Position numbers and translations under genes: made by a program
Part shown: positions 1 through 64,000 of the stretch, in pieces
Position numbering within the stretch: position 1 is the first letter of the stretch
How the letters are laid out: the number at the start of each line of letters is the position of its first letter
Notes under the pieces: generated by a model
Databases searched by the model: none
What the model saw: the letters and a program-made list of their open reading frames with translations, nothing else
Told to the model about the DNA's origin: nothing
IMG/VR virus record: IMGVR_UViG_3300045988_129434
DNA: 64,000 nucleotides
Direction: 5' to 3' (one strand)
Source: a virus

Positions 1-2
1 AA

Positions 3-89
3 CGAAGAAGGAAAGAGCAAGAAGAAAGATCCGAAAAAACACGTCGTCAGTTAGAGCAAATGATTAAGGATAGAATATTGACAAAATAA
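3..89 (+). CDS. 3' end of an ORF truncated by the window edge (K/E/R-rich tail)
   Basis: Frame open from position 3 to TAA 87-89; too short to classify. Confidence 0.3.
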   Translation, partial: RRRKEQEERSEKTRRQLEQMIKDRILTK

Positions 90-600
90 ATTTTTCGATT
101 TTTGTGCAAATTGACAGCTCAAGTTTATACACTGTGTATACATATAGGCGCTATTGTACAAAATTTGATCTATAAGGTGCTTTTTCTCCTGTAGGTTTTT
201 TGCCCGTTTTTTAATTTCGATATTTTTTATATATCAGGCCGATTCTTGTTCTAAACTGAAACGATAAACAGAACAGCGCATTCTTTACGTACTCCAAAAC
301 TTATGCTGAACACGTTAAACGGCTCTAAAATCGTTTGTAACTCGTTTGGACATTATAACCTACCTATGCGATCAAAAAACGGCTAAAAGCCCTTTAAACA
401 CTTATAGCATAGCATTGTAATATATGGTTGTCAATGTACATTTTTATGGTCCATGTCGTTTTAATTTGCCTTATATAGCGTTTTTGAAATGTAACGTTGC
501 TTTCCGGTGATTGCGTTTTAAACATCTCAAAATAGGGAATACACGCTTGTAGAACCGTGCCGGCCGGAATTGAACCAGCTAAAAAGCACCAGAGCACAGG

Positions 601-623
601 AAAAAGGCAGGGGAAAACCTGCC
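601..623 (-). terminator. intrinsic terminator of gene 623..901
   Basis: GGCAGG/CCTGCC stem (606-611/618-623), followed on the minus strand by a U-run (plus A601-605); overlaps the stop codon. Confidence 0.6.
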
Positions 624-901
624 TAAAGTAAACCATATTCACGACACACACTTTCAAGCCATGCTGTATAATGTCGCGTCCATTTTTGAGATGTATTTTT
701 TAACATTTTACCGGATAAATTCATTCTTTTTAGCGATACATCAGAAAATTTTGTTGTTGTATCGCTTATTTTTTCAATTTTTGCCGATATTTTTACGCTG
801 TCATTTATGGCTGTGAATATATCGTCGCGTCTGTCTATATGTAAGGTTAGCTTTTCCTCATCATAAATATTTATGTTATTACCATTCTTTTTTATTTCCA
901 T
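623..901 (-). CDS. hypothetical protein (92 aa)
   Basis: ORF track 623..916; the in-frame ATG at 901 has GGAGG 8 nt upstream; terminator directly downstream. Confidence 0.5.
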   Translation of the reverse strand: MEIKKNGNNINIYDEEKLTLHIDRRDDIFTAINDSVKISAKIEKISDTTTKFSDVSLKRMNLSGKMLKNTSQKWTRHYTAWLESVCREYGLL

Positions 902-969
902 TCTGGAAACCTCCATTTTTTAATTTTATCACATGAACAATCCTGGCGCAATGCCAGGAAAGTCGGTTA

Positions 970-1227
970 CTATGAAATTTTTAAATATTTTTTAGACGCA
1001 GCTATAACATCATCCGTACAACCACAATCTAATATTTTTCGTGCGAGTGTATTAATGCGGTATTTTGATAGACAACAAAAAGCGCGGATATAATCACATG
1101 ATGCGCGGCCCGTCCATATATACCACGATAGATCACCGGCCAGGTTTTCAGCAGTCCTGCTGTCTGAAATATGCCACAATGCCATTTTTAAAGCAAAAAT
1201 TGTATTTTCAATTTTTTCGCGACTCAT
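970..1227 (-). CDS. hypothetical protein (85 aa, Cys-rich)
   Basis: ORF track; weak RBS; no family recognised. Confidence 0.4.
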   Translation of the reverse strand: MSREKIENTIFALKMALWHISDSRTAENLAGDLSWYIWTGRASCDYIRAFCCLSKYRINTLARKILDCGCTDDVIAASKKYLKIS

Positions 1228-1826
1228 ATTTTCACTTTCTTCCCTTTTCCCTGGGAGCTAGGATATACAAAAGGCACCGGACGGAATCGAACCGCCCGCA
1301 ATGGCTCCAGCGTGCTTATTTTCCAATAATTTCAAGGTAATGGTTGGCGGTTATGTGGCTAGTCACAAATAAAATCCCCTTGCACACCTGTCACAATAAT
1401 CATTTTCCCATCGCGTCGTCTATACACAATTCCGCAACCGTGCGAAAAAGAAGACCACACAAGCCATCCAGGAGGCGTGACTTTTTATTTGTTGGCTGGG
1501 AAATAGGAAAAGAGTTCTAAGACTTTCATTTTAATAAAAGTTTCGCTGTGATCTTGTCCAGTTCTCGAAAGCTCTTTTCAATTTTCTTCATTGACTTTTC
1601 CCGCTTTTTTAAAGCTTTCTGAAGCTTTTGATCTGGTGCAAATTGTAACTTTAACATTGATTTTTACCTTTTCACCCTGTTATAATGGGTTTTCCTTTCT
1701 TTTTGATTGGTGCCGCTGGTTTAGCTACTCAGGCCGTTCAGCGGCTTTTTTGTTTGTTCCTCCGCTCTGCATTTTTCCAGGCTTGCGACTAGCTTCGGCT
1801 GCATTAGAGGGCCGGACGTGTCCGGC

Positions 1827-2036
1827 TTAATGTCCGCAGTCAAATTCTGGTGTATCTTCAGCAAGTTTTCTAATATTTTGATTAAGTGTATGTTTTTCAT
1901 TGTATTTTAAAGTTTCCACTTTTTTCGTTGCGCGGTTAAAAACAGTTGATGAACCGGTAGCAATATCGCTATCAAGTACTTTACAGATTTGAATTGTTCC
2001 GTTTACCATTTTCCCAACATATACAGATTTTAACAT
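1827..2036 (-). CDS. hypothetical protein (69 aa)
   Basis: ORF track; AGGAGG (plus 2044-2049) 7 nt upstream of the ATG; divergent from the operator-rich region 2100-2222. Confidence 0.6.
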   Translation of the reverse strand: MLKSVYVGKMVNGTIQICKVLDSDIATGSSTVFNRATKKVETLKYNEKHTLNQNIRKLAEDTPEFDCGH

Positions 2037-2193
2037 CTTTCTACCTCCTATTGTTTGGCTTTTAATGATTGTTTTTGTGTTCCTTTGATGATTATATTAT
2101 AGCATAATTAAGCGCTAATTCAATATGTAATAACTAACAAATTAAACACTAATATTAGGCTGAAAATTGTGCGCTTTTATTAAACGCTAATGC

Positions 2194-2222
2194 TTGACTA
2201 TTAAACACTAATATATTATAAT
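2194..2222 (+). promoter_or_regulatory. consensus sigma-70-type promoter P1 with an operator in the spacer
   Basis: TTGACT(2194-2199)-17 nt-TATAAT(2217-2222); the spacer contains TTAAACACTAAT, a 12-mer also at 2108, 2142 and 2180. Confidence 0.75.
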
Positions 2223-2252
2223 ATAGGCACAAACAGAAAGGGAGTGAACGAA

Positions 2253-2504
2253 ATGCCAGAAATAAGCAGATTTTACGGAATAGTAATAAAGATGTTCTTC
2301 AAGCCAAAAGAACATGAACCAAGTCATATACATGCTTTATATGGCGAGTATGTCGGAATTTTTGACTTGCAGAGCATGGAAATGACAGAGGGAGACTTAC
2401 CAAAGAAAGCGCAGGAGCTTATAAAGGAATGGCTTTATAAGAATCAAGAAGAACTTTTAAAAATGTGGGAAACTCAAAAATTAAGGAAACTGCCGCCGTT
2501 ATAA
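2253..2504 (+). CDS. DUF4160-family protein
   Basis: Starts MPEISRFYGIVIKMFF..EHEPSHIHA, the typical DUF4160 N-terminus; GGGAG RBS before ATG 2253. Confidence 0.8.
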   Translation: MPEISRFYGIVIKMFFKPKEHEPSHIHALYGEYVGIFDLQSMEMTEGDLPKKAQELIKEWLYKNQEELLKMWETQKLRKLPPL

Positions 2505-2532
2505 GCGGCTTTTTCCCGTGGGAGGTGGCGAA

Positions 2533-2784
2533 ATGATACCAAGAATAAAGAGCGTAAAACCACATGAAAATTATATTTTATATGTTATTTTTGATGATGG
2601 GAAAGAATGCTTGTATAATGTAAAAGAAGATATAGACAGCATAGAACAGTATAAGGATTTGGAAACAATACAAGGACTTTTTGAACAAGCACAGCTTGAT
2701 GAAAGTCGAACGTGCGTTTTTTGGAATGAATATATTGATCTAGCAAGTGACACAATATATGAATACGGGAAAGAGGTTGAATAA
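2533..2784 (+). CDS. DUF2442-family protein
   Basis: IPRIKSVKPHENYILYVIFDDG.. pattern typical of DUF2442; usual partner of DUF4160; GGAGG RBS. Confidence 0.8.
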   Translation: MIPRIKSVKPHENYILYVIFDDGKECLYNVKEDIDSIEQYKDLETIQGLFEQAQLDESRTCVFWNEYIDLASDTIYEYGKEVE

Positions 2785-2981
2785 TGGCAGATAAGAAGAA
2801 AATTGATCCAGAATTAAACCGGGCAAGAGTCAAGGCAACTATGGCAAAAAGAGACAGAATAAATATAATTTTGCCAGAAGGTACAAATGACAGAATAGAT
2901 GCTTTAGGGTTTAAGCGGTCCGATTTTGCAAAAACGCTAATTTTAACGGAATTAGACAGATTAGAAAAGATGAAAAAATAA
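2784..2981 (+). CDS. ribbon-helix-helix (CopG/Arc-like) DNA-binding protein, probable operator-binding repressor
   Basis: 65 aa; RINIILPEGTNDRIDAL..SDFAKTLILTEL fits beta-strand/helix/helix; start overlaps the upstream stop; last gene of the P1 operon. Confidence 0.6.
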   Translation: MADKKKIDPELNRARVKATMAKRDRINIILPEGTNDRIDALGFKRSDFAKTLILTELDRLEKMKK

Positions 2982-3003
2982 ACACTAATTTTTTAGATAA
3001 CTA

Positions 3004-3032
3004 TTGACAATTAAACACTAATATGATATAAT
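3004..3032 (+). promoter_or_regulatory. consensus promoter P2, near-duplicate of P1
   Basis: TTGACA(3004-3009)-17 nt-TATAAT(3027-3032); spacer ATTAAACACTAATATGA differs from the P1 spacer at its last 2 positions (GA vs AT). Confidence 0.75.
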
Positions 3033-3086
3033 AAAGACAGTTTAAGGAAGGGCAAGACCTTAGCAGAAAGAAAGGAGTAAACCAGA

Positions 3087-3251
3087 ATGGAGGAAGTAAG
3101 GGAAATGACAGAAAAAGAAATGCAGACAGTTAAAATGTCCACGCTGTACGAATTGAGATTGATTTTTACACAAGGGGAAAAGAAACAGTACAGCACTGAA
3201 GAAATTGTAGAACTCTTAGATAAAATAGCGACAGCAAAAGACCAGAAATAA
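3087..3251 (+). CDS. hypothetical small protein (54 aa)
   Basis: ATG 3087 preceded by AAAGGAG; in-frame TAA 3249-3251; below the ORF-track cutoff. Confidence 0.5.
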   Translation: MEEVREMTEKEMQTVKMSTLYELRLIFTQGEKKQYSTEEIVELLDKIATAKDQK

Positions 3252-3314
3252 GGTAATCAGGGAGGGCGGGCTTGCCACCGCTCCCCACATGAAATTATGA
3301 AAAGGGGAAAAACA

Positions 3315-3419
3315 ATGAAAACGATAGAAACGATTGAGAATTACAGAAAAGGTACAACGATAGATCTTTATTGTAATTATGGAGTCCTGAACTCAGAAAA
3401 AATGAATGTGTACACATAA
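3315..3419 (+). CDS. hypothetical small protein (34 aa)
   Basis: ATG 3315 after AAGGGG; TAA 3417-3419. Confidence 0.35.
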   Translation: MKTIETIENYRKGTTIDLYCNYGVLNSEKMNVYT

Positions 3420-3648
3420 AATGATCGAAAAATATACACATTACGGTGTTAATGTAGTGTATCAGATAATAGATACATTTAAAAATAATAATTTTAGACA
3501 AGAGCTGAAAGAAAATGGTATAGCATGGACTGATTTGCCAATTCTCGATACGGATGTTTTAACATACGTAAAAGACGGCATCACAAAATATGCCTGCATC
3601 AAAAAGGGCGCCGAATATGCGGAGAGAGTCTATACCTATGCCACTTAA
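3406..3648 (+). CDS. hypothetical protein (start 3406 or 3421)
   Basis: ORF track; no clear RBS. Confidence 0.45.
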   Translation: MCTHKMIEKYTHYGVNVVYQIIDTFKNNNFRQELKENGIAWTDLPILDTDVLTYVKDGITKYACIKKGAEYAERVYTYAT

Positions 3649-3853
3649 AACTAAAGCAAAAACGATTTGCGAGGCGGCCGAAAAAATGGCACTGGATAAA
3701 GCGGCTGAAAATTTATCTTTTTTTGATATGCCAAAACTTGACTCAAAAGAATTTAATATTGCACTAATTCATTTAGGGTATTCGTTGCAGGATATTAAAG
3801 ATATGGACTGTCATGATATTGATGATGATTTTTTAAGTGACATGGAGCTATAA
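3638..3853 (+). CDS. hypothetical acidic protein (71 aa)
   Basis: Internal ATG 3638 overlaps the upstream stop (ATGCCACTTAA); ORF track 3590..3853. Confidence 0.5.
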   Translation: MPLKTKAKTICEAAEKMALDKAAENLSFFDMPKLDSKEFNIALIHLGYSLQDIKDMDCHDIDDDFLSDMEL

Positions 3854-4056
3854 ATAGGGGGCATGGTTGTCTTCTATTTTTGATGTATTTATTTACAAGT
3901 TAATTTTAGCGCTAAAATTATCAGACAAATAGTTGTTTTTGTTGGTATATGATTCAGGCTTGACACAATAACGCCTGATATGATATCCTACATCTATCGA
4001 CGGGGCGAGGAACTCATAGGAGTAGTAGCACACTGAAAATTTAAAGTAATAAGCAA

Positions 4057-4082
4057 GGCAGACAGGAGAAGTCTGCCTTTTT
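4057..4082 (+). terminator. intrinsic terminator
   Basis: GGCAGAC/GTCTGCC 7-bp stem, 7-nt loop, T5 run. Confidence 0.7.
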
Positions 4083-4203
4083 ATTGTATAAAATAACGAT
4101 TTTTACCCCCCTATATTTATATATTATTACTATTGACTTTTTATATAATATATACTACTTCTATAGATTCTAAGCCCCTGAGATATTTATTATATATATA
4201 ATA

Positions 4204-4227
4204 ACGCGTGCGCGCGTGTATATATAT
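4204..4227. repeat. 24-nt perfectly alternating purine/pyrimidine tract (ACGCGTGCGCGCGTGTATATATAT) inside a (TA)n-rich block
   Basis: Read directly; flanked by TATATA-rich direct repeats at 4140-4260; lies upstream of the terS-like gene. Confidence 0.6.
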
Positions 4228-4461
4228 TATATACTATATATTGATTTATATGATACAGTATTACAAGATATTGTAACTTAGGTATTGACATAAAAAAGAA
4301 AATGTGGTAAAAAATAAAGTATCTAAATAATGTGAGGTCGCATAAAGAGCTAGTAGAGCGCCTTTGGAGTCCTGAAAAGATCGGACACGGGCAGCTTGTC
4401 AAAGCTCTTTTTTTATTTAATTTTAAATATATCAAATTAACGTGATAAAGTAGGTGAGGTT

Positions 4462-5091
4462 ATGAGTAATGCAATAAAGGCGGAAAACGGAATAGAAGTA
4501 TATGAGCATGATATAAAGTATTATGCTGACGAATATATAAGTCAGTTACCAGAAAAGGAGGATAGCATAAATAATAATCCTAGTTTATTTACTGGCATGA
4601 TTAAGTATATCTATAAGCATTTATTTAAGCCTGGTAAAAAAGATAAAGTAAAGTATAATGCTAATACTAACTTAGATACGGGAGATATAGAGTTATTAAA
4701 TAATATCTGGGAGGTATATACAGAGCTTTGTTATAAGTATAATAAACGTCCGACTATATTAAATTTTAGTCTTTTGATAGGCATTGATAATAGGACTATT
4801 GATACTTGGAGGCGCGGGGAATTCAGGGCCGGAGAGGACGGGGCAAGCTCTGCACACTCTCAAACGGTCAAAAAATGGCTGGCAGAATGTGAGTCTAGTT
4901 TGGTCGACGGAGCCACGGAACGGAACTCTGTGGGGTGCATATTTGCCCTAAAAGCTAATTACGGTTATACAGAGACACCGCAACGTGTAGAGATCGTAAA
5001 TGGCCAGCAGCCGGAGCAGATCGCAGCAGACATAGCGGCACGGCATAAGATAGGACAAGTTGAAAAGCCAGAACTACCGGAAGATTTATAA
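4462..5091 (+). CDS. terS: terminase small subunit-like DNA-packaging protein
   Basis: 209 aa; HTH-like RPTILNFSLLIGIDNRTIDTWRRG; C-terminal NSVGCIFALKANYGYTE resembles the conserved small-terminase motif (from memory); GGTGAGG RBS. Confidence 0.6.
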   Translation: MSNAIKAENGIEVYEHDIKYYADEYISQLPEKEDSINNNPSLFTGMIKYIYKHLFKPGKKDKVKYNANTNLDTGDIELLNNIWEVYTELCYKYNKRPTILNFSLLIGIDNRTIDTWRRGEFRAGEDGASSAHSQTVKKWLAECESSLVDGATERNSVGCIFALKANYGYTETPQRVEIVNGQQPEQIAADIAARHKIGQVEKPELPEDL

Positions 5092-5391
5092 ATGTAACAC
5101 AATATATAGTTTAAATCAGATTTATAATGCTATATATTGATTGTTACAATGTAAAAACAGGGTACACTTTGATTTTACAGTTAGATATTGATTTATTTTT
5201 GTGCAATATGACAATAAAAATAGTGCTAAAGAATACGGCAGAGGGGAGCATTGACAGCTTGACAGATGGGACGGGGTCTAAAACAGATCAGCCGCACCGC
5301 CCAAATGACCTCTAAATCCGCCCCAAAAAGAAAAAAGACCGTTTTAAGAATACTGGATTCCATTTTTCCCAAAAAATAAAAAAAGAGCCTG

Positions 5392-5553
5392 TTATTTATC
5401 AACAGACTCAAGATACATTGCAATAGCTTTATCAAATAATTTGCTTAATGGTATTCCAGTTTTATCAGAATAATCCTTTAGTTTTTGATACAATTCCTTG
5501 TCAATGGCAGTAGATATAGCGGTTCTGTTTTTAAGACCTCTGTTTGTAGTCAT
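5392..5553 (-). CDS. ribbon-helix-helix regulator (53 aa)
   Basis: MTTNRGLKNRTAISTAIDKELYQKLKDYS..; AAAGGAGG before ATG 5553; divergent from the recombinase gene; terminator hairpin at its stop. Confidence 0.7.
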   Translation of the reverse strand: MTTNRGLKNRTAISTAIDKELYQKLKDYSDKTGIPLSKLFDKAIAMYLESVDK

Positions 5554-5617
5554 AAGATACACCTCCTTTTGAAAAAAGTATATTATATCTTTCAATTTAT
5601 TTCAATAAATACTTGAT

Positions 5618-5645
5618 TTTATTTTCAAAAATGATATAATTGAAA
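5618..5645 (+). promoter_or_regulatory. promoter of the recombinase gene flanked by a 10-bp inverted repeat
   Basis: TTGATT-16 nt-TATAAT; TTTATTTCAA (about 5596) and TTGAAATAAA (about 5651) are reverse complements. Confidence 0.55.
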
Positions 5646-5677
5646 GTAGTTGAAATAAACTTAAAGGAGATGTTTTT

Positions 5678-6277
5678 ATGAAGATTGGCTATGTCAGAGT
5701 ATCAGCAGCAGACCAGAATGTGGCAAGGCAGATTAAAGCTATGCAGGAAGAAGGCGTGGAGAAAATATATATAGATAAGCAGTCAGGAAAAGACTTCAAC
5801 CGTCCAGAGTACAAGAAAATGATTTCTAGCCTAAAACATGGAGATGTCCTTGTACTTCATTCAATAGACAGGCTTGGAAGAAACTACGAGGAAATTCTTG
5901 AACAATGGAGGATTATCACAAAAGAGATCAAGGCAGATGTAATTGTTCAAGATATGCCGCTCCTTAATACAACAATTTCAAGAGATTTGGACGGAACCTT
6001 TATAGCAGATTTGGTACTCCAGATATTATCTTATGTTTCTGCAAAAGAGCGTGACAACATAAAACGTAGACAGCGTGAGGGTATCGCCATTGCGAAAACA
6101 CAGGGGAAATACAAAGGGGGAAAATCGAAAAGGATTGACGAGCAATTATTTACTGAAAATCTTGTAAGATACAGAAATGGAGAAATTACAAAGTTTCAAT
6201 TTGCAGTAAATATTGGTGTATCAAGACCGACACTTGACAAAATTATTAAAGAACGGGAGGAAGCGAATAATGATTGA
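5678..6277 (+). CDS. small serine recombinase (resolvase/invertase family)
   Basis: MKIGYVRVSAADQ (catalytic Ser), DRLGRN, C-terminal HTH GVSRPTLDKIIK; 199 aa. Confidence 0.9.
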   Translation: MKIGYVRVSAADQNVARQIKAMQEEGVEKIYIDKQSGKDFNRPEYKKMISSLKHGDVLVLHSIDRLGRNYEEILEQWRIITKEIKADVIVQDMPLLNTTISRDLDGTFIADLVLQILSYVSAKERDNIKRRQREGIAIAKTQGKYKGGKSKRIDEQLFTENLVRYRNGEITKFQFAVNIGVSRPTLDKIIKEREEANND

Positions 6278-6731
6278 TTTATCAAATAAATATTTCAGAA
6301 CTGAGTCCGATGAACAGAGTAATAGGCTATTGAGAATTGCAGTAGCGCAAGGCTATCATCTTCCGAAAGGCATTGCCGCTTTAATTGGAAACCGAATTTT
6401 TAAATTCACAGGCTTTCCATATAAGGCGGTATCATTTCCAGAGAATATATCGGCAAATGAAGCAGTTATTGACTATGCAGACGCATTCGGTGATGAAGAT
6501 AGGGAACTCAAAGAGATTTTAGATCGTTCAACTAGATTCTGTCGAGCGCATGGGTATAGTATACTTAGAATTTATGCAGATGAAAATGACAATGAGTATT
6601 CCGGTTCCGCTTTTGCGAAAACAGTTGATGGAGGTAACATTAAGACTGAAACACGGCTTCCTAAACCAAGAAAAGTTACTCTGGAAGAAATTGAACAGCG
6701 ATTCGGCTGTCCTATCGAAATAGTGTCATAA
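6270..6731 (+). CDS. hypothetical protein (153 aa)
   Basis: ATG 6270 overlaps the end of the recombinase gene; ORF track 6213..6731. Confidence 0.6.
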   Translation: MIDLSNKYFRTESDEQSNRLLRIAVAQGYHLPKGIAALIGNRIFKFTGFPYKAVSFPENISANEAVIDYADAFGDEDRELKEILDRSTRFCRAHGYSILRIYADENDNEYSGSAFAKTVDGGNIKTETRLPKPRKVTLEEIEQRFGCPIEIVS

Positions 6732-6876
6732 AATTTTACCACAATTTTCGCCTACCGGCAAACACATCAGATAAATTCTAATTCACTTACAAAAGATATA
6801 CCCATTCGGGCAAATAATTCCACACAAAAGATAAAATCGGGCAATCCGAAAAAATTTCTAAAAACAAAAAAGCGTT

Positions 6877-6930
6877 CCGTCAACCGCAATCTATTGGATA
6901 TGACTGTTAATCATAAAACCTACGGCGGAA
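6877..6930 (+). ncRNA. mini tRNA-Asn mimic: closing helix plus an exact copy of the tRNA-Asn anticodon stem-loop
   Basis: ATGACTGTTAATCAT (6900-6914) is identical to 7037-7051 of tRNA-Asn; TTCCG..CCG (6877-) can pair with CGG-CGGAA (-6930). Confidence 0.3.
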
Positions 6931-7009
6931 TGAAATTAAGTTTCCTGTATCAGCAACTTATTAAGCACAAAATTGGGGATTTTGAAAGCAAAAAAACAGG
7001 AAATGATAA

Positions 7010-7082
7010 GGGAGCATAGCTCAGTTGGCAGAGCGCATGACTGTTAATCATGTTGTCGAAGGTTCAAGTCCTTCTGTTCCCG
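7010..7082 (+). tRNA. tRNA-Asn (anticodon GTT)
   Basis: Hand-folded cloverleaf: GGGAGCA/TGTTCCC acceptor, GCTC-AGTTGGCA-GAGC, CATGA-CTGTTAA-TCATG, GAAGG-TTCAAGT-CCTTC. Confidence 0.9.
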
Positions 7083-7087
7083 TTTTG

Positions 7088-7191
7088 GTTCTCATACAGC
7101 AGAATGAAGATGTGTCATTGGTTCAAGTCCAATCATTCCTGAAATGGAATGTCGCCCAGCTGGTAGGGCAATCTATTTATATTTTGAGAAC
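7088..7191 (+). ncRNA. circularly permuted tRNA-like RNA, YrlA/Y-RNA-like (module 1)
   Basis: Closing helix GTTCTCA(7088-7094)/TGAGAAC(7185-7191); T-arm ATTGG-TTCAAGT-CCAAT(7117-7133); loop-capped acceptor-like helix CATTCC-TGAAAT-GGAATG(7134-7151); D-arm GCCC-AGCTGGTA-GGGC(7154-7169). Confidence 0.55.
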
Positions 7192-7205
7192 TGTAAAAAA
7201 CAGAG

Positions 7206-7291
7206 GTACGCAGCAACAGCAATGACTTAATGGCAAATGATTTGTATGCAAAACAAAGAAAATACGGTTCGATTCCGTGAAATATGCGTAC
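7206..7291 (+). ncRNA. T-arm-containing structured RNA (module 2)
   Basis: GTACGCA(7206-7212)/TGCGTAC(7285-7291) helix enclosing the T-arm TACGG-TTCGATT-CCGTG(7263-7279); no D or acceptor mimic found. Confidence 0.35.
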
Positions 7292-7317
7292 TGTAAAAAC
7301 AACTAAAAACCTATGTA

Positions 7318-7414
7318 ACGCCAAACAGCAATTTATTCGCTTAAAAAAGCATATTGGTTCAACTCCAATCGTATCCGTGGAGGATATGCCCTAGTGGTCA
7401 AGGGAAATTGGCGT
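7318..7414 (+). ncRNA. circularly permuted tRNA-like RNA, YrlA/Y-RNA-like (module 3)
   Basis: Closing helix ACGCCAA(7318-7324)/TTGGCGT(7408-7414); T-arm ATTGG-TTCAACT-CCAAT(7353-7369); capped helix CGTATCC-GTGGA-GGATATG(7370-7388); D-arm CCCT-AGTGGTCA-AGGG(7389-7404). Confidence 0.55.
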
Positions 7415-7431
7415 AATGAAAGGAGATTTTT

Positions 7432-8886
7432 ATGAATTTTTCAGATGTAATGAGAGAAGAAAGCAAGTGGACAAAGACCGAGAACGGAGCAGACGCAAAG
7501 AATACTACGGATTCTGCTTTGCTGGATATGTTTGCGACTATCGGTGCCATGCGTACCAGATCAGAGGATGAGATTGTCAAGAAATTTGAGCTGGCATTTC
7601 AGGAAGACTCGTTAGGCGCTATGCGTTGCCTGTTCTATGCCAGAGACATTCATGGAGGTTTAGGCGAGCGCCGTGTGTTCCGTGTTCTTTTGACATACAT
7701 AGCAAATAAGCATACAGAAGAATTAAGAAAGAACATAGATAAAATACCAGAATACGGACGCTGGGACGACGTTTATTCTCTCGTCGGAACGAAATTAGAG
7801 GATAATATGTGGGATGATGTAAAGTATCAACTTTTAAAAGATAAAGTATTGATGAAGAATGAAGAGTCGTCTTCCCTTCTCGCTAAATGGCTCAAAAAGG
7901 CTGATGCTTCTAGCCCAAACACTCGGAAACTGGGAATTTATACGGCAAAGAAGTTGGGAATGTCCGTATATGACTATAAACGTCTTTGTAATCGCCTGAG
8001 AAAGCATATTGATGTTGTGGAGCAGCGCATGTCGGCCCGCCAGTGGGATACCATTAATTATCCGGCGGTTCCATCCAGGGCAATGATGAATTACCGAAAG
8101 GCATTTGCTCGTCACGATCAGGAACGTTTTGAAGAATATATAAACAAAGTTTCCTCTGGCGAACAGAAAATCAATGCAGCCACTCTTTATCCGTATGACA
8201 TTGTTGAGAAAATTTTGTATCACAGTGAGAATAGCAAGGTTCTGGAGGCTCAATGGGATAATCTGCCGAACTATGTTGACGGAGATGTAAATGCTGTGGT
8301 TATGGCAGATGTTTCCGGTTCGATGTACGGTAGACCGATGGCAACCTCTATTGGACTGGCAATGTACTTTGCAGAACGGAATAAAGGTGCATATCATAAT
8401 CTGTTTATAACGTTTTCAGGTCACCCAGAGTTTGTGGAAATAAAAGGAAAAACCATAACTCAAAAAATCAACTTCATTTCAAGAGCAAGTTGGCAGACGA
8501 TTACAGACCTTGAAGCTGCCCTTTTGAAGATTCTTGATGTGGCGATTGAAAATCATTGTTCACAAGAAGAAATGCCGAAATCACTCATTATCATTTCTGA
8601 TATGGAGATCGATTACTGTACTTGCCAGAAACATCGGGAGAACTTTTATGACTATGTTTCCAGGGTATATGAGGAACATGGATATAAAATTCCAAATGTA
8701 GTTTTCTGGAATGTAAATAGTCGGCATGATATATTTCTGGCTGATAAAAACCGTAAGGGAGTACAGCTTGTTTCCGGTCAGTCTGCAAGTACATTTAAGA
8801 ATTTGATTGGATGCGTGGACAAAACGCCGGTTGAGATGATGTATTCGGTTCTGAACAGCGAACGCTATCAGGCGATTCAGATTTGA
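7432..8886 (+). CDS. DUF2828/TROVE-like N-terminal region plus C-terminal vWA domain (Ro60-like architecture)
   Basis: 484 aa; KTENGADA..SALLDMF..CLFYARDIHGGLGERRVFR (DUF2828-type); MIDAS motif MADVSGSM plus IIISDME in the C-terminal half; AAAGGAG RBS. Confidence 0.8.
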   Translation: MNFSDVMREESKWTKTENGADAKNTTDSALLDMFATIGAMRTRSEDEIVKKFELAFQEDSLGAMRCLFYARDIHGGLGERRVFRVLLTYIANKHTEELRKNIDKIPEYGRWDDVYSLVGTKLEDNMWDDVKYQLLKDKVLMKNEESSSLLAKWLKKADASSPNTRKLGIYTAKKLGMSVYDYKRLCNRLRKHIDVVEQRMSARQWDTINYPAVPSRAMMNYRKAFARHDQERFEEYINKVSSGEQKINAATLYPYDIVEKILYHSENSKVLEAQWDNLPNYVDGDVNAVVMADVSGSMYGRPMATSIGLAMYFAERNKGAYHNLFITFSGHPEFVEIKGKTITQKINFISRASWQTITDLEAALLKILDVAIENHCSQEEMPKSLIIISDMEIDYCTCQKHRENFYDYVSRVYEEHGYKIPNVVFWNVNSRHDIFLADKNRKGVQLVSGQSASTFKNLIGCVDKTPVEMMYSVLNSERYQAIQI

Positions 8887-8897
8887 GGTAAATTGAA

Positions 8898-9578
8898 TTG
8901 ATAAAAGTAAAAGAAGATTTAACGGGAAAAAAGTTTTCATATTTGACTGTTATCAAAAGAGATGAAGACCATGTAACGAAATCTGGGAATATATATCCGA
9001 GATGGATATGCAAATGTGAATGTGGAAAACATGTTTCTGTATTTCAATCATCTCTAAAAAGTGGACAACAAAAATCGTGTGGGTGCAAACATTTTTCTGC
9101 TTGTAAAAAGTATAACAATTATAAAGTGAATGGAAACTTTGTTGAAGTAAATCTAACAAATTGCGATGAAACAATGATATGCGATTTAGAGAAATGGCAA
9201 CAGTTAAAAAAGTATTGCTGGATTAAAGGTAAAACAGGATATGCAGAGGCGAGAGTTGAAGGAAAAACAAGGTTGTTTCATCATTTTGTGATCGAATGCG
9301 AAAAGGGAAAAGTAAGGGATCACATAAATAGAAATAAGCTGGATAACAGAAAGATAAATTTAAGATGTGTAAGTTATTCTGATAATAATAAGAATGTCGA
9401 TAAGGCAGGAAGAAATCGCTACGGGGTAACTGGCGCATATAAAAATGGAAACAAGATAGGAATGCGGATATATGTGAACGGGAAAATAAAATATATAGGG
9501 AGTTTTTCGACTATTGAAGAGGCGATTGAAGCAAAGAAAAAGTCAGAAGAACTTTATGAGGGGGTGATTAGTCCATGA
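8898..9578 (+). CDS. HNH homing endonuclease with C-terminal AP2 DNA-binding domain
   Basis: TTG start; Cys cluster CKCECG..CGC; RDHINRNKLDNRKINLR..SDNNKN (HNH_3-like); YGVTGAYKNGNKIGMRIYVNGKIKYIGSFSTIEEA (AP2-like). Confidence 0.75.
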   Translation: MIKVKEDLTGKKFSYLTVIKRDEDHVTKSGNIYPRWICKCECGKHVSVFQSSLKSGQQKSCGCKHFSACKKYNNYKVNGNFVEVNLTNCDETMICDLEKWQQLKKYCWIKGKTGYAEARVEGKTRLFHHFVIECEKGKVRDHINRNKLDNRKINLRCVSYSDNNKNVDKAGRNRYGVTGAYKNGNKIGMRIYVNGKIKYIGSFSTIEEAIEAKKKSEELYEGVISP

Positions 9579-9943
9579 GCAAGATAAAAAGAGAGTTTAC
9601 GGTCTATGCCGTGGACTTCTAGTTTGACGGTACACTCTGCGAAAGTGTCTGGCCAGGAATTGGCGCACCAAACAAGGCACTTATTTATCACCTTATAAAG
9701 CGCAGAAAACAAGGAAACAAAATTATTCTTTGGACTTGTAGAGAAGGAGATCGGCTTCAAGAAGCTGTTGAATGGTGCAAATCGTATGGACTTGAATTTG
9801 ATGCTGTAAATGAGAATATCCCAGAAATGATTGAGTGGTACGGAAATGACACAAGAAAAATTGGTTATGATGTGTTGATTGATGATAAAGCGATCAATAA
9901 GCCAAAATATCATGTACCGTATAAAGGAGATGAAGGTAAATGA
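9575..9943 (+). pseudogene. small HAD-like phosphatase/nucleotidase gene interrupted by an in-frame TAG (9620-9622)
   Basis: ..FTVYAVDF*FDGTLCE..ILWTCREG..DVLIDDK; the stop sits inside the expected DxDGT motif; reads like a 6-nt insertion (TTCTAG). Confidence 0.55.
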
Positions 9944-10164
9944 AAAAAATAGTAAATGGTTTGTTATATGACACCGATAAATCCGAAAAAATCATGGAGG
10001 CAGATTGGCATAGCGTGTATCAAACACCCAACAAAAGACTGTTTATGACACATGACATATTAAATACAATAACGTGTGTCGATATAGATTCGATAAAAAA
10101 GTTTATTGGAGAACATAATGTAGATTTGTACCTAAAACTATTTGGAAATGTACAGGAGGCATAA
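9940..10164 (+). CDS. hypothetical protein (74 aa)
   Basis: ORF track; ATGA overlap with the upstream frame. Confidence 0.6.
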   Translation: MKKIVNGLLYDTDKSEKIMEADWHSVYQTPNKRLFMTHDILNTITCVDIDSIKKFIGEHNVDLYLKLFGNVQEA

Positions 10165-10466
10165 TGGCAGGCTTAGACGGAAAAATCACAATCGAAAGAG
10201 AACTTAGACCGTGTATTGTACATATATCGCAAGAAATATCGCAGCCGGTTGATATGGTCAAAGATTATGTGAGGTATGGAGCGTTTGGGCTAAAAAGAGA
10301 GGAACAATTCAAAAAAGGATTGTTTCATATGTGGAGTCCTGTAACCGGAAAAGCCATCGTAGAATGCGAGGACGGGACAATGCGTGAGGTAAACTCAAAA
10401 CAGATACGATTTGTAGACAATCCGATGTGCGAATATGCGTTTCCAGAAATGGAGGAAACACAATGA
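10164..10466 (+). CDS. hypothetical protein (100 aa)
   Basis: ORF track; TAATG overlap; AGGAGG RBS. Confidence 0.65.
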   Translation: MAGLDGKITIERELRPCIVHISQEISQPVDMVKDYVRYGAFGLKREEQFKKGLFHMWSPVTGKAIVECEDGTMREVNSKQIRFVDNPMCEYAFPEMEETQ

Positions 10467-10729
10467 TAATTTGTAGCGAAGAAATGGATAGACTGAAAGA
10501 GTCAGTTAAAAATGGGGAATTGCAGGAAAATGATATTTACTGCGACTACGACGATTACGAAGATGAATACGGTCATAATTACATAGATGAGGAACAAAGA
10601 AATTTTATTCGTGCGGCCAATAAATATTTTGCGGAAAACCAAATTCGCTATGTTGCTAAGTATGGTTTGGAAAATGTACGGATAAAGAAATTGGAGGGTG
10701 AAGAGGATTGGAGTAGTTATGAGTCTTGA
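10463..10729 (+). CDS. hypothetical acidic protein (88 aa)
   Basis: ATG 10463 overlaps the upstream TGA; GGAGG RBS. Confidence 0.6.
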   Translation: MIICSEEMDRLKESVKNGELQENDIYCDYDDYEDEYGHNYIDEEQRNFIRAANKYFAENQIRYVAKYGLENVRIKKLEGEEDWSSYES

Positions 10730-10904
10730 TAAATCTATTCAGTCCGGAAAAGAACGCCGAAAACCTTATAGTGGTGCAAAGGCAGTAGATTGTACCTGTC
10801 GGAATCATGGGAGCTGCGGGTGGTGTAAGCAAAACCGGACTCACAAGAACGATAAACGGGAACTGGCGGCAGAACAGGAGTTGAGAGACTTTGAAAAAAT
10901 GTGA
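10719..10904 (+). CDS. small basic Cys/His-rich protein (61 aa)
   Basis: CTCRNHGSCGWCKQNR motif; start overlaps the upstream ORF. Confidence 0.55.
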   Translation: MSLDKSIQSGKERRKPYSGAKAVDCTCRNHGSCGWCKQNRTHKNDKRELAAEQELRDFEKM

Positions 10905-11061
10905 AACATGTAAGAATTACTCGGACTTAATCGTTGTTCCAACTGGATTTGGAGAGTGCTGGTATTGTCAGGCACATGAATGTGTATTTTGTACAAGGGA
11001 TGGCAGATATTGTGATAAATACGAAAAAGGCGAAAATAATGGTGGTAAATTGGAAGAGTGA
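10891..11061 (+). CDS. small Cys-rich (zinc-ribbon-like) protein, 56 aa
   Basis: TTG start; CETC..CWYC..CVFC..C pattern; below the track cutoff. Confidence 0.4.
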   Translation: MKKCETCKNYSDLIVVPTGFGECWYCQAHECVFCTRDGRYCDKYEKGENNGGKLEE

Positions 11062-11077
11062 CAAAGGGTGAAATAGT

Positions 11078-11293
11078 ATGACGATTGAGCAGCTGAAAAA
11101 GGCAAATGAGATTAGATTTAAATTGGATAAACTTGACTATTTTGAGCGAATGTTTATTTCGAATAGCACAGTATGGTTAGTGACAGAGAAAAAAGAGTTA
11201 TATTTAAAAGATTATCCAGACCTTGCAGTACTAATTCAAAACTATATATCAGATAAAATTGTAGAACTAAAAATAGAGTTGGAGGAGTTATGA
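11078..11293 (+). CDS. hypothetical protein (71 aa)
   Basis: ORF track; RBS GGGTG. Confidence 0.6.
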   Translation: MTIEQLKKANEIRFKLDKLDYFERMFISNSTVWLVTEKKELYLKDYPDLAVLIQNYISDKIVELKIELEEL

Positions 11294-11550
11294 CAGAACA
11301 TGATTTTCAAGAAAATGTTGATCGCTACTCAGAATATCAATCGCTAAAGCAAAAACTGTTTAATATAAACAAGAATTTGCGATGGATAGAAAATCATATT
11401 GTTAATAATATGTATGAGGGTCGTGGCGACATTTTCGGTATAAACATTGAAAAATACAGCGAAGAAGCTAAGAACGGATTAAGAGATTATCTTAAGACCA
11501 TGATGCTTGCTGAAATTGAAAGAGTGAAAAAACGGATGGAGGAAATCTGA
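11290..11550 (+). CDS. hypothetical protein (86 aa)
   Basis: ORF track; ATGA coupling. Confidence 0.6.
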   Translation: MTEHDFQENVDRYSEYQSLKQKLFNINKNLRWIENHIVNNMYEGRGDIFGINIEKYSEEAKNGLRDYLKTMMLAEIERVKKRMEEI

Positions 11551-11804
11551 TGAATGATTTTTTGAAATTTCTTAATGAAAAGTTGAAAGATTTTCCCATG
11601 CACGTTGATATAGGATATAACAAAACCTGCGATTGGGGAATTTACATTTACAAGAAAGGCTGCGCGTTAGATTATCCTAAATCGGAAAAGAACGGAAATG
11701 ATGCAGTGATTGTGAACGTACAAGATAGTGATACGGAGCTGTGTTTTGCAAGGGCACATGTAGCACTGAAAGAATGGCTTTTAGAAAACGAAGGTGGTTA
11801 TTGA
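11550..11804 (+). CDS. hypothetical protein (84 aa)
   Basis: ORF track; TGATG coupling. Confidence 0.6.
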   Translation: MNDFLKFLNEKLKDFPMHVDIGYNKTCDWGIYIYKKGCALDYPKSEKNGNDAVIVNVQDSDTELCFARAHVALKEWLLENEGGY

Positions 11805-12160
11805 TGAAACATATCTCAGCCGTCACAATCGGAAAATTGATAGAGGCTCACATGGAGCATGACGAGGAAAAGTTTCTATCATATGCGAATTTTATAGCGG
11901 ACGCTTATGGGGAAGCAGACGAGGAACGCAGTGCAAAGATTATCAGATCGAAAATTTCAAAAGAGTACACAAAATTTTCAAAAGTAAGTATTGATTCAGA
12001 TGTACTTCTTAAATTGCTTCAATCGTACATAGAGCAAAATTATCAGTGCAGACCATATCCGTACACTATCCATGATGGGAGAAGATATGAGGGAACAATA
12101 TACATAACCGAAGGAATAGGGTTCCATGATGGACAAGGAAATAAGATTGAATTTAGGTGA
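11804..12160 (+). CDS. hypothetical protein (118 aa)
   Basis: ATG 11804 overlaps the upstream TGA by 1 nt. Confidence 0.6.
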   Translation: MKHISAVTIGKLIEAHMEHDEEKFLSYANFIADAYGEADEERSAKIIRSKISKEYTKFSKVSIDSDVLLKLLQSYIEQNYQCRPYPYTIHDGRRYEGTIYITEGIGFHDGQGNKIEFR

Positions 12161-12165
12161 ACGAA

Positions 12166-12378
12166 ATGACAGGGCAATTGATAATAAAACCAGTTGAAAC
12201 ACAATATGTAATTCAGTTTAAAGAACCATTGGACGAGTCCAAAGAAATTACTGGAATGGCAATTTGTGCCGACAGAGCCGAAATCAAAGACGAACACCTT
12301 ATTTTGTATAAAAAGGACTCCATTGTTTATTTTTGCCTGATAGAGAGGATTGATAGTTTTTATGCGAGAGAAGTTTAA
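12166..12378 (+). CDS. hypothetical protein (70 aa; alternative GTG start 12157)
   Basis: ORF track; AGGTG 6 nt before ATG 12166. Confidence 0.55.
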   Translation: MTGQLIIKPVETQYVIQFKEPLDESKEITGMAICADRAEIKDEHLILYKKDSIVYFCLIERIDSFYAREV

Positions 12379-12511
12379 ATTAAAAAATTCTTTAAAGACG
12401 ATTTTTTGTAAACATGAATGGAAAAGGATAAACTCAGTAAAAGATAGCAGGGGATATATAATTATGAAAATGTGCTCTAAATGTGGAAGGACTAAGATTT
12501 ATAAAGTATAG
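12362..12511 (+). CDS. small zinc-ribbon-like protein (49 aa)
   Basis: ATG 12362, TAG 12509-12511; CKH..CSKCG pattern; below the track cutoff. Confidence 0.4.
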   Translation: MREKFKLKNSLKTIFCKHEWKRINSVKDSRGYIIMKMCSKCGRTKIYKV

Positions 12512-12607
12512 CCAAATATTTGCGTGATTTGGAAGGAGATAGGGAAATGAGAAAATTTGAAAAAGGCGATGTTGTTATTGAGATTTGTAGGAATTTGGAG
12601 GATTGGA

Positions 12608-12835
12608 ATGTTAAAATGTAAAATTTGCGGAACAGAATTTCCGCCAGTAAAAGAGAGGCATTATATTTGCCGGGATAATGGGAAAATCAGACTTGTAACG
12701 GCTTTTGGAGCAAATAATGAGGAGAGCTTGTTTGATTCCTTTGATTGTCCGATGTGTGGTTGCCAAATTATAGCACAGGATAGAAAACGTACATATTGTT
12801 CGGTAAAAGTTGAAAAGGAAGCGGATGAGACGTAA
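12608..12835 (+). CDS. zinc-ribbon protein (75 aa)
   Basis: CKICG...CPMCG; GGAGG before ATG 12608. Confidence 0.6.
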   Translation: MLKCKICGTEFPPVKERHYICRDNGKIRLVTAFGANNEESLFDSFDCPMCGCQIIAQDRKRTYCSVKVEKEADET

Positions 12836-13209
12836 TGTTAGCAAACGTGAAGATTGAACAGGATAAGGATAATAAATACATACATAGAGTATTTGTAGAT
12901 GGAAAACAGATTGAAAAAATCACACACCTTGATTTTCAGATAAATCCGCTGGAGGTTCCTAACGTCACATTGAACATTGAGCAGATGAGTGGCATTAATT
13001 TTGAAGGACAGGCAGAAGTGAATTTCTTGAATACTCCTTTTACAGTTCAGAATGCTTGTCAAATTCTTAGAGAAGAACTTCTGGAACACGAAGATCTTTA
13101 TAGAGCATTCTCGGCGAGCATATATAGTGCATTAAATGAAATTCCAGAAGGTACATATATTGATAAAATGCCGGAAATTATTTTAAACAGGATTATAGGG
13201 GAGGAATGA
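12835..13209 (+). CDS. hypothetical protein (124 aa)
   Basis: ORF track; TAATG coupling. Confidence 0.65.
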   Translation: MLANVKIEQDKDNKYIHRVFVDGKQIEKITHLDFQINPLEVPNVTLNIEQMSGINFEGQAEVNFLNTPFTVQNACQILREELLEHEDLYRAFSASIYSALNEIPEGTYIDKMPEIILNRIIGEE

Positions 13210-13210
13210 T

Positions 13211-13291
13211 ATGAAAGAAAAAATTAAGCAGGGTGGAATTATAGCAGTAGTAGTAATTGGACTTTTAGTAGTGTTGTATGGAATAAGCTAG
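13211..13291 (+). CDS. 26-aa transmembrane peptide ending at TAG
   Basis: MKEKIKQGGIIAVVVIGLLVVLYGIS*; the same frame continues open for 44 more codons. Confidence 0.35.
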   Translation: MKEKIKQGGIIAVVVIGLLVVLYGIS

Positions 13292-13324
13292 ATCGTTACC
13301 TGCGGGATTATAAAACTGATTACT

Positions 13325-13426
13325 ATGTGTTTTGGGTGGAAGTTCAGTTGGGCGATTGCTACAGGAATATGGTTGATAATTTGCATTTTGAAGAGTATTT
13401 TCAGCGTGACAGTAAAAAAGGATTAG
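13325..13426 (+). CDS. 33-aa hydrophobic peptide (or continuation of 13211 ORF)
   Basis: MCFGWKFSWAIATGIWLIICILKSIF..; no RBS; in frame with 13211. Confidence 0.25.
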   Translation: MCFGWKFSWAIATGIWLIICILKSIFSVTVKKD

Positions 13427-13435
13427 GTGCAAGAT

Positions 13436-13597
13436 ATGTGGTTTAGGTATTTAATATCATTCATTGATGTTTTAATGGTTTTTTGCCTGATATATTTTAT
13501 GAATGGATTGTCCTGGGAAGATAATAAAGCCTCTATTTTAGGATTCGGAATAATGTTTTTCAGTTATATAGCGAGTATTGCTCTAATGTGGATATAA
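13436..13597 (+). CDS. two-TM small membrane protein (53 aa)
   Basis: MWFRYLISFIDVLMVFCLIYF..ILGFGIMFFSYIASIALMWI; below the track cutoff. Confidence 0.45.
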   Translation: MWFRYLISFIDVLMVFCLIYFMNGLSWEDNKASILGFGIMFFSYIASIALMWI

Positions 13598-13606
13598 GGC
13601 TTATTT

Positions 13607-13695
13607 TGGGCTATCGCCAAACGGTTAAGGCACCGGGCTTTGACCCCGGAAGAGAAGGAACGCTCTTTACGCTGGTTCGAATCCAGCTAGCCCAG
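13607..13695 (+). tRNA. tRNA-Gln (anticodon TTG) with an atypical 21-nt extra arm
   Basis: TGGGCTA/TAGCCCA acceptor (U1-A72), G73, GCC-AAACGGTTAA-GGC, CCGGG-CTTTGAC-CCCGG, variable region AAGAGAAGGAACGCTCTTTAC, GCTGG-TTCGAAT-CCAGC. Confidence 0.75.
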
Positions 13696-13917
13696 TTGGT
13701 TTCTGATTTTGGCATAGAAACTTTCTCCACCACCTACGGCGCAAGGCTGTGACAAAAGGAGATTCAAATGCTCCGGGTGGTTTTGTCCGACTACTGTTTG
13801 AGGACGTAAAATAAAAGAACAGCGTGTAGATTGGCGGTAAGGCGATACGATTCTAAATACCGCATGGTGCCTAAAGCAGCACGATAAATAATGCAAAAAC
13901 GGGAGAAATCCCGTTAC
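13696..13917 (+). ncRNA. structured inter-tRNA spacer RNA (unknown class)
   Basis: ORF-free; local helices GTTTC/GAAAC, GGAG/CTCC, GCGGTA/TACCGC, ACGGG-AGAAAT-CCCGT (13899-13914). Confidence 0.3.
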
Positions 13918-13991
13918 GGATCATTAGCTCAGATGGTGAGAGCCGTTGCCTCATAAGCAGAAGGTCGTAGGTTCGAGTCCTACATGATCCA
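13918..13991 (+). tRNA. tRNA with CAT anticodon (elongator Met or Ile2; not initiator-like)
   Basis: GGATCAT/ATGATCC, GCTC-AGATGGTGA-GAGC, anticodon loop CTCATAA, GTAGG-TTCGAGT-CCTAC. Confidence 0.85.
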
Positions 13992-14050
13992 TTCCGCCAT
14001 AGCTAGTACCCTTTGGCTGTCAGGTACGGCAGCGGCTATGGTAGGAACCA

Positions 14051-14133
14051 CGAGACGTAGCTAAATTGGCAGAGCACTGAAAGCCGGATACAACTATGTA
14101 CAGAAGATGGCGGTTCGAATCCGCCCGTCTCGA
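14051..14133 (+). ncRNA. tRNA-like RNA with canonical acceptor, D and T arms but an aberrant 27-nt anticodon arm
   Basis: CGAGACG/CGTCTCG, GCTA-AATTGGCA-GAGC, GGCGG-TTCGAAT-CCGCC; anticodon region CTG-[AAAGCCGGA]-TACA-ACTA-TGTA-CAG. Confidence 0.6.
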
Positions 14134-14318
14134 TTTTACCACTTAGCAAGATGGGTATACCTGCTACGAAATCCTGTGAAAAAAACTTTTCCAGAGAGAT
14201 AAGACCAAAGGCCGTGAGGAGCAGTAGTCGGTGATTCTGGAAGATTCCCGGAAGTATGACGATTAGAAAGTTGACCTTATTGGGATGACGCTTTCAAAGT
14301 GGTTTTATAAGGGAATAT
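14134..14318 (+). ncRNA. structured inter-tRNA spacer RNA closed by a long-range helix
   Basis: ACCACTT(14138-14144)/AAGTGGT(14297-14303); inner TTCCAGA(14189-14195)/TCTGGAA(14236-14242); TAGCA/TGCTA hairpin. Confidence 0.4.
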
Positions 14319-14390
14319 GCCGATATAGTTCAATGGCAGAACACCGCCCTTGTAAGGCGGATGTTATCAGTTCGAGTCTGGTTATCGGCT
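14319..14390 (+). tRNA. tRNA-Thr (anticodon TGT)
   Basis: GCCGATA/TATCGGC, GTTC-AATGGCA-GAAC, CCGCC-CTTGTAA-GGCGG, ATCAG-TTCGAGT-CTGGT. Confidence 0.9.
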
Positions 14391-14900
14391 GTCTGTAATG
14401 GAACTTGTGCAGATACCAATTTGCGGAACGGCAAACAGAAACTAGCTTTCATTACAGAAGCTCGACAACTCAGATGACCGGTACATCGGCAGCACAATAA
14501 GCTGTGAAAGGTTGTTGCTAACTATCTGGAGAGATATTCATATGTAAGTTTAGATCCTCAATAAGTGAACGAGAAAGGTTAGGGTTCTGCCAGATGCACC
14601 TATCTACCAAGTGTAGAAAAGGAATCCGGTTTTCGCATAGCGATTACTGGTTTATGGTTTTCGATTTCCTTAAATCGTTTTTGTAGTGTGGTCGCGGACT
14701 ACAATGTAATATCTGGCGCGGCAGAAGGACAATAAGTCGATGGATAAGCCGTGTCTACCATATGACAACTTTCATATTGGAAACCACAATATGATTGCGG
14801 GGCGCCGGACTTATATCGCTATCCATTGACCGGATCACTTATAGTTTTCCGGCAGTCAAGGCTTTGCGTACTGAGCCGGATAATCAGTGCGTGGCGTGCG
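14391..14900 (+). ncRNA. candidate large structured ncRNA (~510 nt) abutting tRNA-Thr
   Basis: No ORF of 60 aa or more on either strand; visibly higher G+C; helices CTGTAATG(14393)/CATTACAG(14450), TTTGC/GCAAA(14420-14435), TGTAGT(14682)/ACTACA(14698), ATGGATA(14740)/TATCCAT(14820). Confidence 0.45.
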
Positions 14901-14928
14901 TGGCCGGGAGGGTATAAAAATCAAAATA

Positions 14929-15078
14929 ATGGACGATAAAGAAAAATACTGTGAAATCTGTAAATGGCATGACGATTTCAGTTGGGTATGCTTTAATGGA
15001 GAGTCAGAAAAGCGCGCCGATTTTACTAATAATGATGATTGTTGTATAGAATGGGAAAGTAGGGAGGATAAGTCATGA
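14929..15078 (+). CDS. small Cys-rich protein (49 aa)
   Basis: MDDKEKYCEICKWHDDFSWVCFNG..DDCCIEW; ORF track 14887..15078. Confidence 0.5.
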   Translation: MDDKEKYCEICKWHDDFSWVCFNGESEKRADFTNNDDCCIEWESREDKS

Positions 15079-15452
15079 GAAAAGAAGAATTGAAGGATTG
15101 GACAAGGGATAGGCTGAAAAACGAGATAATTAGATTAGATAGAGAAAATACTGACTTGCAGAATAGCTACATGAAACTTTACAATGATGCCAAAGATGAA
15201 ATTCGTAGCTTGAAAGATGAGAAAGAGAAGTTAATGACGGTGAACAAAGCCATCAAACAGCGAATTAAAGATTTAGAAGATATCTGTGATGGTAGTTGTT
15301 TTTCTGATGAAGAAGATGAGCGAGATAACTTGATCTCCAAATTGCAAGACCAACACCAGCAGGATTGTATCAGGATAAACGATTTGACAACGACAATTCA
15401 TGTGCTGTCTGGACTGTATTCAACACTTAGAAAAACTGTGGGGATGGACTGA
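15075..15452 (+). CDS. coiled-coil protein (125 aa)
   Basis: ORF track; ATGA coupling; heptad-like K/E/L-rich sequence. Confidence 0.65.
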   Translation: MRKEELKDWTRDRLKNEIIRLDRENTDLQNSYMKLYNDAKDEIRSLKDEKEKLMTVNKAIKQRIKDLEDICDGSCFSDEEDERDNLISKLQDQHQQDCIRINDLTTTIHVLSGLYSTLRKTVGMD

Positions 15453-15829
15453 TGGATTTTAGTTTAGCTATAGCTTTTGTTGGCGGAATTTTCGGCGGAA
15501 CGTTTTTCCGTTTAGCTTCAGAATATTTTGAAAGGAAAATTTCGGAGACAGAGAGCAAGTCGGAAGATATAAGCGATGAAGAACAAAGTTTATTATCTCA
15601 ATATCGGTATGCAATAGCAAGAGTATACGAGAATAAAAGTGATGATGGCTTTCCAATAATTACAATCAAGCCTATTTCTACGTGTGAAGATGAAAAAGAA
15701 GCAGTAAACGGGGCAAGAGAACAGCGTAAATATGAACGAGAAGTGATTAGGACAAATTCTACTTGCGATTTAAAGAATTATTGGAAACCAGATAATATCA
15801 GAGCAATTAAGATTTATGAGGTGGATTGA
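15452..15829 (+). CDS. hypothetical protein with N-terminal TM segment
   Basis: ORF track; FSLAIAFVGGIFGGTFF. Confidence 0.6.
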   Translation: MDFSLAIAFVGGIFGGTFFRLASEYFERKISETESKSEDISDEEQSLLSQYRYAIARVYENKSDDGFPIITIKPISTCEDEKEAVNGAREQRKYEREVIRTNSTCDLKNYWKPDNIRAIKIYEVD

Positions 15830-16035
15830 TGGAAGATAGAAAAAATTATATAAACATACCATCGGGAGCGAAAATAAATGCCAAGTTTGCCGAAAGAGAA
15901 GTAACAGGCGAATTAAAAATCGGAAACCGAACATTTAATGTGTACTTAGGAAATATGGAGATATGTAACACTGAAGTGTTTCCGTTCATTGGAAAAGAAC
16001 AGTTAAAACATAAGTTCATTTTGATTGAGGTATAA
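15826..16035 (+). CDS. hypothetical protein (69 aa)
   Basis: ORF track; ATGA coupling. Confidence 0.55.
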   Translation: MMEDRKNYINIPSGAKINAKFAEREVTGELKIGNRTFNVYLGNMEICNTEVFPFIGKEQLKHKFILIEV

Positions 16036-16041
16036 ATAATC

Positions 16042-16269
16042 ATGAGCGAATACCGAGCAATCTATAAATGCCGCCTGTGCGGGGAAGAGTTTGAAGAAGG
16101 AGAAACAGGTGATCTTATTGCTATAGCTTGCACAGTGGCTTTGACCGTAAAGGAATCAACGGAAAATGTGCGTTATGAAAGAAATCTACGTAGATATATG
16201 CCACATAATTGCAAAGACGGCTCTTATGGATTCGCGGATTTTTGCGGGTTTAAGAAAGTGAGGGAATGA
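16042..16269 (+). CDS. zinc-ribbon-like protein (75 aa)
   Basis: CRLCGEEF...HNCKDG. Confidence 0.6.
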   Translation: MSEYRAIYKCRLCGEEFEEGETGDLIAIACTVALTVKESTENVRYERNLRRYMPHNCKDGSYGFADFCGFKKVRE

Positions 16270-16757
16270 TTATGCCACCAAAAGAATATGAAAAAGGACA
16301 GCTGTTCTTTGCAATAGGCGGTGAGCGTTGGGAACCGCTTGTGCCGATTGGCGATGATAGTGTTGAGATGATAGAGACTTCTGATTTGGAGGAATATTTA
16401 TCGCACAGCCTCAGTGAAAACAGGGAACTTGAAATGACTTTTGACATGGACAAGGAAACCGCACGAAAGTTCCATGCCATGTTGCTTCCTAAACATGGAG
16501 ACAAGCTGACCTTAGAAACTTCCTGTATTTGTGACGGAACGCTTGCGTTTGGCGTTCATCTTATGCAGAAATTAGCGAAAATGGGAGCGACTAATATCAA
16601 ACTGAGAAGCGAAGAAGTAGAAAACCCTAATCCAGCATGGATGAAAACAAGATTTATTGCTACGGGGATTATCTGGAACACGAATAATTTCAGGAAGTTG
16701 CATGGAATCCCGATGAGAAGGAGATATAAGTGTACAAAATTGACTGGGCATATTTGA
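16266..16757 (+). CDS. hypothetical protein (163 aa) with C-terminal NNFRKLHGIPMRRR motif
   Basis: ORF track; ATGA coupling. Confidence 0.65.
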   Translation: MIMPPKEYEKGQLFFAIGGERWEPLVPIGDDSVEMIETSDLEEYLSHSLSENRELEMTFDMDKETARKFHAMLLPKHGDKLTLETSCICDGTLAFGVHLMQKLAKMGATNIKLRSEEVENPNPAWMKTRFIATGIIWNTNNFRKLHGIPMRRRYKCTKLTGHI

Positions 16758-16984
16758 AATATCCAGAACATTCTTACGGTAGAGTTCAGGGAAGAAGAAA
16801 TGAAGCGTGGAAATTGGCAAGCAGAATATATAAATTTCCTTTAGAAGAGTTGAGCGGTGGGGTAAAGCAGCTTATGTACGTAAATGCTTATATTCAAATT
16901 GCTATGGGAGAAGCGGATAGAATTTCTTGTAATAATTGGAGAAGGCTTCATGGGATTCCGATGAAACGGAGGAGCAGGAAATGA
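16730..16984 (+). CDS. hypothetical protein (84 aa) with C-terminal NNWRRLHGIPMKRR motif
   Basis: GTG start after AGAAGGAG; ORF track. Confidence 0.55.
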   Translation: MYKIDWAYLKYPEHSYGRVQGRRNEAWKLASRIYKFPLEELSGGVKQLMYVNAYIQIAMGEADRISCNNWRRLHGIPMKRRSRK

Positions 16985-17322
16985 ATCTGATTGAGAAATG
17001 GAAGAACCGGGAAACTAAGAAAAGCCTGCGGGAAGAAAATATACGGTTAAAGGCGCAGATGGAAATGTTACATAGAGTAAAGCCGCCGGTCTGTACAGTT
17101 GAAAGAAATGTACAGGCAGTAAGAACGTCATTTGAAGTCAATCGGTGGGAAAGAGATATGCCTGTAGAATATATAAAAAGTGAGTGTGTCCGTCAGATGG
17201 TCGATTACCTAAAATCATTTATTAGCTATGACTTCAAGGATATTAGGGAAACAGGCGGAAGGAGATATACCGGAACATTATATGTTACAATGGGGGATAA
17301 ACGATATGAAAGTTCTAATTAA
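16981..17322 (+). CDS. hypothetical protein (113 aa)
   Basis: ATG 16981 overlaps the upstream TGA; GGAGG RBS. Confidence 0.6.
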   Translation: MNLIEKWKNRETKKSLREENIRLKAQMEMLHRVKPPVCTVERNVQAVRTSFEVNRWERDMPVEYIKSECVRQMVDYLKSFISYDFKDIRETGGRRYTGTLYVTMGDKRYESSN

Positions 17323-17533
17323 CGATCATATTTATGAAATGGGTAGGAAAGGGTTCAGGAGTGTTCTTACTATAGCAAAACAGGCTGTACCGTTTGGGAT
17401 ATATGCAGTAAGTAAAGATGAGTTTTGTGAAATGAAAAAAGAAACCTTTCGGACATGGAAAGAAATGAATAAACGGATTGTAGAGTATCAGAAACAGGGA
17501 TTTAGGGTGTATTTCAACGGGGAGAAGAAATGA
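17306..17533 (+). CDS. hypothetical protein (75 aa)
   Basis: Internal ATG 17306 of track ORF 17228..17533. Confidence 0.55.
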   Translation: MKVLINDHIYEMGRKGFRSVLTIAKQAVPFGIYAVSKDEFCEMKKETFRTWKEMNKRIVEYQKQGFRVYFNGEKK

Positions 17534-17733
17534 AGATAGAAGGATTTGAATTGTTTATTGAAAATCATTGCTCTTACTGTCCGAACTTTGAACCGGAGGT
17601 AGAGCAGATTGAAATCACATCGTATGGTGAAGCACCACGATATATCAATAATATCCGATGCGTGAACAGTAGAAAATGCGATAGAATTGTAGAGAATTTG
17701 GAGAATCGTATCAGTGGGAAAAGCAAAGCGTAA
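17530..17733 (+). CDS. hypothetical Cys-containing protein (67 aa)
   Basis: ORF track; ATGA coupling. Confidence 0.55.
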   Translation: MKIEGFELFIENHCSYCPNFEPEVEQIEITSYGEAPRYINNIRCVNSRKCDRIVENLENRISGKSKA

Positions 17734-17870
17734 ACCAAGATCACAACCACCAAAATGATATTGGTGAGATAGTGATAATTGCTGGGATTGCAAAAATCGG
17801 AATAACTGTAATCAGTGTAAGAGAATGAAGCGGTAGAAGGTTTATGAACGTGAAAAGAGGGAGAGAAAAT

Positions 17871-18041
17871 ATGGCAGATATGAATGACTATATTAAGGCA
17901 CTTTTTGGCGCATTAAATGTGCTTCATGCTGAAAATATGTTTATTATGGCTACTATAACCGATAAAGATATTGATGACCCATATATTAAGAATATGGACG
18001 AGATGTTTAATAAGGCAATCCAGGGAGTTATGAAGAAATGA
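17871..18041 (+). CDS. hypothetical protein (56 aa)
   Basis: GAGGGAG RBS before ATG 17871. Confidence 0.55.
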   Translation: MADMNDYIKALFGALNVLHAENMFIMATITDKDIDDPYIKNMDEMFNKAIQGVMKK

Positions 18042-18289
18042 GTATCACAGACGCAATAAAAGACATGGAGAAGCACATGGGAGTGGATTTTAGTGAGTAT
18101 TTGAACGAGCCATTACCTCACAACGGACAAGCATACATACAGAGGGATTACAAGACGGGAACAGACTATATCTGTTGTCCTTTCTGCGGCAAGAAGAACT
18201 TCCCATTAACGCCGGGAGCGCATATTACAGGGCAGAAGTTTAAATGTAAGGGCAGCAACTGTAAACAAATTTTTGAGGTGAATATATGA
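18038..18289 (+). CDS. zinc-ribbon protein (83 aa)
   Basis: CCPFCGKK...KCKGSNC. Confidence 0.6.
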   Translation: MSITDAIKDMEKHMGVDFSEYLNEPLPHNGQAYIQRDYKTGTDYICCPFCGKKNFPLTPGAHITGQKFKCKGSNCKQIFEVNI

Positions 18290-18375
18290 AACCACTAGAA
18301 AGAATATTTTTTGAAGCGTGTTTGCACGAATAAGTAACTTCTAGCGATTTAAGCCAAAGAGAATTTTCGGTTCGT

Positions 18376-18687
18376 GTGATTGGAAACATATTTTCAAGAC
18401 TTGGATTTCCATATAAGCAACTTATGTATTATGTTGAGAAATGGTCCAATAGAGGTTTTTATGATTATGGTGTTACACTTGATTTAGGATGGTTTTATAC
18501 CGATAAACTTTCTGGAGAATATAAGAAAGTGTATGACGAAATGCGTAATAGGACAATAGATTATTGGGGCGAACAGGAATTTTCAAAGTATATTTTCAAA
18601 GAATCTAATAGAGAAAGAGTAACAAATTATTTCATTCGCAACTACTATGGGATTGGGGAAGATGAGAAATTCTTCGGTGAGGGTTGA
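18376..18687 (+). CDS. hypothetical protein; frame is open upstream to an ATG at 18286 except for one TAA (18331-18333)
   Basis: GTG 18376 has no RBS; ATG 18286 is coupled (ATGA) to the upstream gene. Confidence 0.5.
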   Translation: MIGNIFSRLGFPYKQLMYYVEKWSNRGFYDYGVTLDLGWFYTDKLSGEYKKVYDEMRNRTIDYWGEQEFSKYIFKESNRERVTNYFIRNYYGIGEDEKFFGEG

Positions 18688-18694
18688 GTGCCAT

Positions 18695-18946
18695 ATGAAC
18701 TGTTATGATTGCAAATTTTATAATACAGATTATGAATTTGATGGAGAAGATGAATATGAAATAGGTATTTGCGAAGTCGGACACAATGAATACCTTAATT
18801 CTGATGAAGAATGTCCATATTTCAAAAAGTACCTTCAGAAAAAATATGTTGAAACAGATACAGAATGTGATGTATGCGAATATCTTTTTGATTGCATGAA
18901 GCTGATTTGGCAGCACATTAAAGGGTGGTGTGAACATGAATCATAA
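18695..18946 (+). CDS. Cys-rich acidic protein (83 aa)
   Basis: MNCYDCKFY...CEVGH..ECPYF..CDVCEYLFDC. Confidence 0.55.
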   Translation: MNCYDCKFYNTDYEFDGEDEYEIGICEVGHNEYLNSDEECPYFKKYLQKKYVETDTECDVCEYLFDCMKLIWQHIKGWCEHES

Positions 18947-20099
18947 TTCAAAATTATGTTGCTTCATAAATAAAAATGAAAATTGGAGAGAACTCCTTCA
19001 AAACGAATATAAGATAAACGTGAAAGAAGAATATCCGTTTGCAATATTCAACTATGGTATAGATAGCGATTTTTCAGATCTGATTGTGCAGGAGGCAAGA
19101 GGAATCATTATAGACCTTGAAAATCTGGAGGTAGTTTGTTGGCCGTTTAGAAAGTTCGGAAATTATAACGAAAATTACGCAGACAATATTGATTGGAATA
19201 CTGCCAGAGTGCAGGATAAAATTGATGGAAGTATTATTAAACTGTGGTGGAATAGAACAACAGGAAAGTGGCAATTATCTACAAACAGAACGATAAATGC
19301 GGGAACAGCACTTGCAAATCAAATGACGCAAGAAACATTTCTTGATGTGATAAGGAAAGCGGATAACTATAACGAAATTGCTTTGAAATTACCGATTTTC
19401 AATAAGGATTATACTTTTATTTTTGAACTGGTCAGTCCAGAAACGCAGGTGGTTGTAAAATATCCTAAACCATATCTATATCATATCGGAACGAGAAATA
19501 ATATTAGTGGTATGGAGGAGGATTCGGATATAGGAATCGAAAAGCCAAAAGAATATTTATTAAGAACTCTTGATGATTGTCTAATTGCCGCAAATGAACT
19601 TAATAAGGCTAATGATGGACAGGTTCACGGTGTAAAGAAAGAGGGTTTTGTAGTTGTAGATGAGAACTGGAATAGGATAAAGATAAAATCGCCAGATTAT
19701 TTAATGCTCCATAGAATGTCGGCCAATGCAAACTTTTCTAAAGAGAGAATCGTTGGAATGATACGGGATGGAACTGTGAGCGTTCGGGATATATGTAATG
19801 TTTTTCCGAACTTTGCTCATTATTTTAAATTCTATGATTTCAAAATATCAGAGCTGGAATATCAGGCAAAATTGTTTTGCGATTTGGTTGACAGAATTTA
19901 TGAAGAGTATAGTCACGAGAGGAAAGCAGTCGCTAACATCATAAAGAAACACAGATTGGCCGGATTAGGATTTAAACACTTAGATAGCGGAAAATCTGGA
20001 TATGAATTACTGGGAGAAATGCCGTTATCGCAATATTGCAAATATATTCCAGATTACCAACCGGAGAGATTAAGCGAATTGTTTTATAGGAACAAATAA
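18936..20099 (+). CDS. ATP-dependent RNA ligase, T4 RnlA (Rnl1) family
   Basis: Motif I QDKIDGS; FIFELVSPETQVVVKY and EGFVVVDENWNRIKIKSPDYLMLH parallel T4 Rnl1 ANFEFVAPTNRIV and EGYVAV..FKIKSDWYVSLH (from memory). Confidence 0.75.
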   Translation: MNHNSKLCCFINKNENWRELLQNEYKINVKEEYPFAIFNYGIDSDFSDLIVQEARGIIIDLENLEVVCWPFRKFGNYNENYADNIDWNTARVQDKIDGSIIKLWWNRTTGKWQLSTNRTINAGTALANQMTQETFLDVIRKADNYNEIALKLPIFNKDYTFIFELVSPETQVVVKYPKPYLYHIGTRNNISGMEEDSDIGIEKPKEYLLRTLDDCLIAANELNKANDGQVHGVKKEGFVVVDENWNRIKIKSPDYLMLHRMSANANFSKERIVGMIRDGTVSVRDICNVFPNFAHYFKFYDFKISELEYQAKLFCDLVDRIYEEYSHERKAVANIIKKHRLAGLGFKHLDSGKSGYELLGEMPLSQYCKYIPDYQPERLSELFYRNK

Positions 20100-20170
20100 A
20101 ATATCGTAGAGAGCCAAGCACAAGCGGAGAGCCAAATTTCTTACTAAGTAGGGAAGGAGGCTCTTTTGTT

Positions 20171-21880
20171 TTGCGAGAAGGAACGCTTGAATGGTACAAA
20201 AAAATTTTTTCGGAAATCTTAAAAGACGACATGACACAATACCAAAACCAAATAGATAGCTGGCAGCTTCTTTTGAATATGAAGCAAGATTTAGGTTTTG
20301 AGGATAAAGAAATCCGTGATTACGCTATGAAGATCAGCCAGTACACACATAAGATGGCCGACTATGTAGCAGGGCAGACGGGAAGCGGAAAGTTTAACGA
20401 TTTGTACTATAAGTTGTTATTGTTGGAAGCTCAAAATTATCAAGTGGATAGCGGACTTCTATATCTGGAAAAGAATAGAGTTCCCAAGGAACGATTTTAT
20501 GAGCCGCGCCGAGAGGTTTTTATAAAGCACCAAATTATCCAGTCATTACAGGATTTGATGGATGATAAACTTGATATTTTTGCTTTGAGCGTTCCACCGG
20601 GTTGTGGTAAATCAACTCTGGAAGATTTTTTCTTATCCCTTGTTGGTGGATGGTTCCCAAATGATTTTAACCTATCCTCAGCGCATAGTAGCATTTTGAC
20701 CCGTTCCCTTTATGATGGCGTATTGGAAATTATAAATGACCCGGTAGAGTATACATGGCATGAAATATTTCCTAATGTAAAGCTGACTGGAACAAATGCT
20801 AAGGAAACCACAGTAAACCTCGAAAGGAATGGGCGATTTAAAACATGGACTTTTCGTTCCATAGATGGTTCGTTGACGGGAGCCACAAGATGTAATCGTT
20901 TTTTGACAGCAGATGACTTGGTATCTGGAATTGAAGAAGCACTGAACAAGTCACGCCTGGAAACACTTTGGACAAAGGTTGTGAATGATCTTCGTTCCAG
21001 ACGACTTGAAGGGTGTAAAGAAATCTATATTGCCACAAGATGGTCTGTCCATGACCCGATTGGAAAACTACAACAGCTATATGAAGGAAATCCCAAAGCC
21101 AGATTTATTGCGGTTCCGGCTTTGAACGAAGATGGCGAGAGTAACTTCATGTTTGCGGTGAATGGATTTTCAAAGAAATACTTCATGGACGCTAAGGAAT
21201 CTATGGATGATCTATCCTTTAAATGCCTGTATCAGCAACAGCCGATTGAGCGAGAGGGATTACTATTTCCTACAGATGAACTGCGCCGCTTTTTCTTCAA
21301 TCGGGAGCAAGTACCGGAAAAGCAGACAGAGTTTATTATTATGCCAGAGCGGACGCCTGATGCTATATGGGCGGTGTGCGATACAAAGGATACAGGAGCG
21401 GATTTTGAATCTTTACCGATTGCATATCAATTTGGAGAAGATTTTTTTATACCGGATGTAGTATTTGATGACACAACAGATTATGACACATTGGATATGA
21501 AATCCGCTAATATTTTGATTCGACACAATCCCCATAAGATAAGGTTTGAATCAAATAGTGCAGGAGGCAGAGTCGCGCATAATGTTCAAAAATTGATAGA
21601 TGGAAAATGTCGAGCACAGATCGAGCCTGAGAGAACACAAGCGAACAAAGAAACCAAAATATTAGTCAATTCTGATTGGATTAAAAAACACTGTATATTT
21701 TTAGACCCAAGTTTATATACGCCAAAATCAGACTATGGTTTGTTCATGGAAAATGTGGTTACATATACAGTCAAAGTTAAGCCGCCACATGATGATGGGC
21801 CAGACTCTCTGGCAATGCTTGCAGAATATGTAGCAAGGCCAGTGCAAAAACCAACAACAATAATCAATAGTCCGATTTGA
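20171..21880 (+). CDS. terL: terminase large subunit
   Basis: 569 aa; Walker A VPPGCGKST; acidic nuclease-half motifs; directly upstream of the portal; TTG start after GGAAGGAGG. Confidence 0.85.
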   Translation: MREGTLEWYKKIFSEILKDDMTQYQNQIDSWQLLLNMKQDLGFEDKEIRDYAMKISQYTHKMADYVAGQTGSGKFNDLYYKLLLLEAQNYQVDSGLLYLEKNRVPKERFYEPRREVFIKHQIIQSLQDLMDDKLDIFALSVPPGCGKSTLEDFFLSLVGGWFPNDFNLSSAHSSILTRSLYDGVLEIINDPVEYTWHEIFPNVKLTGTNAKETTVNLERNGRFKTWTFRSIDGSLTGATRCNRFLTADDLVSGIEEALNKSRLETLWTKVVNDLRSRRLEGCKEIYIATRWSVHDPIGKLQQLYEGNPKARFIAVPALNEDGESNFMFAVNGFSKKYFMDAKESMDDLSFKCLYQQQPIEREGLLFPTDELRRFFFNREQVPEKQTEFIIMPERTPDAIWAVCDTKDTGADFESLPIAYQFGEDFFIPDVVFDDTTDYDTLDMKSANILIRHNPHKIRFESNSAGGRVAHNVQKLIDGKCRAQIEPERTQANKETKILVNSDWIKKHCIFLDPSLYTPKSDYGLFMENVVTYTVKVKPPHDDGPDSLAMLAEYVARPVQKPTTIINSPI

Positions 21881-21898
21881 TTAAGAGGAGTGATATAG

Positions 21899-22312
21899 AT
21901 GGATAAAAGAAAATCAAGTTTAAAAAATTACGGAATTTCTAGTAAGCGTTATAAAGAACTTTGCGGATTTTGTGAGCAATATCCAGAATGGAAGGAAGAA
22001 TTGGCATATAATGTGAATACTGTAAAAAGCCAACAAATAGGTAATGTTTCTTATGGAAGTAAAAATAATATAAGTAATAAGACAGCCGATCTTGCATTGA
22101 AACGAGTGTTTTTGCAAAAAAAAGTGGACTTGATAGAAAAGACAGCTAAGGATGCGGCAGGGGAATTATGGAATGAAATCATTAAATCGGCATGTTATGA
22201 GCAACCGTTCTGGTATCTTAGAGATATTTCAGAAATACCGATCAGTCGGTCAGCTTTTTATGATTATAGGCGGTATTTTTTCTTTTTGTTGAATCAACGA
22301 AAAGATACATAA
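21899..22312 (+). CDS. ArpU/RinA-like late transcriptional regulator (putative)
   Basis: 137 aa; C-terminal IPISRSAFYDYRRYFFFLL resembles the HTH tail of phage late activators; sits just upstream of cassette A. Confidence 0.4.
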   Translation: MDKRKSSLKNYGISSKRYKELCGFCEQYPEWKEELAYNVNTVKSQQIGNVSYGSKNNISNKTADLALKRVFLQKKVDLIEKTAKDAAGELWNEIIKSACYEQPFWYLRDISEIPISRSAFYDYRRYFFFLLNQRKDT

Positions 22313-22314
22313 AA

Positions 22315-22405
22315 ATGAGTACCAACGATGTTTAAAATGATGGTATAATGATATTATCAAATATTACAAATAAAAGAAAGCACTTGGCGAGTCCAGGTGC
22401 TTTTT
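22315..22405 (+). promoter_or_regulatory. late promoter-plus-terminator cassette, copy A
   Basis: ATGAGTACC(22315)-29 nt spacing-TATAAT(22344-22349, with TGG); hairpin AGCACTTGG/CCAGGTGCT plus T5 (22379-22405). Confidence 0.6.
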
Positions 22406-22571
22406 GTTGGAAATTGTAAAAGTGGAAAAAACAAGAGAAAACAGATTGAAAGATTATAGAAGAATAAAAGGAAAGAAATGGGTAGACATACCAACCAAAT
22501 TTGAAAAGCGTGTGTCGGGTTCCGGGGTCCAATTTGGCGGAAAGTATGTAAAAACATAATGGGTGGTAAGA

Positions 22572-31382: not shown

Positions 31383-32081
31383 ATGAAGCTAAGATTAGTT
31401 AAAAATGGAGATTTCTTAGGTACAAAATGTGACTTCTATGTAGATGAAAGTAATAACATTTATATGAGTCGTACTCAAATTGGATATGCGTTGCAGTACA
31501 AAGACCCTGCCAATGCTATCAAGAATATTCATAACAAGAATAGAGATAGGTTCGATAAAATGTCAGTCATATTAACGGGTGCTCAGTTTGAACCCCCGTT
31601 AAAAAACAATAGATCTGCAAATAGAGTGTATATGTATATTGAGCAAGGAATATACGCAATGTGCGCAAGGTCAAGACAGCCTATTGCGGATGATTTTAAT
31701 GATTGGGTATCGGATGTAATTATTTCTATTCGCAAGAATGGATATTACATTGCTTCTGAAAAAGATGACAAGCGGCTGGGAATCCGCGAAGAAACGAAGA
31801 AAGTCCGTCGAATGGAAACGGACACTATCAAAAAATATGTGGAGTACGCAAAATCGCAGGGCAGCATTCATGCGGATATGTACTACCAGAATTTTACGAA
31901 GCTGGTTCAGAACTGTTTAGGAATCGAAGCCGGGACAAGAGATGATTTAGACCAGAAAACGCTTTTACGACTGAAATCGTTGGAAACTTTAATTGATATG
32001 CGACTGGAAAATTTATTAGAAACAGACATTCCCTATAAAGATATGTATGCAGATGTGAAAGAACTGATTCGAAGTATTTGA
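31383..32081 (+). CDS. Bro-N domain antirepressor-like protein
   Basis: FLGTKCDFYVDESNNIYMSRTQIGYAL..NAIKNIH.. typical Bro-N; AAGGAG RBS. Confidence 0.7.
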   Translation: MKLRLVKNGDFLGTKCDFYVDESNNIYMSRTQIGYALQYKDPANAIKNIHNKNRDRFDKMSVILTGAQFEPPLKNNRSANRVYMYIEQGIYAMCARSRQPIADDFNDWVSDVIISIRKNGYYIASEKDDKRLGIREETKKVRRMETDTIKKYVEYAKSQGSIHADMYYQNFTKLVQNCLGIEAGTRDDLDQKTLLRLKSLETLIDMRLENLLETDIPYKDMYADVKELIRSI

Positions 32082-32092
32082 TGGGAGGAACT

Positions 32093-32455
32093 ATGCAGAA
32101 TTGTAAAGTAAATATTTTGGGGACTGAATACAGGATTGAGAAACATAATGGGAACGATGATAAGGATTTAAAACCATCGAACAAAATGGGCTACTGCTTT
32201 TATGATGAACATTTAATCGTGTATACAGATTTAAGTACTGACGATGAATGGGGAAAAGAAACAGAAGCTGCTAGGGAGAGCAGAGAGAAAATAACAATTC
32301 GCCATGAAATATTCCACGCATTTTTATTTGAAAGCGGAATGGAACAATGCTCCAGCGAGACGGAGGCATGGGCAACAAACGAGGAAATGGTTGACTGGTT
32401 CGCCATCCAGTCCCCTAAAATATTTAAAGTATTTAAGGAATTGGATATTCTTTAA
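32093..32455 (+). CDS. small HExxH zinc-metallopeptidase-like protein (ImmA/IrrE-like)
   Basis: ITIRHEIFHAF; GGGAGG before ATG 32093. Confidence 0.6.
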   Translation: MQNCKVNILGTEYRIEKHNGNDDKDLKPSNKMGYCFYDEHLIVYTDLSTDDEWGKETEAARESREKITIRHEIFHAFLFESGMEQCSSETEAWATNEEMVDWFAIQSPKIFKVFKELDIL

Positions 32456-32533
32456 ATATATTTTAATAAAAAAACGGAAAGCATCACGGTTATTAAAATA
32501 ATCGTGAGTTTTCTTTGATAAGGTGGTGGTTTT

Positions 32534-32920
32534 ATGATTGATAGTTTTTACATATCGGGAGATTTGTGGCGTGTCCGTTTTACGAATCCGAGAAACCCTA
32601 TTCTGGTGGATAGAAGAAATGTGCTGACAATAGGAGTAACAGACCCGGAGACAATAACGATTTATCTGTCAAATAAATTAAGAGGGCAGCTTTTGAACCG
32701 AGTCCTTATTCATGAACTAGGCCATGCAACACTATACTCGACAGGCTTATTAGAGGAACTTCACAGAATGGTATATCCTGAATATTGGGTAGAAGCAGAG
32801 GAAGGGCTGTGCAATTTTCTTGCCGATTACGGATATCAGATTTTTGGAATAGCCTATTCAGTATTAGGAGCGCAAGCAATCCATGTTGTTCCTTATCACA
32901 TGGAAAGACTTGTTGCGTAG
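32534..32920 (+). CDS. small HExxH zinc-metallopeptidase-like protein (paralogous type)
   Basis: RVLIHELGHATLY. Confidence 0.6.
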   Translation: MIDSFYISGDLWRVRFTNPRNPILVDRRNVLTIGVTDPETITIYLSNKLRGQLLNRVLIHELGHATLYSTGLLEELHRMVYPEYWVEAEEGLCNFLADYGYQIFGIAYSVLGAQAIHVVPYHMERLVA

Positions 32921-32930
32921 GAGGTAGTGT

Positions 32931-33329
32931 ATGCAGAGAAACTCAGTGAGAGATCGGCAAAAAGTATGGTGGGTTACAATAGAAGAAATCCACGAGGGAA
33001 TAGATAATATCATAAAATATGGAAAGCCGGAAATGCTCAAACAAACAGTAAGCGCAACTAGCGGAACACCGGAGGAAATAGCGGCTGGGATTGTACCTAA
33101 CTATGACCGATATGTTACTCATTATAAATCTAAAAGTAAGCCTTTCAATCCAGTTGAGGGAATGGGGGTATTTGTTGATGTAGAGCCTGAGTTGGATGAG
33201 ACTGGAAATCTGGTTATGGAGGAAGATGGATATACGCCAGTTACGCCGCCAGATTATCGGCTGGTTGAGATTTTGGACACGAAAAAGGGAAGCGTGGCAA
33301 AGTACGGGATAAGCAAAATTTCAAATTAA
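32931..33329 (+). CDS. head-tail joining protein (head closure), putative
   Basis: 132 aa; position only. Confidence 0.4.
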   Translation: MQRNSVRDRQKVWWVTIEEIHEGIDNIIKYGKPEMLKQTVSATSGTPEEIAAGIVPNYDRYVTHYKSKSKPFNPVEGMGVFVDVEPELDETGNLVMEEDGYTPVTPPDYRLVEILDTKKGSVAKYGISKISN

Positions 33330-33339
33330 GGCAGGTATT

Positions 33340-33885
33340 ATGGCAAAGAAAACAATAAAGATTAATCTATTTGACGGCGGAAAATCATTACAACAGGCGA
33401 TTCGGCAGATAGAACAATATAAAAATGATTTGCCGAGAAAGTGTGAGGAGATTTGTAGGCGGTTATCGGAAATTGGACAGCAGACAGCTCTTGTGGCGAT
33501 CAATGAAGTACCGCAAGGAAAAGCGGTTACTCTGAAAATGGATATAGATTCCTCAAAGACAGGTTGCAAGGCTGTGTTAATAGCCACTGGAAAGAATGTG
33601 TCAAGTTCGGACGACAGAAGTTTTAATTTACTTTTGGCAATAGAATTTGGGGCCGGTATTCACTATAACAAATCATCATCTAATCCTAAGTCTAAAGATT
33701 TTAAGTTGGGCGTTGGTACTTTTCCAGATCAGACACACGCTTTCGATTCAAATGGTTGGTATTATTTGGGAGATGATGGAGAATGGCATCATTCCTATGG
33801 AGTCAAAGCAACTATGCCAATGTATAAGGCCGGAACCGAGATAAGGAAAAATATTGATAAGGTAGTGAGGGAGGTGTTCAAGTGA
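33340..33885 (+). CDS. neck/tail-completion protein, putative
   Basis: 181 aa; position only. Confidence 0.4.
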   Translation: MAKKTIKINLFDGGKSLQQAIRQIEQYKNDLPRKCEEICRRLSEIGQQTALVAINEVPQGKAVTLKMDIDSSKTGCKAVLIATGKNVSSSDDRSFNLLLAIEFGAGIHYNKSSSNPKSKDFKLGVGTFPDQTHAFDSNGWYYLGDDGEWHHSYGVKATMPMYKAGTEIRKNIDKVVREVFK

Positions 33886-34274
33886 CTATCCATGAAATGA
33901 TAAACACAATTTATTCTCGATGGACTGATGCGATAAAGGGTAAAGTAACGGGATATTCAATGGAAAATAGCACTACGGTTACAAAATTACCTTACGCAAC
34001 AATGTACTTCACAGGCGTTCCGGGTAGCGATTGGGATTTAAAGGGAGATGAGGCTGCGGTAACACCGACGGCACAGATTGATATTTACACAAAAGGGCAA
34101 AAAGCATTAACACAGGCTTATGAGATTGATGAATTATCTCATGCCTGCCTTACAAAAATTGGATTTAGGCGAAGTATGGGGCCGGAGCTGATTCAGTCCA
34201 CAGACCCGTCTATCAAACGTCTTACGAGTAGGTATACAAGAATTGTTGGCTATGGGGATTCTTTGGAAATATGA
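33882..34274 (+). CDS. tail-completion/tail-terminator-like protein, putative
   Basis: 130 aa; ATGA coupling; LPYATMYFTGVPG..AQIDIYTK pattern. Confidence 0.45.
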   Translation: MTIHEMINTIYSRWTDAIKGKVTGYSMENSTTVTKLPYATMYFTGVPGSDWDLKGDEAAVTPTAQIDIYTKGQKALTQAYEIDELSHACLTKIGFRRSMGPELIQSTDPSIKRLTSRYTRIVGYGDSLEI

Positions 34275-34358
34275 GTACCTACAAGGTTTAAATATGAATT
34301 ATAATATAAAATAGAAGAATTAAGAAAAGAGGAATCTTGGAAACAAGGTTCCTTTTTT
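34271..34358 (+). promoter_or_regulatory. late promoter-plus-terminator cassette, copy B
   Basis: ATGAGTACC(34271)-29 nt spacing-TATAAT(34300-34305); 10-bp hairpin AGGAATCTTG/CAAGGTTCCT plus T6 (34330-34358). Confidence 0.6.
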
Positions 34359-34379
34359 GCGTAGAAAGGAGGAACACAA

Positions 34380-34610
34380 GTGCAGATTAACGATAAAGTT
34401 TACAATATTTTGAAATATGTCGCCCAGATTGCGCTTCCTGCATTGGGGACATTGTATTTTGCCCTAGCTGGAATCTGGGGATTCCCTTATGGAGAAGAGA
34501 TCGTTGGAACTATTACGGCGGTTGATACTTTCCTGGGAGTTCTTTTGGGAATTAGTGCGGCGACGTACAGCAGAAAGAATCAGGCCATTGACAACAAAGA
34601 AACGAAATAG
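34380..34610 (+). CDS. holin (Dp-1-type family)
   Basis: 76 aa; VYNILKYVAQIALPALGTLYFALAGIWGFPYGEEIVGTITAVDTFLGVLLGIS; GTG start after AGGAGG. Confidence 0.7.
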   Translation: MQINDKVYNILKYVAQIALPALGTLYFALAGIWGFPYGEEIVGTITAVDTFLGVLLGISAATYSRKNQAIDNKETK

Positions 34611-34761
34611 AAAGGTTTGGTGATCCTAAATCTATCTCCCAGCATGAGGGTTAGAGTGCAACTGTTTAGAATTTTTGAATAGTTCAAATATTTAACTGAT
34701 TTTGAACTAACAATTTCATGGTTCAATATTTTGAGATTTTTTAGAATATGTAAGACAATGA

Positions 34762-34797
34762 ATAACCACTGTTCCTTATCGGGCGGTGGTTATTTTT
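34762..34797 (+). terminator. intrinsic terminator
   Basis: ATAACCAC/GTGGTTAT stem plus T5. Confidence 0.65.
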
Positions 34798-34853
34798 AAA
34801 CCTATCGAAATCGAGAGGATTAAACAAATAAACCAGAAAAGGAGATTGAGTTT

Positions 34854-35552
34854 ATGTTAGTAGAAATTGTTGGGAAAAGATATGAGGAAAAGTTAGTTAC
34901 AACAAGCCTGAGAATAGCAGAAACATTTACCTACTATGATGAAGAAAGCGGAAGGCAATATACAAGAGAACACAAAGCTGTTCTAAGAGCCATTCGCGAT
35001 TTAAAATGCAGCGAAAAATTTCGCGGTGAACATTATTCACCGTCAGAATACGTGGACGAAAGAGGGAAAAGGCAACCATGTATAATTATGGATAAAGACG
35101 GCTTTGTATTACTTGTTATGGGATTTACAGACCCGAAAGCAATGTTTTACAAGGAAAAATATATTGAAGCCTTTAATTCCATGGAGTCCGAACTCAAACG
35201 TATTTACACAGAACGACAGCAATGGCAGATTGAAAGAGATAAAGGCGTTGTAATTCGTCATATCTTAACCGATACAATTAAGATGAAAATATCCGACAGT
35301 CCACATAAGCGATTTGCTTATCCTAATTATACTAATTTGATTTATCGAACTTTGTTCGGGAAAACAGCAAAAGAATTAGAGGAAGAATTTGGGGTGAAAC
35401 CGAAAGAAAATTTAAGAGACTATTTTACTGGGGAATCATTATCCCAAGTTCAGGGCATGGAAATGCTTGTAAGTAGCCTTATAAACTGTGGCTGGGGCTA
35501 CAAAGAGATAAAAGAATTTATTGAAACAGAATCCAAGAAAATGATAGCTTAA
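34854..35552 (+). CDS. Rha-family phage regulatory protein
   Basis: VTTSLRIAETF..EHKAVLRAIRDL..FVLLVMGFT typical of Rha. Confidence 0.7.
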   Translation: MLVEIVGKRYEEKLVTTSLRIAETFTYYDEESGRQYTREHKAVLRAIRDLKCSEKFRGEHYSPSEYVDERGKRQPCIIMDKDGFVLLVMGFTDPKAMFYKEKYIEAFNSMESELKRIYTERQQWQIERDKGVVIRHILTDTIKMKISDSPHKRFAYPNYTNLIYRTLFGKTAKELEEEFGVKPKENLRDYFTGESLSQVQGMEMLVSSLINCGWGYKEIKEFIETESKKMIA

Positions 35553-35582
35553 TGCAAATTGTATTGAGCTATTTTTTTATTA

Positions 35583-35625
35583 CCGACTACCAGACAGGTA
35601 GTCGCTGACCGCATAAAGTTAGCGG
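35583..35625 (+). promoter_or_regulatory. conserved 5' leader RNA motif, copy 2 (before major tail gene)
   Basis: CGACTAC..GTAGTCG hairpin, CTGACC, CCGC..GCGG hairpin, RBS. Confidence 0.45.
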
Positions 35626-35640
35626 TAGAAAGGAGAAAAT

Positions 35641-36123
35641 ATGGCAGCACCAGGTGTTAGTACACTAGGCGTATTATTCGGTTATGGAGTAGAAACTGTG
35701 GCAGGAACAAAGCCAGAAAAATTTACATTATTGACAAGAATTAATCAGATCGGTGGAATTTCTATTGATGTTGAAACGATTGATGCCTCTGCACTGGAAG
35801 ATAAAGTAGAAAAAACAGTTGCTGGTCGAGGAAGTACAGGTGGAACATTCACGGTAACAGTAAATGTTACTGACGAAACATTAGAAGAGTGGGAAGCGTT
35901 AATCGAAGCATACAAAACAGGAAAAACAGGTGGAAAGTCCACGTGGTTTGAAACTTTTATTCCTACTTTGCAAAAAGCATTTTATGTTGTTGCAGAGCCA
36001 CCCACTACAATTCCGCAGCCTGAATTTGACCAAAATGGATTATTGGCAGTAGAAATGACGTTAACGATTAACGATTATAAGGGGCCTGACACACCGATTA
36101 AACCGACAGCGGGGGAATCATGA
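35641..36123 (+). CDS. major tail protein
   Basis: 160 aa; ..TLLTRINQIGGISIDVETIDASALEDKVEKTVAGRG..; position before chaperones and TMP. Confidence 0.75.
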   Translation: MAAPGVSTLGVLFGYGVETVAGTKPEKFTLLTRINQIGGISIDVETIDASALEDKVEKTVAGRGSTGGTFTVTVNVTDETLEEWEALIEAYKTGKTGGKSTWFETFIPTLQKAFYVVAEPPTTIPQPEFDQNGLLAVEMTLTINDYKGPDTPIKPTAGES

Positions 36124-36199
36124 GCTTCTCTCGTTTATCGCTTGACAAGAGAAGCAAGGATGATGAAAGCGAATTGATATTTTAAAGGGAGGATAACGC

Positions 36200-36673
36200 A
36201 TGTATAAAATTCTAACAATTGGTGGAGAAGATTATAAATTAGAGTACACGATAGAAGCGGCACTATATTCGGATTGTGTGGCGAAGTTATCTAAATTTCT
36301 AACGAATATGGGACAAGCAGAAAACGAAAAGGATATAGAGAAACTTTTAGATGGCGTTTCGAATATACCACAGACCGCATTGACAATTTTTTACGCTGGA
36401 CTCATGGAAGCACATGGAACTCACGCAGATGGAGATGGGAGAGTGCCAGATATCCAGACTGCAAAACGACTGTTAGCGCAATATGCAAAAGAACATGCTG
36501 AAGATGATATAGGAAACTTTTACGGTATCTTGGAGATATGTATTGAGCAAATGGGAGAAGACGATTTTTTCAAATTGGTGGGACTAGACAGGATTATAGC
36601 TGCCGGTCAGAAGAAAGTGAAAAAAGTGCCGAAAGTTCCACAAGATCATCTAAGAAAAGTTTCAGGTCAGTAA
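36200..36673 (+). CDS. tail assembly chaperone (gpG-like)
   Basis: 157 aa, acidic; directly upstream of the TMP. Confidence 0.7.
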   Translation: MYKILTIGGEDYKLEYTIEAALYSDCVAKLSKFLTNMGQAENEKDIEKLLDGVSNIPQTALTIFYAGLMEAHGTHADGDGRVPDIQTAKRLLAQYAKEHAEDDIGNFYGILEICIEQMGEDDFFKLVGLDRIIAAGQKKVKKVPKVPQDHLRKVSGQ

Positions 36674-36711
36674 TTCTTGAAGAATTATACCCACAAGCGA
36701 TTCGATGTGGA

Positions 36712-37026
36712 ATGACGAAGAAAACATTTTTTCATTCTACATTGAGGGAAGTTAAATTATACATTGATGCGTTTTACATGGAAAAGGATTATCAGAGTAA
36801 ATGCATAGAGCATCAGTCTTGGCTTACTGGTGCATATGTAATGAACGCGGTAGTTGCGGCTTTTAATAAAAAAGCAAAGTACCCAGAAAATCCTTTATTA
36901 GAAAACACTAAAACAATTAAAGAGATAGCGAAGAATAACAATAAATCAGAAGAAGAAATGAATCAGGAGTTACTTTACATGACATTAAGAGTAAGGCAGA
37001 CTAATGCCAGACTCGAGAAGAGATAG
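36712..37026 (+). CDS. tail assembly chaperone extension (gpT-like), probably expressed by -1 frameshift from 36200 ORF
   Basis: The -1 frame is open from 36547; A6 run GAAAAAAG at 36619-36626 lies in the overlap; no independent RBS. Confidence 0.5.
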   Translation: MTKKTFFHSTLREVKLYIDAFYMEKDYQSKCIEHQSWLTGAYVMNAVVAAFNKKAKYPENPLLENTKTIKEIAKNNNKSEEEMNQELLYMTLRVRQTNARLEKR

Positions 37027-37106
37027 GGCGGGGCAAGAACCCCGCCCTTTTGTTGGTTATCAACGAGATGATAATCATTAACCTCAAAAAATTAGGAGGT
37101 AGGTAT

Positions 37107-38606
37107 ATGGGAAGTGGAAACATTGATAATCTGGATATAAGAATATCCGCCGATGCAAACAAAGCGCAAAAATCACTGGAATCATTAGCGAGGACTTTAG
37201 ACAAAGTCAACAAGTCATTTAAAGGTATGAACACGGTGGCTGTGGGGAATTTTTCAAGAAATGTAAATACTCTTGCAAGTTCTCTCAGGGCTTTGAATGG
37301 TTTAAAAATATCAGTACCCAAAGTATCAGGATTGGCTAAGGAGATGGCAGCATTAAGTAAAGTGGATTTCGCTAAACTTAATGCCGGGATAGAACCAATA
37401 CGGAATATGGCCTCTGCTATTAAATCTATGGAGGGGATAGAAAATATCCAGGTTCCCAAAATAGATACAAAAAATTTAAGTTCTTTGGCGAATGCAGCAA
37501 AAAAATTTTCAGATATCAAAACAGAAAACATGCCGGAGGTTGCGGAAGGACTGAAAAAAATATCTGAATCCATGGAAGTGCTTTCGAAAATAACATTTAG
37601 TGATCGGAATTTAAACAATGTTATTAATGCACTAAATCGTTTGTTTAAAGCGGATTTTTCGAAATTCAATCCATCGGATTTTGATAAGATCACAAAGTCG
37701 ATTAGTGCGTTAAGCACGATGCCGGATGTGTCAAACAGCATTAATAGATTTGTAGCATCTTTGGCTAGGCTTTCTAATGCTGGAAATAAAATCACGGTAG
37801 TATCCGATAAATTACCGGAATTATCAAGAGCTCTTAGCAAAATGATTCGTGATATGTCAAAAGCCAGAAACATATCGAAATCAACGAATGAATTTGTTTC
37901 ATCAATCGCACGACTGGCGAATGCCGGTGACAAGGCCACAAAAACTTCTTTAGGGTTGGGAGTTCTTGCATACGAAACTTTGAATTTTTTCAATGTGATG
38001 AAAAACGCGCCGCGTATTAGCAGTAACACACTGCGCATGGTGGAAGCATTGTCCAGGTTGGCCAGTGCCGGGAATAGAGTTGGCTCGTCAACAAGCGGTG
38101 TACAAACTGCATTTAGTAAATTAACTAATCTGTCTACAAAAGCTGGAAATGTTGTAAAGAAATCCGTTTCTGCGATTGTAAATGCTTTTAAGCAGTTGGG
38201 AAATTCTAGTTCTTCTGTAAATAAGGCTACGTTAAGTTTGAAAAATTTATTATCCACAGCACTTCTTTATAGAGGGGCAACAGGACTTTATAATTGGGCC
38301 AAACAAGCTACCATGCTAGGTTCTAATATTACAGAAGTGGAGAACGTGGTTAATGTTGCGTTTGGTAGCATGGCAAATCAGGCTTATGAATTTGCTTCTA
38401 CAGCTACAGAACAATTTGGACTTTCGGAATTGGCTGCAAAACAATACTCGGGAACCATGATGTCTATGTTAAAAGCATCTGGTGTAGCAACAGATTCGGC
38501 AGCAGAAATGTCTACAACTTTGGCTGGATTAGCAGGCGATTTGGCATCATTTTATAATATTGACACAGATGCAGCATTTTACAAGATTCGTGCAGGAATA
38601 GCGGGT
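37107..38606 (+). CDS. tape measure protein, exon 1
   Basis: AGGAGG RBS; helical repeats; frame reads ..AAFYKIRAGIAG then enters intron sequence (stop 13 codons later). Confidence 0.7.
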
Positions 38607-39748
38607 AGACAATTTGCCCCTTGTCGCTGTAAGGCGGCATAGAAAATCGACCAAAATCGGTAAAAGCTAAATTGATAAAATGAAAAATATATCGGGTATT
38701 TATAAGATAACTAACAACGTTAATGGAAAATTTTATATTGGCTCATCGCAAAATATCTCTCGTAGATGGTATGACCACAAAAGGGAACTTCGCATACAGA
38801 AACACCATAATAAGTATCTACAACGTGCTTGGAATAAGTATGGAGAAGAAAATTTTTCTTTTGAGATAGTTGAAGAATGCAAAGTAGAGGAACTAAGTGA
38901 TCGAGAGCAATTATACATCGAAAAATATGTAAACAGTGATTTTTGCTATAATATTTCGATTGACACAATCGCTCCTATGCGTGGGAAAAAACATTCGGAA
39001 GAAGCGAAGCGAAAAATGTCAGAATCCAGAAAGGGATTAATGGTAGGACCGAAAAATCATATGTATGGAAAGCATTTATCAGATGAAGAGAAGAAAAAGC
39101 TTTCCTTGGCTTTTTCGGGAGAGAAAAATCCTATGTATGGAAAACATTTATCCGATGAGTCTAAAAGAAAAATATCGGAGGCTCATAAAGGAACGAAATG
39201 TCCAGAATATTTAAAAAGAAGATATAGACTTGAAATGCTTGGGAGCGGTAATCCGTTTTACGGAAAACATCACAGTAAAAAGTCTTTAGAGTTAATGAGC
39301 AAGAATAGAACGGGGCTTTTAAAAGGAGCAGATAGTCCTGTTAGTAGAAAAGTTGTTAGAATATCCGAGAATACCAATGAAATCAAAATATATGATACGG
39401 TAACAGAAGCTGCAAAAAGCAATAATGCTCAAAGGTCACACATAGCACTTGTGTGCAGGGGAGAAAGAAAACATGCAGGCGGATACCGGTGGATGTATTT
39501 TGAAGATTATCAACATGCTAATACCGAGGTAAGCGATCAGATTGCGAAAGGCTGATTGCCACCGTAACGCGTAGGAGTTGAAAAAATATAATACTCCCAA
39601 GAGTGGTTGACAACCATAATAGGTAAATATACGAGATATTTTATTTTATGGTTGAAAATGTACGCTGAACCGGGGATGAAGCAACATCCCGTAATGCGAG
39701 GAAACTCCCGGAAGCATCGGATAAAAAGCCGGTGCGGTAACATAATTG
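38607..39748 (+). mobile_element. group I intron (putative) carrying a GIY-YIG homing endonuclease
   Basis: 5' splice site after U38606 with a G-U pair to GCCC (38616-38619); last nt G39748; splicing restores ..RAGIAG|EIEPLRQLGVDM..; downstream part has no start codon or RBS. Confidence 0.6.
38680..39555 (+). CDS. GIY-YIG homing endonuclease (I-TevI-like, NUMOD3 repeats)
   Basis: [23 protein letters not shown]; three xxYGKHxSxExKxKxS repeats; C-terminal DNA-binding region. Confidence 0.85.
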
Positions 39749-42700
39749 GAAATCGAACCTTTGCGGCAGCTTGGCGTAGATATGACTGTGGCATCCTTGG
39801 AGGCATATGCTTTAGCAAATGGAATCACAAAATCGTATATGTCCATGTCGCAAGCTGAGAAGGTAATGCTGCGGTACAATTATTTAATGTCTGTTACATC
39901 TGACCAACAAGGAGACTGGGCCAGGACTTCACAAAGCTTTGCAAACCAATTCCGATTATTAAAACTGAACTTTCAATCTTTATCAGCAACCATGGGACAA
40001 GGTTTCATAGCTGTAATATTGCCGGTTATACAAGGCTTAAATGCGCTCTTGGCCAAACTCCAAGAGGTAGCAAAAGCGTTTCGGAATTTTCTCTATGTTT
40101 TGACAGGATATGAATCACCTGGCGGCCAGTCTGGTATTGTAAATGATCTTGCAGGCGTTGGGGATGCATCTGTTGGACTTGATGATCTTGCAGGCGCGGG
40201 AGAGGATGCTTCATCTGGTTTAGACGATGCGACAGAAAGCGCCCAGGATTTAAAGAAAGCATTATCAGTTTTATCGTTTGATGAATTGAATCAGTTATCG
40301 TCGATTGATACCTCTTCGCTGGATTCCAGCGTTGGGGATTTAGGGGATATTAGCGACGGTATTAACAATAGCTTAGGAAATGGCGAACTGGTTCCGAGTG
40401 ATATTTTCAAGGATACCCCGGTAGAAAAATATATTTCTGAGTTAGCCGAAAGAATGAGAAAGGCAGCCGAAAAAGAGGACTGGGAAGAACTTGGAAAGAT
40501 CATTGCAGGGGAAATTAACAAAGGACTGAAGAAGATTTACGATGTTATTAATTGGAATAACGTCGGACCTAAGATAACCGCATTTGTAACAGCTTTTACC
40601 AGAACTTTTAATAGCCTAGTTGATAATATTGACTGGAATTTAATGGGGAGAACCATTGGGGCCGGAGTCAATACAATCGTAAATACCTTGAATCTTCTTA
40701 TTGGGGATGGAGGAATTGATTTTACCAATATTGGGACAAAGATTGCCACAGGGTTACGTGGCGCAATCAAAGAAATAGACTGGGGGAACCTGGGTAATCT
40801 TTTAGGAAATTACTTTATGATTTCTTGGGACATGCTTTCTGGATTTGTGCAGGAGATGTCTAAGGAAGACGGAGCAGGTATTACGGGCTGGGATGAGTTA
40901 GGGACTTCATTAGGAGAAGCTGTCAATGGTATATTCGAGAAGATTGATTTTGGCGAAATTGGAACTACTTTAGTAACCGGAATTAACGGAGCATTTTCAA
41001 CCCTTAAAAGTTTTACGGATGAAGTAGAATGGGACGATCTCGCTACAAATATATCTACAGGAATAAATAATGCCATTCATAATTTCAACTGGCCTGAGAA
41101 TGGACAAGCGTTAAATCAGTTTATTGGCGACTTCCTGGGAGCTTTGCTTCAAATAGCACAAGATACAGATTGGGAAGAGTTAGGAAGGGGCATTGGGGAA
41201 TTTCTAGGAGAGATCGACTGGCTTAAACACTTAGGAACGGTTATATCCATAATTGTAGAAACTTTAGGGGGACTATTTGATGGATTAGAAGAATCTGGAA
41301 TGGCTGGGAAAATAGCAGCGTTTCTAGGAAAAGCTTTTATTGCGGTAAAAATAGCGAATATAACAGGAATAGGAAGTCTTATCGGAAAAATAGTTTCCCT
41401 TATGGGAACACGGTTTATGTCCAGGAGTTCTACAGGGAGCTTAGGGCAAAGTATAGGAACATTTATTAATAGAGCTTTTTCTATTGGTGGGTCTTTAGCA
41501 AAAGCCGGAGGCGCGGCTTTAGCAGTTGATTTATTTGGAAAATTGAAGGATGTTATTTCTGGAACCAGAAAAGAAACAATAGAAGCCACTACTGCTTTTA
41601 CAGTCATAGAAAGAGCATTATCTAAATTTGTAGAAAGCGGAGACATTACATTAGACCAATTCTATAAATTAGCTAATGGTGTGAATGATATTAATAATGG
41701 GACAAAAACTTTTGATGATGTTTTGACCGAAGTGAATTCTACATTAGAAGAAGCAGGGGTTTCTTCAGAAGAATTTCAAAATGCAATTTATGAAGCAACA
41801 GAGCAAACAGGAATTAATGTTGATAAATTGTCTAATAAAGTGATAGCAGCAATGGAATCAGCAGGATATTCTTTTACTGAAACAAGCGATAAGGTTAGCG
41901 AGAATTCTATCAAAATTGGAAATAATATTATAAATGCGGCGAGCGAAATAGATAAGGCAAAAGGTATTTGGATTCAGGGACTCAATGGATGGGAACAGGT
42001 AACTGGGGAAAAAGCTCTTGGCATTTATGCTGGAATTCAATCAGGCTTATATCCTGAGAACGGACAAGGATATTATGATTTAGGAAATGGCGTACTTGCA
42101 AGTTTTGGAAATGGTATTACAGAAGGAACAGAGAATTTCAAAACCACGTTAGATACCACATTGCTCCAAGCGTTAAGAGACAAGCTTCCTGAAGGCTATA
42201 CGTTGGGATATGATAATGGAAAATTCACTGTTCAGCAATATGAAGCTGGAATTAACGAAGGGGCACTCACATTAGGGGAAACCTTAAACAACGCTACTAT
42301 CGCAAAGATCAACAGCATTCTTCCCCAAGGAAGTATTCTTACATATCAAAATGGACAGTGGACAATACAACAGTATGCTTCGGGCATGAGTCAAAATGGC
42401 GAAGGTACGGACTTGGCGATTAGTGCTGCTACCATAGACAAAATTAGCGCTATTTTACCAGAGGGAGTTACAATCGCATACAATAACGGAACACAAACGA
42501 TCGATGGATATAAGAGTGGACTGAATGATACTGGGGATACAGTTTTTGATTCATTAAAAAGAGTGTTCTTGGATGGAATAAATTTAGATGAAGAATTGAA
42601 GGAAAAATATTCCGGTTATGCAGCTTTGTCTGTAAAAGGATATAACGAAAAAATAGAAGAGTTAAAATCTGAAACTGAAAACCAAATGGAAGATTTAGCT

Positions 42701-43390
42701 CATAATGGAATCATGTTACCGTTTGCTGGAATGCTTGAAATTAATTCACCTTCTAGGGTATTTGAAGGATATGGCGAAAATGTATCTGAAGGGTTGGCGA
42801 AAGGTATTGATGCAAAGGCCGATGAACCTACCAGCAGAATAGAAAATATAGGAAGCTCCTTGATAGACATGATTAGCGACACAATGAATAATCTTTCCGA
42901 CAAATTCAGTGAGGGTGAGAACTCTGCACAAAATAGCGCGAATTCCATTCAAGATGCTTTTTCTAATTTATATATTCCGCTCCCGCATGTGAACTGGGAT
43001 TGGAATTATGTCAGTGTAGGAGACTGGGAGATACCAATTCCTGATTTTTCTATTGATTGGTATAAAACTGGTGGACTTTTTACTAGGGCCACGATTGCAG
43101 GAATAGGTGAAGCTGGCAATGAGGCGGTTTTGCCATTGGAAAATAAACGGACTATGGGGATGATCGCAGATAGTATCTTAGCTAATGCATCTGTAGGCAT
43201 GGATGAAAGAATTTTAACAGAGGCCGTAGCAAGAGGTGTAGCAATGGCTATGATGAATAATAATCAGAATCAGCCGCCTATTAATGTATACGCAACATTA
43301 TATACTGAAGATAACGAAGTTTTAGCTAGGGCAGTACAAAAGGGGCAGGACAGCATAGATTACAGGTTTAATCCTTCGGTAGCTTGGTAA
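39749..43390 (+). CDS. tape measure protein, exon 2
   Basis: EIEPLRQLGVDMTVASLEAYALANGITKSY.. conserved TMP core; 1213 aa; track ORF begins at a TTG only because of an upstream TAA. Confidence 0.75.
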   Translation, partial: EIEPLRQLGVDMTVASLEAYALANGITKSYMSMSQAEKVMLRYNYLMSVTSDQQGDWARTSQSFANQFRLLKLNFQSLSATMGQGFIAVILPVIQGLNALLAKLQEVAKAFRNFLYVLTGYESPGGQSGIVNDLAGVGDASVGLDDLAGAGEDASSGLDDATESAQDLKKALSVLSFDELNQLSSIDTSSLDSSVGDLGDISDGINNSLGNGELVPSDIFKDTPVEKYISELAERMRKAAEKEDWEELGKIIAGEINKGLKKIYDVINWNNVGPKITAFVTAFTRTFNSLVDNIDWNLMGRTIGAGVNTIVNTLNLLIGDGGIDFTNIGTKIATGLRGAIKEIDWGNLGNLLGNYFMISWDMLSGFVQEMSKEDGAGITGWDELGTSLGEAVNGIFEKIDFGEIGTTLVTGINGAFSTLKSFTDEVEWDDLATNISTGINNAIHNFNWPENGQALNQFIGDFLGALLQIAQDTDWEELGRGIGEFLGEIDWLKHLGTVISIIVETLGGLFDGLEESGMAGKIAAFLGKAFIAVKIANITGIGSLIGKIVSLMGTRFMSRSSTGSLGQSIGTFINRAFSIGGSLAKAGGAALAVDLFGKLKDVISGTRKETIEATTAFTVIERALSKFVESGDITLDQFYKLANGVNDINNGTKTFDDVLTEVNSTLEEAGVSSEEFQNAIYEATEQTGINVDKLSNKVIAAMESAGYSFTETSDKVSENSIKIGNNIINAASEIDKAKGIWIQGLNGWEQVTGEKALGIYAGIQSGLYPENGQGYYDLGNGVLASFGNGITEGTENFKTTLDTTLLQALRDKLPEGYTLGYDNGKFTVQQYEAGINEGALTLGETLNNATIAKINSILPQGSILTYQNGQWTIQQYASGMSQNGEGTDLAISAATIDKISAILPEGVTIAYNNGTQTIDGYKSGLNDTGDTVFDSLKRVFLDGINLDEELKEKYSGYAALSVKGYNEKIEELKSETENQMEDLAHNGIMLPFAGMLEINSPSRVFEGYGENVSEGLAKGIDAKADEPTSRIENIGSSLIDMISDTMNNLSDKFSEGENSAQNSANSIQDAFSNLYIPLPHVNWDWNYVSVGDWEIPIPDFSIDWYKTGGLFTRATIAGIGEAGNEAVLPLENKRTMGMIADSILANASVGMDERILTEAVARGVAMAMMNNNQNQPPINVYATLYTEDNEVLARAVQKGQDSIDYRFNPSVAW

Positions 43391-43459
43391 TTTTTTTGAA
43401 AGCCTTGACGAAAATCTCTTTTTTGTAGTACAATGTATTACAAGAAAGGAGATGAGTTT

Positions 43460-43693
43460 ATGAGCTTTTCAATTAGACTTACCCCAGAAGAAAAATCTCT
43501 TGCCGAGAGTTATGCAAAACTTCATTCATTGTCTGTTGGCGAGGCTTTTAAAAGGGCATTATTTGAGAGAATCGAGGATGAGTACGATATTGTTGTAGCA
43601 GATGAAGCTTACAAAGAATACTTGGATAGTGGCTGTAAATCTACTCCTATCGCTGATTTTTGGAGGGAGTTAGACGATGAAATACAATGTTGA
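43460..43693 (+). CDS. relB: RelB/DinJ-type RHH antitoxin
   Basis: MSFSIRLTPEEKSLAESYAKLHSLSVGEAFKRA; own promoter TTGACG-17-TACAAT (about 43405-43436). Confidence 0.7.
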   Translation: MSFSIRLTPEEKSLAESYAKLHSLSVGEAFKRALFERIEDEYDIVVADEAYKEYLDSGCKSTPIADFWRELDDEIQC

Positions 43694-43931
43694 GTTATCC
43701 GACCGGTTTAAGCGAGAATTCAAGAAATTGGATAAATACACACAGAAGATTATTAGATCATGGATAGATAAGAATCTTGTCGGGACTGAAAATCCACGCC
43801 AGTATGGTAAAGGATTGACGGCAAACCGTAGCGGTCAATGGAGATACCGAATAGGAGATTATCGTCTTATTTGCCAGATAGAGGATTCTGAGCTAATTAT
43901 TCTTGCTTTGTCCGTTGGACATAGAAGATAA
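43677..43931 (+). CDS. relE: RelE/ParE-family toxin
   Basis: FKREFKKLDKYTQKII..LTANRSGQWRYRIGDYRLIC..ILALSVGHRR; overlaps the antitoxin gene. Confidence 0.8.
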   Translation: MKYNVELSDRFKREFKKLDKYTQKIIRSWIDKNLVGTENPRQYGKGLTANRSGQWRYRIGDYRLICQIEDSELIILALSVGHRR

Positions 43932-43982
43932 GTTTATGATATGTAAGTTTCCCCGGCTTTTATAAGCCGGGGAATTTTTACG

Positions 43983-44771
43983 TCAGTAACATGATTCATG
44001 AAAACGATTGTTACAAATCCCTTCTGTCATAAAGTGGCAAATGCTATAATCGCAGTTTTGATATTGTGTCTGGAAATGCTTATCAATCATATCACGGTAC
44101 ATATCAACATCCAGTCGATCATCTCTCATTAGATCAGTACCGCATTGAATAGCAGAAACAACACTGTCCATAGATTTCTTGGATAAGCGAGGATGCTCTT
44201 CATGGAAGGTATTTATGTACGATTGATAATAGTATTCTATGATGTCTATGTAAGGCTGCGGATCATCAGCTGCTACTTTATTACAGGAATTTATAATTTG
44301 TTTTTCTAAAATAGACCAATCGAAGACAGCGCTACGCTTTGGCGTTGCGCCATTTAATATATCTGTAGTCTTTGTAGTAGTCTCTGTGTAGTCTATGGTA
44401 TAGGTTTGGTCATTTTGTCCTTTTCCAATCGTCCAATTTGACCTTATCGTGTGGCCAATTTGGCCATATGAAGAAATGATATTTTCGTAAGTTCCATAGT
44501 CAATGGTGTACCATTTTGTTTGGTCGAATTTGACTTTGTTATAATTTCCAGTCAAAAGAAGTCCCATTTTTTCTAATGACGTAAATGTCCGGCGCAATGT
44601 CCTGATAGAAAAAAATGGGAATTGCTCCTGCCATTGTTCGTAGGTATTATATACCCAGTAATGACCGTCAATATAATCCTGCTTACTTTTTTCTTTAATT
44701 TTAAGCCAATAATGCACTTGCTGTAATATGATGGATTCATTCAATCCTATAATGGTTGCCAAAGTTGGCAT
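43983..44771 (-). CDS. winged-helix DNA-binding protein, replication-initiator/DnaD-like (uncertain)
   Basis: GLNESIILQQVHYWL..FPFFSIRTLRRTFTSLEKMGLL; frame stays open upstream toward an AGGAGG, so a non-ATG start near 44810 is possible. Confidence 0.5.
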   Translation of the reverse strand: MPTLATIIGLNESIILQQVHYWLKIKEKSKQDYIDGHYWVYNTYEQWQEQFPFFSIRTLRRTFTSLEKMGLLLTGNYNKVKFDQTKWYTIDYGTYENIISSYGQIGHTIRSNWTIGKGQNDQTYTIDYTETTTKTTDILNGATPKRSAVFDWSILEKQIINSCNKVAADDPQPYIDIIEYYYQSYINTFHEEHPRLSKKSMDSVVSAIQCGTDLMRDDRLDVDMYRDMIDKHFQTQYQNCDYSICHFMTEGICNNRFHESCY

Positions 44772-44917
44772 AACCTGTAAAGGATGTTCGTCAAGAAGTA
44801 AATTACTGATAATAACACCTCCTATAGTGATTCGTTGAACCCTTCCTTACCTTCGCAATAAAAAACGAATTTAGAATTATTTTTTATTTGTCCACGTTTT
44901 AATCATCCGAAATTATT

Positions 44918-45349
44918 TTATCCCAAGTGAAGCTCTTTCTTTAATGCTTCTTGGAGAATCTTGGAAAAATTCACATTTTTTTCTAATGCAGCAGTATTAA
45001 GCCATGCAGGAATAGTAAGAGTTTTTTTGACAGATTTTTCAAAATGTTCTTTTGCATAGGAAGCAACGTCTACAGATACCATATTAACGAAAGATTCACA
45101 TTCTGGCGCTTCTGGGTCTAACTCTTTTGCGATAACATTCGGGTCAATATCAGATAGTTTAGAAGGACTGGGTACACTTTCTCCGTCCATTTTGCAAGTA
45201 TGAAGATATCCGGCTAAACATTCAATAGCCATTTCCATAGCATTTTCAAAATCATCTCCTTGTGTGGCAAGATAATTTAAATCTGGAAAAACGACAGAAT
45301 AGCCGCCGTTTTCTTCTTGAAAAAAACAAGCTGGATAAATTGATAACAT
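44918..45349 (-). CDS. hicB: HicB-family antitoxin
   Basis: YPACFFQEENGGYSVVFPDL..ATQGDDFENAMEMAIECLAG; C-terminal RHH-like tail. Confidence 0.8.
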   Translation of the reverse strand: MLSIYPACFFQEENGGYSVVFPDLNYLATQGDDFENAMEMAIECLAGYLHTCKMDGESVPSPSKLSDIDPNVIAKELDPEAPECESFVNMVSVDVASYAKEHFEKSVKKTLTIPAWLNTAALEKNVNFSKILQEALKKELHLG

Positions 45350-45388
45350 ATGAATATACCTCCTATTATGATAATACAGGCATTGGGG

Positions 45389-45580
45389 CTATTTAAGCCC
45401 CGCCTGCTTTTTGATGGAATTTTCTGTTTTCTTGGTCAAATCTTTTCCCTGATGAAAAGGGATTGTGACTTTTCCAGGCTTTATCGGATGTGTATAGTGT
45501 CTATGTGAGCCTTCCTGGCTTTTGAAAATCCATCCGTCTGCAAGGATTAGTTTTTCCATCTCTTTTGGTTTTATTGGCAT
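45389..45580 (-). CDS. hicA: HicA-family toxin (mRNA interferase)
   Basis: KPKEMEKLILADGWIFKSQEGSHRHYTHPIKPGKVTIPFH. Confidence 0.8.
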   Translation of the reverse strand: MPIKPKEMEKLILADGWIFKSQEGSHRHYTHPIKPGKVTIPFHQGKDLTKKTENSIKKQAGLK

Positions 45581-45846
45581 CTTACTTTTCCTCCTTGCAC
45601 TATTATAATACCATACTATACGTGTTTTGTCAATACGTATAATACAAATGTGTATGGAAATATCATTAAAAGTCTCTTAAAAAGTTTGCAGAATTTTACC
45701 GAGTATAAAAGGGTATCGTGAGAATTTTAAAAAAACTATTGCAATCAAAATCAGGAATTTGCTGAATACTTTTATTACTTTTTCATGAATTTTCTTTCGC
45801 TTAAATGGATTTAATGGTATAATTTGTAGAGAAGGGAGGAAGAGAA

Positions 45847-47286
45847 ATGGCTTTAATAAAGTGTCCAGGTTGTGGAACTGAAATAAGCGAGAGAGCTGAA
45901 GAATGCCCAATTTGTGGTAGAACTATTTCCAAAAGTAGTAGAGATGAAAACATGATGAAATGTTATAAATGTGGACGTCTTATTCAAAGGGATATTTCGA
46001 TTTGCCCTTTTTGCGGATACCATTATGGCACATATAAAAACAAAAAAATGAATGAGCCTAATCTTGAAAGGAATTCTTTTTGGCATCGCAGAAAGAAGTG
46101 GCCAATATTTGTAGTTATATTGTTATTAATTTGGGTAGTGTCAAAACATGAAACAAATTCAGATAATAAAAGCAATTTAGACCAAGAGGATATATGGCTC
46201 GATGGATATACAAATTTAGATGATTTTGATTATTATATAAATGGTGACGATATACATATTAAAAGATACGAAGGTAATGAAGATAAAATTCGTGTGAATT
46301 CTTCTTATAACGGAAAAAAAGTTGTATCGTTTGAAGATGCTACATTTATGTTTTGCGATGCAATTAGCGTTGTAATTCCAGAAGGCACGAAGCATTTAGA
46401 TAATCCAACATTTAATAGTTCTGATATAAAATATATTTTTTTACCATCTACATTAGAGGATGTAGAAGATGAATTTTGGGGATATTTACATAATATTGAA
46501 AAGATATACTATGGCGGAACAAATGAACAATGGAATAAAATGTGTCAATTTGGAAGAAAAGGCATAGAAGCGAATGAATTATTTTGCAAAGTAGATCCTG
46601 ATGATCTGGGAACGGAAAAATCCGAATCATCACCAATCGTTATGCAAGAAGTAGTAGAAAAGGATTCTAAAGATGAAAGTGACAATTCTAGTAAATTAGA
46701 AAAAGAGAGTTTATCGTCAAAAGAACAATTTGTGGAAGATTCTTCGAAATATTTGTCAGCGGATATCGCAAATAAACTGTATACTATTATTACTTCTGAT
46801 CTAGGATTTGAAAAAGTAGAGTTTGTTGGAAAAGACAATGTAGGGGACTCGGTGTGGAATGTATATTGTGACGACATTTCTGTATTGGTTGTAGCGAGTG
46901 ATGATGTATATAGGATATGGAGTGGGGACTATACGTTCTATGAAGAAGGGACGGTAGTTACGACAAAACAGCAGATGAATGAAACGTTTGTAAAAGATGA
47001 AGATAGAACAAGTTACTATGTCATTGCACAAGATATTGTAATGCAATATTTGAAAAATCCGACTTCTGCAAAATTTCCATGGGGTACTGATGAAATTGGA
47101 TTCGCTAAAAGTGGTAATGTTATAGCTGTGCAAGGATATGTAGATGCAACTAACTCTTTCGGAGGGCAAGTCCGAAGCCAATGGACGGTAGAGTTTAGGG
47201 TAACAGATTTAGCAGCATTATCGTATGAAATTTTGTATGTGAATGTTGATGGACAGTCATCTGGAACATATATTGAATTAAATTAG
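45847..47286 (+). CDS. membrane protein: N-terminal double zinc ribbon, one TM, extracellular LRR(BspA)-like and C-terminal domains
   Basis: CPGCGTE..CPICG, CYKCG..CPFCG; WPIFVVILLLIWVV; TGGTATAAT extended -10 upstream. Confidence 0.65.
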   Translation: MALIKCPGCGTEISERAEECPICGRTISKSSRDENMMKCYKCGRLIQRDISICPFCGYHYGTYKNKKMNEPNLERNSFWHRRKKWPIFVVILLLIWVVSKHETNSDNKSNLDQEDIWLDGYTNLDDFDYYINGDDIHIKRYEGNEDKIRVNSSYNGKKVVSFEDATFMFCDAISVVIPEGTKHLDNPTFNSSDIKYIFLPSTLEDVEDEFWGYLHNIEKIYYGGTNEQWNKMCQFGRKGIEANELFCKVDPDDLGTEKSESSPIVMQEVVEKDSKDESDNSSKLEKESLSSKEQFVEDSSKYLSADIANKLYTIITSDLGFEKVEFVGKDNVGDSVWNVYCDDISVLVVASDDVYRIWSGDYTFYEEGTVVTTKQQMNETFVKDEDRTSYYVIAQDIVMQYLKNPTSAKFPWGTDEIGFAKSGNVIAVQGYVDATNSFGGQVRSQWTVEFRVTDLAALSYEILYVNVDGQSSGTYIELN

Positions 47287-47309
47287 AAAAAGGAGGAAGG
47301 ATAAAACAA

Positions 47310-47459
47310 ATGAAAAAAAGGAGAACGATTGATAAAATATCAGGAAAAATAAAGTGTCCATCTTTGCTATGCAGAAGTGCAGATGTTCAAATTATTGGAC
47401 ATGGGCTGTTTTCTACGAAATATCAATGCAGAAAATGCGGAAAGATTTTTAAAGCATGA
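47310..47459 (+). CDS. small zinc-ribbon protein (49 aa)
   Basis: AGGAGG RBS; CPSLLC...CRKCG. Confidence 0.5.
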   Translation: MKKRRTIDKISGKIKCPSLLCRSADVQIIGHGLFSTKYQCRKCGKIFKA

Positions 47460-47586
47460 AATAAAATCAACTATATCGAAGTGGGGATTAAAAGTCCTCA
47501 CTTTTTTTTGAATACTTATTGACATCGATAGTGAGTGTGATAAAATATAAATGCAACTAAAAATAATCTTATTTTATGGAGGCAAA

Positions 47587-48060
47587 ATGAAAGTAAGAAA
47601 GAAATATGTAGTTCAAAAGTCTTTTAGAATTGACGAAAAAGTAGAAAGAGATTTGGGAATCTTGGCAGAACTTACGGACCGAAGCCAAAACGACCTTGTA
47701 AATGTAGCAATTACGGAATTGTTGCAGGATAATAAAGATTATTTTTTACAAGTGGCTGTATTAGAACACTTTATGAGTCAATTAGATAGTGGATATGAAG
47801 AGTTTGACCCATTTGATATGGGCGGTTTATTTGTTGAGATGAAGTACATTGATACTAACGGGGCGGTTTCTGTTCATTCAGTAGTACATGGCGATGAAGA
47901 TATAGATGATTATACGAAGGAGTTTGACTCAGATATTTCTGATGAATTGGAAGAGTATTTAAAAAATTTTTATGTTTACATCAATAGGGAATCAGAGGAT
48001 GTAAAAGCCTATCTGGATAATCGTGTGGATTATAGAGAGTACGTAAAAATAAGAAAATAG
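47587..48060 (+). CDS. RHH (CopG-like) N-terminal domain protein with acidic C-terminus
   Basis: SFRIDEKVERDLGILAELTDRSQNDLVNVAITELL; GGAGG RBS. Confidence 0.6.
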   Translation: MKVRKKYVVQKSFRIDEKVERDLGILAELTDRSQNDLVNVAITELLQDNKDYFLQVAVLEHFMSQLDSGYEEFDPFDMGGLFVEMKYIDTNGAVSVHSVVHGDEDIDDYTKEFDSDISDELEEYLKNFYVYINRESEDVKAYLDNRVDYREYVKIRK

Positions 48061-48173
48061 AAGTTGCTCCCCGACCAAAGCGAACAACTTCTAACCAAAA
48101 AATCAGAGGGATATCCTCACATTAAGTATAGCATTTCAGGATATTCCTCGCAACTAAAAATAGGAGGAATTTT

Positions 48174-49007
48174 ATGGAATATAATATGACAATGGTAGAC
48201 AATGAGATTGTTCCAGTATATGAGACCGATAAGGGAGAGAAAATTGTAGACGGTCGAGAGTTGCATGGTGTTTTGGAAAGTAAACAAGATTTTTCCACAT
48301 GGATAAAGAAAAGAATTTTTGAGAGTGATGCTGTTGCAGATAAGGACTTTTCCCGCTTCCACAAAAAAATGGAAGCCAATAACGCAACATCTATTGAATA
48401 CTATTTGAAATTAGATATTGCAAAAGAAATAGCTATGCTGGAAAGAAACGAAATTGGTAAAAAGGTTAGAAAACATTTTATTGAGATTGAAAACCGATAC
48501 AAACGGCAGATTATTGATCGTACCCAGCTTTCGCCACAGACACAGTTAATGCTTGCAATGTCGGAGTCCATAGCCAAGACTGAGTTAGAGCAGAAACGTC
48601 AGGCAGAACAGCTTCAGAAACTAGAGGACAAGACAAATAAGCAAACAGAGGTATTACAAAATGTAAAGGACACCTTCTCAAATTCTGATTCAGAAGAAGA
48701 CACTACTCATTGGATAAACAAGTGCATTAATAAGATTGCTGAAAGCTCAAATTTTTCATACTCTTTTGGAAATAGATATTCAGCGGCTAGAAATGAGAGT
48801 TATGACCGTCTGACATTAAAAGCCGGATGTAGATTAGACCAAAAGGTCAGAAACGCTATAGCAAGGGCAGAGGAAAAGGGATATACAAAAAATCAGATTA
48901 ATGCTATCAACAAATTGACTGTAATCATGGCAGATAAACGGTTAAAAGAAATATACATAGGTGTGATTAAGGAAATGATGATAGCATACTGTGTGGAGGT
49001 TGCATAG
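48174..49007 (+). CDS. AntA/AntB-type antirepressor
   Basis: IVDGRELHGVLESKQDFSTWIKKRI..YYLKLDIAKEIAMLERNEIGKKVRKHFIEIE. Confidence 0.7.
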   Translation: MEYNMTMVDNEIVPVYETDKGEKIVDGRELHGVLESKQDFSTWIKKRIFESDAVADKDFSRFHKKMEANNATSIEYYLKLDIAKEIAMLERNEIGKKVRKHFIEIENRYKRQIIDRTQLSPQTQLMLAMSESIAKTELEQKRQAEQLQKLEDKTNKQTEVLQNVKDTFSNSDSEEDTTHWINKCINKIAESSNFSYSFGNRYSAARNESYDRLTLKAGCRLDQKVRNAIARAEEKGYTKNQINAINKLTVIMADKRLKEIYIGVIKEMMIAYCVEVA

Positions 49008-49120
49008 TAAAGGTGGAGATTTTTCTCCACCTTTTTTAATTTGCCTCTTGACTTTGTACTGACATTTTGATATATTAAGAGTGTTCAAAATGTACTGACA
49101 AACTAAAAGGAGGCGATATA

Positions 49121-49300
49121 GTGTCACCTAAAATGGGGCAAAAATTAACAGACAATCCAAAGGATAAACGAATCCAAATCAGAATGGACAGTGAGACCCT
49201 TGATAAATTAGATTGTCTGGTCGCTGAACAAAATTCTGATAGGTCAAAGATTATTAGACAAGGAATTGAAATTCAGTACGAAAAAAGAGAAAAAGAGTAA
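49121..49300 (+). CDS. RHH (CopG-like) repressor, 59 aa
   Basis: GTG after AAAGGAGG; KRIQIRMDSETLDKLDCLV..SKIIRQGIE; promoter region carries TGTACTGACA twice (about 49054, 49091). Confidence 0.55.
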   Translation: MSPKMGQKLTDNPKDKRIQIRMDSETLDKLDCLVAEQNSDRSKIIRQGIEIQYEKREKE

Positions 49301-49419
49301 CCGTATCAAGTTTGGCGACCAGAACGATTACTCAATCATCACAACACACCGAAGCGGTTGATATATTTATTATATCTCCCTTTGGTGTAGTTGTCAAACA
49401 CTGAAAGGAGTTTTATCTT

Positions 49420-49548
49420 ATGGATAATATTCAGTCTATTCAGACAACTAATTTCCAGACACCTATCGAGATCGCCCTTGGAATAGACGAAAACGGAATG
49501 ACCGTAGCCAGAAAATTGCTAAAGAAAAGGATTGACATTTGTTGTTAA
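49420..49548 (+). pseudogene. 42-aa remnant resembling an antirepressor N-terminus
   Basis: ..TPIEIALGIDENGMTVARKL then divergent tail, with a stop inside the next promoter. Confidence 0.3.
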
Positions 49549-49585
49549 CTACACTATACTAAATGTAGTTAGCTACAAAGGAGGG

Positions 49586-49768
49586 ATGACCGTGGCTAAC
49601 AAAAGCAGAGCCGAATACTTTAGGGAACGAAGAAAGGAATTTAAGCAATTCAACGTATCATTAAAACGTGAAAAAATCGAAGCACTTGAAGAATGTATTA
49701 AATCTCAAGGAAAGACGAAGGTTGAATGGTTTGAAGAAATCGTTGATAGAGAATTAGGCGAAAATTAA
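49586..49768 (+). CDS. small regulator-like protein (60 aa)
   Basis: Promoter TTGACA-17-TATACT with palindrome TAACTACA..TGTAGTTA; AAGGAGGG RBS. Confidence 0.5.
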   Translation: MTVANKSRAEYFRERRKEFKQFNVSLKREKIEALEECIKSQGKTKVEWFEEIVDRELGEN

Positions 49769-49889
49769 AAGAATAGGGTATCCGCCAAACCCTGAGAAAG
49801 TTACCGGATACCCACCCCACAAATAGAGGTATAAATATTATAGCACTGTACCTCTATTTTGGCAAATTCAAAATGGAGGTATTTTTAAT

Positions 49890-50675
49890 ATGAATGATTT
49901 AATTATTAAAAATGTCAATGTTCTAGGAGATTCTATATTGGCGGCAAAGGACAGCAAAGGCAATATTTGGGTCGGAATTAACGCTTTCTGCCGGGGATTG
50001 GATATGAACAAAAAGCAAAGGGACTGGCAAGTGAAGAGAGTGCAAGATGATAAGACATTATCAAAGGGGTGCCGAGAATTCTCGGCAGGGATATTTGACC
50101 CTTCAAATTCCGTATATGCGTTGCGTCTTGACTTTGTTCCCTTGTGGCTTGCAAAAATCTCTATTACAAATAATATGGAAGATGAACACCCAGAACTCGC
50201 CAAGAAACTTCTCAACTACCAACTAAAAGCAAAGGATATTCTCGCTAATGCCTTTATTGAGAAAAAACAATCCGAAAACCCTGCCACTCTGCAACAGCAG
50301 ATTCAACTTATCGCACAGGGTACTACAGAACTGTATCAGAAAGTAGATACCCTTGCCGAGCGCATGGACAAGTTTGAGCAGGACTTACCACTCCTGCCAG
50401 TGAATGCAGATGAACTGTCCCACACTGTTAAGAAAAGAGTGGTAGAAGTTCTCGGTGGAAAGGACAGTAATGCTTATCATAACAAAAGTATCAGCCAGAC
50501 GGCATTTAGTGACGCATATCGAAATCTGAAATATAATTTCGGTGTTAATTCTTACAAAAACATTAAAAGATGCCAGATGGACATTGCTCTTCGGATTGCA
50601 AGAGAATATCAGCCGCCAGTATTCCTGGAGGAGCGGATTAGAAATTGCAATTCCCAGATGACTCTTGATATTTGA
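49890..50675 (+). CDS. ORF6N/ORF6C-type antirepressor-like protein
   Basis: NVLGDSILAAKDSKGNIWVGINAFCRGLDM..VPLWLAKISIT. Confidence 0.65.
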   Translation: MNDLIIKNVNVLGDSILAAKDSKGNIWVGINAFCRGLDMNKKQRDWQVKRVQDDKTLSKGCREFSAGIFDPSNSVYALRLDFVPLWLAKISITNNMEDEHPELAKKLLNYQLKAKDILANAFIEKKQSENPATLQQQIQLIAQGTTELYQKVDTLAERMDKFEQDLPLLPVNADELSHTVKKRVVEVLGGKDSNAYHNKSISQTAFSDAYRNLKYNFGVNSYKNIKRCQMDIALRIAREYQPPVFLEERIRNCNSQMTLDI

Positions 50676-50699
50676 TTATGATAAGCGGAGGATTTTACT

Positions 50700-50978
50700 A
50701 TGAACGCAAGAGAAAATAATAATTTAGCAAGTGAAGTAATTACCGATTTAACTAAAAACCTTGTCATGATGGATGACAAAATTCAGGGACTTTACGGGGA
50801 AATCTGTGAGGTGAAATCCATGTTTCAGGCAGTGCATTATGCAACAGTAGAAGGAGGTATTACGCAGGTGGAAGCAGGCGAAGCCCTAACCGCAATCAAA
50901 ACGATGCTGGAAAATTTAAAAGATAATGCAGAAGAGATCACGGGATTTAGTAATGGATTGGTTAAGGAGGTAATGTGA
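50700..50978 (+). CDS. hypothetical protein (92 aa)
   Basis: ORF track; GGAGG RBS. Confidence 0.55.
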   Translation: MNARENNNLASEVITDLTKNLVMMDDKIQGLYGEICEVKSMFQAVHYATVEGGITQVEAGEALTAIKTMLENLKDNAEEITGFSNGLVKEVM

Positions 50979-50979
50979 G

Positions 50980-51234
50980 ATGAATAGGCTTGAAGCGGAA
51001 AAAGTGCTTAATAATCTGGAATTGGATATAGAAAAGGCTCGACATATGGCGGAGAAAATTATTGAGGAGTATGGATTTGACTGTACAGAACCTAGTAGTT
51101 TAGATGATTCGATATTAGCTTATAACCGTCAAAGCATAGGGATTGAATTGGGAATTTTGACGGATTATATTGATAATATTCGTACAGGATATGATTCTAT
51201 TTCAAGAGAGATAATGGGAGCACAAATGCAGTAA
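50980..51234 (+). CDS. hypothetical protein (84 aa)
   Basis: ORF track; coupled to the upstream gene. Confidence 0.55.
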   Translation: MNRLEAEKVLNNLELDIEKARHMAEKIIEEYGFDCTEPSSLDDSILAYNRQSIGIELGILTDYIDNIRTGYDSISREIMGAQMQ

Positions 51235-51456
51235 TGGAAACCGCCATGTAGATTCTAATTGAAATTGCAATGGGGGGTGCTTAATTAAAGGCCTTGGCCG
51301 CTGGGATTCTGGCGGCCAATCTATTAGAAATTGCTTAGTTGATTTTTTAAGAAGAAGATGTTATATTAGAGATGTAAAAAGGCGTTACCACGTTGACGGT
51401 TAGCCTAGAAATTAATAGTTACTCTTGAAGAGCACTAATACCTTTGCTAGGGGCGG

Positions 51457-51543
51457 TTAGTGCTTCTTCGTTATATCGTACACAATCTTGATGATTGTAG
51501 CTATCATTACCGTATAGGCAAATAGGCTATCATACGTAATCAT
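51457..51543 (-). CDS. 28-aa hydrophobic peptide, type I toxin / holin-like toxin candidate
   Basis: MITYDSLFAYTVMIATIIKIVYDITKKH; GGAGGG 7 nt upstream; 12-bp hairpin (about 51427-51470) overlaps its 3' end. Confidence 0.4.
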   Translation of the reverse strand: MITYDSLFAYTVMIATIIKIVYDITKKH

Positions 51544-51766
51544 GAAGCATCCCTCCAATACATAAGATTTCCCAAAGGATTTCTATGTAAACAGGAAATT
51601 CAGTTTTCCTGGCGGAAGGCTAACCGCCATCGCCCTCCCGACGATAACGCCCGTCTTTATCATAGCAAAATTTTTTGTCTGAATCAATACGCTTTTTGTC
51701 TAAATGCGTCGTATGTTTTTTGTTTTATATGCAAGGAGTATTAAGATAGAAAAGAGAAGGTGCCAT

Positions 51767-52501
51767 ATGTCTAATTCTGAATTTTTAGTTTTTTTGTTAA
51801 ATAGATTTAAAATAGAAAGAGCAAGAACCGACCGTTCAGGGGTGTATGCTTATACGCAAAAACTTTTGGCTTATAATTCAAATAAGATCGAAGGCAGCAC
51901 ATTGACTGAAGAACAAACAGCTTCTTTGTTTGACACAGGATATTTGCCTAAATCAAACGATTATTATCGAGCGAAAGATGTAGAAGAGATGAATGGGCAT
52001 TTTCTGATGTTCAATAAAATGCTAGATACTTTAGAACAGCCGTTGAACCAGGAATTAATCAAGGAATTTCACTATGAATTAAAGTCAGGGGTATTTGAGG
52101 ATAGAGCAAATGGATATGCAATCGGAGATTATAAAAAACGTCCTAATATGATTGGAATGTATCAAACAGTTTCACCTTCAGAAGTTGCGGAGAGAATGAC
52201 AGAATTACTTGATTGGTATTTCACCCAGAAAGTAAATTTAGAAGTCTTAGCTGAGTTTCACATGAAATATGAAAGTATCCATCCATTTCAAGATGGAAAC
52301 GGAAGAACTGGCCGATTAATTGTTTTCAGAGAATGTTTGAGAAATGGTTTGGTGCCTCTCATTATTGAAGACCGGAATAGAAATAGATACCTGGAAGCTT
52401 TTAGAGAATATAGAGAAGAAGGAACAACCCAAAAGATGGTCAACTTATTCTTACAGGAGCAGTCGGATTATAGGGAAAAATGTAGGTATTTTGAGGGATA
52501 A
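51767..52501 (+). CDS. fic: Fic-family protein (AMPylase-type) with N-terminal inhibitory motif
   Basis: HPFQDGNGRTGRL; SNKIEG matches (S/T)xxxE(G/N). Confidence 0.85.
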   Translation: MSNSEFLVFLLNRFKIERARTDRSGVYAYTQKLLAYNSNKIEGSTLTEEQTASLFDTGYLPKSNDYYRAKDVEEMNGHFLMFNKMLDTLEQPLNQELIKEFHYELKSGVFEDRANGYAIGDYKKRPNMIGMYQTVSPSEVAERMTELLDWYFTQKVNLEVLAEFHMKYESIHPFQDGNGRTGRLIVFRECLRNGLVPLIIEDRNRNRYLEAFREYREEGTTQKMVNLFLQEQSDYREKCRYFEG

Positions 52502-52504
52502 TAT

Positions 52505-52724
52505 ATGGAAAAAGGCGATATTGTGTACATTGTGGAAAACCGCCGAAAGGTGACAGAGGTTGTGATACGTTCAATTACTGAGAATTTGTTTACTGTATTG
52601 TTACCGACTGGGGGGAGCAATACGCCTTCCTAGAGGAAGAATATATAAGACTAGATTGGAAGCGGAAAAGCAGTTGGTATATAAACCTATAAAAAAAGAA
52701 CGGACACCATACGACTATATGTGA
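52505..52724 (+). pseudogene. small gene split by a +1 frameshift at a G6 run (52610-52615)
   Basis: MEKGDIVYIVENRRKVTEVVIRSITENLFTVLLPTGG | AIRLPRGRIYKTRLEAEKQL.. read continuously across frames. Confidence 0.4.
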
Positions 52725-52727
52725 AAT

Positions 52728-52815
52728 ATGAGTACCTATAGAACTGAAAAATGAAGTATAATATAAAATATATATATTATATAGAAAGCACTTGCCGAAA
52801 AGCAGGTGCTTTTTT
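52728..52815 (+). promoter_or_regulatory. late promoter-plus-terminator cassette, copy C
   Basis: ATGAGTACC(52728)-29 nt spacing-TATAAT(52757-52762); hairpin AGCACTTGC/GCAGGTGCT plus T6 (52787-52815). Confidence 0.6.
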
Positions 52816-52850
52816 CCGGCTAATAAATGGATTTAGTCGCTGACCAGAAA
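52816..52850 (+). promoter_or_regulatory. conserved 5' leader RNA motif, copy 3 (before tail-tip genes)
   Basis: CGGCTA..TAGTCG hairpin followed by CTGACC. Confidence 0.45.
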
Positions 52851-52858
52851 GAACGGAG

Positions 52859-53251
52859 ATGGTTGTATTGGAATTAACTAAACAAATAAAAGATGTATTC
52901 TTAAAAGTGGACGGGGTAGCAATGCCCTGTCCTTCGTCTTTTACGTGGGGATTGCAAGATATTTCAGCATCGGAATCGGGCCGGACAGACGATACTATTA
53001 TGCATAAGAACCGGGTGGGGCAGAAAAGAAAACTCAGTATCGGTTGGAACGCACCAGACTGGGATACTGCTTGTGACATTATACAAGCAGTAAATCCAGA
53101 GTACATAGAAGTTGAATATCCAGATTTATTAGATCGAAACAAACATGCAGTAAGAACTTTTTATGTCGGAGACAGAAGTGCGCCTTTTAAGTGCTGGTGG
53201 ATAGGAAATCAGAGAATGGAAGGCGTCAGTTTCGACTTTATTGAGAGGTGA
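52859..53251 (+). CDS. tail-tip component (small distal-tail-protein-like), putative
   Basis: 130 aa; first gene of the post-TMP tail-tip block; function from position only. Confidence 0.5.
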   Translation: MVVLELTKQIKDVFLKVDGVAMPCPSSFTWGLQDISASESGRTDDTIMHKNRVGQKRKLSIGWNAPDWDTACDIIQAVNPEYIEVEYPDLLDRNKHAVRTFYVGDRSAPFKCWWIGNQRMEGVSFDFIER

Positions 53252-55995
53252 ATATCATACTTAATTTATCAAGTGATTTCAAAAAAGAATTAAATAAAGA
53301 TAATCGGAACTATTTGGAATATGTTGATATTACGCTAAAAGACAAAACAGAAATAAAATTAACAAATAAGGAGCTCTGGGGAAAATCTCTTGCTATCAAA
53401 GATGCAGTATCATCGGAGAACTCTTTTGATATAGGTGCAGCAATTATTAATCAGTGTTCTTTTACAATTAATAATATATATGATAATTATTCAATTTATG
53501 ATTTTTCAGGGGCTAATGTTGTAGTTTATGTTGGCATGGAACTTTCAAATGGAACAATAGAGAAAATAAGAAAAGGCACATTTATTGTTGATGAAGCAAA
53601 ATATAATGGAAGTTTAATATCAATTACCTGCTTGGATTATCTATCAAAATTTGATAAAGATTATTCGATTAGTACATTGAAATATCCAGCTACATTACTA
53701 GAAATTTATTTAGATGCTTGCAAAAATTGTGGAATTACATACATAACAGCAAGATTTGATAATGATGATTATGTAGTAAAAGAAAGACCTGATGATTCGG
53801 CTCTTACATTTCGCCAAGTTCTTCAATGGATCTGCCAAATATCCTGCAAATGGGCTAGAATGGATGTTTACGGAAGATTAGCTTTAAAATGGTATGAGCA
53901 GGCCACCTTTGAGCAGACCGGAAATTTAAATGGCGGAACATTCAAAGATCAGCCATGCGGGAAATTCGAAAATCTTCTTGTTAATTCTGGGACATCTATA
54001 TATGCGCAATCTTCAAAAGGAGTTATTCGAGACTTTATATCTAAAACATTAAAAGCCAATACTACATATACACTTGTGTCCAGTGCGAAAGTGCCGAATG
54101 AAAATGCATTTATTCGGGTATATGACAAAACCAGCAGTAATATTTTGTGTAATTTTTCAAACGGGCAAAATGGGGTAGAGAAAGTTGTGTTCACAACCCC
54201 TCAAAGTGTTTCTGGAAATTCTGTAAAATTTGTTGTCTTCGGAAATAGTGGAAGCGGAACAGTAAGTCGATGGGCTTGCTTATACGAGGGAAACGTAGAT
54301 GCTCCTTTGTACTGGACTCCTGCGCAGGGAGAGGAACAATATGAAATGGCTGATTGCGCAGATGGCGGAATCTTTGATTTCGATACAGGAGATGTCGTTG
54401 ATGCCGGGACTTTTGAAGATTGGGAAAGTATTCATCACCTGCATTCCTTTTTTTCTGCCACAGTATTTACGGATGATGTAGTGATAACAGGAATACGTGT
54501 GAAAGAATTTGCCAAAGATTCAAAAAAATCCGGGACTTATGAGTCAGGAGAAAAAGGATATTTGCTTGAGATTTCCAACAATAAATTTATTTTACCTGGA
54601 AACGGTCAAGATGTGGCAGATTATCTTGGTGAAAAACTGATTGGTCTTAGATTTCGTCCTTTTTCTATTTCCGCATTATCAAACCCTTCTATTGAGGCAG
54701 GAGATTGTGCTTATATTACTGATCGAAAAAATAACACATACCAGACATTCATTACTAGCTCTACTTTTCAGGTTGGAAATCAACAGAAGTTGAGCTGTGG
54801 GGCTGAAACACCGTCTAGAAACAGTGCATCAAGGTATAGTCAGATCACACAGTCCTATGTCGATAACCGAAATCAGACAGAACAGCAGCTAACAGAGTAT
54901 GACAAAATCGTAAATCAGATAACTGACGCTATAGACAATAGTCTGGGTATGTTTAAGACAGTAAAAAGGACAGAAAATAATGGAGTAATTGTTTACCAGC
55001 ACAATAAACCGAAACTAGAAGATTCGGATACGATATGGAAGAAAACGGAACTTGGTTTCGAAGTTTCTACAGATGGTGGAAAGACATGGAATGCAGGTAT
55101 AGATTCATCAGGAAACGCATTTCTTAATGTGCTGGCTGTTATAGGGTTTTATTTTGATTGGGCGAAAGGCGGAACTCTGACGCTTGGTGGAAGTTCTAAT
55201 AAAAATGGCATATTAAGGGTTCTTGATAGTTCGGGAGGGCTAGTCGGAAAGATAGATCAATCCGGTTCAGAACTCAATGGAAAATTCACGAGCAAGTCTG
55301 CAAATACTTGGGGAGTGGAATATATTTCTCTTACAGATGCAATTATTTCTGGCGGTTTAGGTGATACGCAATGGACAATTTTAGATTTGGCTGCTCAGTA
55401 TGCAGATAAACGTCGCCATGCTGCATTTTCCTGCGAAAATGGAACGATTCATTTGAAAGGAATTAAAATTTTGATAGAAGGAGATGCCGAAGTATATGGT
55501 TCGAAAAGTCGCATTGTCGAAACTGATAATTACGAAACAGTTGCGCAATATTGCTATGAGACACCAACCCCAATGTTTGGAGATATAGGAGGCGGCCGGA
55601 TAAATTCAGATGGGATTGCAATTATTGACATAGACCCTATATTTGCGAATACGGTCTGTGCAGTGGCTAATTATCATGTTTTTCTTCAGAAGGAAGGGGA
55701 GGGAGATATATGGGTTTCTAAAAAAGAAAGGGATTATTTCATTGTCAAAGGGACACCAAATTTAGAGTTTTCCTGGGAAATAAAAGCAATCCAGCGTAAT
55801 TTTGAGAGTTATAGATTAAATAATGTTGAATTATATTATTTGTACCAAAATGCATATTTAGACTATGACGATGAAATTGATGAAAATATCAATGAATTAG
55901 TAGAGGAATCAGACGCAGAGATTCATGGGATGTTAGATGAAGTTATTTATAAATATGATTTGGAAATGGAGGAATTGATAAATGAAAGCAATTAA
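53248..55995 (+). CDS. tail-associated hub protein (Tal / prophage-tail-endopeptidase-type N-terminus) with extra domains
   Basis: 915 aa; GTG overlapping the upstream TGA; position and size. Confidence 0.6.
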   Translation: MNIILNLSSDFKKELNKDNRNYLEYVDITLKDKTEIKLTNKELWGKSLAIKDAVSSENSFDIGAAIINQCSFTINNIYDNYSIYDFSGANVVVYVGMELSNGTIEKIRKGTFIVDEAKYNGSLISITCLDYLSKFDKDYSISTLKYPATLLEIYLDACKNCGITYITARFDNDDYVVKERPDDSALTFRQVLQWICQISCKWARMDVYGRLALKWYEQATFEQTGNLNGGTFKDQPCGKFENLLVNSGTSIYAQSSKGVIRDFISKTLKANTTYTLVSSAKVPNENAFIRVYDKTSSNILCNFSNGQNGVEKVVFTTPQSVSGNSVKFVVFGNSGSGTVSRWACLYEGNVDAPLYWTPAQGEEQYEMADCADGGIFDFDTGDVVDAGTFEDWESIHHLHSFFSATVFTDDVVITGIRVKEFAKDSKKSGTYESGEKGYLLEISNNKFILPGNGQDVADYLGEKLIGLRFRPFSISALSNPSIEAGDCAYITDRKNNTYQTFITSSTFQVGNQQKLSCGAETPSRNSASRYSQITQSYVDNRNQTEQQLTEYDKIVNQITDAIDNSLGMFKTVKRTENNGVIVYQHNKPKLEDSDTIWKKTELGFEVSTDGGKTWNAGIDSSGNAFLNVLAVIGFYFDWAKGGTLTLGGSSNKNGILRVLDSSGGLVGKIDQSGSELNGKFTSKSANTWGVEYISLTDAIISGGLGDTQWTILDLAAQYADKRRHAAFSCENGTIHLKGIKILIEGDAEVYGSKSRIVETDNYETVAQYCYETPTPMFGDIGGGRINSDGIAIIDIDPIFANTVCAVANYHVFLQKEGEGDIWVSKKERDYFIVKGTPNLEFSWEIKAIQRNFESYRLNNVELYYLYQNAYLDYDDEIDENINELVEESDAEIHGMLDEVIYKYDLEMEELINESN

Positions 55996-56182
55996 AATCA
56001 TCAGTATTATTAATCAAGGAGGCGAATATGCAGTGACAGCTACTTACAATGAAGTAAATGAAAATGGAGATATTGTCAAAAAAAATGAAAAAGCGCCGAC
56101 ATTTTATGCAGTTGGCGATATTTACGATAAAGTAAAATCAATCGAAAATATTGTGACAGAAAGGCTTTCAGGTGATGCATAA
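55982..56182 (+). CDS. hypothetical protein (66 aa)
   Basis: ORF track. Confidence 0.5.
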   Translation: MKAIKIISIINQGGEYAVTATYNEVNENGDIVKKNEKAPTFYAVGDIYDKVKSIENIVTERLSGDA

Positions 56183-57222
56183 TGGCAATACAAAGTAGAA
56201 GAGGAGCATATGCTGATTTCGACCCCAATAAGATGCTTCCTGGGGAATGGGCGGTAGTAACATCTGGCGATCCGAATGACCCTGATGGAAGAGCAATTTA
56301 CTTGTGTTATATTGCCGGGATTGTTGAACGGATGGCTACATATGAAGATATGAAGAAAAATGTTCAAAGTGCTGCAAAAGGAGAACGCGGAAGCAGATGG
56401 GATTATGGAACCAAAATTACAGGAACATCAACGTCGGAACAGATATTCAGCAATTCAGGGATTAATGATGCAAATAAAGGAGATTACTATTTAAATATAT
56501 CAACGGGCTATGTCTATTATTGCACGGTGGGCGGATTAGCGTCTGTAGCTAAATGGAAATACATTGGTTCCATTAAAGGACCAACTGGACCGAAAGGCTC
56601 CATAGGAAACACAGGTGCAACAGGAGCAACTGGTCCACAAGGCCCCGCAGCTACCATTCAGATCGGAACAGTGACCACCGGTAAGCCAGGGACACAAGCA
56701 AGCGTGACAAATACCGGGACAGAAAATGCGGCAGTTTTGAATTTTGCCATACCAAGAGGTGATACGGGCGCAGTTGAAAACCTGTCTCAGCAGCAGGTGG
56801 ATTTTTCTGAAGCATCACAGAGGCAGAACATTCAGTCAGAGGAAACTCTGGCTATTTTATTTGGAAAAATCAAAAAATATTTTTCGGATGTAGAGTCAGA
56901 AGTGTTTGAAAAGCTAAAACAGGATGCAGAAAGCGAGTCGGCTCAAAGCGGAGCGTTTCTTTTGGGAAACCTAAAAATCCAATGGGGACGTATCGACAAT
57001 CTGGATGTGCCTGCTTCGGGTTCTATCCAGACAGATGCGATCACGTTTCCACATGCCTATGGGGCGCCTCCGTTCCTGACTTGTATCCCCTTGGGAAACT
57101 ATTATCTGGCGGCAAACCCCACGAATAACGTAAACTTGTCACAGGCATCCTTCCGGGTGCGGGCAGCAGACGGCGCAGCACATAATGATAGGAGTATCCT
57201 GTGGTTGGCGATAGGGTATTAA
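56182..57222 (+). CDS. collagen-like-repeat tail fibre / baseplate protein
   Basis: GPTGPKGSIGNTGATGATGPQGP G-X-Y run. Confidence 0.7.
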   Translation: MAIQSRRGAYADFDPNKMLPGEWAVVTSGDPNDPDGRAIYLCYIAGIVERMATYEDMKKNVQSAAKGERGSRWDYGTKITGTSTSEQIFSNSGINDANKGDYYLNISTGYVYYCTVGGLASVAKWKYIGSIKGPTGPKGSIGNTGATGATGPQGPAATIQIGTVTTGKPGTQASVTNTGTENAAVLNFAIPRGDTGAVENLSQQQVDFSEASQRQNIQSEETLAILFGKIKKYFSDVESEVFEKLKQDAESESAQSGAFLLGNLKIQWGRIDNLDVPASGSIQTDAITFPHAYGAPPFLTCIPLGNYYLAANPTNNVNLSQASFRVRAADGAAHNDRSILWLAIGY

Positions 57223-57264
57223 AAAGACTGACGTAGTTTTATTTTTTTTGAAAGGAGTGGTTAG

Positions 57265-57885
57265 ATGCCAACCTTACGATTTGTTTTAAAGGGCCAATAT
57301 ATCACCCGGATAGATAGCCTGGCCCCAGTAGCAAAATCTAGGAATTATTTTTATGCACATTTCGATTTTCAGACACCGGAATGGACAGGCATTAAAACAG
57401 CATTGTTTACCCAAGGCAAGCAGACCAAAGCTGCGGTCCTGGACGATAACAACGAGTGTTTAATCCCATGGGAATTCTGGGATGCAGACCGGGAATGTGT
57501 AGGAAGTGTTTCTGTATTTTGTGAGGACTTGCGGACAGCAAACGAAGCGTTTGTCAGGATTTTAAAATCCGGCTACACCAAAAGCAGCACTTCCAACCCG
57601 CCGTCGCCGGATGTCTATGAACAATTAATTGGTATCGTAGAAGATACTAAGGAAATAGCGCAGGGTGTTCGGGACGATGCAGATGCAGGAAAGTTTACGG
57701 GACCACCAGGTCCGCAGGGGGAACAGGGGATTCCCGGCATTGTAATCCCAGCAAACGGAATGTTTGCCTTTCGAATTTTGGGGAATAATTTACACTTGAT
57801 TTATAATTCCGCAGATAAGCCCCCAGCGGCATATATCAACGAACAAGGGCATTTAATTTTTGGAACGAAGGGAGACCGCACATGA
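57265..57885 (+). CDS. BppU-like baseplate/fibre protein with a short collagen-like segment
   Basis: N-terminal ..FDFQTPEWTGIKTALF..CLIPWEF..; GPPGPQGEQGIPG. Confidence 0.55.
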   Translation: MPTLRFVLKGQYITRIDSLAPVAKSRNYFYAHFDFQTPEWTGIKTALFTQGKQTKAAVLDDNNECLIPWEFWDADRECVGSVSVFCEDLRTANEAFVRILKSGYTKSSTSNPPSPDVYEQLIGIVEDTKEIAQGVRDDADAGKFTGPPGPQGEQGIPGIVIPANGMFAFRILGNNLHLIYNSADKPPAAYINEQGHLIFGTKGDRT

Positions 57886-60800
57886 CAGAGCAAGAAATGA
57901 AGGATTTACTACAGGCAGGCGGAATCGAGCTTGCCGACCTGGGACGTGTGGTTGGGCTGAACGCCTACGAGCTGGCAGTACAGCAGGGCTTTGAAGGGAC
58001 GCTGGAAGAATGGTTGGATTCCCTGAAATACGTGTCAAGCGAGGAATACAAGGAGCTTGTGGCACAGGTGGAAGCGGCGGCGGAAACCATAAAGGAAGCT
58101 TTGAAAAGCGCGGACGTTAAGGTACAGGAGCTTACAGATTTAATCACAAGCGGGTTAAAGAATATAAATGCCGCTGAGGCGGAAGCTTTGGAAACGGTTT
58201 CTAAGGCACAGATCACAGCAACAACAGCGGTAACACAGGCACAAACAACGGCAGAAAAGTCCATAGGGACAGAGTTAGGCAAAGCGCTGGAAAGCATTGC
58301 CGCCAAGCTGGCAGAAGCAACGTTGGAAGTACAAACGGCAGGAGAGAGCTGGAAGGAACAAATCAAAAGCACAGGTGCAGTGGCGCTGGATGCTATAAGT
58401 GATACGAAAGAGAATGTAATAAAGTCGGTAACAGACGCTGGCACGGAAGTTAAGTCAGAGATAGAATCTCAGACGGAAACCGCGAAAACAGAAATTGGGA
58501 CCGCGAAAACAGAGGCAGTAAATGCGGTATCAAGTGCGGAGATTGGTGCAAAAGAAAGTATTGCAACTGCAAAAACAGAAGCTGTGCAGTCCGTGAACAG
58601 TGCAAAAGACAGTGCATTAGAAGAGATAGCGGAAGACACAAATATACAGCAGATACAGAAAAACACCGAAGACATAAAGAATAAACTAGACAAGAACCAG
58701 GGCGCAGAGAATACCGGGAAAGCTCTTGTTGTTGGGGAAGACGGAACAGTAAAGCCGGGGGAAATCCCAATCAAAGTAGATGATACTCTAAGCCAGACGG
58801 GACAAGCTGCGGATGCGGAGAAGGTTGGGGCAAGACTGCATGAAATTGATGCTGTAAAATTACGAGGGCCAGTTGAGACAGTCAGCGGGGAAATTTTGCA
58901 GATTGAGAATCCAGCGGGACAGCCGCCAGTAGGGATGAGAGTATATGGTAAGGCCGAACAGAATACAACGACAGGGGCACAGTTACTCAATGCACCAGAT
59001 AAAACTAATAAAATATTTGGAGTAACCATGAGTGTTTCTGGGGGGATAGCATCTTTTAGTGGTACGTTGTCATCAAACAATGCAACATTCTGGTTCATTG
59101 GAAGTTATAATGGAACGGATGTAGTAATGACTTTGCCAGCCGGCAGATACTATCTACAGAACTGTTCCATGCAAACGCTGGGAAACGGTGCATTAAAAAC
59201 AGGCGCGATAACCAGTGAGACAGAAATACAGATAACAGGTGTTGCGTATACTTACACGAAATCTTCACCAAAAACGATATATCCTATGATTAATGCAGGC
59301 ACCACAGCCCTTCCCTGGGAGCCATATACTGGTGGACAACCATCTCCAAATCCAGACTATACCCAAGAAATTGAGTTGTCAGGAGATAGTGGGAAGATTA
59401 ACCTACTTATTGCAGACGGACAAGAAGAACAGACTTTGATTATTTCGACTCCAAACGGCCTTCTTGGTCTACCAGTAGATAGTGGTGGAAATTATACCGA
59501 TTCAAATGGACAACAGTGGGTGTGCGATGAGATTGATTTTGTGAGAGGGAAATATATTCAGAGAATAGGAAAGACAAATTTTGTTGAGACGAGTTGGATT
59601 AGAAATAATTCCGGCCAATATTATACAAACAAAGATTTTGATAAGTATAAAATAGATAGCTTAGTGATATGCTCGCATATGTTGGGAAAAGACACGGGAG
59701 CATCAGAAAATACGATGTTTGTAAATAACAACGGGAACATCAGGCTAAACTATAAAAACACGACAGATACCATTGAATATATTGCGGATATCATGAACGA
59801 CGCAGTCATGTATGGAATTCTTGCCGAACCTATAGAAACCGATCTTTCCCCAGAAGAAATCGCAGCTTACCGGGCATTAAAGTTGTACAATCCTGTAGTA
59901 AACGTCTTTACAGCGGAATCTCTCATGCCTGGAATAGAGGTTGATTATGTCCCTGAGACAGAACAATACATAGAAAAGTCCATCAATGAAAATACCCAGA
60001 AAGCCCCGGCGATTGTGGAGAAGGCAAGCGGGGAAATGCTGAATGTTACGGATAGCTCTGATCTGGGACTAAAAGGGCTGAAGGTGTTTGGAAAGGGTGA
60101 ACAAGCGAAGACAACTGGGGCGCAGTTATTTCAACCAAAAAAAGAAAACTTAACAACTAATGATGGTTTGACGGGTGTGATAAATTCTGATGGAAGTGTC
60201 ACTGTGACAGGGACACCTACCAAACGATATGCACAAGCCTATTTTGAAAATGTTTCAAGTTTCCCAGAAGGCAAATATTTCATATCAGGAGGAAGCCATG
60301 AAGTCAGTACATTAACCTTTCAGGTGGATATAACACGGCAGGATGATACTATAGAATATTTAAGAAACACTGCAATAGAATTTAAAGCGGATGATAAATC
60401 AAGAAGAGTTATGATTAAATATGATTCACCAGATTTACAGAAAACAAATTATACCATATATCCGATGCTTAACGTGGGCGAAACACAAGCTCCGTATGAA
60501 CCTTACACCGGCAATCAACCTAGTCCGAATCCTGATTATCCGCAGGAGATTAAGATTCCTGGGAGTGATGGGAGTTTAGAGGTTCGTGTATTTGGAGCGC
60601 AGTTGATTGCAAAAACATATGCATCAGCAACGATTAACGGGATAACATATACCGTTAATGATGACGGAAGTGTAACTGCAAATGGTAAGGCAACAAGCAA
60701 TTCCTTTTTCCTTTTGTCAATGTTACCAAAGGCTAACGATGTTTTTCTAAGTGGAGGAAAAAGTGAAAGCATCTCGATAGTATATACAAATATGGTAAAT

Positions 60801-61643
60801 AAAGGTTATAAGGACGTAGGTAATGGAATTTATATACCAAATCAATTTGACTATGAAAAATATCCTAATTCAAGAATCCAAATACAAATTACCGAAGGGA
60901 CGACAGTAACAAATGAAATAATCCGTCCGATGCTAAACGCTGGTTCCACCGCTCTTCCATGGGAACCTTGCAAACTACAACCCCTCACCCTCTCCACTCC
61001 TAACGGTCTCCCAGGAATTCCGGTAGATTCAGGCGGCAATTATACAGATGAGAAGGGCCAGCAATGGATTTGTGATGAGGCGGATTTTGAGCGTGGAAAA
61101 TATATCCAGAGAGTTATTAAAAAGGAAAATCCTGTTTTTGCTAAGAATGGTGATTATGCCGTAGAAGGAAGCGAATTGTATTTTTGTAGTATTCCAGAAA
61201 TTTCAGAAACAAAAGAAATGGCTCTTCCTGGAACAGGGATATCTACATATATGCAGTATACAAATACTGTGCTTAATAGAAATGAAACTGGTTTTTATAT
61301 TAGTTATGGCGGAATCTGGGCGAGAATAAAGGATGTTGGAGACCTTGATGCTTTCAACGCAAAACTTCAAGATGCTGTGTTCTACTTTACATATAAAGGG
61401 ATACCTGAGACAGAAACTGATTTGTTGGAAAAACAACTGAAAGCTTATCGCGCCCTCCACACTAATTACCCAACCACGAACGTTTCTACAGATTCCACCC
61501 CGCAGGCAGGCTTAGAAATGGAGTATGTAGCAGATACCAAGTCTTACATCGACAAAAAATTCGAGGAACTGCAAAAAGCCCTGGTAAACACAAACACACA
61601 AGTATTAAACAAAGTAATTATGGAGGACATCGAACATGTATGA
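57882..61643 (+). CDS. tail fibre / receptor-binding protein (1253 aa) with internally duplicated distal modules
   Basis: N-terminal A/E/T-rich coiled coil with TAKTE(A/I) repeats; repeated ..PWEPYTG.QPSPNPDY.QEI.. and ..STPNGL.G.PVDSGGNYTD..GQQW.CDE.DF.RGKYIQR.. Confidence 0.75.
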   Translation: MTEQEMKDLLQAGGIELADLGRVVGLNAYELAVQQGFEGTLEEWLDSLKYVSSEEYKELVAQVEAAAETIKEALKSADVKVQELTDLITSGLKNINAAEAEALETVSKAQITATTAVTQAQTTAEKSIGTELGKALESIAAKLAEATLEVQTAGESWKEQIKSTGAVALDAISDTKENVIKSVTDAGTEVKSEIESQTETAKTEIGTAKTEAVNAVSSAEIGAKESIATAKTEAVQSVNSAKDSALEEIAEDTNIQQIQKNTEDIKNKLDKNQGAENTGKALVVGEDGTVKPGEIPIKVDDTLSQTGQAADAEKVGARLHEIDAVKLRGPVETVSGEILQIENPAGQPPVGMRVYGKAEQNTTTGAQLLNAPDKTNKIFGVTMSVSGGIASFSGTLSSNNATFWFIGSYNGTDVVMTLPAGRYYLQNCSMQTLGNGALKTGAITSETEIQITGVAYTYTKSSPKTIYPMINAGTTALPWEPYTGGQPSPNPDYTQEIELSGDSGKINLLIADGQEEQTLIISTPNGLLGLPVDSGGNYTDSNGQQWVCDEIDFVRGKYIQRIGKTNFVETSWIRNNSGQYYTNKDFDKYKIDSLVICSHMLGKDTGASENTMFVNNNGNIRLNYKNTTDTIEYIADIMNDAVMYGILAEPIETDLSPEEIAAYRALKLYNPVVNVFTAESLMPGIEVDYVPETEQYIEKSINENTQKAPAIVEKASGEMLNVTDSSDLGLKGLKVFGKGEQAKTTGAQLFQPKKENLTTNDGLTGVINSDGSVTVTGTPTKRYAQAYFENVSSFPEGKYFISGGSHEVSTLTFQVDITRQDDTIEYLRNTAIEFKADDKSRRVMIKYDSPDLQKTNYTIYPMLNVGETQAPYEPYTGNQPSPNPDYPQEIKIPGSDGSLEVRVFGAQLIAKTYASATINGITYTVNDDGSVTANGKATSNSFFLLSMLPKANDVFLSGGKSESISIVYTNMVNKGYKDVGNGIYIPNQFDYEKYPNSRIQIQITEGTTVTNEIIRPMLNAGSTALPWEPCKLQPLTLSTPNGLPGIPVDSGGNYTDEKGQQWICDEADFERGKYIQRVIKKENPVFAKNGDYAVEGSELYFCSIPEISETKEMALPGTGISTYMQYTNTVLNRNETGFYISYGGIWARIKDVGDLDAFNAKLQDAVFYFTYKGIPETETDLLEKQLKAYRALHTNYPTTNVSTDSTPQAGLEMEYVADTKSYIDKKFEELQKALVNTNTQVLNKVIMEDIEHV

Positions 61644-64000: not shown

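What the first reader, a model, noticed from the sequence alone, without database searches (positions are those of the whole stretch)
6732..8886. Ro60-like (DUF2828/TROVE + vWA) gene preceded by circularly permuted tRNA-like RNAs: candidate phage Ro/Y-RNA particle
The 700-nt ORF-poor leader of the 484-aa gene at 7432-8886 holds a canonical tRNA-Asn (7010-7082). After it come two modules, 7088-7191 and 7318-7414, with the same unusual element order:
- a 7-bp closing helix;
- a T-arm (ATTGG-TTCAAGT-CCAAT / ATTGG-TTCAACT-CCAAT);
- an acceptor-like helix whose two strands are joined by a 5-6 nt loop (CATTCC-TGAAAT-GGAATG / CGTATCC-GTGGA-GGATATG);
- a D-arm with the GG dinucleotide (GCCC-AGCTGGTA-GGGC / CCCT-AGTGGTCA-AGGG);
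- the return strand of the closing helix.

This is a tRNA opened at the anticodon and closed at the acceptor end. The same topology is described for the tRNA-like domain of bacterial YrlA-type Y RNAs, which are encoded next to rsr (Ro60 = TROVE + vWA). A third module (7206-7291) keeps only a closing helix and a perfect T-arm.

The helices differ in sequence between modules while the fold is kept, which argues for selection on structure.

The adjacent protein has a vWA MIDAS motif (DVSGSM). I recognise its N-terminal region as DUF2828-type, which I recall being TROVE-related. Module 3 ends 17 nt before the start codon, so RNA and protein are probably co-expressed.

The same genome carries an Rnl1-type RNA ligase (18936-20099) and a tRNA island. 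Together these point to an RNA quality-control or anti-tRNA-nuclease toolkit. As far as I know, no such toolkit has been characterised in phages of Gram-positive hosts.
Basis: partly seen in the sequence, partly recalled or inferred. Interest (0 to 1): 0.9.

Follow-up and report, generated by a model that had tools for sequence, protein, structure and literature searches.

The report
Phage Ro-like protein with modular tRNA-mimic RNAs
A gut-bacterium phage encodes a ring-shaped Ro60-like protein next to a row of small RNAs that share one conserved "handle" and display different pieces of tRNA; the same pairing recurs in many unrelated phages, so it is probably a widespread, undescribed branch of the Ro/Y-RNA particle family.

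Summary

**Protein.** The 484-aa protein (7432-8886) is Pfam DUF2828 + DUF7788/vWA. Its AlphaFold model (pLDDT 90) matches only Ro60/TROVE structures over its full length, although no TROVE sequence profile hits it.

**RNAs.**
- Modules 1 and 3 are YrlA-like permuted tRNA mimics. Module 1 scores 43 bits against Rfam YrlA, below the family threshold.
- Across 22 related modules, 13 of 14 predicted base pairs show compensatory changes.
- The leader holds five modules, not three.
- Each module is a 7-9 bp stem that joins its two ends, followed by a conserved ACAGCAA-type motif and a variable "cargo". The cargo is an anticodon-loop mimic, a T-arm, or a T/acceptor/D set.

**Distribution.** This handle replaces the CGAA motif of known Y RNAs. 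It recurs on the gene's strand beside DUF2828 genes in Bacillus, Listeria, Staphylococcus, Enterococcus, Mycobacterium, Escherichia, Klebsiella and Campylobacter phages and in a cyanophage.

**Unexpected match.** The handle also matches the Dictyostelium Class I RNA design.

**Not shown.** Protein-RNA binding, RNA processing and function are all inferred. The likeliest setting is tRNA damage and repair during phage-host conflict.

The parts
6873..6932 (+). Handle RNA module A. Closing stem CGUUCCGUC/GGCGGAAUG, motif ACCGCAA, and a cargo that is an anticodon stem-loop mimic (UAUGA-CUGUUAA-UCAUA). The mimic has the same loop as the neighbouring tRNA-Asn and 4 of its 5 stem pairs.
   Evidence: Python scans. 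CM R1 scores 37.7 bits, E 3.8e-5; this is a training sequence. ASL analysis. Sequence read.
6940..7004 (+). Handle RNA module B. Closing stem GUUUCCUGU/ACAGGAAAU, motif UCAGCAA, and a cargo hairpin with a 7-nt loop (CAAAA-UUGGGGA-UUUUG).
   Evidence: CM R1 scores 35.1 bits; this is a training sequence.
7010..7082 (+). Canonical tRNA-Asn (GUU), embedded in the module array.
   Evidence: ARAGORN. Rfam tRNA 71.6 bits.
7086..7193 (+). Closing stem UGGUUCUCA/UGAGAACUG, motif ACAGCAG, and a YrlA-like cargo of T-arm, acceptor-like hairpin and D-arm. A 3' CUGU follows.
   Evidence: Rfam YrlA 43.3 bits, gathering score 69. MFE fold. CM R1 18.6 bits; not a training sequence. Covariation in A5.
7205..7292 (+). 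Handle RNA module 2. Closing stem GGUACGCA/UGCGUACU, motif ACAGCAA, and a cargo with a degenerate D/anticodon region plus a perfect T-arm (ACGG-UUCGAUU-CCGU). A 3' (C)UGU follows.
   Evidence: CM R1 27.2 bits, E 0.006; not a training sequence. Partial Rfam tRNA hit 19.7 bits. Fold.
7318..7414 (+). Handle RNA module 3. Closing stem ACGCCAA/UUGGCGU, extendable to 7314-7418, motif ACAGCAA, a small hairpin, then T-arm, acceptor-like hairpin and D-arm. It ends 17 nt before the start codon and abuts the Shine-Dalgarno sequence AAGGAG (7420-7425).
   Evidence: MFE equals the centroid structure, z -2.2. CM R1 16.0 bits. Covariation in A5. The distance to the start codon is conserved at 12-17 nt in relatives.
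7432..8886 (+). Ro60-like protein of 484 aa. It has an N-terminal helical-repeat (TROVE-like, Pfam DUF2828) ring region of about residues 1-280. The C-terminal vWA domain (Pfam DUF7788) carries the MIDAS motif D293-x-S295-x-S297.
   Evidence: Pfam and PHROG 850. AF2 pLDDT 90.4, pTM 0.89. Foldseek PDB top five are all Ro60/TROVE. The MIDAS residues are invariant in 133 homologues.
18930..20099 (+). Rnl1-type RNA ligase. This is context only: a tRNA-repair enzyme in the same phage genome, not part of the locus itself.
   Evidence: Pfam RNA_lig_T4_1, 1.3e-16.
13606..14390 (+). tRNA island of four genes (Gln, Met, Arg, Thr). Context only.
   Evidence: ARAGORN and Rfam.

Best explanation
**What it is.** The 6870-8886 stretch is one expression unit of a phage or prophage of Blautia. 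It encodes a Ro60-like ring protein (DUF2828 helical repeats plus vWA/MIDAS), one genuine tRNA-Asn and five small Y-RNA-like RNAs.

**How each RNA is built.** Every RNA follows the same plan. Its 5' and 3' ends pair into a 7-9 bp stem, and an ACAGCAA-type motif sits immediately after the 5' strand. I call this stem plus motif the 'handle'. The rest of the RNA is an exchangeable cargo that copies a piece of tRNA:
- an anticodon stem-loop (module A);
- another 7-nt-loop hairpin (module B);
- a T-arm (module 2);
- the T-arm, acceptor-like hairpin and D-arm 'elbow' of YrlA (modules 1 and 3).

**Proposed mechanism.** By analogy with Ro60, which grips the 5' strand of the terminal Y-RNA stem, I propose that the handle is the binding site of the adjacent protein. 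The cargo would then recruit or distract tRNA-recognising enzymes. The particle would act during tRNA damage and repair in phage-host conflict. It could be a decoy for host anticodon nucleases, or a platform that brings repair or processing enzymes (RNA ligase, kinase/phosphatase, RNase P, CCA-adding enzyme) or a nuclease to damaged tRNA.

The last module abuts the ribosome-binding site. Protein binding there may also feed back on the protein's own translation.

**Shown:**
- the fold of the protein;
- the conserved handle and covarying stems;
- the tRNA-like cargo with covariation;
- strand-specific synteny across many phage lineages.

**Inferred:**
- protein-handle binding;
- cleavage of the array into separate RNAs;
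- the biological role.
For: **Protein.**
- AF2 model: pLDDT 90.4, pTM 0.89.
- Foldseek PDB ranks 1-5 are 9KOP (Thermus phage Ro60), 1YVR/1YVP (Xenopus Ro), 9NFA and 9NEN (human Ro60). E values run from 2e-7 to 1e-3 and alignments cover 493-566 columns. All later hits are isolated vWA domains.
- The MIDAS residues D293, S295 and S297 are invariant.

**tRNA-like cargo.**
- Rfam YrlA hits the window at 43.3 bits.
- It also hits mycobacteriophage UPIE L005 3038-3146 at 39.8 bits and phiM7 at 35.2 bits.
- It hits metagenomic L063 at 41.8 and 37.8 bits.
- RNAalifold on 22 modules shows compensatory changes in 13 of 14 pairs.

**Handle.**
- Exact ACAGCAA occurs at 0.95 per kb in the same-strand flanks of DUF2828 genes, against 0.086 per kb elsewhere.
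- 79 of 109 flank copies have a >=7-bp closing stem, against 4 of 36 elsewhere (Fisher p 8.5e-11).
- The 7-bp stem is 93.7% paired in 39 modules, against 60.9% after shuffling. The covariation score is 0.93, against 0.10-0.15 when the partner is slid.
- CM R1 finds all five window modules among its top seven hits in 128 kb.
- In ten loci not used for training, 16 of 16 hits with E<=1 lie on the gene strand in non-coding flanks: PJN02, Enterococcus Bop, Klebsiella FBKp34, Staphylococcus PG-2021_12, Cronobacter S13, phiM7 and Synechococcus B23.
- The handle is portable. In some loci it sits as a closed hairpin plus UACAGCA(A/U) inside complete tRNA bodies.

**Anticodon-loop cargo.** 34 of 65 short modules carry an anticodon-like hairpin, against 6.1 +/- 2.3 after shuffling.

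**Repair context.**
- Rnl1 in the window.
- RtcB-type ligase and a phosphohydrolase just downstream in Listeria phage A511.
- An RNA ligase immediately upstream in phage CBB.
- An RNA ligase and a polynucleotide kinase in LeBron, whose homologous gp53 is toxic when overexpressed (PMC13148394).

**Precedent.**
- Ro60 contacts the 5' strand of the Y-RNA stem, and YrlA mimics tRNA (PMC4201824).
- Phage Ro60 binds Yrl RNAs and host PNPase (PMC12135203).
Against: - No experiment shows that these RNAs accumulate or bind the protein.
- No TROVE sequence signal. Pfam finds none at E<=1. A family profile against PDB gives only a marginal vWA match to Ro60, E 0.36.
- TM-scores of about 0.55 with rmsd 8.6-10.8 A mean the ring geometry differs from Ro60.
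- YrlA hits are all below Rfam's gathering score. Module 3 is not hit at all.
- The window's own handle is degenerate in three of five modules (ACCGCAA, UCAGCAA, ACAGCAG).
- The stem covariation counts were made on instances that I had selected for having a stem. Only searches are free of that bias.
- No convincing sigma-70-type promoter or terminator was found on the + strand of the leader.
- Three sampled phages with the gene (Vibrio nt-1, Aeromonas PX29, Pectobacterium CBB) gave no module at E<=1.
- The decoy and repair-platform variants cannot be told apart with sequence data.
Confidence: 0.62

Rival explanations
1. The modules are cis-regulatory elements of the mRNA rather than separate RNAs. 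They would be repeated operator sites in the 5' leader, through which the DUF2828 protein or another factor controls translation or stability of its own message.
For: The last module ends 12-17 nt before the start codon and directly abuts the Shine-Dalgarno sequence, in the window and in its relatives. No separate promoter or terminator was detected between the modules and the gene.
Against: In many phages the modules lie downstream of the gene, or among tRNA genes: UPIE, Staphylococcus S-CoN_Ph12 and PG-2021_12, JH2 and FBKp34. A true tRNA sits inside the window's array, which implies processing. The cargo consists of tRNA parts with their own covariation, and an operator would not need that. 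The same handle is embedded in complete tRNA bodies. Autoregulation by the last module remains compatible with the main explanation.
Confidence: 0.15
2. The region is debris of a decaying tRNA gene cluster. It would consist of tRNA fragments and fused tRNA halves with no function of their own, sitting by chance next to a vWA protein gene.
For: Phage tRNA arrays are common, and the gene is usually near one. Chen et al. warn that tandem tRNAs can mimic YrlA in searches (PMC4201824). Module 2 looks like a degraded tRNA, with a partial hit of 19.7 bits.
Against: The permuted order T-arm, acceptor hairpin, D-arm lies within a single closing stem. It does not span two tRNAs. A non-tRNA motif, ACAGCAA, and its adjoining stem are conserved from Firmicutes phages to actinophages, coliphages and a cyanophage, while all stem sequences differ. 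Compensatory changes occur in 13 of 14 cargo pairs. Neutral decay would not preserve this.
Confidence: 0.04
3. It is simply a canonical Ro60/YrlA system, a direct orthologue of bacterial rsr-yrlA. The RNA would tether the ring to PNPase for degradation of structured RNA, with no special link to tRNA conflict.
For: Ro60-like fold. YrlA-type cargo. Phage phiLo Ro60/Yrl binds host PNPase (PMC12135203).
Against: The defining sequence features are not met. There is no TROVE Pfam hit. There is no GNCGAA/CGAA motif, and a different conserved motif occupies its place. The YrlA score is below threshold. Many modules carry anticodon-loop mimics or no tRNA-like domain at all. PNPase tethering is untested either way.
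Confidence: 0.15

Closest known systems
Bacterial Ro60 (Rsr) with YrlA/YrlB Y RNAs (Salmonella, Mycobacterium smegmatis; Chen et al. 2014, PMC4201824; Rfam RF02553)
   Same: A ring protein of helical repeats plus vWA/MIDAS. Small RNAs are encoded within a few hundred bases on the same strand. The RNA ends pair into a stem next to a conserved single-stranded motif. The long form carries a permuted tRNA mimic (T-arm, acceptor-like hairpin, D-arm) and the short forms lack it. Both are linked to RNA ligase genes.
   Different: The protein is not recognised by the TROVE profile and is about 40-50 residues shorter. The conserved RNA motif is ACAGCAA rather than GNCGAA(N)G. There are up to five or six RNAs in tandem, mixed with real tRNAs. 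The cargo includes anticodon-loop mimics. The handle can also be inserted into whole tRNAs.
Thermus phage phiLo Ro60 with Yrl1/Yrl2 (Hu et al. 2025, PMC12135203; PDB 9KOP)
   Same: A phage-encoded Ro60-type ring with two Y-like RNAs just upstream of the gene. It is the best structural match of the model.
   Different: phiLo Ro60 is a recognisable Ro60 homologue, and its RNAs carry the CGAA motif. Per my term search, that paper does not use the term 'tRNA-like' for its RNAs. Sequence identity in the structural alignment is 16%.
Dictyostelium Class I RNAs (Rfam RF01414; Kjellin et al. 2021, PMC7919456)
   Same: A short stem joins the 5' and 3' ends. An 11-nt motif, CCUUACAGCAA, lies directly after the 5' strand. 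The rest is variable and the 3' end is CUGU. The Rfam model hits eight phage modules, the best at 36.5 bits, E 0.0014. Window modules 1 and 2 are followed by 3' CUGU.
   Different: Class I RNAs are eukaryotic, transcribed from individual genes with a DUSE promoter, and reported as unique to Dictyostelia. Their known direct binder is an RRM protein. All phage hits are below the gathering score of 41.5, and none of the window's own modules was hit at E<=10. Whether Dictyostelium has a DUF2828 partner was not testable here.
Phage T4 Pnk/Rnl1 tRNA repair against the PrrC anticodon nuclease (established knowledge; also cited in PMC13148394)
   Same: A phage toolkit aimed at broken tRNA anticodon loops. 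An Rnl1-type ligase is present in this genome.
   Different: T4 has no Ro-like protein or handle RNAs. No kinase/phosphatase was looked for in this window.

Membership tests
Ro60 / TROVE protein family | Ring of helical (HEAT-like) repeats followed by a vWA domain with a MIDAS site | tested here: met
   The AF2 model (pLDDT 90.4) aligns over its full length to 9KOP, 1YVR, 1YVP, 9NFA and 9NEN. TMq is 0.46-0.59 (0.53-0.59 for the top four) and probability 1.00. The DxSxS residues are invariant.
Ro60 / TROVE protein family | Match to the TROVE sequence profile (Pfam PF05731), or sequence similarity to solved Ro60 proteins | tested here: not met
   Pfam at E<=1 reports only DUF2828, DUF7788, VWA_2 and DUF4363. 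phmmer against PDB finds nothing. A 14-sequence profile gives Ro60 1YVP at E 0.36, in the vWA part only.
Ro60 / TROVE protein family | Binds Y RNA on the outer surface and misfolded RNA ends in the central hole | not testable with these tools
   This needs biochemistry or an RNA-protein structure prediction.
YrlA Y RNA (Rfam RF02553) | Score at or above the curated gathering threshold (69 bits) | tested here: not met
   Module 1 scores 43.3 bits. Module 3 gets no hit at E<=10. Relatives score 35-42 bits.
YrlA Y RNA (Rfam RF02553) | tRNA-like domain in the order T-arm, acceptor-like hairpin, D-arm, enclosed by stems formed from the RNA's two ends | tested here: met
   cmscan alignment. MFE folds. 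Consensus fold with compensatory changes in 13 of 14 pairs.
YrlA Y RNA (Rfam RF02553) | GNCGAA(N)G / CGAA Ro-binding motif near the 5' end | tested here: not met
   The window has CAUACAGCAG where the model has CgaAUGC. The nearly invariant motif in 39 modules is CAGCAA.
YrlA Y RNA (Rfam RF02553) | Encoded within 4 kb of, and on the same strand as, the Ro60-type gene | tested here: met
   The modules lie 17-560 nt upstream on the + strand. The same holds in 16 of 16 independent hits.
Dictyostelium Class I RNA (Rfam RF01414) | Terminal stem, then the (CCUU)ACAGCAA motif after the 5' strand, then a variable region, then a 3' CUGU | tested here: met
   The architecture is present in the window modules and in relatives, which carry the fuller UUACAGCAA. 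The description is taken from PMC7919456.
Dictyostelium Class I RNA (Rfam RF01414) | Score at or above the gathering threshold (41.5 bits) | tested here: not met
   The best phage hit scores 36.5 bits (L047 756-849). Seven more score 22-28 bits. No hit in the window leader at E<=10.
Dictyostelium Class I RNA (Rfam RF01414) | Independent eukaryotic genes with an upstream DUSE promoter element | not tested
   This does not apply to a phage polycistronic array. Common descent as against convergence is open.

The most novel reading that the evidence does not exclude
The stem-plus-ACAGCAA handle and the DUF2828 ring may form an ancient, self-contained RNA-protein pair, separate from classical Ro60/Y RNA. 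It would be shared by thousands of phages, by giant viruses of protists and by Dictyostelium.

On this reading the enigmatic Class I RNAs are the same kind of RNA. Their missing partner would be a DUF2828 protein, possibly the uncharacterised pull-down protein DDB_G0281243.

In phages the pair would work as a programmable display system. It would present chosen tRNA parts (anticodon loops of Asn, Ser, Tyr, Lys and others, or the tRNA elbow) to neutralise or exploit host tRNA-targeting defences.
Probability: 0.3. Interest if true: 0.92.

Novelty: new variant of a known kind. Interest (0 to 1): 0.8.

Why it matters
**What is already known.** Phage Ro60/Y-RNA particles are known in principle. The known cases are canonical Ro60 proteins whose RNAs carry a CGAA motif.

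**What is new here.**
- A much larger, sequence-divergent Ro-like family comes with its own conserved RNA handle. The family has 6,614 representatives at 50% identity and occurs in 709 phage records.
- The family appears in model and therapeutic phages such as Listeria A511, Felix O1-like phages and Twortvirinae staphylococcal phages.
- Its RNAs carry a modular set of tRNA-part cargos.

**What follows if true.**
- It gives a concrete candidate ligand for a 'domain of unknown function'.
- It explains many oddly long 'tRNA-OTHER/undetermined' annotations in phage genomes.
- It suggests a new layer in the arms race over tRNA cleavage.
- The match to Dictyostelium Class I RNAs, reported as unique to social amoebae, would make the 20-year-old question of what those RNAs do directly testable, if it reflects shared ancestry.

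Tried and rejected
**Searches that gave little or nothing**
- Sequence searches of the protein and of a 14-member profile against PDB gave no usable Ro60 signal. Structure prediction was needed.
- A second homologue search, run with a profile, returned the same close relatives and added nothing. A third search, seeded with the Sinorhizobium phage phiM7 protein, supplied the diversity for the alignment.
- A search of the viral contig collection with the single protein gave only 7 loci.

**Scans that were too weak or too strict**
- Folding energies of single modules are only weakly better than shuffles: z -0.6 to -2.2, and the whole leader -0.7. They were not used as evidence.
- The bare heptamer pattern AYMGCAA is too short to mean anything alone.
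- A loose stem scan has a high background over the whole window.
- A rigid scan demanding UG...UG stem ends lost real modules.
- These three were replaced by the covariance model and the flank-versus-elsewhere test.

**Explanations considered and rejected**
- A tandem-tRNA artefact for the YrlA hit. The T-arm of module 1 (7117-7135) is distinct from that of tRNA-Asn, and no anticodon arm follows the D-arm.
- The CM hit at 45702-45777 on the minus strand (23.2 bits). It is an AU-rich chance match.

**Uninformative or unobtainable**
- The promoter/terminator scan of the leader was uninformative.
- Avesson 2011, Burroughs & Aravind 2016 and Sim 2020 are not held.
- DDB_G0281243 appears in no held supplement. 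The Dictyostelium protein link could therefore not be tested.


Full report
**1. The observation**

- ARAGORN and Rfam call a canonical tRNA-Asn(GUU) at 7010-7082.
- The stretches 7086-7193 and 7318-7414 fold, as minimum-energy structures, into a closing stem that encloses a T-arm, a hairpin in the place of an acceptor stem, and a D-arm with the GG dinucleotide.
- 7205-7292 keeps a closing stem and a perfect T-arm.
- Folding energy alone is weak evidence, with z-scores of -0.6 to -2.2.
- The Rfam YrlA model aligns end to end with 7087-7195 at 43.3 bits, E 4e-8 in a 1-kb search. That is below the curated threshold of 69. It does not reach module 3.
- This is not the tandem-tRNA artefact that Chen et al. 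warn about. Module 1 has its own T-arm, and no anticodon arm follows its D-arm.

**2. The protein**

The 484-aa ORF matches Pfam DUF2828 (4.5e-41) and DUF7788 (2.4e-40), weakly VWA_2, and PHROG 850 'RNA-binding protein' (1.6e-151). It is identical to a protein annotated in Blautia hydrogenotrophica, so the host is a Gram-positive gut anaerobe.

Sequence methods do not link it to Ro60.
- No TROVE hit appears at E<=1.
- Nothing is found in PDB with the single sequence.
- A family profile gives only a marginal vWA-region match to Xenopus Ro60, E 0.36.

Structure does link it to Ro60.
- An AlphaFold2 model built on 133 diverse homologues has pLDDT 90.4 and pTM 0.89.
- Its five best PDB matches are all Ro60/TROVE proteins aligned over the whole chain:
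  - 9KOP, the Thermus phage phiLo Ro60;
  - 1YVR and 1YVP, Xenopus Ro;
  - 9NFA and 9NEN, human Ro60.
- For these five, E values run from 2e-7 to 1e-3 and TM is 0.46-0.59 normalised to the query (0.53-0.59 for the top four).
- Everything below them is an isolated vWA domain with TM about 0.2.
- The MIDAS residues D293, S295 and S297 are invariant.

So the fold claim holds, but sequence-level membership of TROVE does not.

The family is large and widespread.
- It has 6,614 representatives at 50% identity and occurs in 709 phage records.
- In mycobacteriophages it is already annotated 'Ro-like RNA binding protein'.
- It also occurs in giant viruses of protists.

**3.

Related gut-phage loci L001 and L002 encode proteins 56-58% identical to the window's. 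Comparing them exposed a shared motif. Directly after the 5' strand of each closing stem comes ACAGCAA, often (U)UACAGCAA(U). The 3' strand is followed by (C)UG(U).

The window has five such modules.

| Module | Coordinates | Motif | Cargo |
|---|---|---|---|
| A | 6873-6932 | ACCGCAA | anticodon stem-loop mimic |
| B | 6940-7004 | UCAGCAA | hairpin with a 7-nt loop |
| 1 | 7086-7193 | ACAGCAG | T-arm, acceptor-like hairpin, D-arm |
| 2 | 7205-7292 | ACAGCAA | degenerate D/anticodon region plus T-arm |
| 3 | 7318-7414 | ACAGCAA | small hairpin, then T-arm, acceptor-like hairpin, D-arm |

Module A's hairpin UAUGA-CUGUUAA-UCAUA has the same loop as the neighbouring tRNA-Asn anticodon arm and 4 of its 5 stem pairs.

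**4. The handle is conserved and specific**

- Simple scans found the same unit on the gene's strand, just upstream or downstream of the DUF2828 gene, in many phages:
  - Bacillus phage Tsamsa;
  - Listeria A511;
  - mycobacteriophage UPIE;
  - Enterococcus VRE9_3;
  - Staphylococcus S-CoN_Ph12;
  - the Felix O1-like coliphage JH2;
  - Campylobacter F374;
  - many metagenomic loci.
- In an alignment of 39 short modules only CAGCAA is nearly invariant.
- The 7-bp stem is 93.7% paired, against 60.9% after shuffling. All seven pairs show double changes. The covariation score is 0.93, against 0.10-0.15 with slid partners. Those instances had been chosen for having a stem, so two unbiased tests were added.
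  - **First test.** A covariance model (R1) placed all five window modules among its seven best hits in 128 kb. In ten phage loci not used for training, it gave 16 hits with E<=1. All 16 lie on the gene strand and in non-coding flanks.
  - **Second test.** I counted every exact ACAGCAA. Its density is 0.95 per kb in the same-strand flanks and 0.086 per kb elsewhere. 79 of 109 flank copies have a closing stem of at least 7 bp, against 4 of 36 elsewhere (p 8.5e-11).
- Three sampled phages (nt-1, PX29, CBB) showed no module at that threshold.

**5. The cargo is made of tRNA parts**

- Twenty-two long modules from the window, its relatives, JH2, UPIE and metagenomes align through a T-arm, an acceptor-like hairpin and a D-arm. 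RNAalifold recovers these helices, and 13 of 14 pairs carry compensatory changes.
- Rfam YrlA independently hits UPIE, phiM7 and L063 modules at 35-42 bits.
- Of 65 short modules, 34 carry a hairpin with a 7-nt loop of anticodon-loop form (U at loop position 2, a purine at position 6). Shuffled inserts give 6.1 +/- 2.3. Recurrent triplets are GUU, GCU, GUA, UUU, UGA and GAA.
- In other loci the handle is closed into a hairpin and inserted into a complete tRNA body, between the D-arm and the anticodon arm. Annotators have called these 110-127-nt objects tRNA-OTHER, tRNA-Undet or over-long tRNA-Asp/Ser.

**6. How it most likely works**

- Ro60 grips the 5' strand of the terminal Y-RNA stem, and YrlA's remaining domain mimics tRNA (PMC4201824). 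Phage phiLo Ro60 binds two upstream Yrl RNAs and host PNPase (PMC12135203).
- By analogy, the stem plus ACAGCAA is the predicted docking site for the adjacent ring protein. The cargo is the working end.
- The genomic company points to tRNA damage and repair:
  - tRNA arrays are almost always nearby;
  - an Rnl1 ligase lies in this window;
  - an RtcB-type ligase and a phosphohydrolase lie beside the A511 gene;
  - an RNA ligase lies next to the CBB gene;
  - LeBron carries a ligase and a polynucleotide kinase, and its homologue gp53 is toxic when overexpressed.
- Two variants remain open. The particle may be a decoy for anticodon nucleases, or a platform that brings enzymes to broken tRNAs. 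I cannot decide between them.
- The last module always abuts the Shine-Dalgarno sequence, so autoregulation is a plausible extra role.
- All of this paragraph is inference. Only fold, conservation, covariation and synteny are shown.

**7. Comparison with known families**

- The system works like Ro60/YrlA-YrlB. It fails three membership tests: the TROVE profile, the YrlA gathering score and the CGAA-type motif.
- It is therefore best filed as a divergent sister of the Ro/Y-RNA system with its own RNA specificity.
- Apart from tRNA and YrlA, the only Rfam family that repeatedly hits the modules is Dictyostelium Class I RNA. There are eight hits, the best at 36.5 bits, E 0.0014, against a threshold of 41.5.
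- The published description of Class I RNAs is the same plan: a terminal stem, an 11-nt CCUUACAGCAA motif next to the 5' strand, a variable remainder and a 3' CUGU (PMC7919456).
- That paper reports Class I RNAs as unique to Dictyostelia.
[quoted passage not shown] I could not obtain its sequence, so the link stays a lead.

**8. Verdict**

It is less unprecedented than claimed, because phage Ro60/Y-like RNAs are known and this protein family is already called Ro-like.

It is also richer than claimed. It has a distinct conserved handle, five modules and exchangeable tRNA-part cargo. It is distributed very widely across phages and has an unexpected eukaryotic look-alike.

Noticed in passing
L047 756-849, 676-745, 494-569; L002 1855-1919; L004 1194-1249; L007 3027-3089 and 3104-3163; L001 2070-2129 and 2157-2239: The Rfam model for Dictyostelium Class I RNA (RF01414) repeatedly hits the phage handle modules, the best at 36.5 bits, E 0.0014. 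Stem, UUACAGCAA motif and 3' CUG(U) all coincide with the published Class I design, which is reported as unique to social amoebae. A Class I pull-down protein of unknown function (DDB_G0281243) could be the DUF2828 partner. I could not check this.
   Followed up: partly
L085 3988-4101 (Klebsiella FBKp34 'tRNA-Asp', 114 nt); L087 3857-3977 and 3987-4099 (Cronobacter S13); L086 3869-3978 (Synechococcus B23 'tRNA-Undet'); L001 1195-1315, 1371-1488, 1494-1620; L002 1570-1690: Over-long or 'undetermined' tRNA annotations next to DUF2828 genes are complete tRNA bodies. A hairpin plus a UACAGCA(A/U)-type motif is inserted between the D-arm and the anticodon arm. This is the unpermuted counterpart of the window's modules 1 and 3.
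   Followed up: partly
window 6897-6913 versus 7036-7052; short modules in L012, L022, L025, L032, L036, L050, L051, L063 and L009: Short modules carry anticodon stem-loop mimics: 34 of 65, against about 6 expected. The triplets are GUU, GCU, GUA, UUU, UGA and GAA. Some of these correspond to tRNAs I recall as anticodon-nuclease targets (Lys, Asn, Tyr). The window's copy shares its loop and 4 of 5 stem pairs with its own tRNA-Asn.
   Followed up: partly
window 7414-7431, and the equivalent position in L001, L002, L024, L025, L033, L035, L041, L046, L047, L054 and L075: The last module always ends 12-17 nt before the start codon, directly against the AAAGGAG ribosome-binding site. This hints at translational feedback by the protein on its own mRNA.
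   Followed up: partly
window 14051-14133 and 13606-13696: Two tRNA calls in the tRNA island are unusually long. tRNA-Arg(ccg) is 83 nt, scores a modest 48.7 bits, and has an odd anticodon-arm region containing UACAGAAGAUG. tRNA-Gln is 91 nt and has a long extra arm. Neither matched the handle model.
   Followed up: no
L005 2955-3250 (mycobacteriophage UPIE, downstream of gp53): Three handle modules in a row follow the 'Ro-like' gene: short, YrlA-like (with motif variant GCAGCAA), short. They end in a clear intrinsic terminator, which suggests that the gene and the RNAs form one transcript. The LeBron homologue gp53 is toxic when overexpressed in M. smegmatis (PMC13148394).
   Followed up: partly
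BFVD matches to the model of window 7432-8883: Close structural relatives occur in giant viruses of protists: Pithovirus (TM 0.90), Marseillevirus, Cafeteria roenbergensis virus, Mimiviridae and Bodo saltans virus. Plant genomes also carry DUF2828 genes (PMC12344491). The family therefore crosses the prokaryote-eukaryote virus divide.
   Followed up: no
window 5678-6277 and 8898-9578: A serine recombinase (Resolvase, 4.6e-28) lies just upstream of the locus and an HNH endonuclease just downstream. The RNA-protein cassette sits between mobile-type genes.
   Followed up: no
window 45702-45777 (- strand): This is the only covariance-model hit below E 0.1 outside the leader (23.2 bits). It is AU-rich with a weak stem and is judged a chance match.
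   Followed up: yes

Follow-up and report, generated by a model that had tools for sequence, protein, structure and literature searches.

The window analysed here is a 64,000-nt stretch of DNA from the virus record IMGVR_UViG_3300045988_129434, in which positions 13598-14928 contain no conserved ORF and hold an array of at least nine short structured modules (F, G, H, A, I, D, E, B, and C) interleaved with three canonical tRNAs and a conserved tRNA-like RNA that is non-canonical. This bears out the original prediction, made from the letters alone, of an ORF-free RNA island with tRNAs and closed structured domains. The 69-aa antisense ORF named there as the only one is indeed the largest, but a few others of 30–55 aa are also present. 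The island is more G+C-rich than the flanking coding DNA (0.41–0.49 versus 0.30–0.39), as had been noticed, and all of its tRNAs and modules lie on the + strand, the same as the flanking genes. The four predicted genes (tRNA-Gln, tRNA-Met(CAT), a tRNA-like RNA, and tRNA-Thr) correspond to four + strand matches to the tRNA model, separated by spacers of 221, 59, and 185 nt and followed by ~510–540 nt up to the next gene:

13606-13696, +, tRNA-Gln (UUG), 91 nt; ARAGORN, and Rfam tRNA at 60.3 bits (13607-13695)
13713-13785, +, module F, Y-shaped: outer stem CACCACCU/GGGUGGU and two hairpins; 16–19 nt 3' of tRNA-Gln
13875-13917, +, module G, 5'-leader hairpin (AACGGGAGAAAUCCCGUU) immediately 5' of the tRNA
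13918-13991, +, tRNA with CAU anticodon (Met or Ile2); ARAGORN and Rfam, 64.4 bits
13992-14050, +, module H, 59-nt long hairpin occupying the entire inter-tRNA spacer
14051-14133, +, non-canonical tRNA-like RNA, 83 nt; Rfam tRNA at 48.7 bits
14134-14316, +, module A, ~180-nt RNA built as a four-way junction with two pseudoknots, core invariant; 25 distinct homologues
14319-14390, +, tRNA-Thr (UGU), 2 nt 3' of module A; ARAGORN and Rfam, 69.1 bits
14393-14460, +, module I, closed hairpin domain: CUGUAAUG/CAUUACAG around UUUGC-GGAACG-GCAAA
14463-14528, +, module D, ~60-nt three-way junction: outer stem and two hairpins
14590-14680, +, module E, two conserved hairpins: UCUAC...GUAGA and CCGGUUUUCGC...GCGAUUACUGG
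14726-14828, +, module B, ~95-nt cloverleaf-shaped four-way junction; 14 distinct homologues
14855-14906, +, module C, 9–11 bp hairpin (GCGUACUGA/UCAGUGCGU) with a possible loop-to-tail pseudoknot
14930-15078, +, first downstream gene, a 49-aa Cys-rich protein (MDDKEKYCEICKW...); 3' limit of the island

Three matches (13607-13695, 13918-13991, and 14319-14390) score above the Rfam gathering score for RF00005 with a cloverleaf and a 7-nt anticodon loop. None of the island tRNAs encodes CCA, and ARAGORN finds no tmRNA in the window. tRNA-Gln carries an 18-nt extra arm in its variable region, visible in the Rfam alignment; its counterparts in relatives are mostly 72–75 nt, and the long form also occurs in locus L026. 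The RNA at 14051-14133 has normal acceptor, D, and T arms and a conserved region of 27 nt where the anticodon arm would be, and since it offers 21 nt against the 11-nt anticodon stem-loop core of the model, it is tRNA-like rather than a standard tRNA. Its homologue in L031 keeps CUGAAAGCCGGAUAMAACUAUGUACAG while the acceptor and T stems change compensatorily. At the other end of the island, conservation of the downstream gene starts at ~14944–14958 (17 loci); a longer GTG-start ORF (14887) overlaps module C, which occurs elsewhere without the downstream gene. Scans for promoters and terminators gave signals that barely exceeded chance, if at all.

The homologous phage regions that the original prediction proposed to look for do exist: we found ~30 distinct related loci (designated L) in IMG/VR, gut metagenomes, and Mediterraneibacter/Blautia genomes, representing gut phages and prophages, and modules A, B, and D covary among them. 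The neighbouring protein is identical to one annotated in Blautia hydrogenotrophica, and it is indexed in 489 blocks of the assembly collection, indicating that the phage is common in human gut metagenomes. A blastn search (word size 11) of 13400-15100 against 50,697 GenBank phage records returned tRNA-sized matches only. Ten further candidates (L004, L005, L007, L014, L015, L018, L027, L037, L050, and L051) were set aside as chance pattern matches.

Module A, a Pseudoknotted Spacer RNA

The best-supported new RNA in the island is the spacer between the tRNA-like RNA and tRNA-Thr (module A), not the 3' tail. It consists of the following elements:

14139-14144/14297-14302, +, helix P1
14146-14151/14172-14177, +, helix P2
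14161-14165/14220-14224, +, pseudoknot PK1, a loop-loop kiss across the multi-helix junction
14189-14196/14235-14242, +, helix P3
14211-14214/14229-14232, +, helix P3.1
14244-14249/14311-14316, +, pseudoknot PK2
~14256-14296, +, P4, a variable hairpin

Among the 25 distinct sequences, 93.3% of pair cells are paired, compared with 32–47% when the partners are slid (a control that keeps the relatedness of the sequences but is biased toward the structure, which derives from the same alignment), and 12 pairs show compensatory change, with a covariation score reached by 0 of 500 shuffles (a control that does not remove relatedness). Since the RNA family belongs to one Lachnospiraceae phage group, its conservation partly reflects recent common descent. 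Two helices of the original prediction reappear in this fold: ACCACTT(14138)/AAGTGGT(14297) is P1, which covaries (CCAC/GTGG, CCGCC/GGCGG), and TTCCAGA(14189)/TCTGGAA(14236) is P3, which is paired in 25/25 sequences and never varies. Alongside this invariant 8-bp helix there are 22 consecutive invariant positions (AAAAACUUUUCCAGAGAGAUAA). The sequence of P4 is variable, and the hairpin is missing in L003 and L031; such variability together with dispensability is typical of folded RNA. MFE z-scores are −2.5 for the 3' part of the island, −1.3 for spacer 1, and +0.07 for spacer 3 (module A). Thermodynamics alone is weak, and the evidence for real RNAs is comparative rather than energetic.

Module A is set against tRNAs with almost no intervening sequence. 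In 22 of the 28 distinct copies its 5' start lies no more than 1 nt from the 3' end of an ARAGORN-called tRNA, and in 10 of the 28 a downstream tRNA follows within 7 nt. In the island itself its first nucleotides are a U-run immediately 3' of the discriminator. These upstream tRNAs have at least nine identities (Ile, Met, Glu, Pro, Phe, Cys, Thr, an Arg-like RNA, and one left untyped by ARAGORN). Module A is a previously uncatalogued RNA that is absent from Rfam 15 (no match among 4227 models by cmscan at E ≤ 10). Additionally, an nhmmer search of the window and all loci for further copies of A or B detected a single A and a single B in the window and no divergent member of either family, and complements to the invariant P3 region within the window amount to two weak 3-mismatch matches only.

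Piecewise Conservation of the Island

The modules of the island are conserved piecewise, each independently of the others, and in a coverage map of the related loci A (34 loci), B (21), D (9), and C (9) stand out as peaks separated by troughs. Module F is 82–89% identical in L009/L033, L022, L034, L045, and L053 (alifold: 16 pairs, 98% paired, one compensatory pair). Module G recurs 0–16 nt 5' of tRNA-Met, Phe, Pro, or Thr (L009, L022, L024, L026, and L045), and module H (83–95% identity in L009/L033, L006/L019, and L031; alifold: 19 pairs, 96% paired) is flanked in relatives by differing tRNAs at gaps of −1 to 5 nt. The predicted helix CTGTAATG/CATTACAG closes module I and persists in L041 by way of one compensatory change (CUGCAAUG/CAUUGCAG); identity is 82–85% in L041 and L044, a comparison that with four sequences only supports this module weakly. 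Module D, which in relatives lies 4–6 nt 3' of tRNA-Thr or tRNA-Ser, has 18 alifold pairs among 12 sequences (94% paired), eight of them compensatory, and module E (85–93% identity in L003, L034, and L041) has 17 pairs, two of them compensatory. Module C (83–96% identity, eight sequences) lies directly 3' of a tRNA in L001 and, in L048, of sequence with a tRNA-type T arm as judged by eye, and in neither locus is it linked to the downstream gene. Module boundaries match tRNA ends within 0–6 nt. The segment 14681-14725, which holds the predicted TGTAGT/ACTACA pairing, was found only in near-identical relatives.

Module B, present in at least 21 loci, is composed of:

14727-14729/14822-14824 (approximate), +, outer stem
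14736-14750/14808-14819, +, long bulged helix
14752-14756/14763-14767, +, hairpin
14770-14778/14788-14795, +, hairpin
14798-14800/14805-14807, +, hairpin

Across its 14 homologues this fold is 98.4% paired versus 32–42% with partners slid, with eight compensatory pairs and a covariation score reached by 0 of 500 shuffles. It competes with the long-range helix ATGGATA(14740)/TATCCAT(14820) proposed in the original prediction, which does form in the window's own MFE fold but is 53% paired and without compensatory change in the same 14 homologues, against 98% paired and eight compensatory pairs for the competing fold.

The original prediction had suggested that the last ~510 nt form a single large RNA, possibly of the ROOL or GOLLD class. 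A single ornate RNA of this kind, spanning the 3' ~510 nt or the entire island and with tRNAs in its linkers, is largely refuted by our comparison, and we consider it exceedingly improbable. The context would suit it, this being a Firmicutes phage with the sequence beside a tRNA island; A and B occur together in ~16 of 27 loci, mostly A then B; the 3' part has the most negative of the z-scores given above; and tRNAs can occur in GOLLD linkers (PMC12286853). However, cmscan of 13400-15100 against the 4227 Rfam 15 models, run with permissive filters at E ≤ 10, returned tRNA only: there is no match to ROOL (RF03087; consensus ~580 nt with multiple pseudoknots), which is also absent from the whole window at gathering score, or to GOLLD (RF01998), including its universally conserved 3' domain, and none to HEARO, raiA, group I/II introns, RNase P, or tmRNA. 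Nor is there a contiguous unit of >500 nt whose domains stay together in fixed order; the stretch is a concatenation of independent modules of 45–100 nt (I, D, E, B, and C), no conserved long-range helix was found across it, module order differs among relatives, and modules occur without one another. Indeed, B lies directly 3' of A in six phages and 5' of A in L006/L019 and L035/L038, and A occurs without B in, for example, L012 and L026. The near-identical phage L048, with flanks 97–99.5% identical, has 14391-14726 replaced and a module B that is only 77% identical.

A Ro60-like Protein and Other RNA Genes of the Phage

The same phage has an Rnl1 RNA ligase, a twister-like motif, a Ro60-like protein, and an adjoining YrlA-like RNA. 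The best full-length structural match of the 484-aa DUF2828/DUF7788 protein (7432-8886) is Ro60, a link seen in the predicted fold only, with none detected in sequence by phmmer or by a profile against PDB sequences. The YrlA-like RNA (7087-7195), the sole YrlA match in the first 22 kb of the window, scores 43.3 bits, below the gathering score of 69; it lies 6.4 kb upstream of the island, which starts 4.7 kb downstream of the Ro60-like gene.

It is very unlikely that the island RNAs are additional Y-RNA-like partners of this protein. Such a role would fit the presence of the Ro60-like gene in the phage, the 88% and 85% identical homologues encoded on the L003 contig (modules A, E, B, and C) and the L053 contig (module B), and the tRNA mimicry of Y RNAs, which tRNA enzymes process (PMC4201824). 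Against it, a YrlA-like RNA already adjoins the gene, module A has neither a T arm nor the GNCGAA motif, and YrlA (RF02553) has no match in 13400-15100; indeed, a Ro60-binding-motif closing stem, T-/D-arm mimicry, and a position within ~4 kb of Ro60 on the same strand, which together mark YrlA, are not combined in the island. DUF2828 was also not found within ~6 kb of A in other loci and is on only one of eight IMG/VR contigs with module A, a weak argument given that the loci are short and the search favours close relatives. The YrlA-like RNA beside the gene and the absence of DUF2828 near most A copies thus weaken the case for module A as a Ro60 partner. A 17-mer (CTTTTCCAGAGAGATAA) that L010 and L016 carry at a distance of 1.3 kb from a DUF2828 gene was rejected as a chance match, since the sequence around it is protein-coding and shows nothing else of module A.

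Interpretation and Comparison with Known Systems

We hypothesize that a Blautia (Lachnospiraceae) phage or prophage carries, in this island, a hypervariable array of RNA-gene cassettes whose modules are excised with the tRNAs by RNase Z and RNase P, and we regard this as the probable explanation. One precursor transcript would cover the island, with host RNase Z cleaving 3' of each tRNA discriminator base and RNase P at each tRNA 5' end, and together these cuts would free the interleaved modules as discrete small RNAs with defined ends. Module A, both of whose ends are buried in helices (P1 and PK2), would be expected to be a stable trans-acting RNA, and its invariant P3 and junction nucleotides may form a recognition surface for a protein or another RNA. 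The likeliest field of action would be the tRNA and RNA-repair biology of the phage, whose genome also encodes an Rnl1 ligase and, together with a Y-like RNA, a Ro60-like protein. Modules G, H, and C, being small hairpins, could have a purely cis-acting part in processing or insulation and no RNA function of their own. A bolder extension, which we advance tentatively and hold to be rather doubtful, is that module A is a new functional RNA class (a double-pseudoknot ribozyme or a protein- or RNA-binding effector) and that A, B, D, and the odd tRNA-like RNAs make up a tRNA-punctuated, swappable toolkit in tRNA-centred host conflicts; they might, for example, target anticodon nucleases or RNA-decay enzymes, either as decoys or as inhibitors, alongside the Rnl1 ligase and the Ro60/Y-RNA module.

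The modules might alternatively be only cis-acting parts of the tRNA precursor with no function after release, where they would direct RNase P/Z/III cleavage or set its timing, protect against exonucleases, or keep Rho from loading on a long untranslated transcript. This is a possibility to be taken seriously, if not a likely one: the modules abut tRNA ends, G, H, and C are simple hairpins, and structure would presumably help a 1.3-kb untranslated stretch of an operon, yet module A, with its junction, two pseudoknots, invariant run, and invariant helix, goes well beyond what a processing signal would need, modules are kept while neighbouring tRNA identities change, and many tRNAs of the same islands are without such modules. 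We think it unlikely that module A, and perhaps others, is a catalytic RNA (such as a self-cleaving ribozyme cutting the precursor) or a ligand-binding aptamer. Loop-loop kisses across a multi-helix junction are a design known in riboswitches and small ribozymes, and the compact pseudoknotted fold with its PK1 kiss and invariant junction nucleotides, as well as the twister-like motif elsewhere in the phage, would be in keeping with it. However, no Rfam ribozyme or riboswitch model was matched (with hammerhead, twister, twister-sister, pistol, hatchet, and HDV-like among those absent from the island), helix P3 and not just the junctions is most conserved, there is no expression platform or regulated gene downstream, and by inspection the strand topology of module A is unlike HDV-like ribozymes. 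Two candidates were dismissed by inspection: module A as HDV-like, whose strand order differs from the HDV double pseudoknot, and module D as a hammerhead, which has the GAAA but lacks the CUGAUGA strand between its hairpins.

Still less probable is a pseudo-tRNA origin, in which the modules would be tRNA genes that have decayed or diverged strongly and whose own structure is not under selection. A and B each form a four-way junction that the 5' and 3' ends close, and clearly tRNA-derived odd RNAs do occur in these islands (14051-14133 here, 5905-6013 in L009, and 1478-1600 in L042); the modules nevertheless lack T-loop and D-loop signatures and match no tRNA model, and strong purifying selection, together with compensatory changes, preserves helices and pseudoknots that are not those of a tRNA. 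That the spacers encode small proteins, as the ORFs of 30–55 aa might suggest, has next to no probability, given that every reading frame of module A contains at least one stop in all 28 copies, that variation is compensatory at the RNA level, and that P4 indels are not multiples of three.

The cassette array that we favour has several precedents, since phage tRNA islands are known to harbour enigmatic RNAs (GOLLD, ROOL, and T4 RNAC/RNAD). The last of these (species 1 and 2 RNAs) are small stable RNAs within the tRNA cluster of T4 that are co-processed with the tRNAs. RNAC and RNAD, described as "RNAs of yet unknown functions" (PMC9697503), are the closest analogue in organisation, the island modules likewise being non-tRNA RNAs among the same-strand tRNAs of a phage cluster. 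They differ in host phylum, and blastn against the 50,697 phage records gave no sequence similarity. RNase P and RNase Z cuts at tRNAs also set the ends of neighbouring RNAs in mitochondrial punctuation, in MALAT1/mascRNA, and in the tRNA-miRNA units of MHV68. Module boundaries here coincide with tRNA ends in the same way, and processing would be analogous, although here a virus of bacteria is involved and its cargo RNAs are not related to theirs. YrlA and Ro60 offer a further parallel of tRNA-associated structured RNAs handled by tRNA enzymes, and the phage has look-alikes of both partners, whereas the island modules are unmatched by YrlA and have no T-/D-arm mimicry. Among candidate structured RNAs (csRNAs) of Lachnospiraceae/Blautia Caudovirales from the human gut, DNAVirus_6258 (86 nt), 6426 (81 nt), and 6425 (64 nt) are reportedly highly expressed in small-RNA-seq and are similar in size to modules B and D, a comparison by description only, and the part of that study considered here mentions no csRNA of ~180 nt (Fremin et al. 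2023, PMC10690425). The first 200 of the 408 supplement files of another motif catalogue (PMC8040213) hold no sequence match.

Module A, which covaries strongly, is a clean target, of a size that suits probing, crystallography, cryo-EM, and genetics in culturable Blautia. If functional, it would represent a new RNA class and natural tRNA-scaffolded RNA expression in bacteria; if the modules are processing elements only, a tRNA island can mimic a ROOL/GOLLD-type RNA. ROOL (RF03087) and GOLLD (RF01998) are found in Firmicutes phages and prophages, beside or within tRNA islands, and are pseudoknotted RNAs whose function is not known (PMC12286853). The island shares with them its phage origin, tRNA-island setting, and pseudoknots, and differs in that its units measure 45–180 nt versus 580–800 nt and are independent and reorderable rather than domains of one RNA, the locus being organised as a recombining array of small folded RNAs whose ends coincide with those of tRNAs.

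The tRNA island and its relatives

The ORF-poor island at 13598-14928 (+ strand) contains four + strand matches to tRNA models on which ARAGORN and Rfam are concordant, and the four tRNA and tRNA-like calls of the original prediction are hence borne out:

13606-13696, +, tRNA-Gln(UUG) (ARAGORN and Rfam), 91 nt owing to an 18-nt extra arm
13918-13991, +, tRNA with a CAU anticodon (ARAGORN and Rfam)
14051-14133, +, tRNA-like RNA of 83 nt (tRNA-model match)
14319-14390, +, tRNA-Thr(UGU) (ARAGORN and Rfam)

These are separated by spacers of 221, 59, and 185 nt, and ~540 nt lie between the last tRNA and the next gene. The single 69-aa antisense ORF noticed from the sequence is the longest in the island, and the higher G+C seen in the spacers was recovered on measurement (0.41-0.49 vs. 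0.30-0.39 in adjoining coding DNA). The 18-nt hairpin in the variable region of tRNA-Gln(UUG) produces a class-II-like shape, uncommon in a tRNA-Gln; a long tRNA-Gln is also present in one related locus (L026, 3154-3241), and the tRNA at the same place in most relatives is 72-75 nt.

The tRNA-like RNA at 14051-14133 has normal acceptor, D and T arms; in its anticodon arm, 21 nt take the place of the 11-nt core. It is a conserved family in its own right: in a homologue from a related locus (L031, 1916-1995) the 27-nt odd region is nearly identical and the acceptor and T stems change compensatorily. Conserved noncanonical tRNA-like RNAs occur across islands (the two just described, L009 5905-6013 and L042 1478-1600); in these the acceptor and T arms are normal, and the anticodon or variable region is replaced or expanded.

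At gathering thresholds, cmscan returned only tRNAs from the whole window, and a permissive cmscan of 13400-15100 (E<=10) made no credible addition to them, with no match to ROOL, GOLLD, HEARO, raiA, intron, RNase P, tmRNA, ribozyme or riboswitch models. The suggestion that the island ends in a large ROOL- or GOLLD-class RNA was put to this Rfam check, and the island matched neither family at E<=10. Similarly, blastn against 50,697 GenBank phage records gave tRNA-sized matches only. Single-sequence folding was unimpressive (z of -2.5 for 14391-14928, -1.3 for the first spacer and +0.07 for the third), and the reality of the RNAs was therefore to be decided by comparison with relatives.

Approximately 30 distinct related loci were reached through a flanking protein, through identical DNA words in common with the first relative, and through one genome scan and one metagenome scan; they come from IMG/VR contigs, human-gut metagenome contigs, Mediterraneibacter hominis and two Blautia MAGs. 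Because of these sources and an annotated copy, 100% identical, of one of the window's neighbouring proteins in Blautia hydrogenotrophica genomes, we assign the window to a Blautia phage or prophage, and to a common one, since the assembly collection has the adjacent 125-aa protein in 489 of its indexed blocks.

Conserved modules and their mosaic arrangement

Mapped by blastn onto all loci, 13301-15300 shows sharp conservation peaks with troughs between them:

14180-14256, peak shared by 34 loci
14733-14819, peak shared by 21 loci
14465-14520, peak shared by 9 loci
14860-14900, peak shared by 9 loci

Further, smaller peaks are also present, and nine conserved pieces were named, in 5'-3' order, modules F, G, H, A, I, D, E, B, and C. 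Module A (14134-14316) is alignable over ~180 nt in 25 distinct sequences (alignment A1), with the following elements:

14139-14144 / 14297-14302, helix P1
14146-14151 / 14172-14177, helix P2
14189-14196 / 14235-14242, helix P3
14211-14214 / 14229-14232, helix P3.1
14161-14165 / 14220-14224, pseudoknot PK1 (P2 loop to P3.1 loop)
14244-14249 / 14311-14316, pseudoknot PK2 (bulge after P3 to 3' tail)
~14256-14296, variable hairpin P4

Standard pairs fill 93.3% of the pair cells, a share that drops to 32-47% if the 3' partners are shifted by 1-3 columns; compensatory changes occur at 12 of the 35 pairs, and the covariation score was reached by none of 500 shuffles. PK1 occurs as CUGCU/AGCAG, CCACU/AGUGG, and CUACU/AGUAG, and PK2 as AUUCCC/GGGAAU and AUCCCC/GGGGAU. 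Two pairings picked out from the sequence alone belong to this fold, ACCACTT/AAGTGGT being P1 and TTCCAGA/TCTGGAA being P3, which is paired and invariant in all 25 sequences, as are a single-stranded AAAAAC run, AGAUAA and GUAGUCGG. The sequence of P4 is wholly different between copies, and the hairpin is absent in two loci (L003, L031). Every copy carries at least one stop in each reading frame, and no Rfam 15 family matches. On this comparative evidence, module A is well supported as a new RNA family; its fold is complex and clean, and the family is phylogenetically narrow.

Module A starts no more than 1 nt from the 3' end of an ARAGORN-called tRNA in 22 of 28 distinct copies. No upstream tRNA was called in L008, L025, or L039 (the first two being cut off near the module), in L009 and L042 a tRNA-like RNA that ARAGORN did not call, but whose T arm is visible, comes before the module, and the copy in L022 has no upstream tRNA. 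On the 3' side, a tRNA follows within 7 nt in 10 of the 28 copies and module B within 3-5 nt in six.

Module B (14726-14828) is a cloverleaf-shaped four-way junction with eight compensatory pairs among 14 sequences; its 98.4% pairing stands against 32-42% with the partners slid, a control flattered by taking the structure from RNAalifold on the same alignment. The long-range helix ATGGATA/TATCCAT proposed earlier does form in the window's own minimum-energy fold, but homologues show just 53% pairing there and no compensatory change. Module D (14463-14528) is a three-way junction in which 8 of 18 pairs are compensatory (12 sequences). Modules F, H, E, C, and I form hairpins or Y-shaped folds, 94-98% paired, with weaker support (one or two compensatory pairs each, from four to eight sequences). 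Module H occupies a whole inter-tRNA spacer, module G is a leader hairpin, and module C lies directly 3' of a tRNA in L001 and, by eye, after a sequence with a tRNA-type T arm in the near-identical phage L048.

When modules and ARAGORN tRNAs were mapped jointly on every locus, module combinations and orders were found to vary (D-B-tRNA-H-tRNA-A in L006, A-B in L001, A-tRNA-D-E-B in L024), as do the identities of the adjacent tRNAs, and the gaps between modules and tRNA ends are flush (-1 to 6 nt). Both flanks of the island are 97-99.5% identical in L048, yet 14391-14726 is missing there and its module B is only 77% identical to that of the window; L048 8088-8560 instead carries, relative to window 14391-14860, another tRNA-Thr allele, a 64-nt spacer and a divergent module B, and the 3' half of its island also includes ~250 nt containing the sequence with a T arm. 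Given this replacement between near-identical flanks, the single ~510-nt RNA originally envisaged is not one unit, and the 3' half of the island is a hot spot of recombination. A small gene follows the island:

14929-15078, +, 49-aa Cys-rich (CxxC...CC) protein, conserved in 17 related loci

The database call for this gene, with a GTG start at 14887 that overlaps module C, is probably too long. In many related loci the gene precedes the tRNA island by 1.2-1.8 kb rather than following it.

Proposed processing and the RNA-related gene content

With anatomy, conservation, covariation, flush junctions and mosaicism demonstrated, we propose that the island would be cotranscribed with the flanking + strand genes. 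In Bacillus-type tRNA maturation, the lack of an encoded CCA together with a U after the discriminator base favours RNase Z cleavage. None of the island's tRNAs encodes CCA and a U-run opens module A directly after the discriminator base, so RNase Z would be expected to cut there, at the start of module A; RNase P would then cut the 5' end of the next tRNA, and the two cuts would free each module as a separate RNA. Module A has its 5' and 3' ends in helices (P1, PK2), which should shield it from exonucleases, and the invariant P3 helix and junction resemble a recognition surface; because of these features, we favour the interpretation of module A as a stable trans-acting RNA. Modules B and D probably act likewise, and modules G, H, and C may be no more than processing elements.

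Other genes bear on RNA:

18930-20099, +, T4 Rnl1-family RNA ligase, shortly before the terminase and portal genes
7010-7082, tRNA-Asn, directly 5' of the YrlA-like match
7087-7195, +, YrlA (Y RNA-like) Rfam match, full-length and sub-threshold
7432-8886, DUF2828/DUF7788 protein of 484 aa, starting ~240 nt downstream of the YrlA-like RNA

Beside its RNA ligase gene, L048 has an extra KTI12/AAA_33 (polynucleotide-kinase-like) gene (13901-14833), and the ligase and kinase-like gene suggest a capability for tRNA repair. The YrlA-like match scores 43.3 bits, below the gathering score of 69 (E 2e-8 to 1e-6), and lacks the GNCGAA motif. In the AlphaFold model of the 484-aa protein (pLDDT 87), which is not annotated as TROVE, Ro60 structures (1YVR, 1YVP, 9NEN) are the top and the only full-length PDB matches (1YVR E 1e-6; TM 0.55-0.59), and RNA and protein together look like a phage Ro60-like/Y-RNA module. 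RNA maintenance and conflict are the common theme of these genes: the Rnl1-type ligase, the kinase in a relative and the Ro60-like protein with its Y-like RNA.

By eye, the interval from the YrlA-like RNA to the Ro60-like gene holds another two closed RNAs, at ~7207-7295 and ~7318-7417 (+), each with a tRNA-type T arm (ACGGUUCGAUUCCGU and AUUGGUUCAACUCCAAU, respectively); the second also has a D-arm-like hairpin, a weak partial tRNA match falls at 7223-7279, and both may be additional Y-like RNAs. Elsewhere in the window lies one further motif:

1759-1810, -, twister type-P1-like motif, sub-threshold Rfam match

It scores 49.9 bits, short of the 67.2-bit gathering score (E 2e-10, local search), with the conserved core kept and the optional hairpin missing.

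Comparison with known systems

T4 RNAC and RNAD, encoded in the T4 tRNA cluster, are the closest analogues of the island modules in organisation. Their function is still unknown (PMC9697503). ROOL and GOLLD adjoin phage tRNA islands (PMC12286853) and share this setting, though not family membership, with the window RNAs. Fremin et al. 2023 (PMC10690425) describe candidate RNAs, 64-86 nt long and reported as highly expressed, from phages of Blautia and Lachnospiraceae; some of these RNAs may overlap modules B or D. Non-tRNA RNAs in phage tRNA clusters are a kind already known; what is new here is the well-supported module A family.

Follow-up and report, generated by a model that had tools for sequence, protein, structure and literature searches.

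Three promoter-terminator cassettes in a human-gut Lachnospiraceae phage suggest a divergent Ltr-type late control system

The window, a 64,000-nt stretch of viral DNA (IMG/VR record IMGVR_UViG_3300045988_129434), is a large mosaic phage or prophage with a G+C content of 38.5%. Near-identical contigs of 34 to 92 kb are present in human-gut metagenomes, and homologues of a 137-aa protein encoded by the window were found in the genomes of Blautia, Roseburia, Agathobacter, and other Lachnospiraceae; the host group is the Lachnospiraceae, and the element is a (pro)phage of the gut. A megablast search of INPHARED with the region and with the tape-measure gene as queries returned no match. Within the window, terL (20171-21880) lies upstream of the gene for the 137-aa protein (21899-22312, plus strand), a candidate late regulator gene (divergent ArpU-like; phrog_11237). 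The late genes that follow are interspersed with three copies of a short cassette, which we refer to as copies A, B, and C. The first late block after copy A consists of a 51-aa ORF and the portal gene (22404-24092, plus strand); the portal gene itself occupies 22563-24092 (plus strand) and was assigned by phrog_64 portal and, in near-identical contigs, by SPP1_portal. The scaffold and major capsid genes lie between the portal gene and copy B. Directly 3' of copy B is the holin gene (34380-34610, plus strand; phrog_881 holin, E 4e-24), which is followed by the tail module with the tape measure at 39746-43390. A 9.3-kb insertion with a Fic/DOC gene (Pfam PF02661) separates the tape measure from copy C, and the distal tail genes after copy C (52859-55995, plus strand) encode a DUF6711-like protein of 130 aa and a tail protein of 915 aa.

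Each copy of the cassette opens with the 9-mer ATGAGTACC. A preliminary description of this DNA had reported a triple cassette in which the 9-mer precedes a TATAAT hexamer by a fixed distance, and a search of both strands bore this out. The window contains exactly three exact copies of the 9-mer, all on the plus strand (copy A, 22315-22323; copy B, 34271-34279; copy C, 52728-52736), and the distance from its first base to the TATAAT is exactly 29 nt in each of them (TATAAT at 22344-22349, 34300-34305, and 52757-52762, plus strand). The absence of a TTGACA-like -35 element, which had also been claimed, was likewise evident: at a spacing of 16 to 18 nt from the -10 we found no such hexamer but instead ACCAAC, ACCTAC, and ACCTAT in copies A, B, and C, respectively. 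The 9-mer, which we propose as the regulator site, would lie at about -41 to -33. Copy A is the only one of the three with a TGn extended -10, and it has a second -10-like hexamer, TATTAT, at 22352-22357 (plus strand). We predict transcription starts about 7 nt past the -10, near 22356 (A), 34312 (B), and 52769 (C) because, by analogy with phage phi13, the first hexamer would serve as the -10 and the second would overlap the start. The 9-mer of copy A begins 2 nt after the stop codon of the 137-aa gene. The upstream gene's stop codon had been placed in or next to the motif in copies B and C as well; this is the case for copy B, where the TGA (34272-34274) of the ORF at 33882-34274 lies inside the 9-mer, and in copy C the only such ORF is a doubtful one of 22 codons that ends 3 nt upstream.

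An A-rich leader of about 20 to 25 nt separates each predicted start from a hairpin with a T run (copy A, hairpin 22379-22401, to 22408 with the T run; copy B, hairpin 34329-34354, followed by T6, to 34358 with the T run; copy C, hairpin 52789-52812, followed by T6, to 52817 with the T run; all plus strand). The hairpins begin 29 (A), 23 (B), and 26 nt (C) after the TATAAT, and every copy thus has the GC-rich hairpin and T run that had been described. All three have the makeup of an intrinsic terminator, that is, G+C-containing stems of 9 to 13 pairs directly before T5-6. In copy A, the hairpin has nine core pairs, including one G-U, a loop of CGAGT, and then T5, G, and TT. Fold energies for copies A, B, and C are -17.0, -18.9, and -17.4 kcal/mol (z-scores -3.9, -5.7, and -3.7), and none of the shuffled sequences folds as well. 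The previously noted similarity of hairpins A and C amounts to near-identity: a single pair is flipped, with compensation, from G-C to C-G. A consensus terminator scan missed all three hairpins, the likeliest reason being that A/T pairs in the flanks lengthen the stem so that it reaches into the T run; our own scan, which found 30 plus-strand terminator-like sites in the 64 kb, included all three. No Rfam family was matched at the cassettes. A transcript that ends at the hairpin is predicted to be about 50 nt long in each case, with the U run ending near +50. The ribosome-binding site of the first gene of a late block (portal, holin, or distal tail) comes almost immediately afterward. The pattern GAGTAC-N20-26-TATAAT matches the window three times, versus 0.10 times expected, and three matches were reached by 0 of 100 shuffles. 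The anatomy of the cassettes is far above chance, and the cassettes are a real feature of the window.

The protein encoded directly upstream of copy A is poorly covered by curated models. We found no match for it in Pfam or NCBIfam (E<=0.1), and neither a PDB profile search nor a Foldseek search against the PDB returned anything significant. It matches phrog_11237 (function unknown; E 3e-53) and phrog_248, annotated as "transcriptional activator" (E 9e-4). At least 474 relatives are present in a large protein collection, and a Pfam domain was found in 0 of 120 relatives among the matches listed. An AlphaFold (AF2) model of the protein is all-helical (pLDDT 82), and a Foldseek search against BFVD gave weak matches to phage models named "sigma-70 region 4," "ECF sigma," "DUF1492," and "transcriptional activator." When 35 family members were scanned singly against Pfam and NCBIfam models, 10 matched TIGR01637 (phage_arpU; E<=1), the best with an E value of 1.9e-5, apparently below the curated cut-off. 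No other family was matched by more than 3 of the 35, and DUF1492 was matched weakly by a single member. The window protein itself passes none of the ArpU, RinA, DUF1492, and Sigma70_r4 models. Alignment with five RinA proteins by hhalign was collinear over 105 columns and weak (E 0.013, probability 3%). Collectively, these comparisons suggest that the 137-aa protein is likely a divergent ArpU-like Ltr protein. We also considered that it could be an ECF-like sigma factor and rejected this idea: the N-terminal domain in the model is too small for sigma region 2, the Foldseek E values are 0.2 to 9, and the 9-mer ends 20 nt before the -10, versus the 16 to 18 nt that an ECF-like promoter needs.

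We sampled 75 IMG/VR loci that encode a homologue of the 137-aa protein, which yielded 50 distinct downstream sequences. Directly 3' of the homologue's stop codon, these 50 distinct relatives have a promoter-like block, nATGnGGA-n6-GGACAT-n8-GnTATnnT-nn-TATnGT. The tandem -10-like hexamers are kept family-wide, the second begins 7 to 8 nt after the start of the first, and a TGn extended -10 is present in most relatives. A hairpin and T run lie 15 to 35 nt past the block in about 43 to 45 of the 50; the stems are unrelated in sequence, with fold energies of about -12 to -25 kcal/mol and runs of T5-8, and a convincing terminator is absent in four to seven of the 50. In the window the regulator gene is followed by portal and capsid genes, and its homologues have the same placement in the relatives. 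The preliminary description had named the 137-aa ORF as a candidate regulator of the -35-less late promoters; the recurrence of block and terminator 3' of homologues throughout the family agrees with this. We regard a link between promoter and regulator as well supported by comparative evidence. In 39 of 45 cases, no more than 30 nt separate the end of the T run from the next start codon that has a Shine-Dalgarno sequence (median, 17 nt), and no -10-like sequence is present in that gap. Since no promoter fits in such a space, polymerase that expresses the portal gene and beyond must cross the hairpin.

The upstream motif varies between clades of the regulator. The window shares ATGAGTACC with locus L120 (regulator 73% identical), whereas L121-125 (regulator about 60% identical) have GTGAGTTCC, the main clade (about 50 to 55% identical) has ATGCGGAAA, and MT835477 (55% identical) has ATGTGAAYT. 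Linked divergence alone could also produce such a clade-wise pattern, and thus agreement of the motif within a genome is the stronger argument. Copies B and C of the window lie 12 and 30 kb from copy A, in unrelated flanks, yet have the same 9-mer. The diverged copy A of L120 retains ATGAGTACC, and contig IMGVR_3300045988_143266 has three cassettes in the same places as the window, including a diverged copy A with the exact 9-mer. Both of the two cassettes in MT835477 have ATGTGAAYT, 31 nt, TATAAT, and a hairpin. Two broader scans added little: an IMG/VR scan for the exact 9-mer-N20-TATAAT gave mostly chance matches, with only contig 3300045988_143266 informative, and a family-wide position weight matrix applied to the window missed copies B and C (1-nt register shifts), scored shuffles as high, and was circular for copy A.

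We compared this arrangement with experimentally studied Ltr-type late control regions of temperate phages of Gram-positive bacteria, namely those of RinA (phi11 and 80alpha), ArpU (A118), LtrC (phi13 and phi55), and Alt (TP901-1). The order of regulator gene, repeats, tandem -10-like hexamers, leader, hairpin and T run, and first late gene is shared by 80alpha, PLE2, Latilactobacillus P1, phi13, TP901-1, and A118. In these regions, as in the window, the late block comes directly after the regulator gene, whose stop codon adjoins or is overlapped by a motif specific to that regulator (the window 9-mer lies 2 nt past the stop), and a -10 is present without a -35. The distance from the TG-containing proximal site to the -10 hexamer is 27 nt in 80alpha, PLE2, Vegas, and A118 and 28 nt in the window, counted from the TG of the 9-mer. 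A second -10-like hexamer follows the first after 2 nt, as in the window family, and the promoter block is separated from the first late gene by a hairpin and T run in 80alpha, phi13, TP901-1, PLE2, A118, and the window. The window differs in having one 9-mer, versus two to four direct repeats, and three dispersed cassettes, versus one; moreover, its first late genes encode portal, holin, and tail proteins, and terL lies upstream of the regulator gene rather than downstream of it. On these comparisons, we propose that the cassettes represent a divergent Ltr-type late control system that was previously undescribed.

Individual Ltr-type regions illustrate this layout. In staphylococcal phage 80alpha, the rinA stop codon is followed by TGGCAGT-AAAG-TGGCAGT and then, 27 nt from the proximal repeat, by TATTAT-GA-TAGTGT; about 60 nt past the hexamers come GGTTGGCTgattatAGCCAATCC and T6, and then terS. 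The 80alpha 16-mer GATATTATGATAGTGT is identical in the relative L128. The same repeat-to-hexamer geometry is found in a phi69-type staphylococcal phage, Lactobacillus PLE2, Latilactobacillus P1, a Hujiaoplasma phage, and Paenibacillus Vegas, and Listeria A118 (gp66, ArpU family) has TGGCACTTTTT twice, 27 nt, and TAAAAT-GT-TATTAG. In TP901-1, TATACT-TG-TATTAT lies after alt and is followed by two tRNA genes, with a hairpin and T run just before terS. For phi13 (LtrC), a TATA box at -15 to -5 and repeats at -107 to -42 have been reported relative to TSS23 (PMC13123087). When these published coordinates were transferred to the sequence, the start fell at about L253:2067, and the hairpin CTCTCACattaaGTGAGGG with T5AT5 occupied about +29 to +58, with the ribosome-binding site of the next gene immediately after it. 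TSS23 of phi13 is thus about 29 nt upstream of the hairpin, a start before the terminator.

The Ltr-type regions examined share the order of promoter and then terminator, which has apparently gone unremarked. In published accounts, the terminator precedes the promoter (PMC3753634) or the start lies past the terminator (PMC3152322), and read-through is not discussed. Quiles-Puchalt et al. found that read-through from Pcad is absent without the Ltr protein (PMC3753634), from which it follows that the staphylococcal intergenic terminator is efficient. In phi11 and 80alpha, 5'-RACE placed a RinA-dependent 5' end 23 to 24 nt upstream of terS, that is, past the hairpin (PMC3152322), and this argues against the promoter-then-terminator order in that system. 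According to the same study, the DNA that RinA requires is over 155 bp from the mapped 5' end, on the upstream side; the authors called the mechanism "more complex" (PMC3152322). A promoter that adjoins the binding site would remove this puzzle.

The cassettes also resemble the late region of phage lambda. The Q gene lies directly upstream of the late promoter, as does the 137-aa gene; in both cases an intrinsic terminator follows soon after the start (PR'-tR' in lambda), before all late genes, and further in-strand terminators lie within the late region. In the window, such terminators without a cassette are located at 24095, 31313, 32479, 34760, 35543, 37025, and 43949. The one at 24095-24114, between the portal and capsid genes, is kept in L201 with compensatory changes. 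We found no conserved promoter after it; a TATAAT at 24201 was considered and set aside, as L120 and L201 do not conserve it. A short terminated RNA is made in lambda (6S; StxS in Stx phages) and is predicted in the window, although the 6S RNA is 194 nt long, versus about 50 nt predicted here. Other features set the two apart. The lambda host is not a Firmicute, whereas that of the window phage is. Searches with the 137-aa protein found no antiterminator in Pfam or NCBIfam and no sequence or fold match in the PDB, and it is not homologous to Q-lambda, Q21, or Q82. Lambda PR' is a constitutive promoter with a -35 and a -10; the window promoters have no -35 and are thus probably regulator dependent rather than constitutive. 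Finally, no -10-like pause element is evident in the initially transcribed region of the cassettes. A lambda-type sigma-dependent pause was considered as the role of the conserved second hexamer and set aside, because by analogy with phi13 TSS23 this hexamer probably overlaps the predicted start (-4 to +2) rather than lying within +1 to +25. The late promoters controlled by Mu C and P2 Ogr share with the window a recognizable -10, the lack of a -35, an upstream activator site, and the presence of several copies per genome before late operons (PMC2582627, PMC3152322). Their regulators are unrelated to the 137-aa protein, and the Mu C and P2 Ogr systems are not known to have a promoter-proximal terminator.

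Which role does the hairpin play in expression of the late genes? The reading that best fits the sequences, to which we give about an even chance, is that of an Ltr-type activator-dependent late promoter with a promoter-proximal terminator that regulator-dependent transcription bypasses. The 137-aa ArpU-like protein would bind the 9-mer and recruit host RNA polymerase, a step that we consider quite probable. With no promoter between terminator and gene, all late transcripts would traverse the hairpin. Polymerase that starts at the regulator-bound promoter would be rendered resistant to termination, whereas read-through from upstream would be stopped, and so would unactivated starts, which would leave RNAs of about 50 nt, in keeping with the logic of lambda Q, PR', and tR'. 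We infer this antitermination step from the layout of the cassettes. The main alternative is activation alone, in which the promoter depends on the regulator and the hairpin is simply a leaky terminator of the upstream unit (the regulator operon for copy A, the preceding late unit for copies B and C), through which a strong promoter pushes polymerase; the order of elements would then reflect compactness. Consistent with this idea, Ltr proteins have been described as initiation activators and the terminator has been read as "the terminator for the ltr gene" (PMC3753634, PMC13123087), the 137-aa protein is unlike known antiterminators, and a few relatives have no terminator. However, about 43 to 45 of 50 relatives have the promoter-then-terminator order, as do four other regulator families, the hairpins are strong (-12 to -25 kcal/mol, T5-8), the staphylococcal intergenic terminator blocks Pcad read-through (PMC3753634), and the capsid genes are preceded by further in-strand terminators that have no promoter. 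A passive terminator would lower late and leak transcription equally and thus would not sharpen the switch. The kept order, the efficient staphylococcal terminator, and the extra in-strand terminators therefore favor regulator-dependent bypass, whose probability we put slightly short of even, while a passive, leaky terminator is possible but on the unlikely side. Bypass is disfavored by the lack of similarity to Q proteins, by the lack of an evident pause element, and by the RinA-dependent 5' end that maps past the hairpin in phi11 and 80alpha (PMC3152322). It is also conceivable, if doubtful, that Ltr regulators generally (this family and, by extension, ArpU, RinA, LtrC, and Alt) make polymerase that starts at their promoters terminator resistant in addition to activating initiation; such a switch would, like Q, be loaded at the promoter but would consist of unrelated proteins. 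Such a property would explain why the terminator always lies after the promoter, as well as how the RinA site and the mapped 5' end can be more than 155 bp apart, with the site upstream and an efficient terminator separating the two.

Other explanations appear far less probable. The promoter and terminator, about 50 nt apart, would make a complete small transcription unit, and there is a precedent for a functional small RNA from PR'-tR' (PMC7547250); the RNA could thus be the main product, with the late genes driven from elsewhere. Nevertheless, its sequence is not conserved between copies A and B or among relatives, which share only the stem structure, Rfam has no match, and no alternative promoter fits before the downstream late genes, so we judge this reading very improbable. 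No more plausible is a promoter past the hairpin, with the 9-mer and TATAAT as a remote regulator-binding region upstream of the terminator. The RinA-dependent 5' end after the hairpin and the need for DNA more than 155 bp upstream (PMC3152322) would suit such an arrangement, but the T run of copy B is 9 nt from the ribosome-binding site, the family median is 17 nt to the start codon with no -10-like sequence in the gap, and the mapped start of phi13 lies before its hairpin (PMC13123087); we consider it very improbable. The preliminary description had also named an 83-aa protein (27498-27749) as a possible cassette regulator, and recognition of the 9-mer by this protein in place of the 137-aa protein could be imagined, since it has a weak sigma-70 region 4/ECF match and LtrA-type regulators are Sigma70_r4-like (PMC3753634). 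Comparison with the relatives does not support that proposal: among the fetched loci, homologues occur in the nearest clades only, namely in near-identical contigs (L195-198), in L201, and in MT835477, and are absent from the five other 20-kb loci that do carry the cassette (L205, L207, L208, L209, and L212). The gene also adjoins no cassette, and with no family-wide link we rank this possibility among the most improbable. Equally remote is a role of the hairpin as a stabilizer or processing element at the 5' end of the mRNA, with an incidental T run. Stem-loops at the 5' end stabilize mRNAs in Firmicutes, and in the cassettes the stem sequences vary while the structure is kept. Known protective stem-loops of this kind sit within a few nucleotides of the 5' end, however, whereas the stems here are about 20 to 25 nt from the predicted one and are followed by a run of at least five T residues in nearly all relatives.

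Two candidate coding functions were examined and rejected. The sequence ATGAGTACC opens ORFs of 6 to 8 codons, MST(N/Y)xV*, in copies A, B, and C and in L120; these have no ribosome-binding site and lie upstream of the -10, and a leader peptide was rejected. In some subclades only, and not in the window, a leaderless AUG lies 7 nt past the second hexamer, with a frame that runs through the hairpin.

The cassettes would constitute the switch for late genes in a large prophage family of human-gut Lachnospiraceae that lacks annotation, and the 137-aa family gains a specific predicted function together with a predicted target site in DNA. A terminator after the late promoter recurs in all Ltr-type regions examined, including those of staphylococcal phages that mobilize pathogenicity islands. 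If only regulator-dependent transcription bypasses it, late control in these phages would be like that of lambda Q, not activation alone. This would, if true, change how prophage induction, "active lysogeny," and the timing of transduction are read, and it would offer compact, orthogonal promoter-terminator switches for Firmicutes.

The number of cassettes differs between relatives. The core of the main clade has one exact match per contig, most relatives of 40 to 60 kb have a single exact copy of the cassette core of their clade, and an ungapped search of nine genome loci, covering +/-10 kb around the regulator, found no second cassette. Multiple copies are thus not the rule, and the triple copy appears to be a trait of this large mosaic lineage. 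The cassettes had been thought to coincide with the borders of mosaic insertions. Of the three copies, this could be confirmed for copy C only: compared to MT835477, the 9.3-kb insertion of the window separates the tape measure from the distal tail genes, the insertion contains minus-strand genes and terminators, and copy C is located at its downstream edge. Plausibly, the extra copies B and C would relaunch late transcription where the operon has been interrupted, as after mosaic insertions. Copy B precedes the holin gene and tail module, and the second cassette of MT835477 likewise precedes the tail module.

The late promoters share a tandem pair of -10-like hexamers separated by 2 nt (TATnAT-NN-TAkTrT), which is found at positions 22344 to 22357 of the window and in relatives. 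The same arrangement is common to the late promoters of five regulator families (loci L247, L249, L252, L253, L254, and L255) and spans phages of Staphylococcus, Listeria, Lactobacillus, Lactococcus, Paenibacillus, and Lachnospiraceae. In phi13 (L253), the mapped start lies inside the second of the two hexamers. The conserved 9-mer contains an ATG that opens a tiny ORF at copy A (MSTNDV*, 22315 to 22335), copy B (MSTYKV*, 34271 to 34291), copy C (MSTYRTEK*, 52728 to 52754), and the 9-mer of the 73%-identical relative L120 (MSTYSV*, 3417 to 3437). Because none of these four ORFs has a ribosome-binding site and all are located 5′ of the -10 element, they are probably a coincidence.

A subset of relatives (L135, L175, L177, L180, L183, L185, and L188) differ in the region 40 to 100 nt past the regulator stop codon. 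Their terminator is ~40 nt further downstream, and the additional leader sequence includes a first hairpin as well as stretches that are CCUCC-like (anti-Shine-Dalgarno-like). These elements hint that the longer leaders add a layer of translational control. In Latilactobacillus phage P1 (L250, 987 to 1063) and TP901-1 (L254, 2135 to 2376), tRNA or tRNA-like genes follow the late promoter block, which is of the Ltr type recognized in Gram-positive phages with RinA, ArpU, LtrC, or Alt, and these genes lie 5′ of the terminator that comes before the first late gene.

In the region 20127 to 20175, a strong terminator (−16.9 kcal/mol) ends ~6 nt 5′ of the terL start, and the space between them is too small for a promoter; thus, terL and the regulator gene are themselves behind a terminator. 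The gene order in the window (terL, regulator, portal) is unusual: in phages with RinA, LtrC, or Alt, the regulator gene precedes those of the terminase. The terminator between portal and scaffold/capsid (region 24095 to 24227) is kept in the L120 counterpart and in that of a second relative, L201, and its stems carry compensatory changes (CAGTCGG/CCGGCTG versus CACTGGG/CCTAGTG). A small second conserved hairpin lies 3′ of this terminator, but comparison of the window with the two counterparts revealed no conserved promoter there.

Within the head-tail gene block is a gene (27498 to 27749) for an 83-amino-acid protein that weakly matches sigma-70 region 4/ECF proteins. Among the fetched loci, its homologues are confined to the nearest relatives (L195 to L198, L201, and the comparison phage MT835477).

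The late region of the window is interrupted by inserted mobile or accessory genes, namely, a GIY-YIG/HNH homing endonuclease (38680 to 39555), a Bro-N/Ant-like gene (31383 to 32081), and a Rha-like regulator gene (34854 to 35552). In-strand terminators at 31313 and 32479 bracket the segment containing the Ant-like gene and the following ORF (31383 to 32455), and those at 34760 and 35543 bracket the Rha-like gene. Relative to MT835477, a 9.3-kb insertion (43433 to 52700) separates the tape-measure and distal tail genes. It encodes a DnaD-like protein (43983 to 44771, minus strand), a 479-amino-acid phrog_9700 protein, an anti-repressor (49890 to 50675), and a Fic/DOC protein (51704 to 52501), and it also holds several consensus sigma-A promoters and terminators. 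One near-identical relative, L197, has an IS605-family OrfB/TnpB (Cas12f-like) insertion (6429 to 7907), accompanied by an RHH gene, immediately 5′ of terL.

The window also contains a T4 Rnl1-like RNA ligase gene (18930 to 20099) and five tRNA genes (7010 to 7082 and 13607 to 14390). In the near-identical contigs L195 and L196 (region 6077 to 8201), a gene for a 310-amino-acid KTI12/AAA_33 kinase-like protein lies 5′ of the RNA ligase gene. Together, the ligase, kinase-like, and tRNA genes suggest a possible tRNA repair module.

In the left end of the window, which is dense in promoters, positions 1657 to 1752 hold a sigma-A-type promoter of canonical form (TTGATT-18-TATAAT with TG) and, 25 nt 3′ of it, a strong terminator (1712 to 1745, −15.7 kcal/mol, T7). 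This pair could be a small-RNA gene of ~60 nt or one more promoter-proximal terminator.
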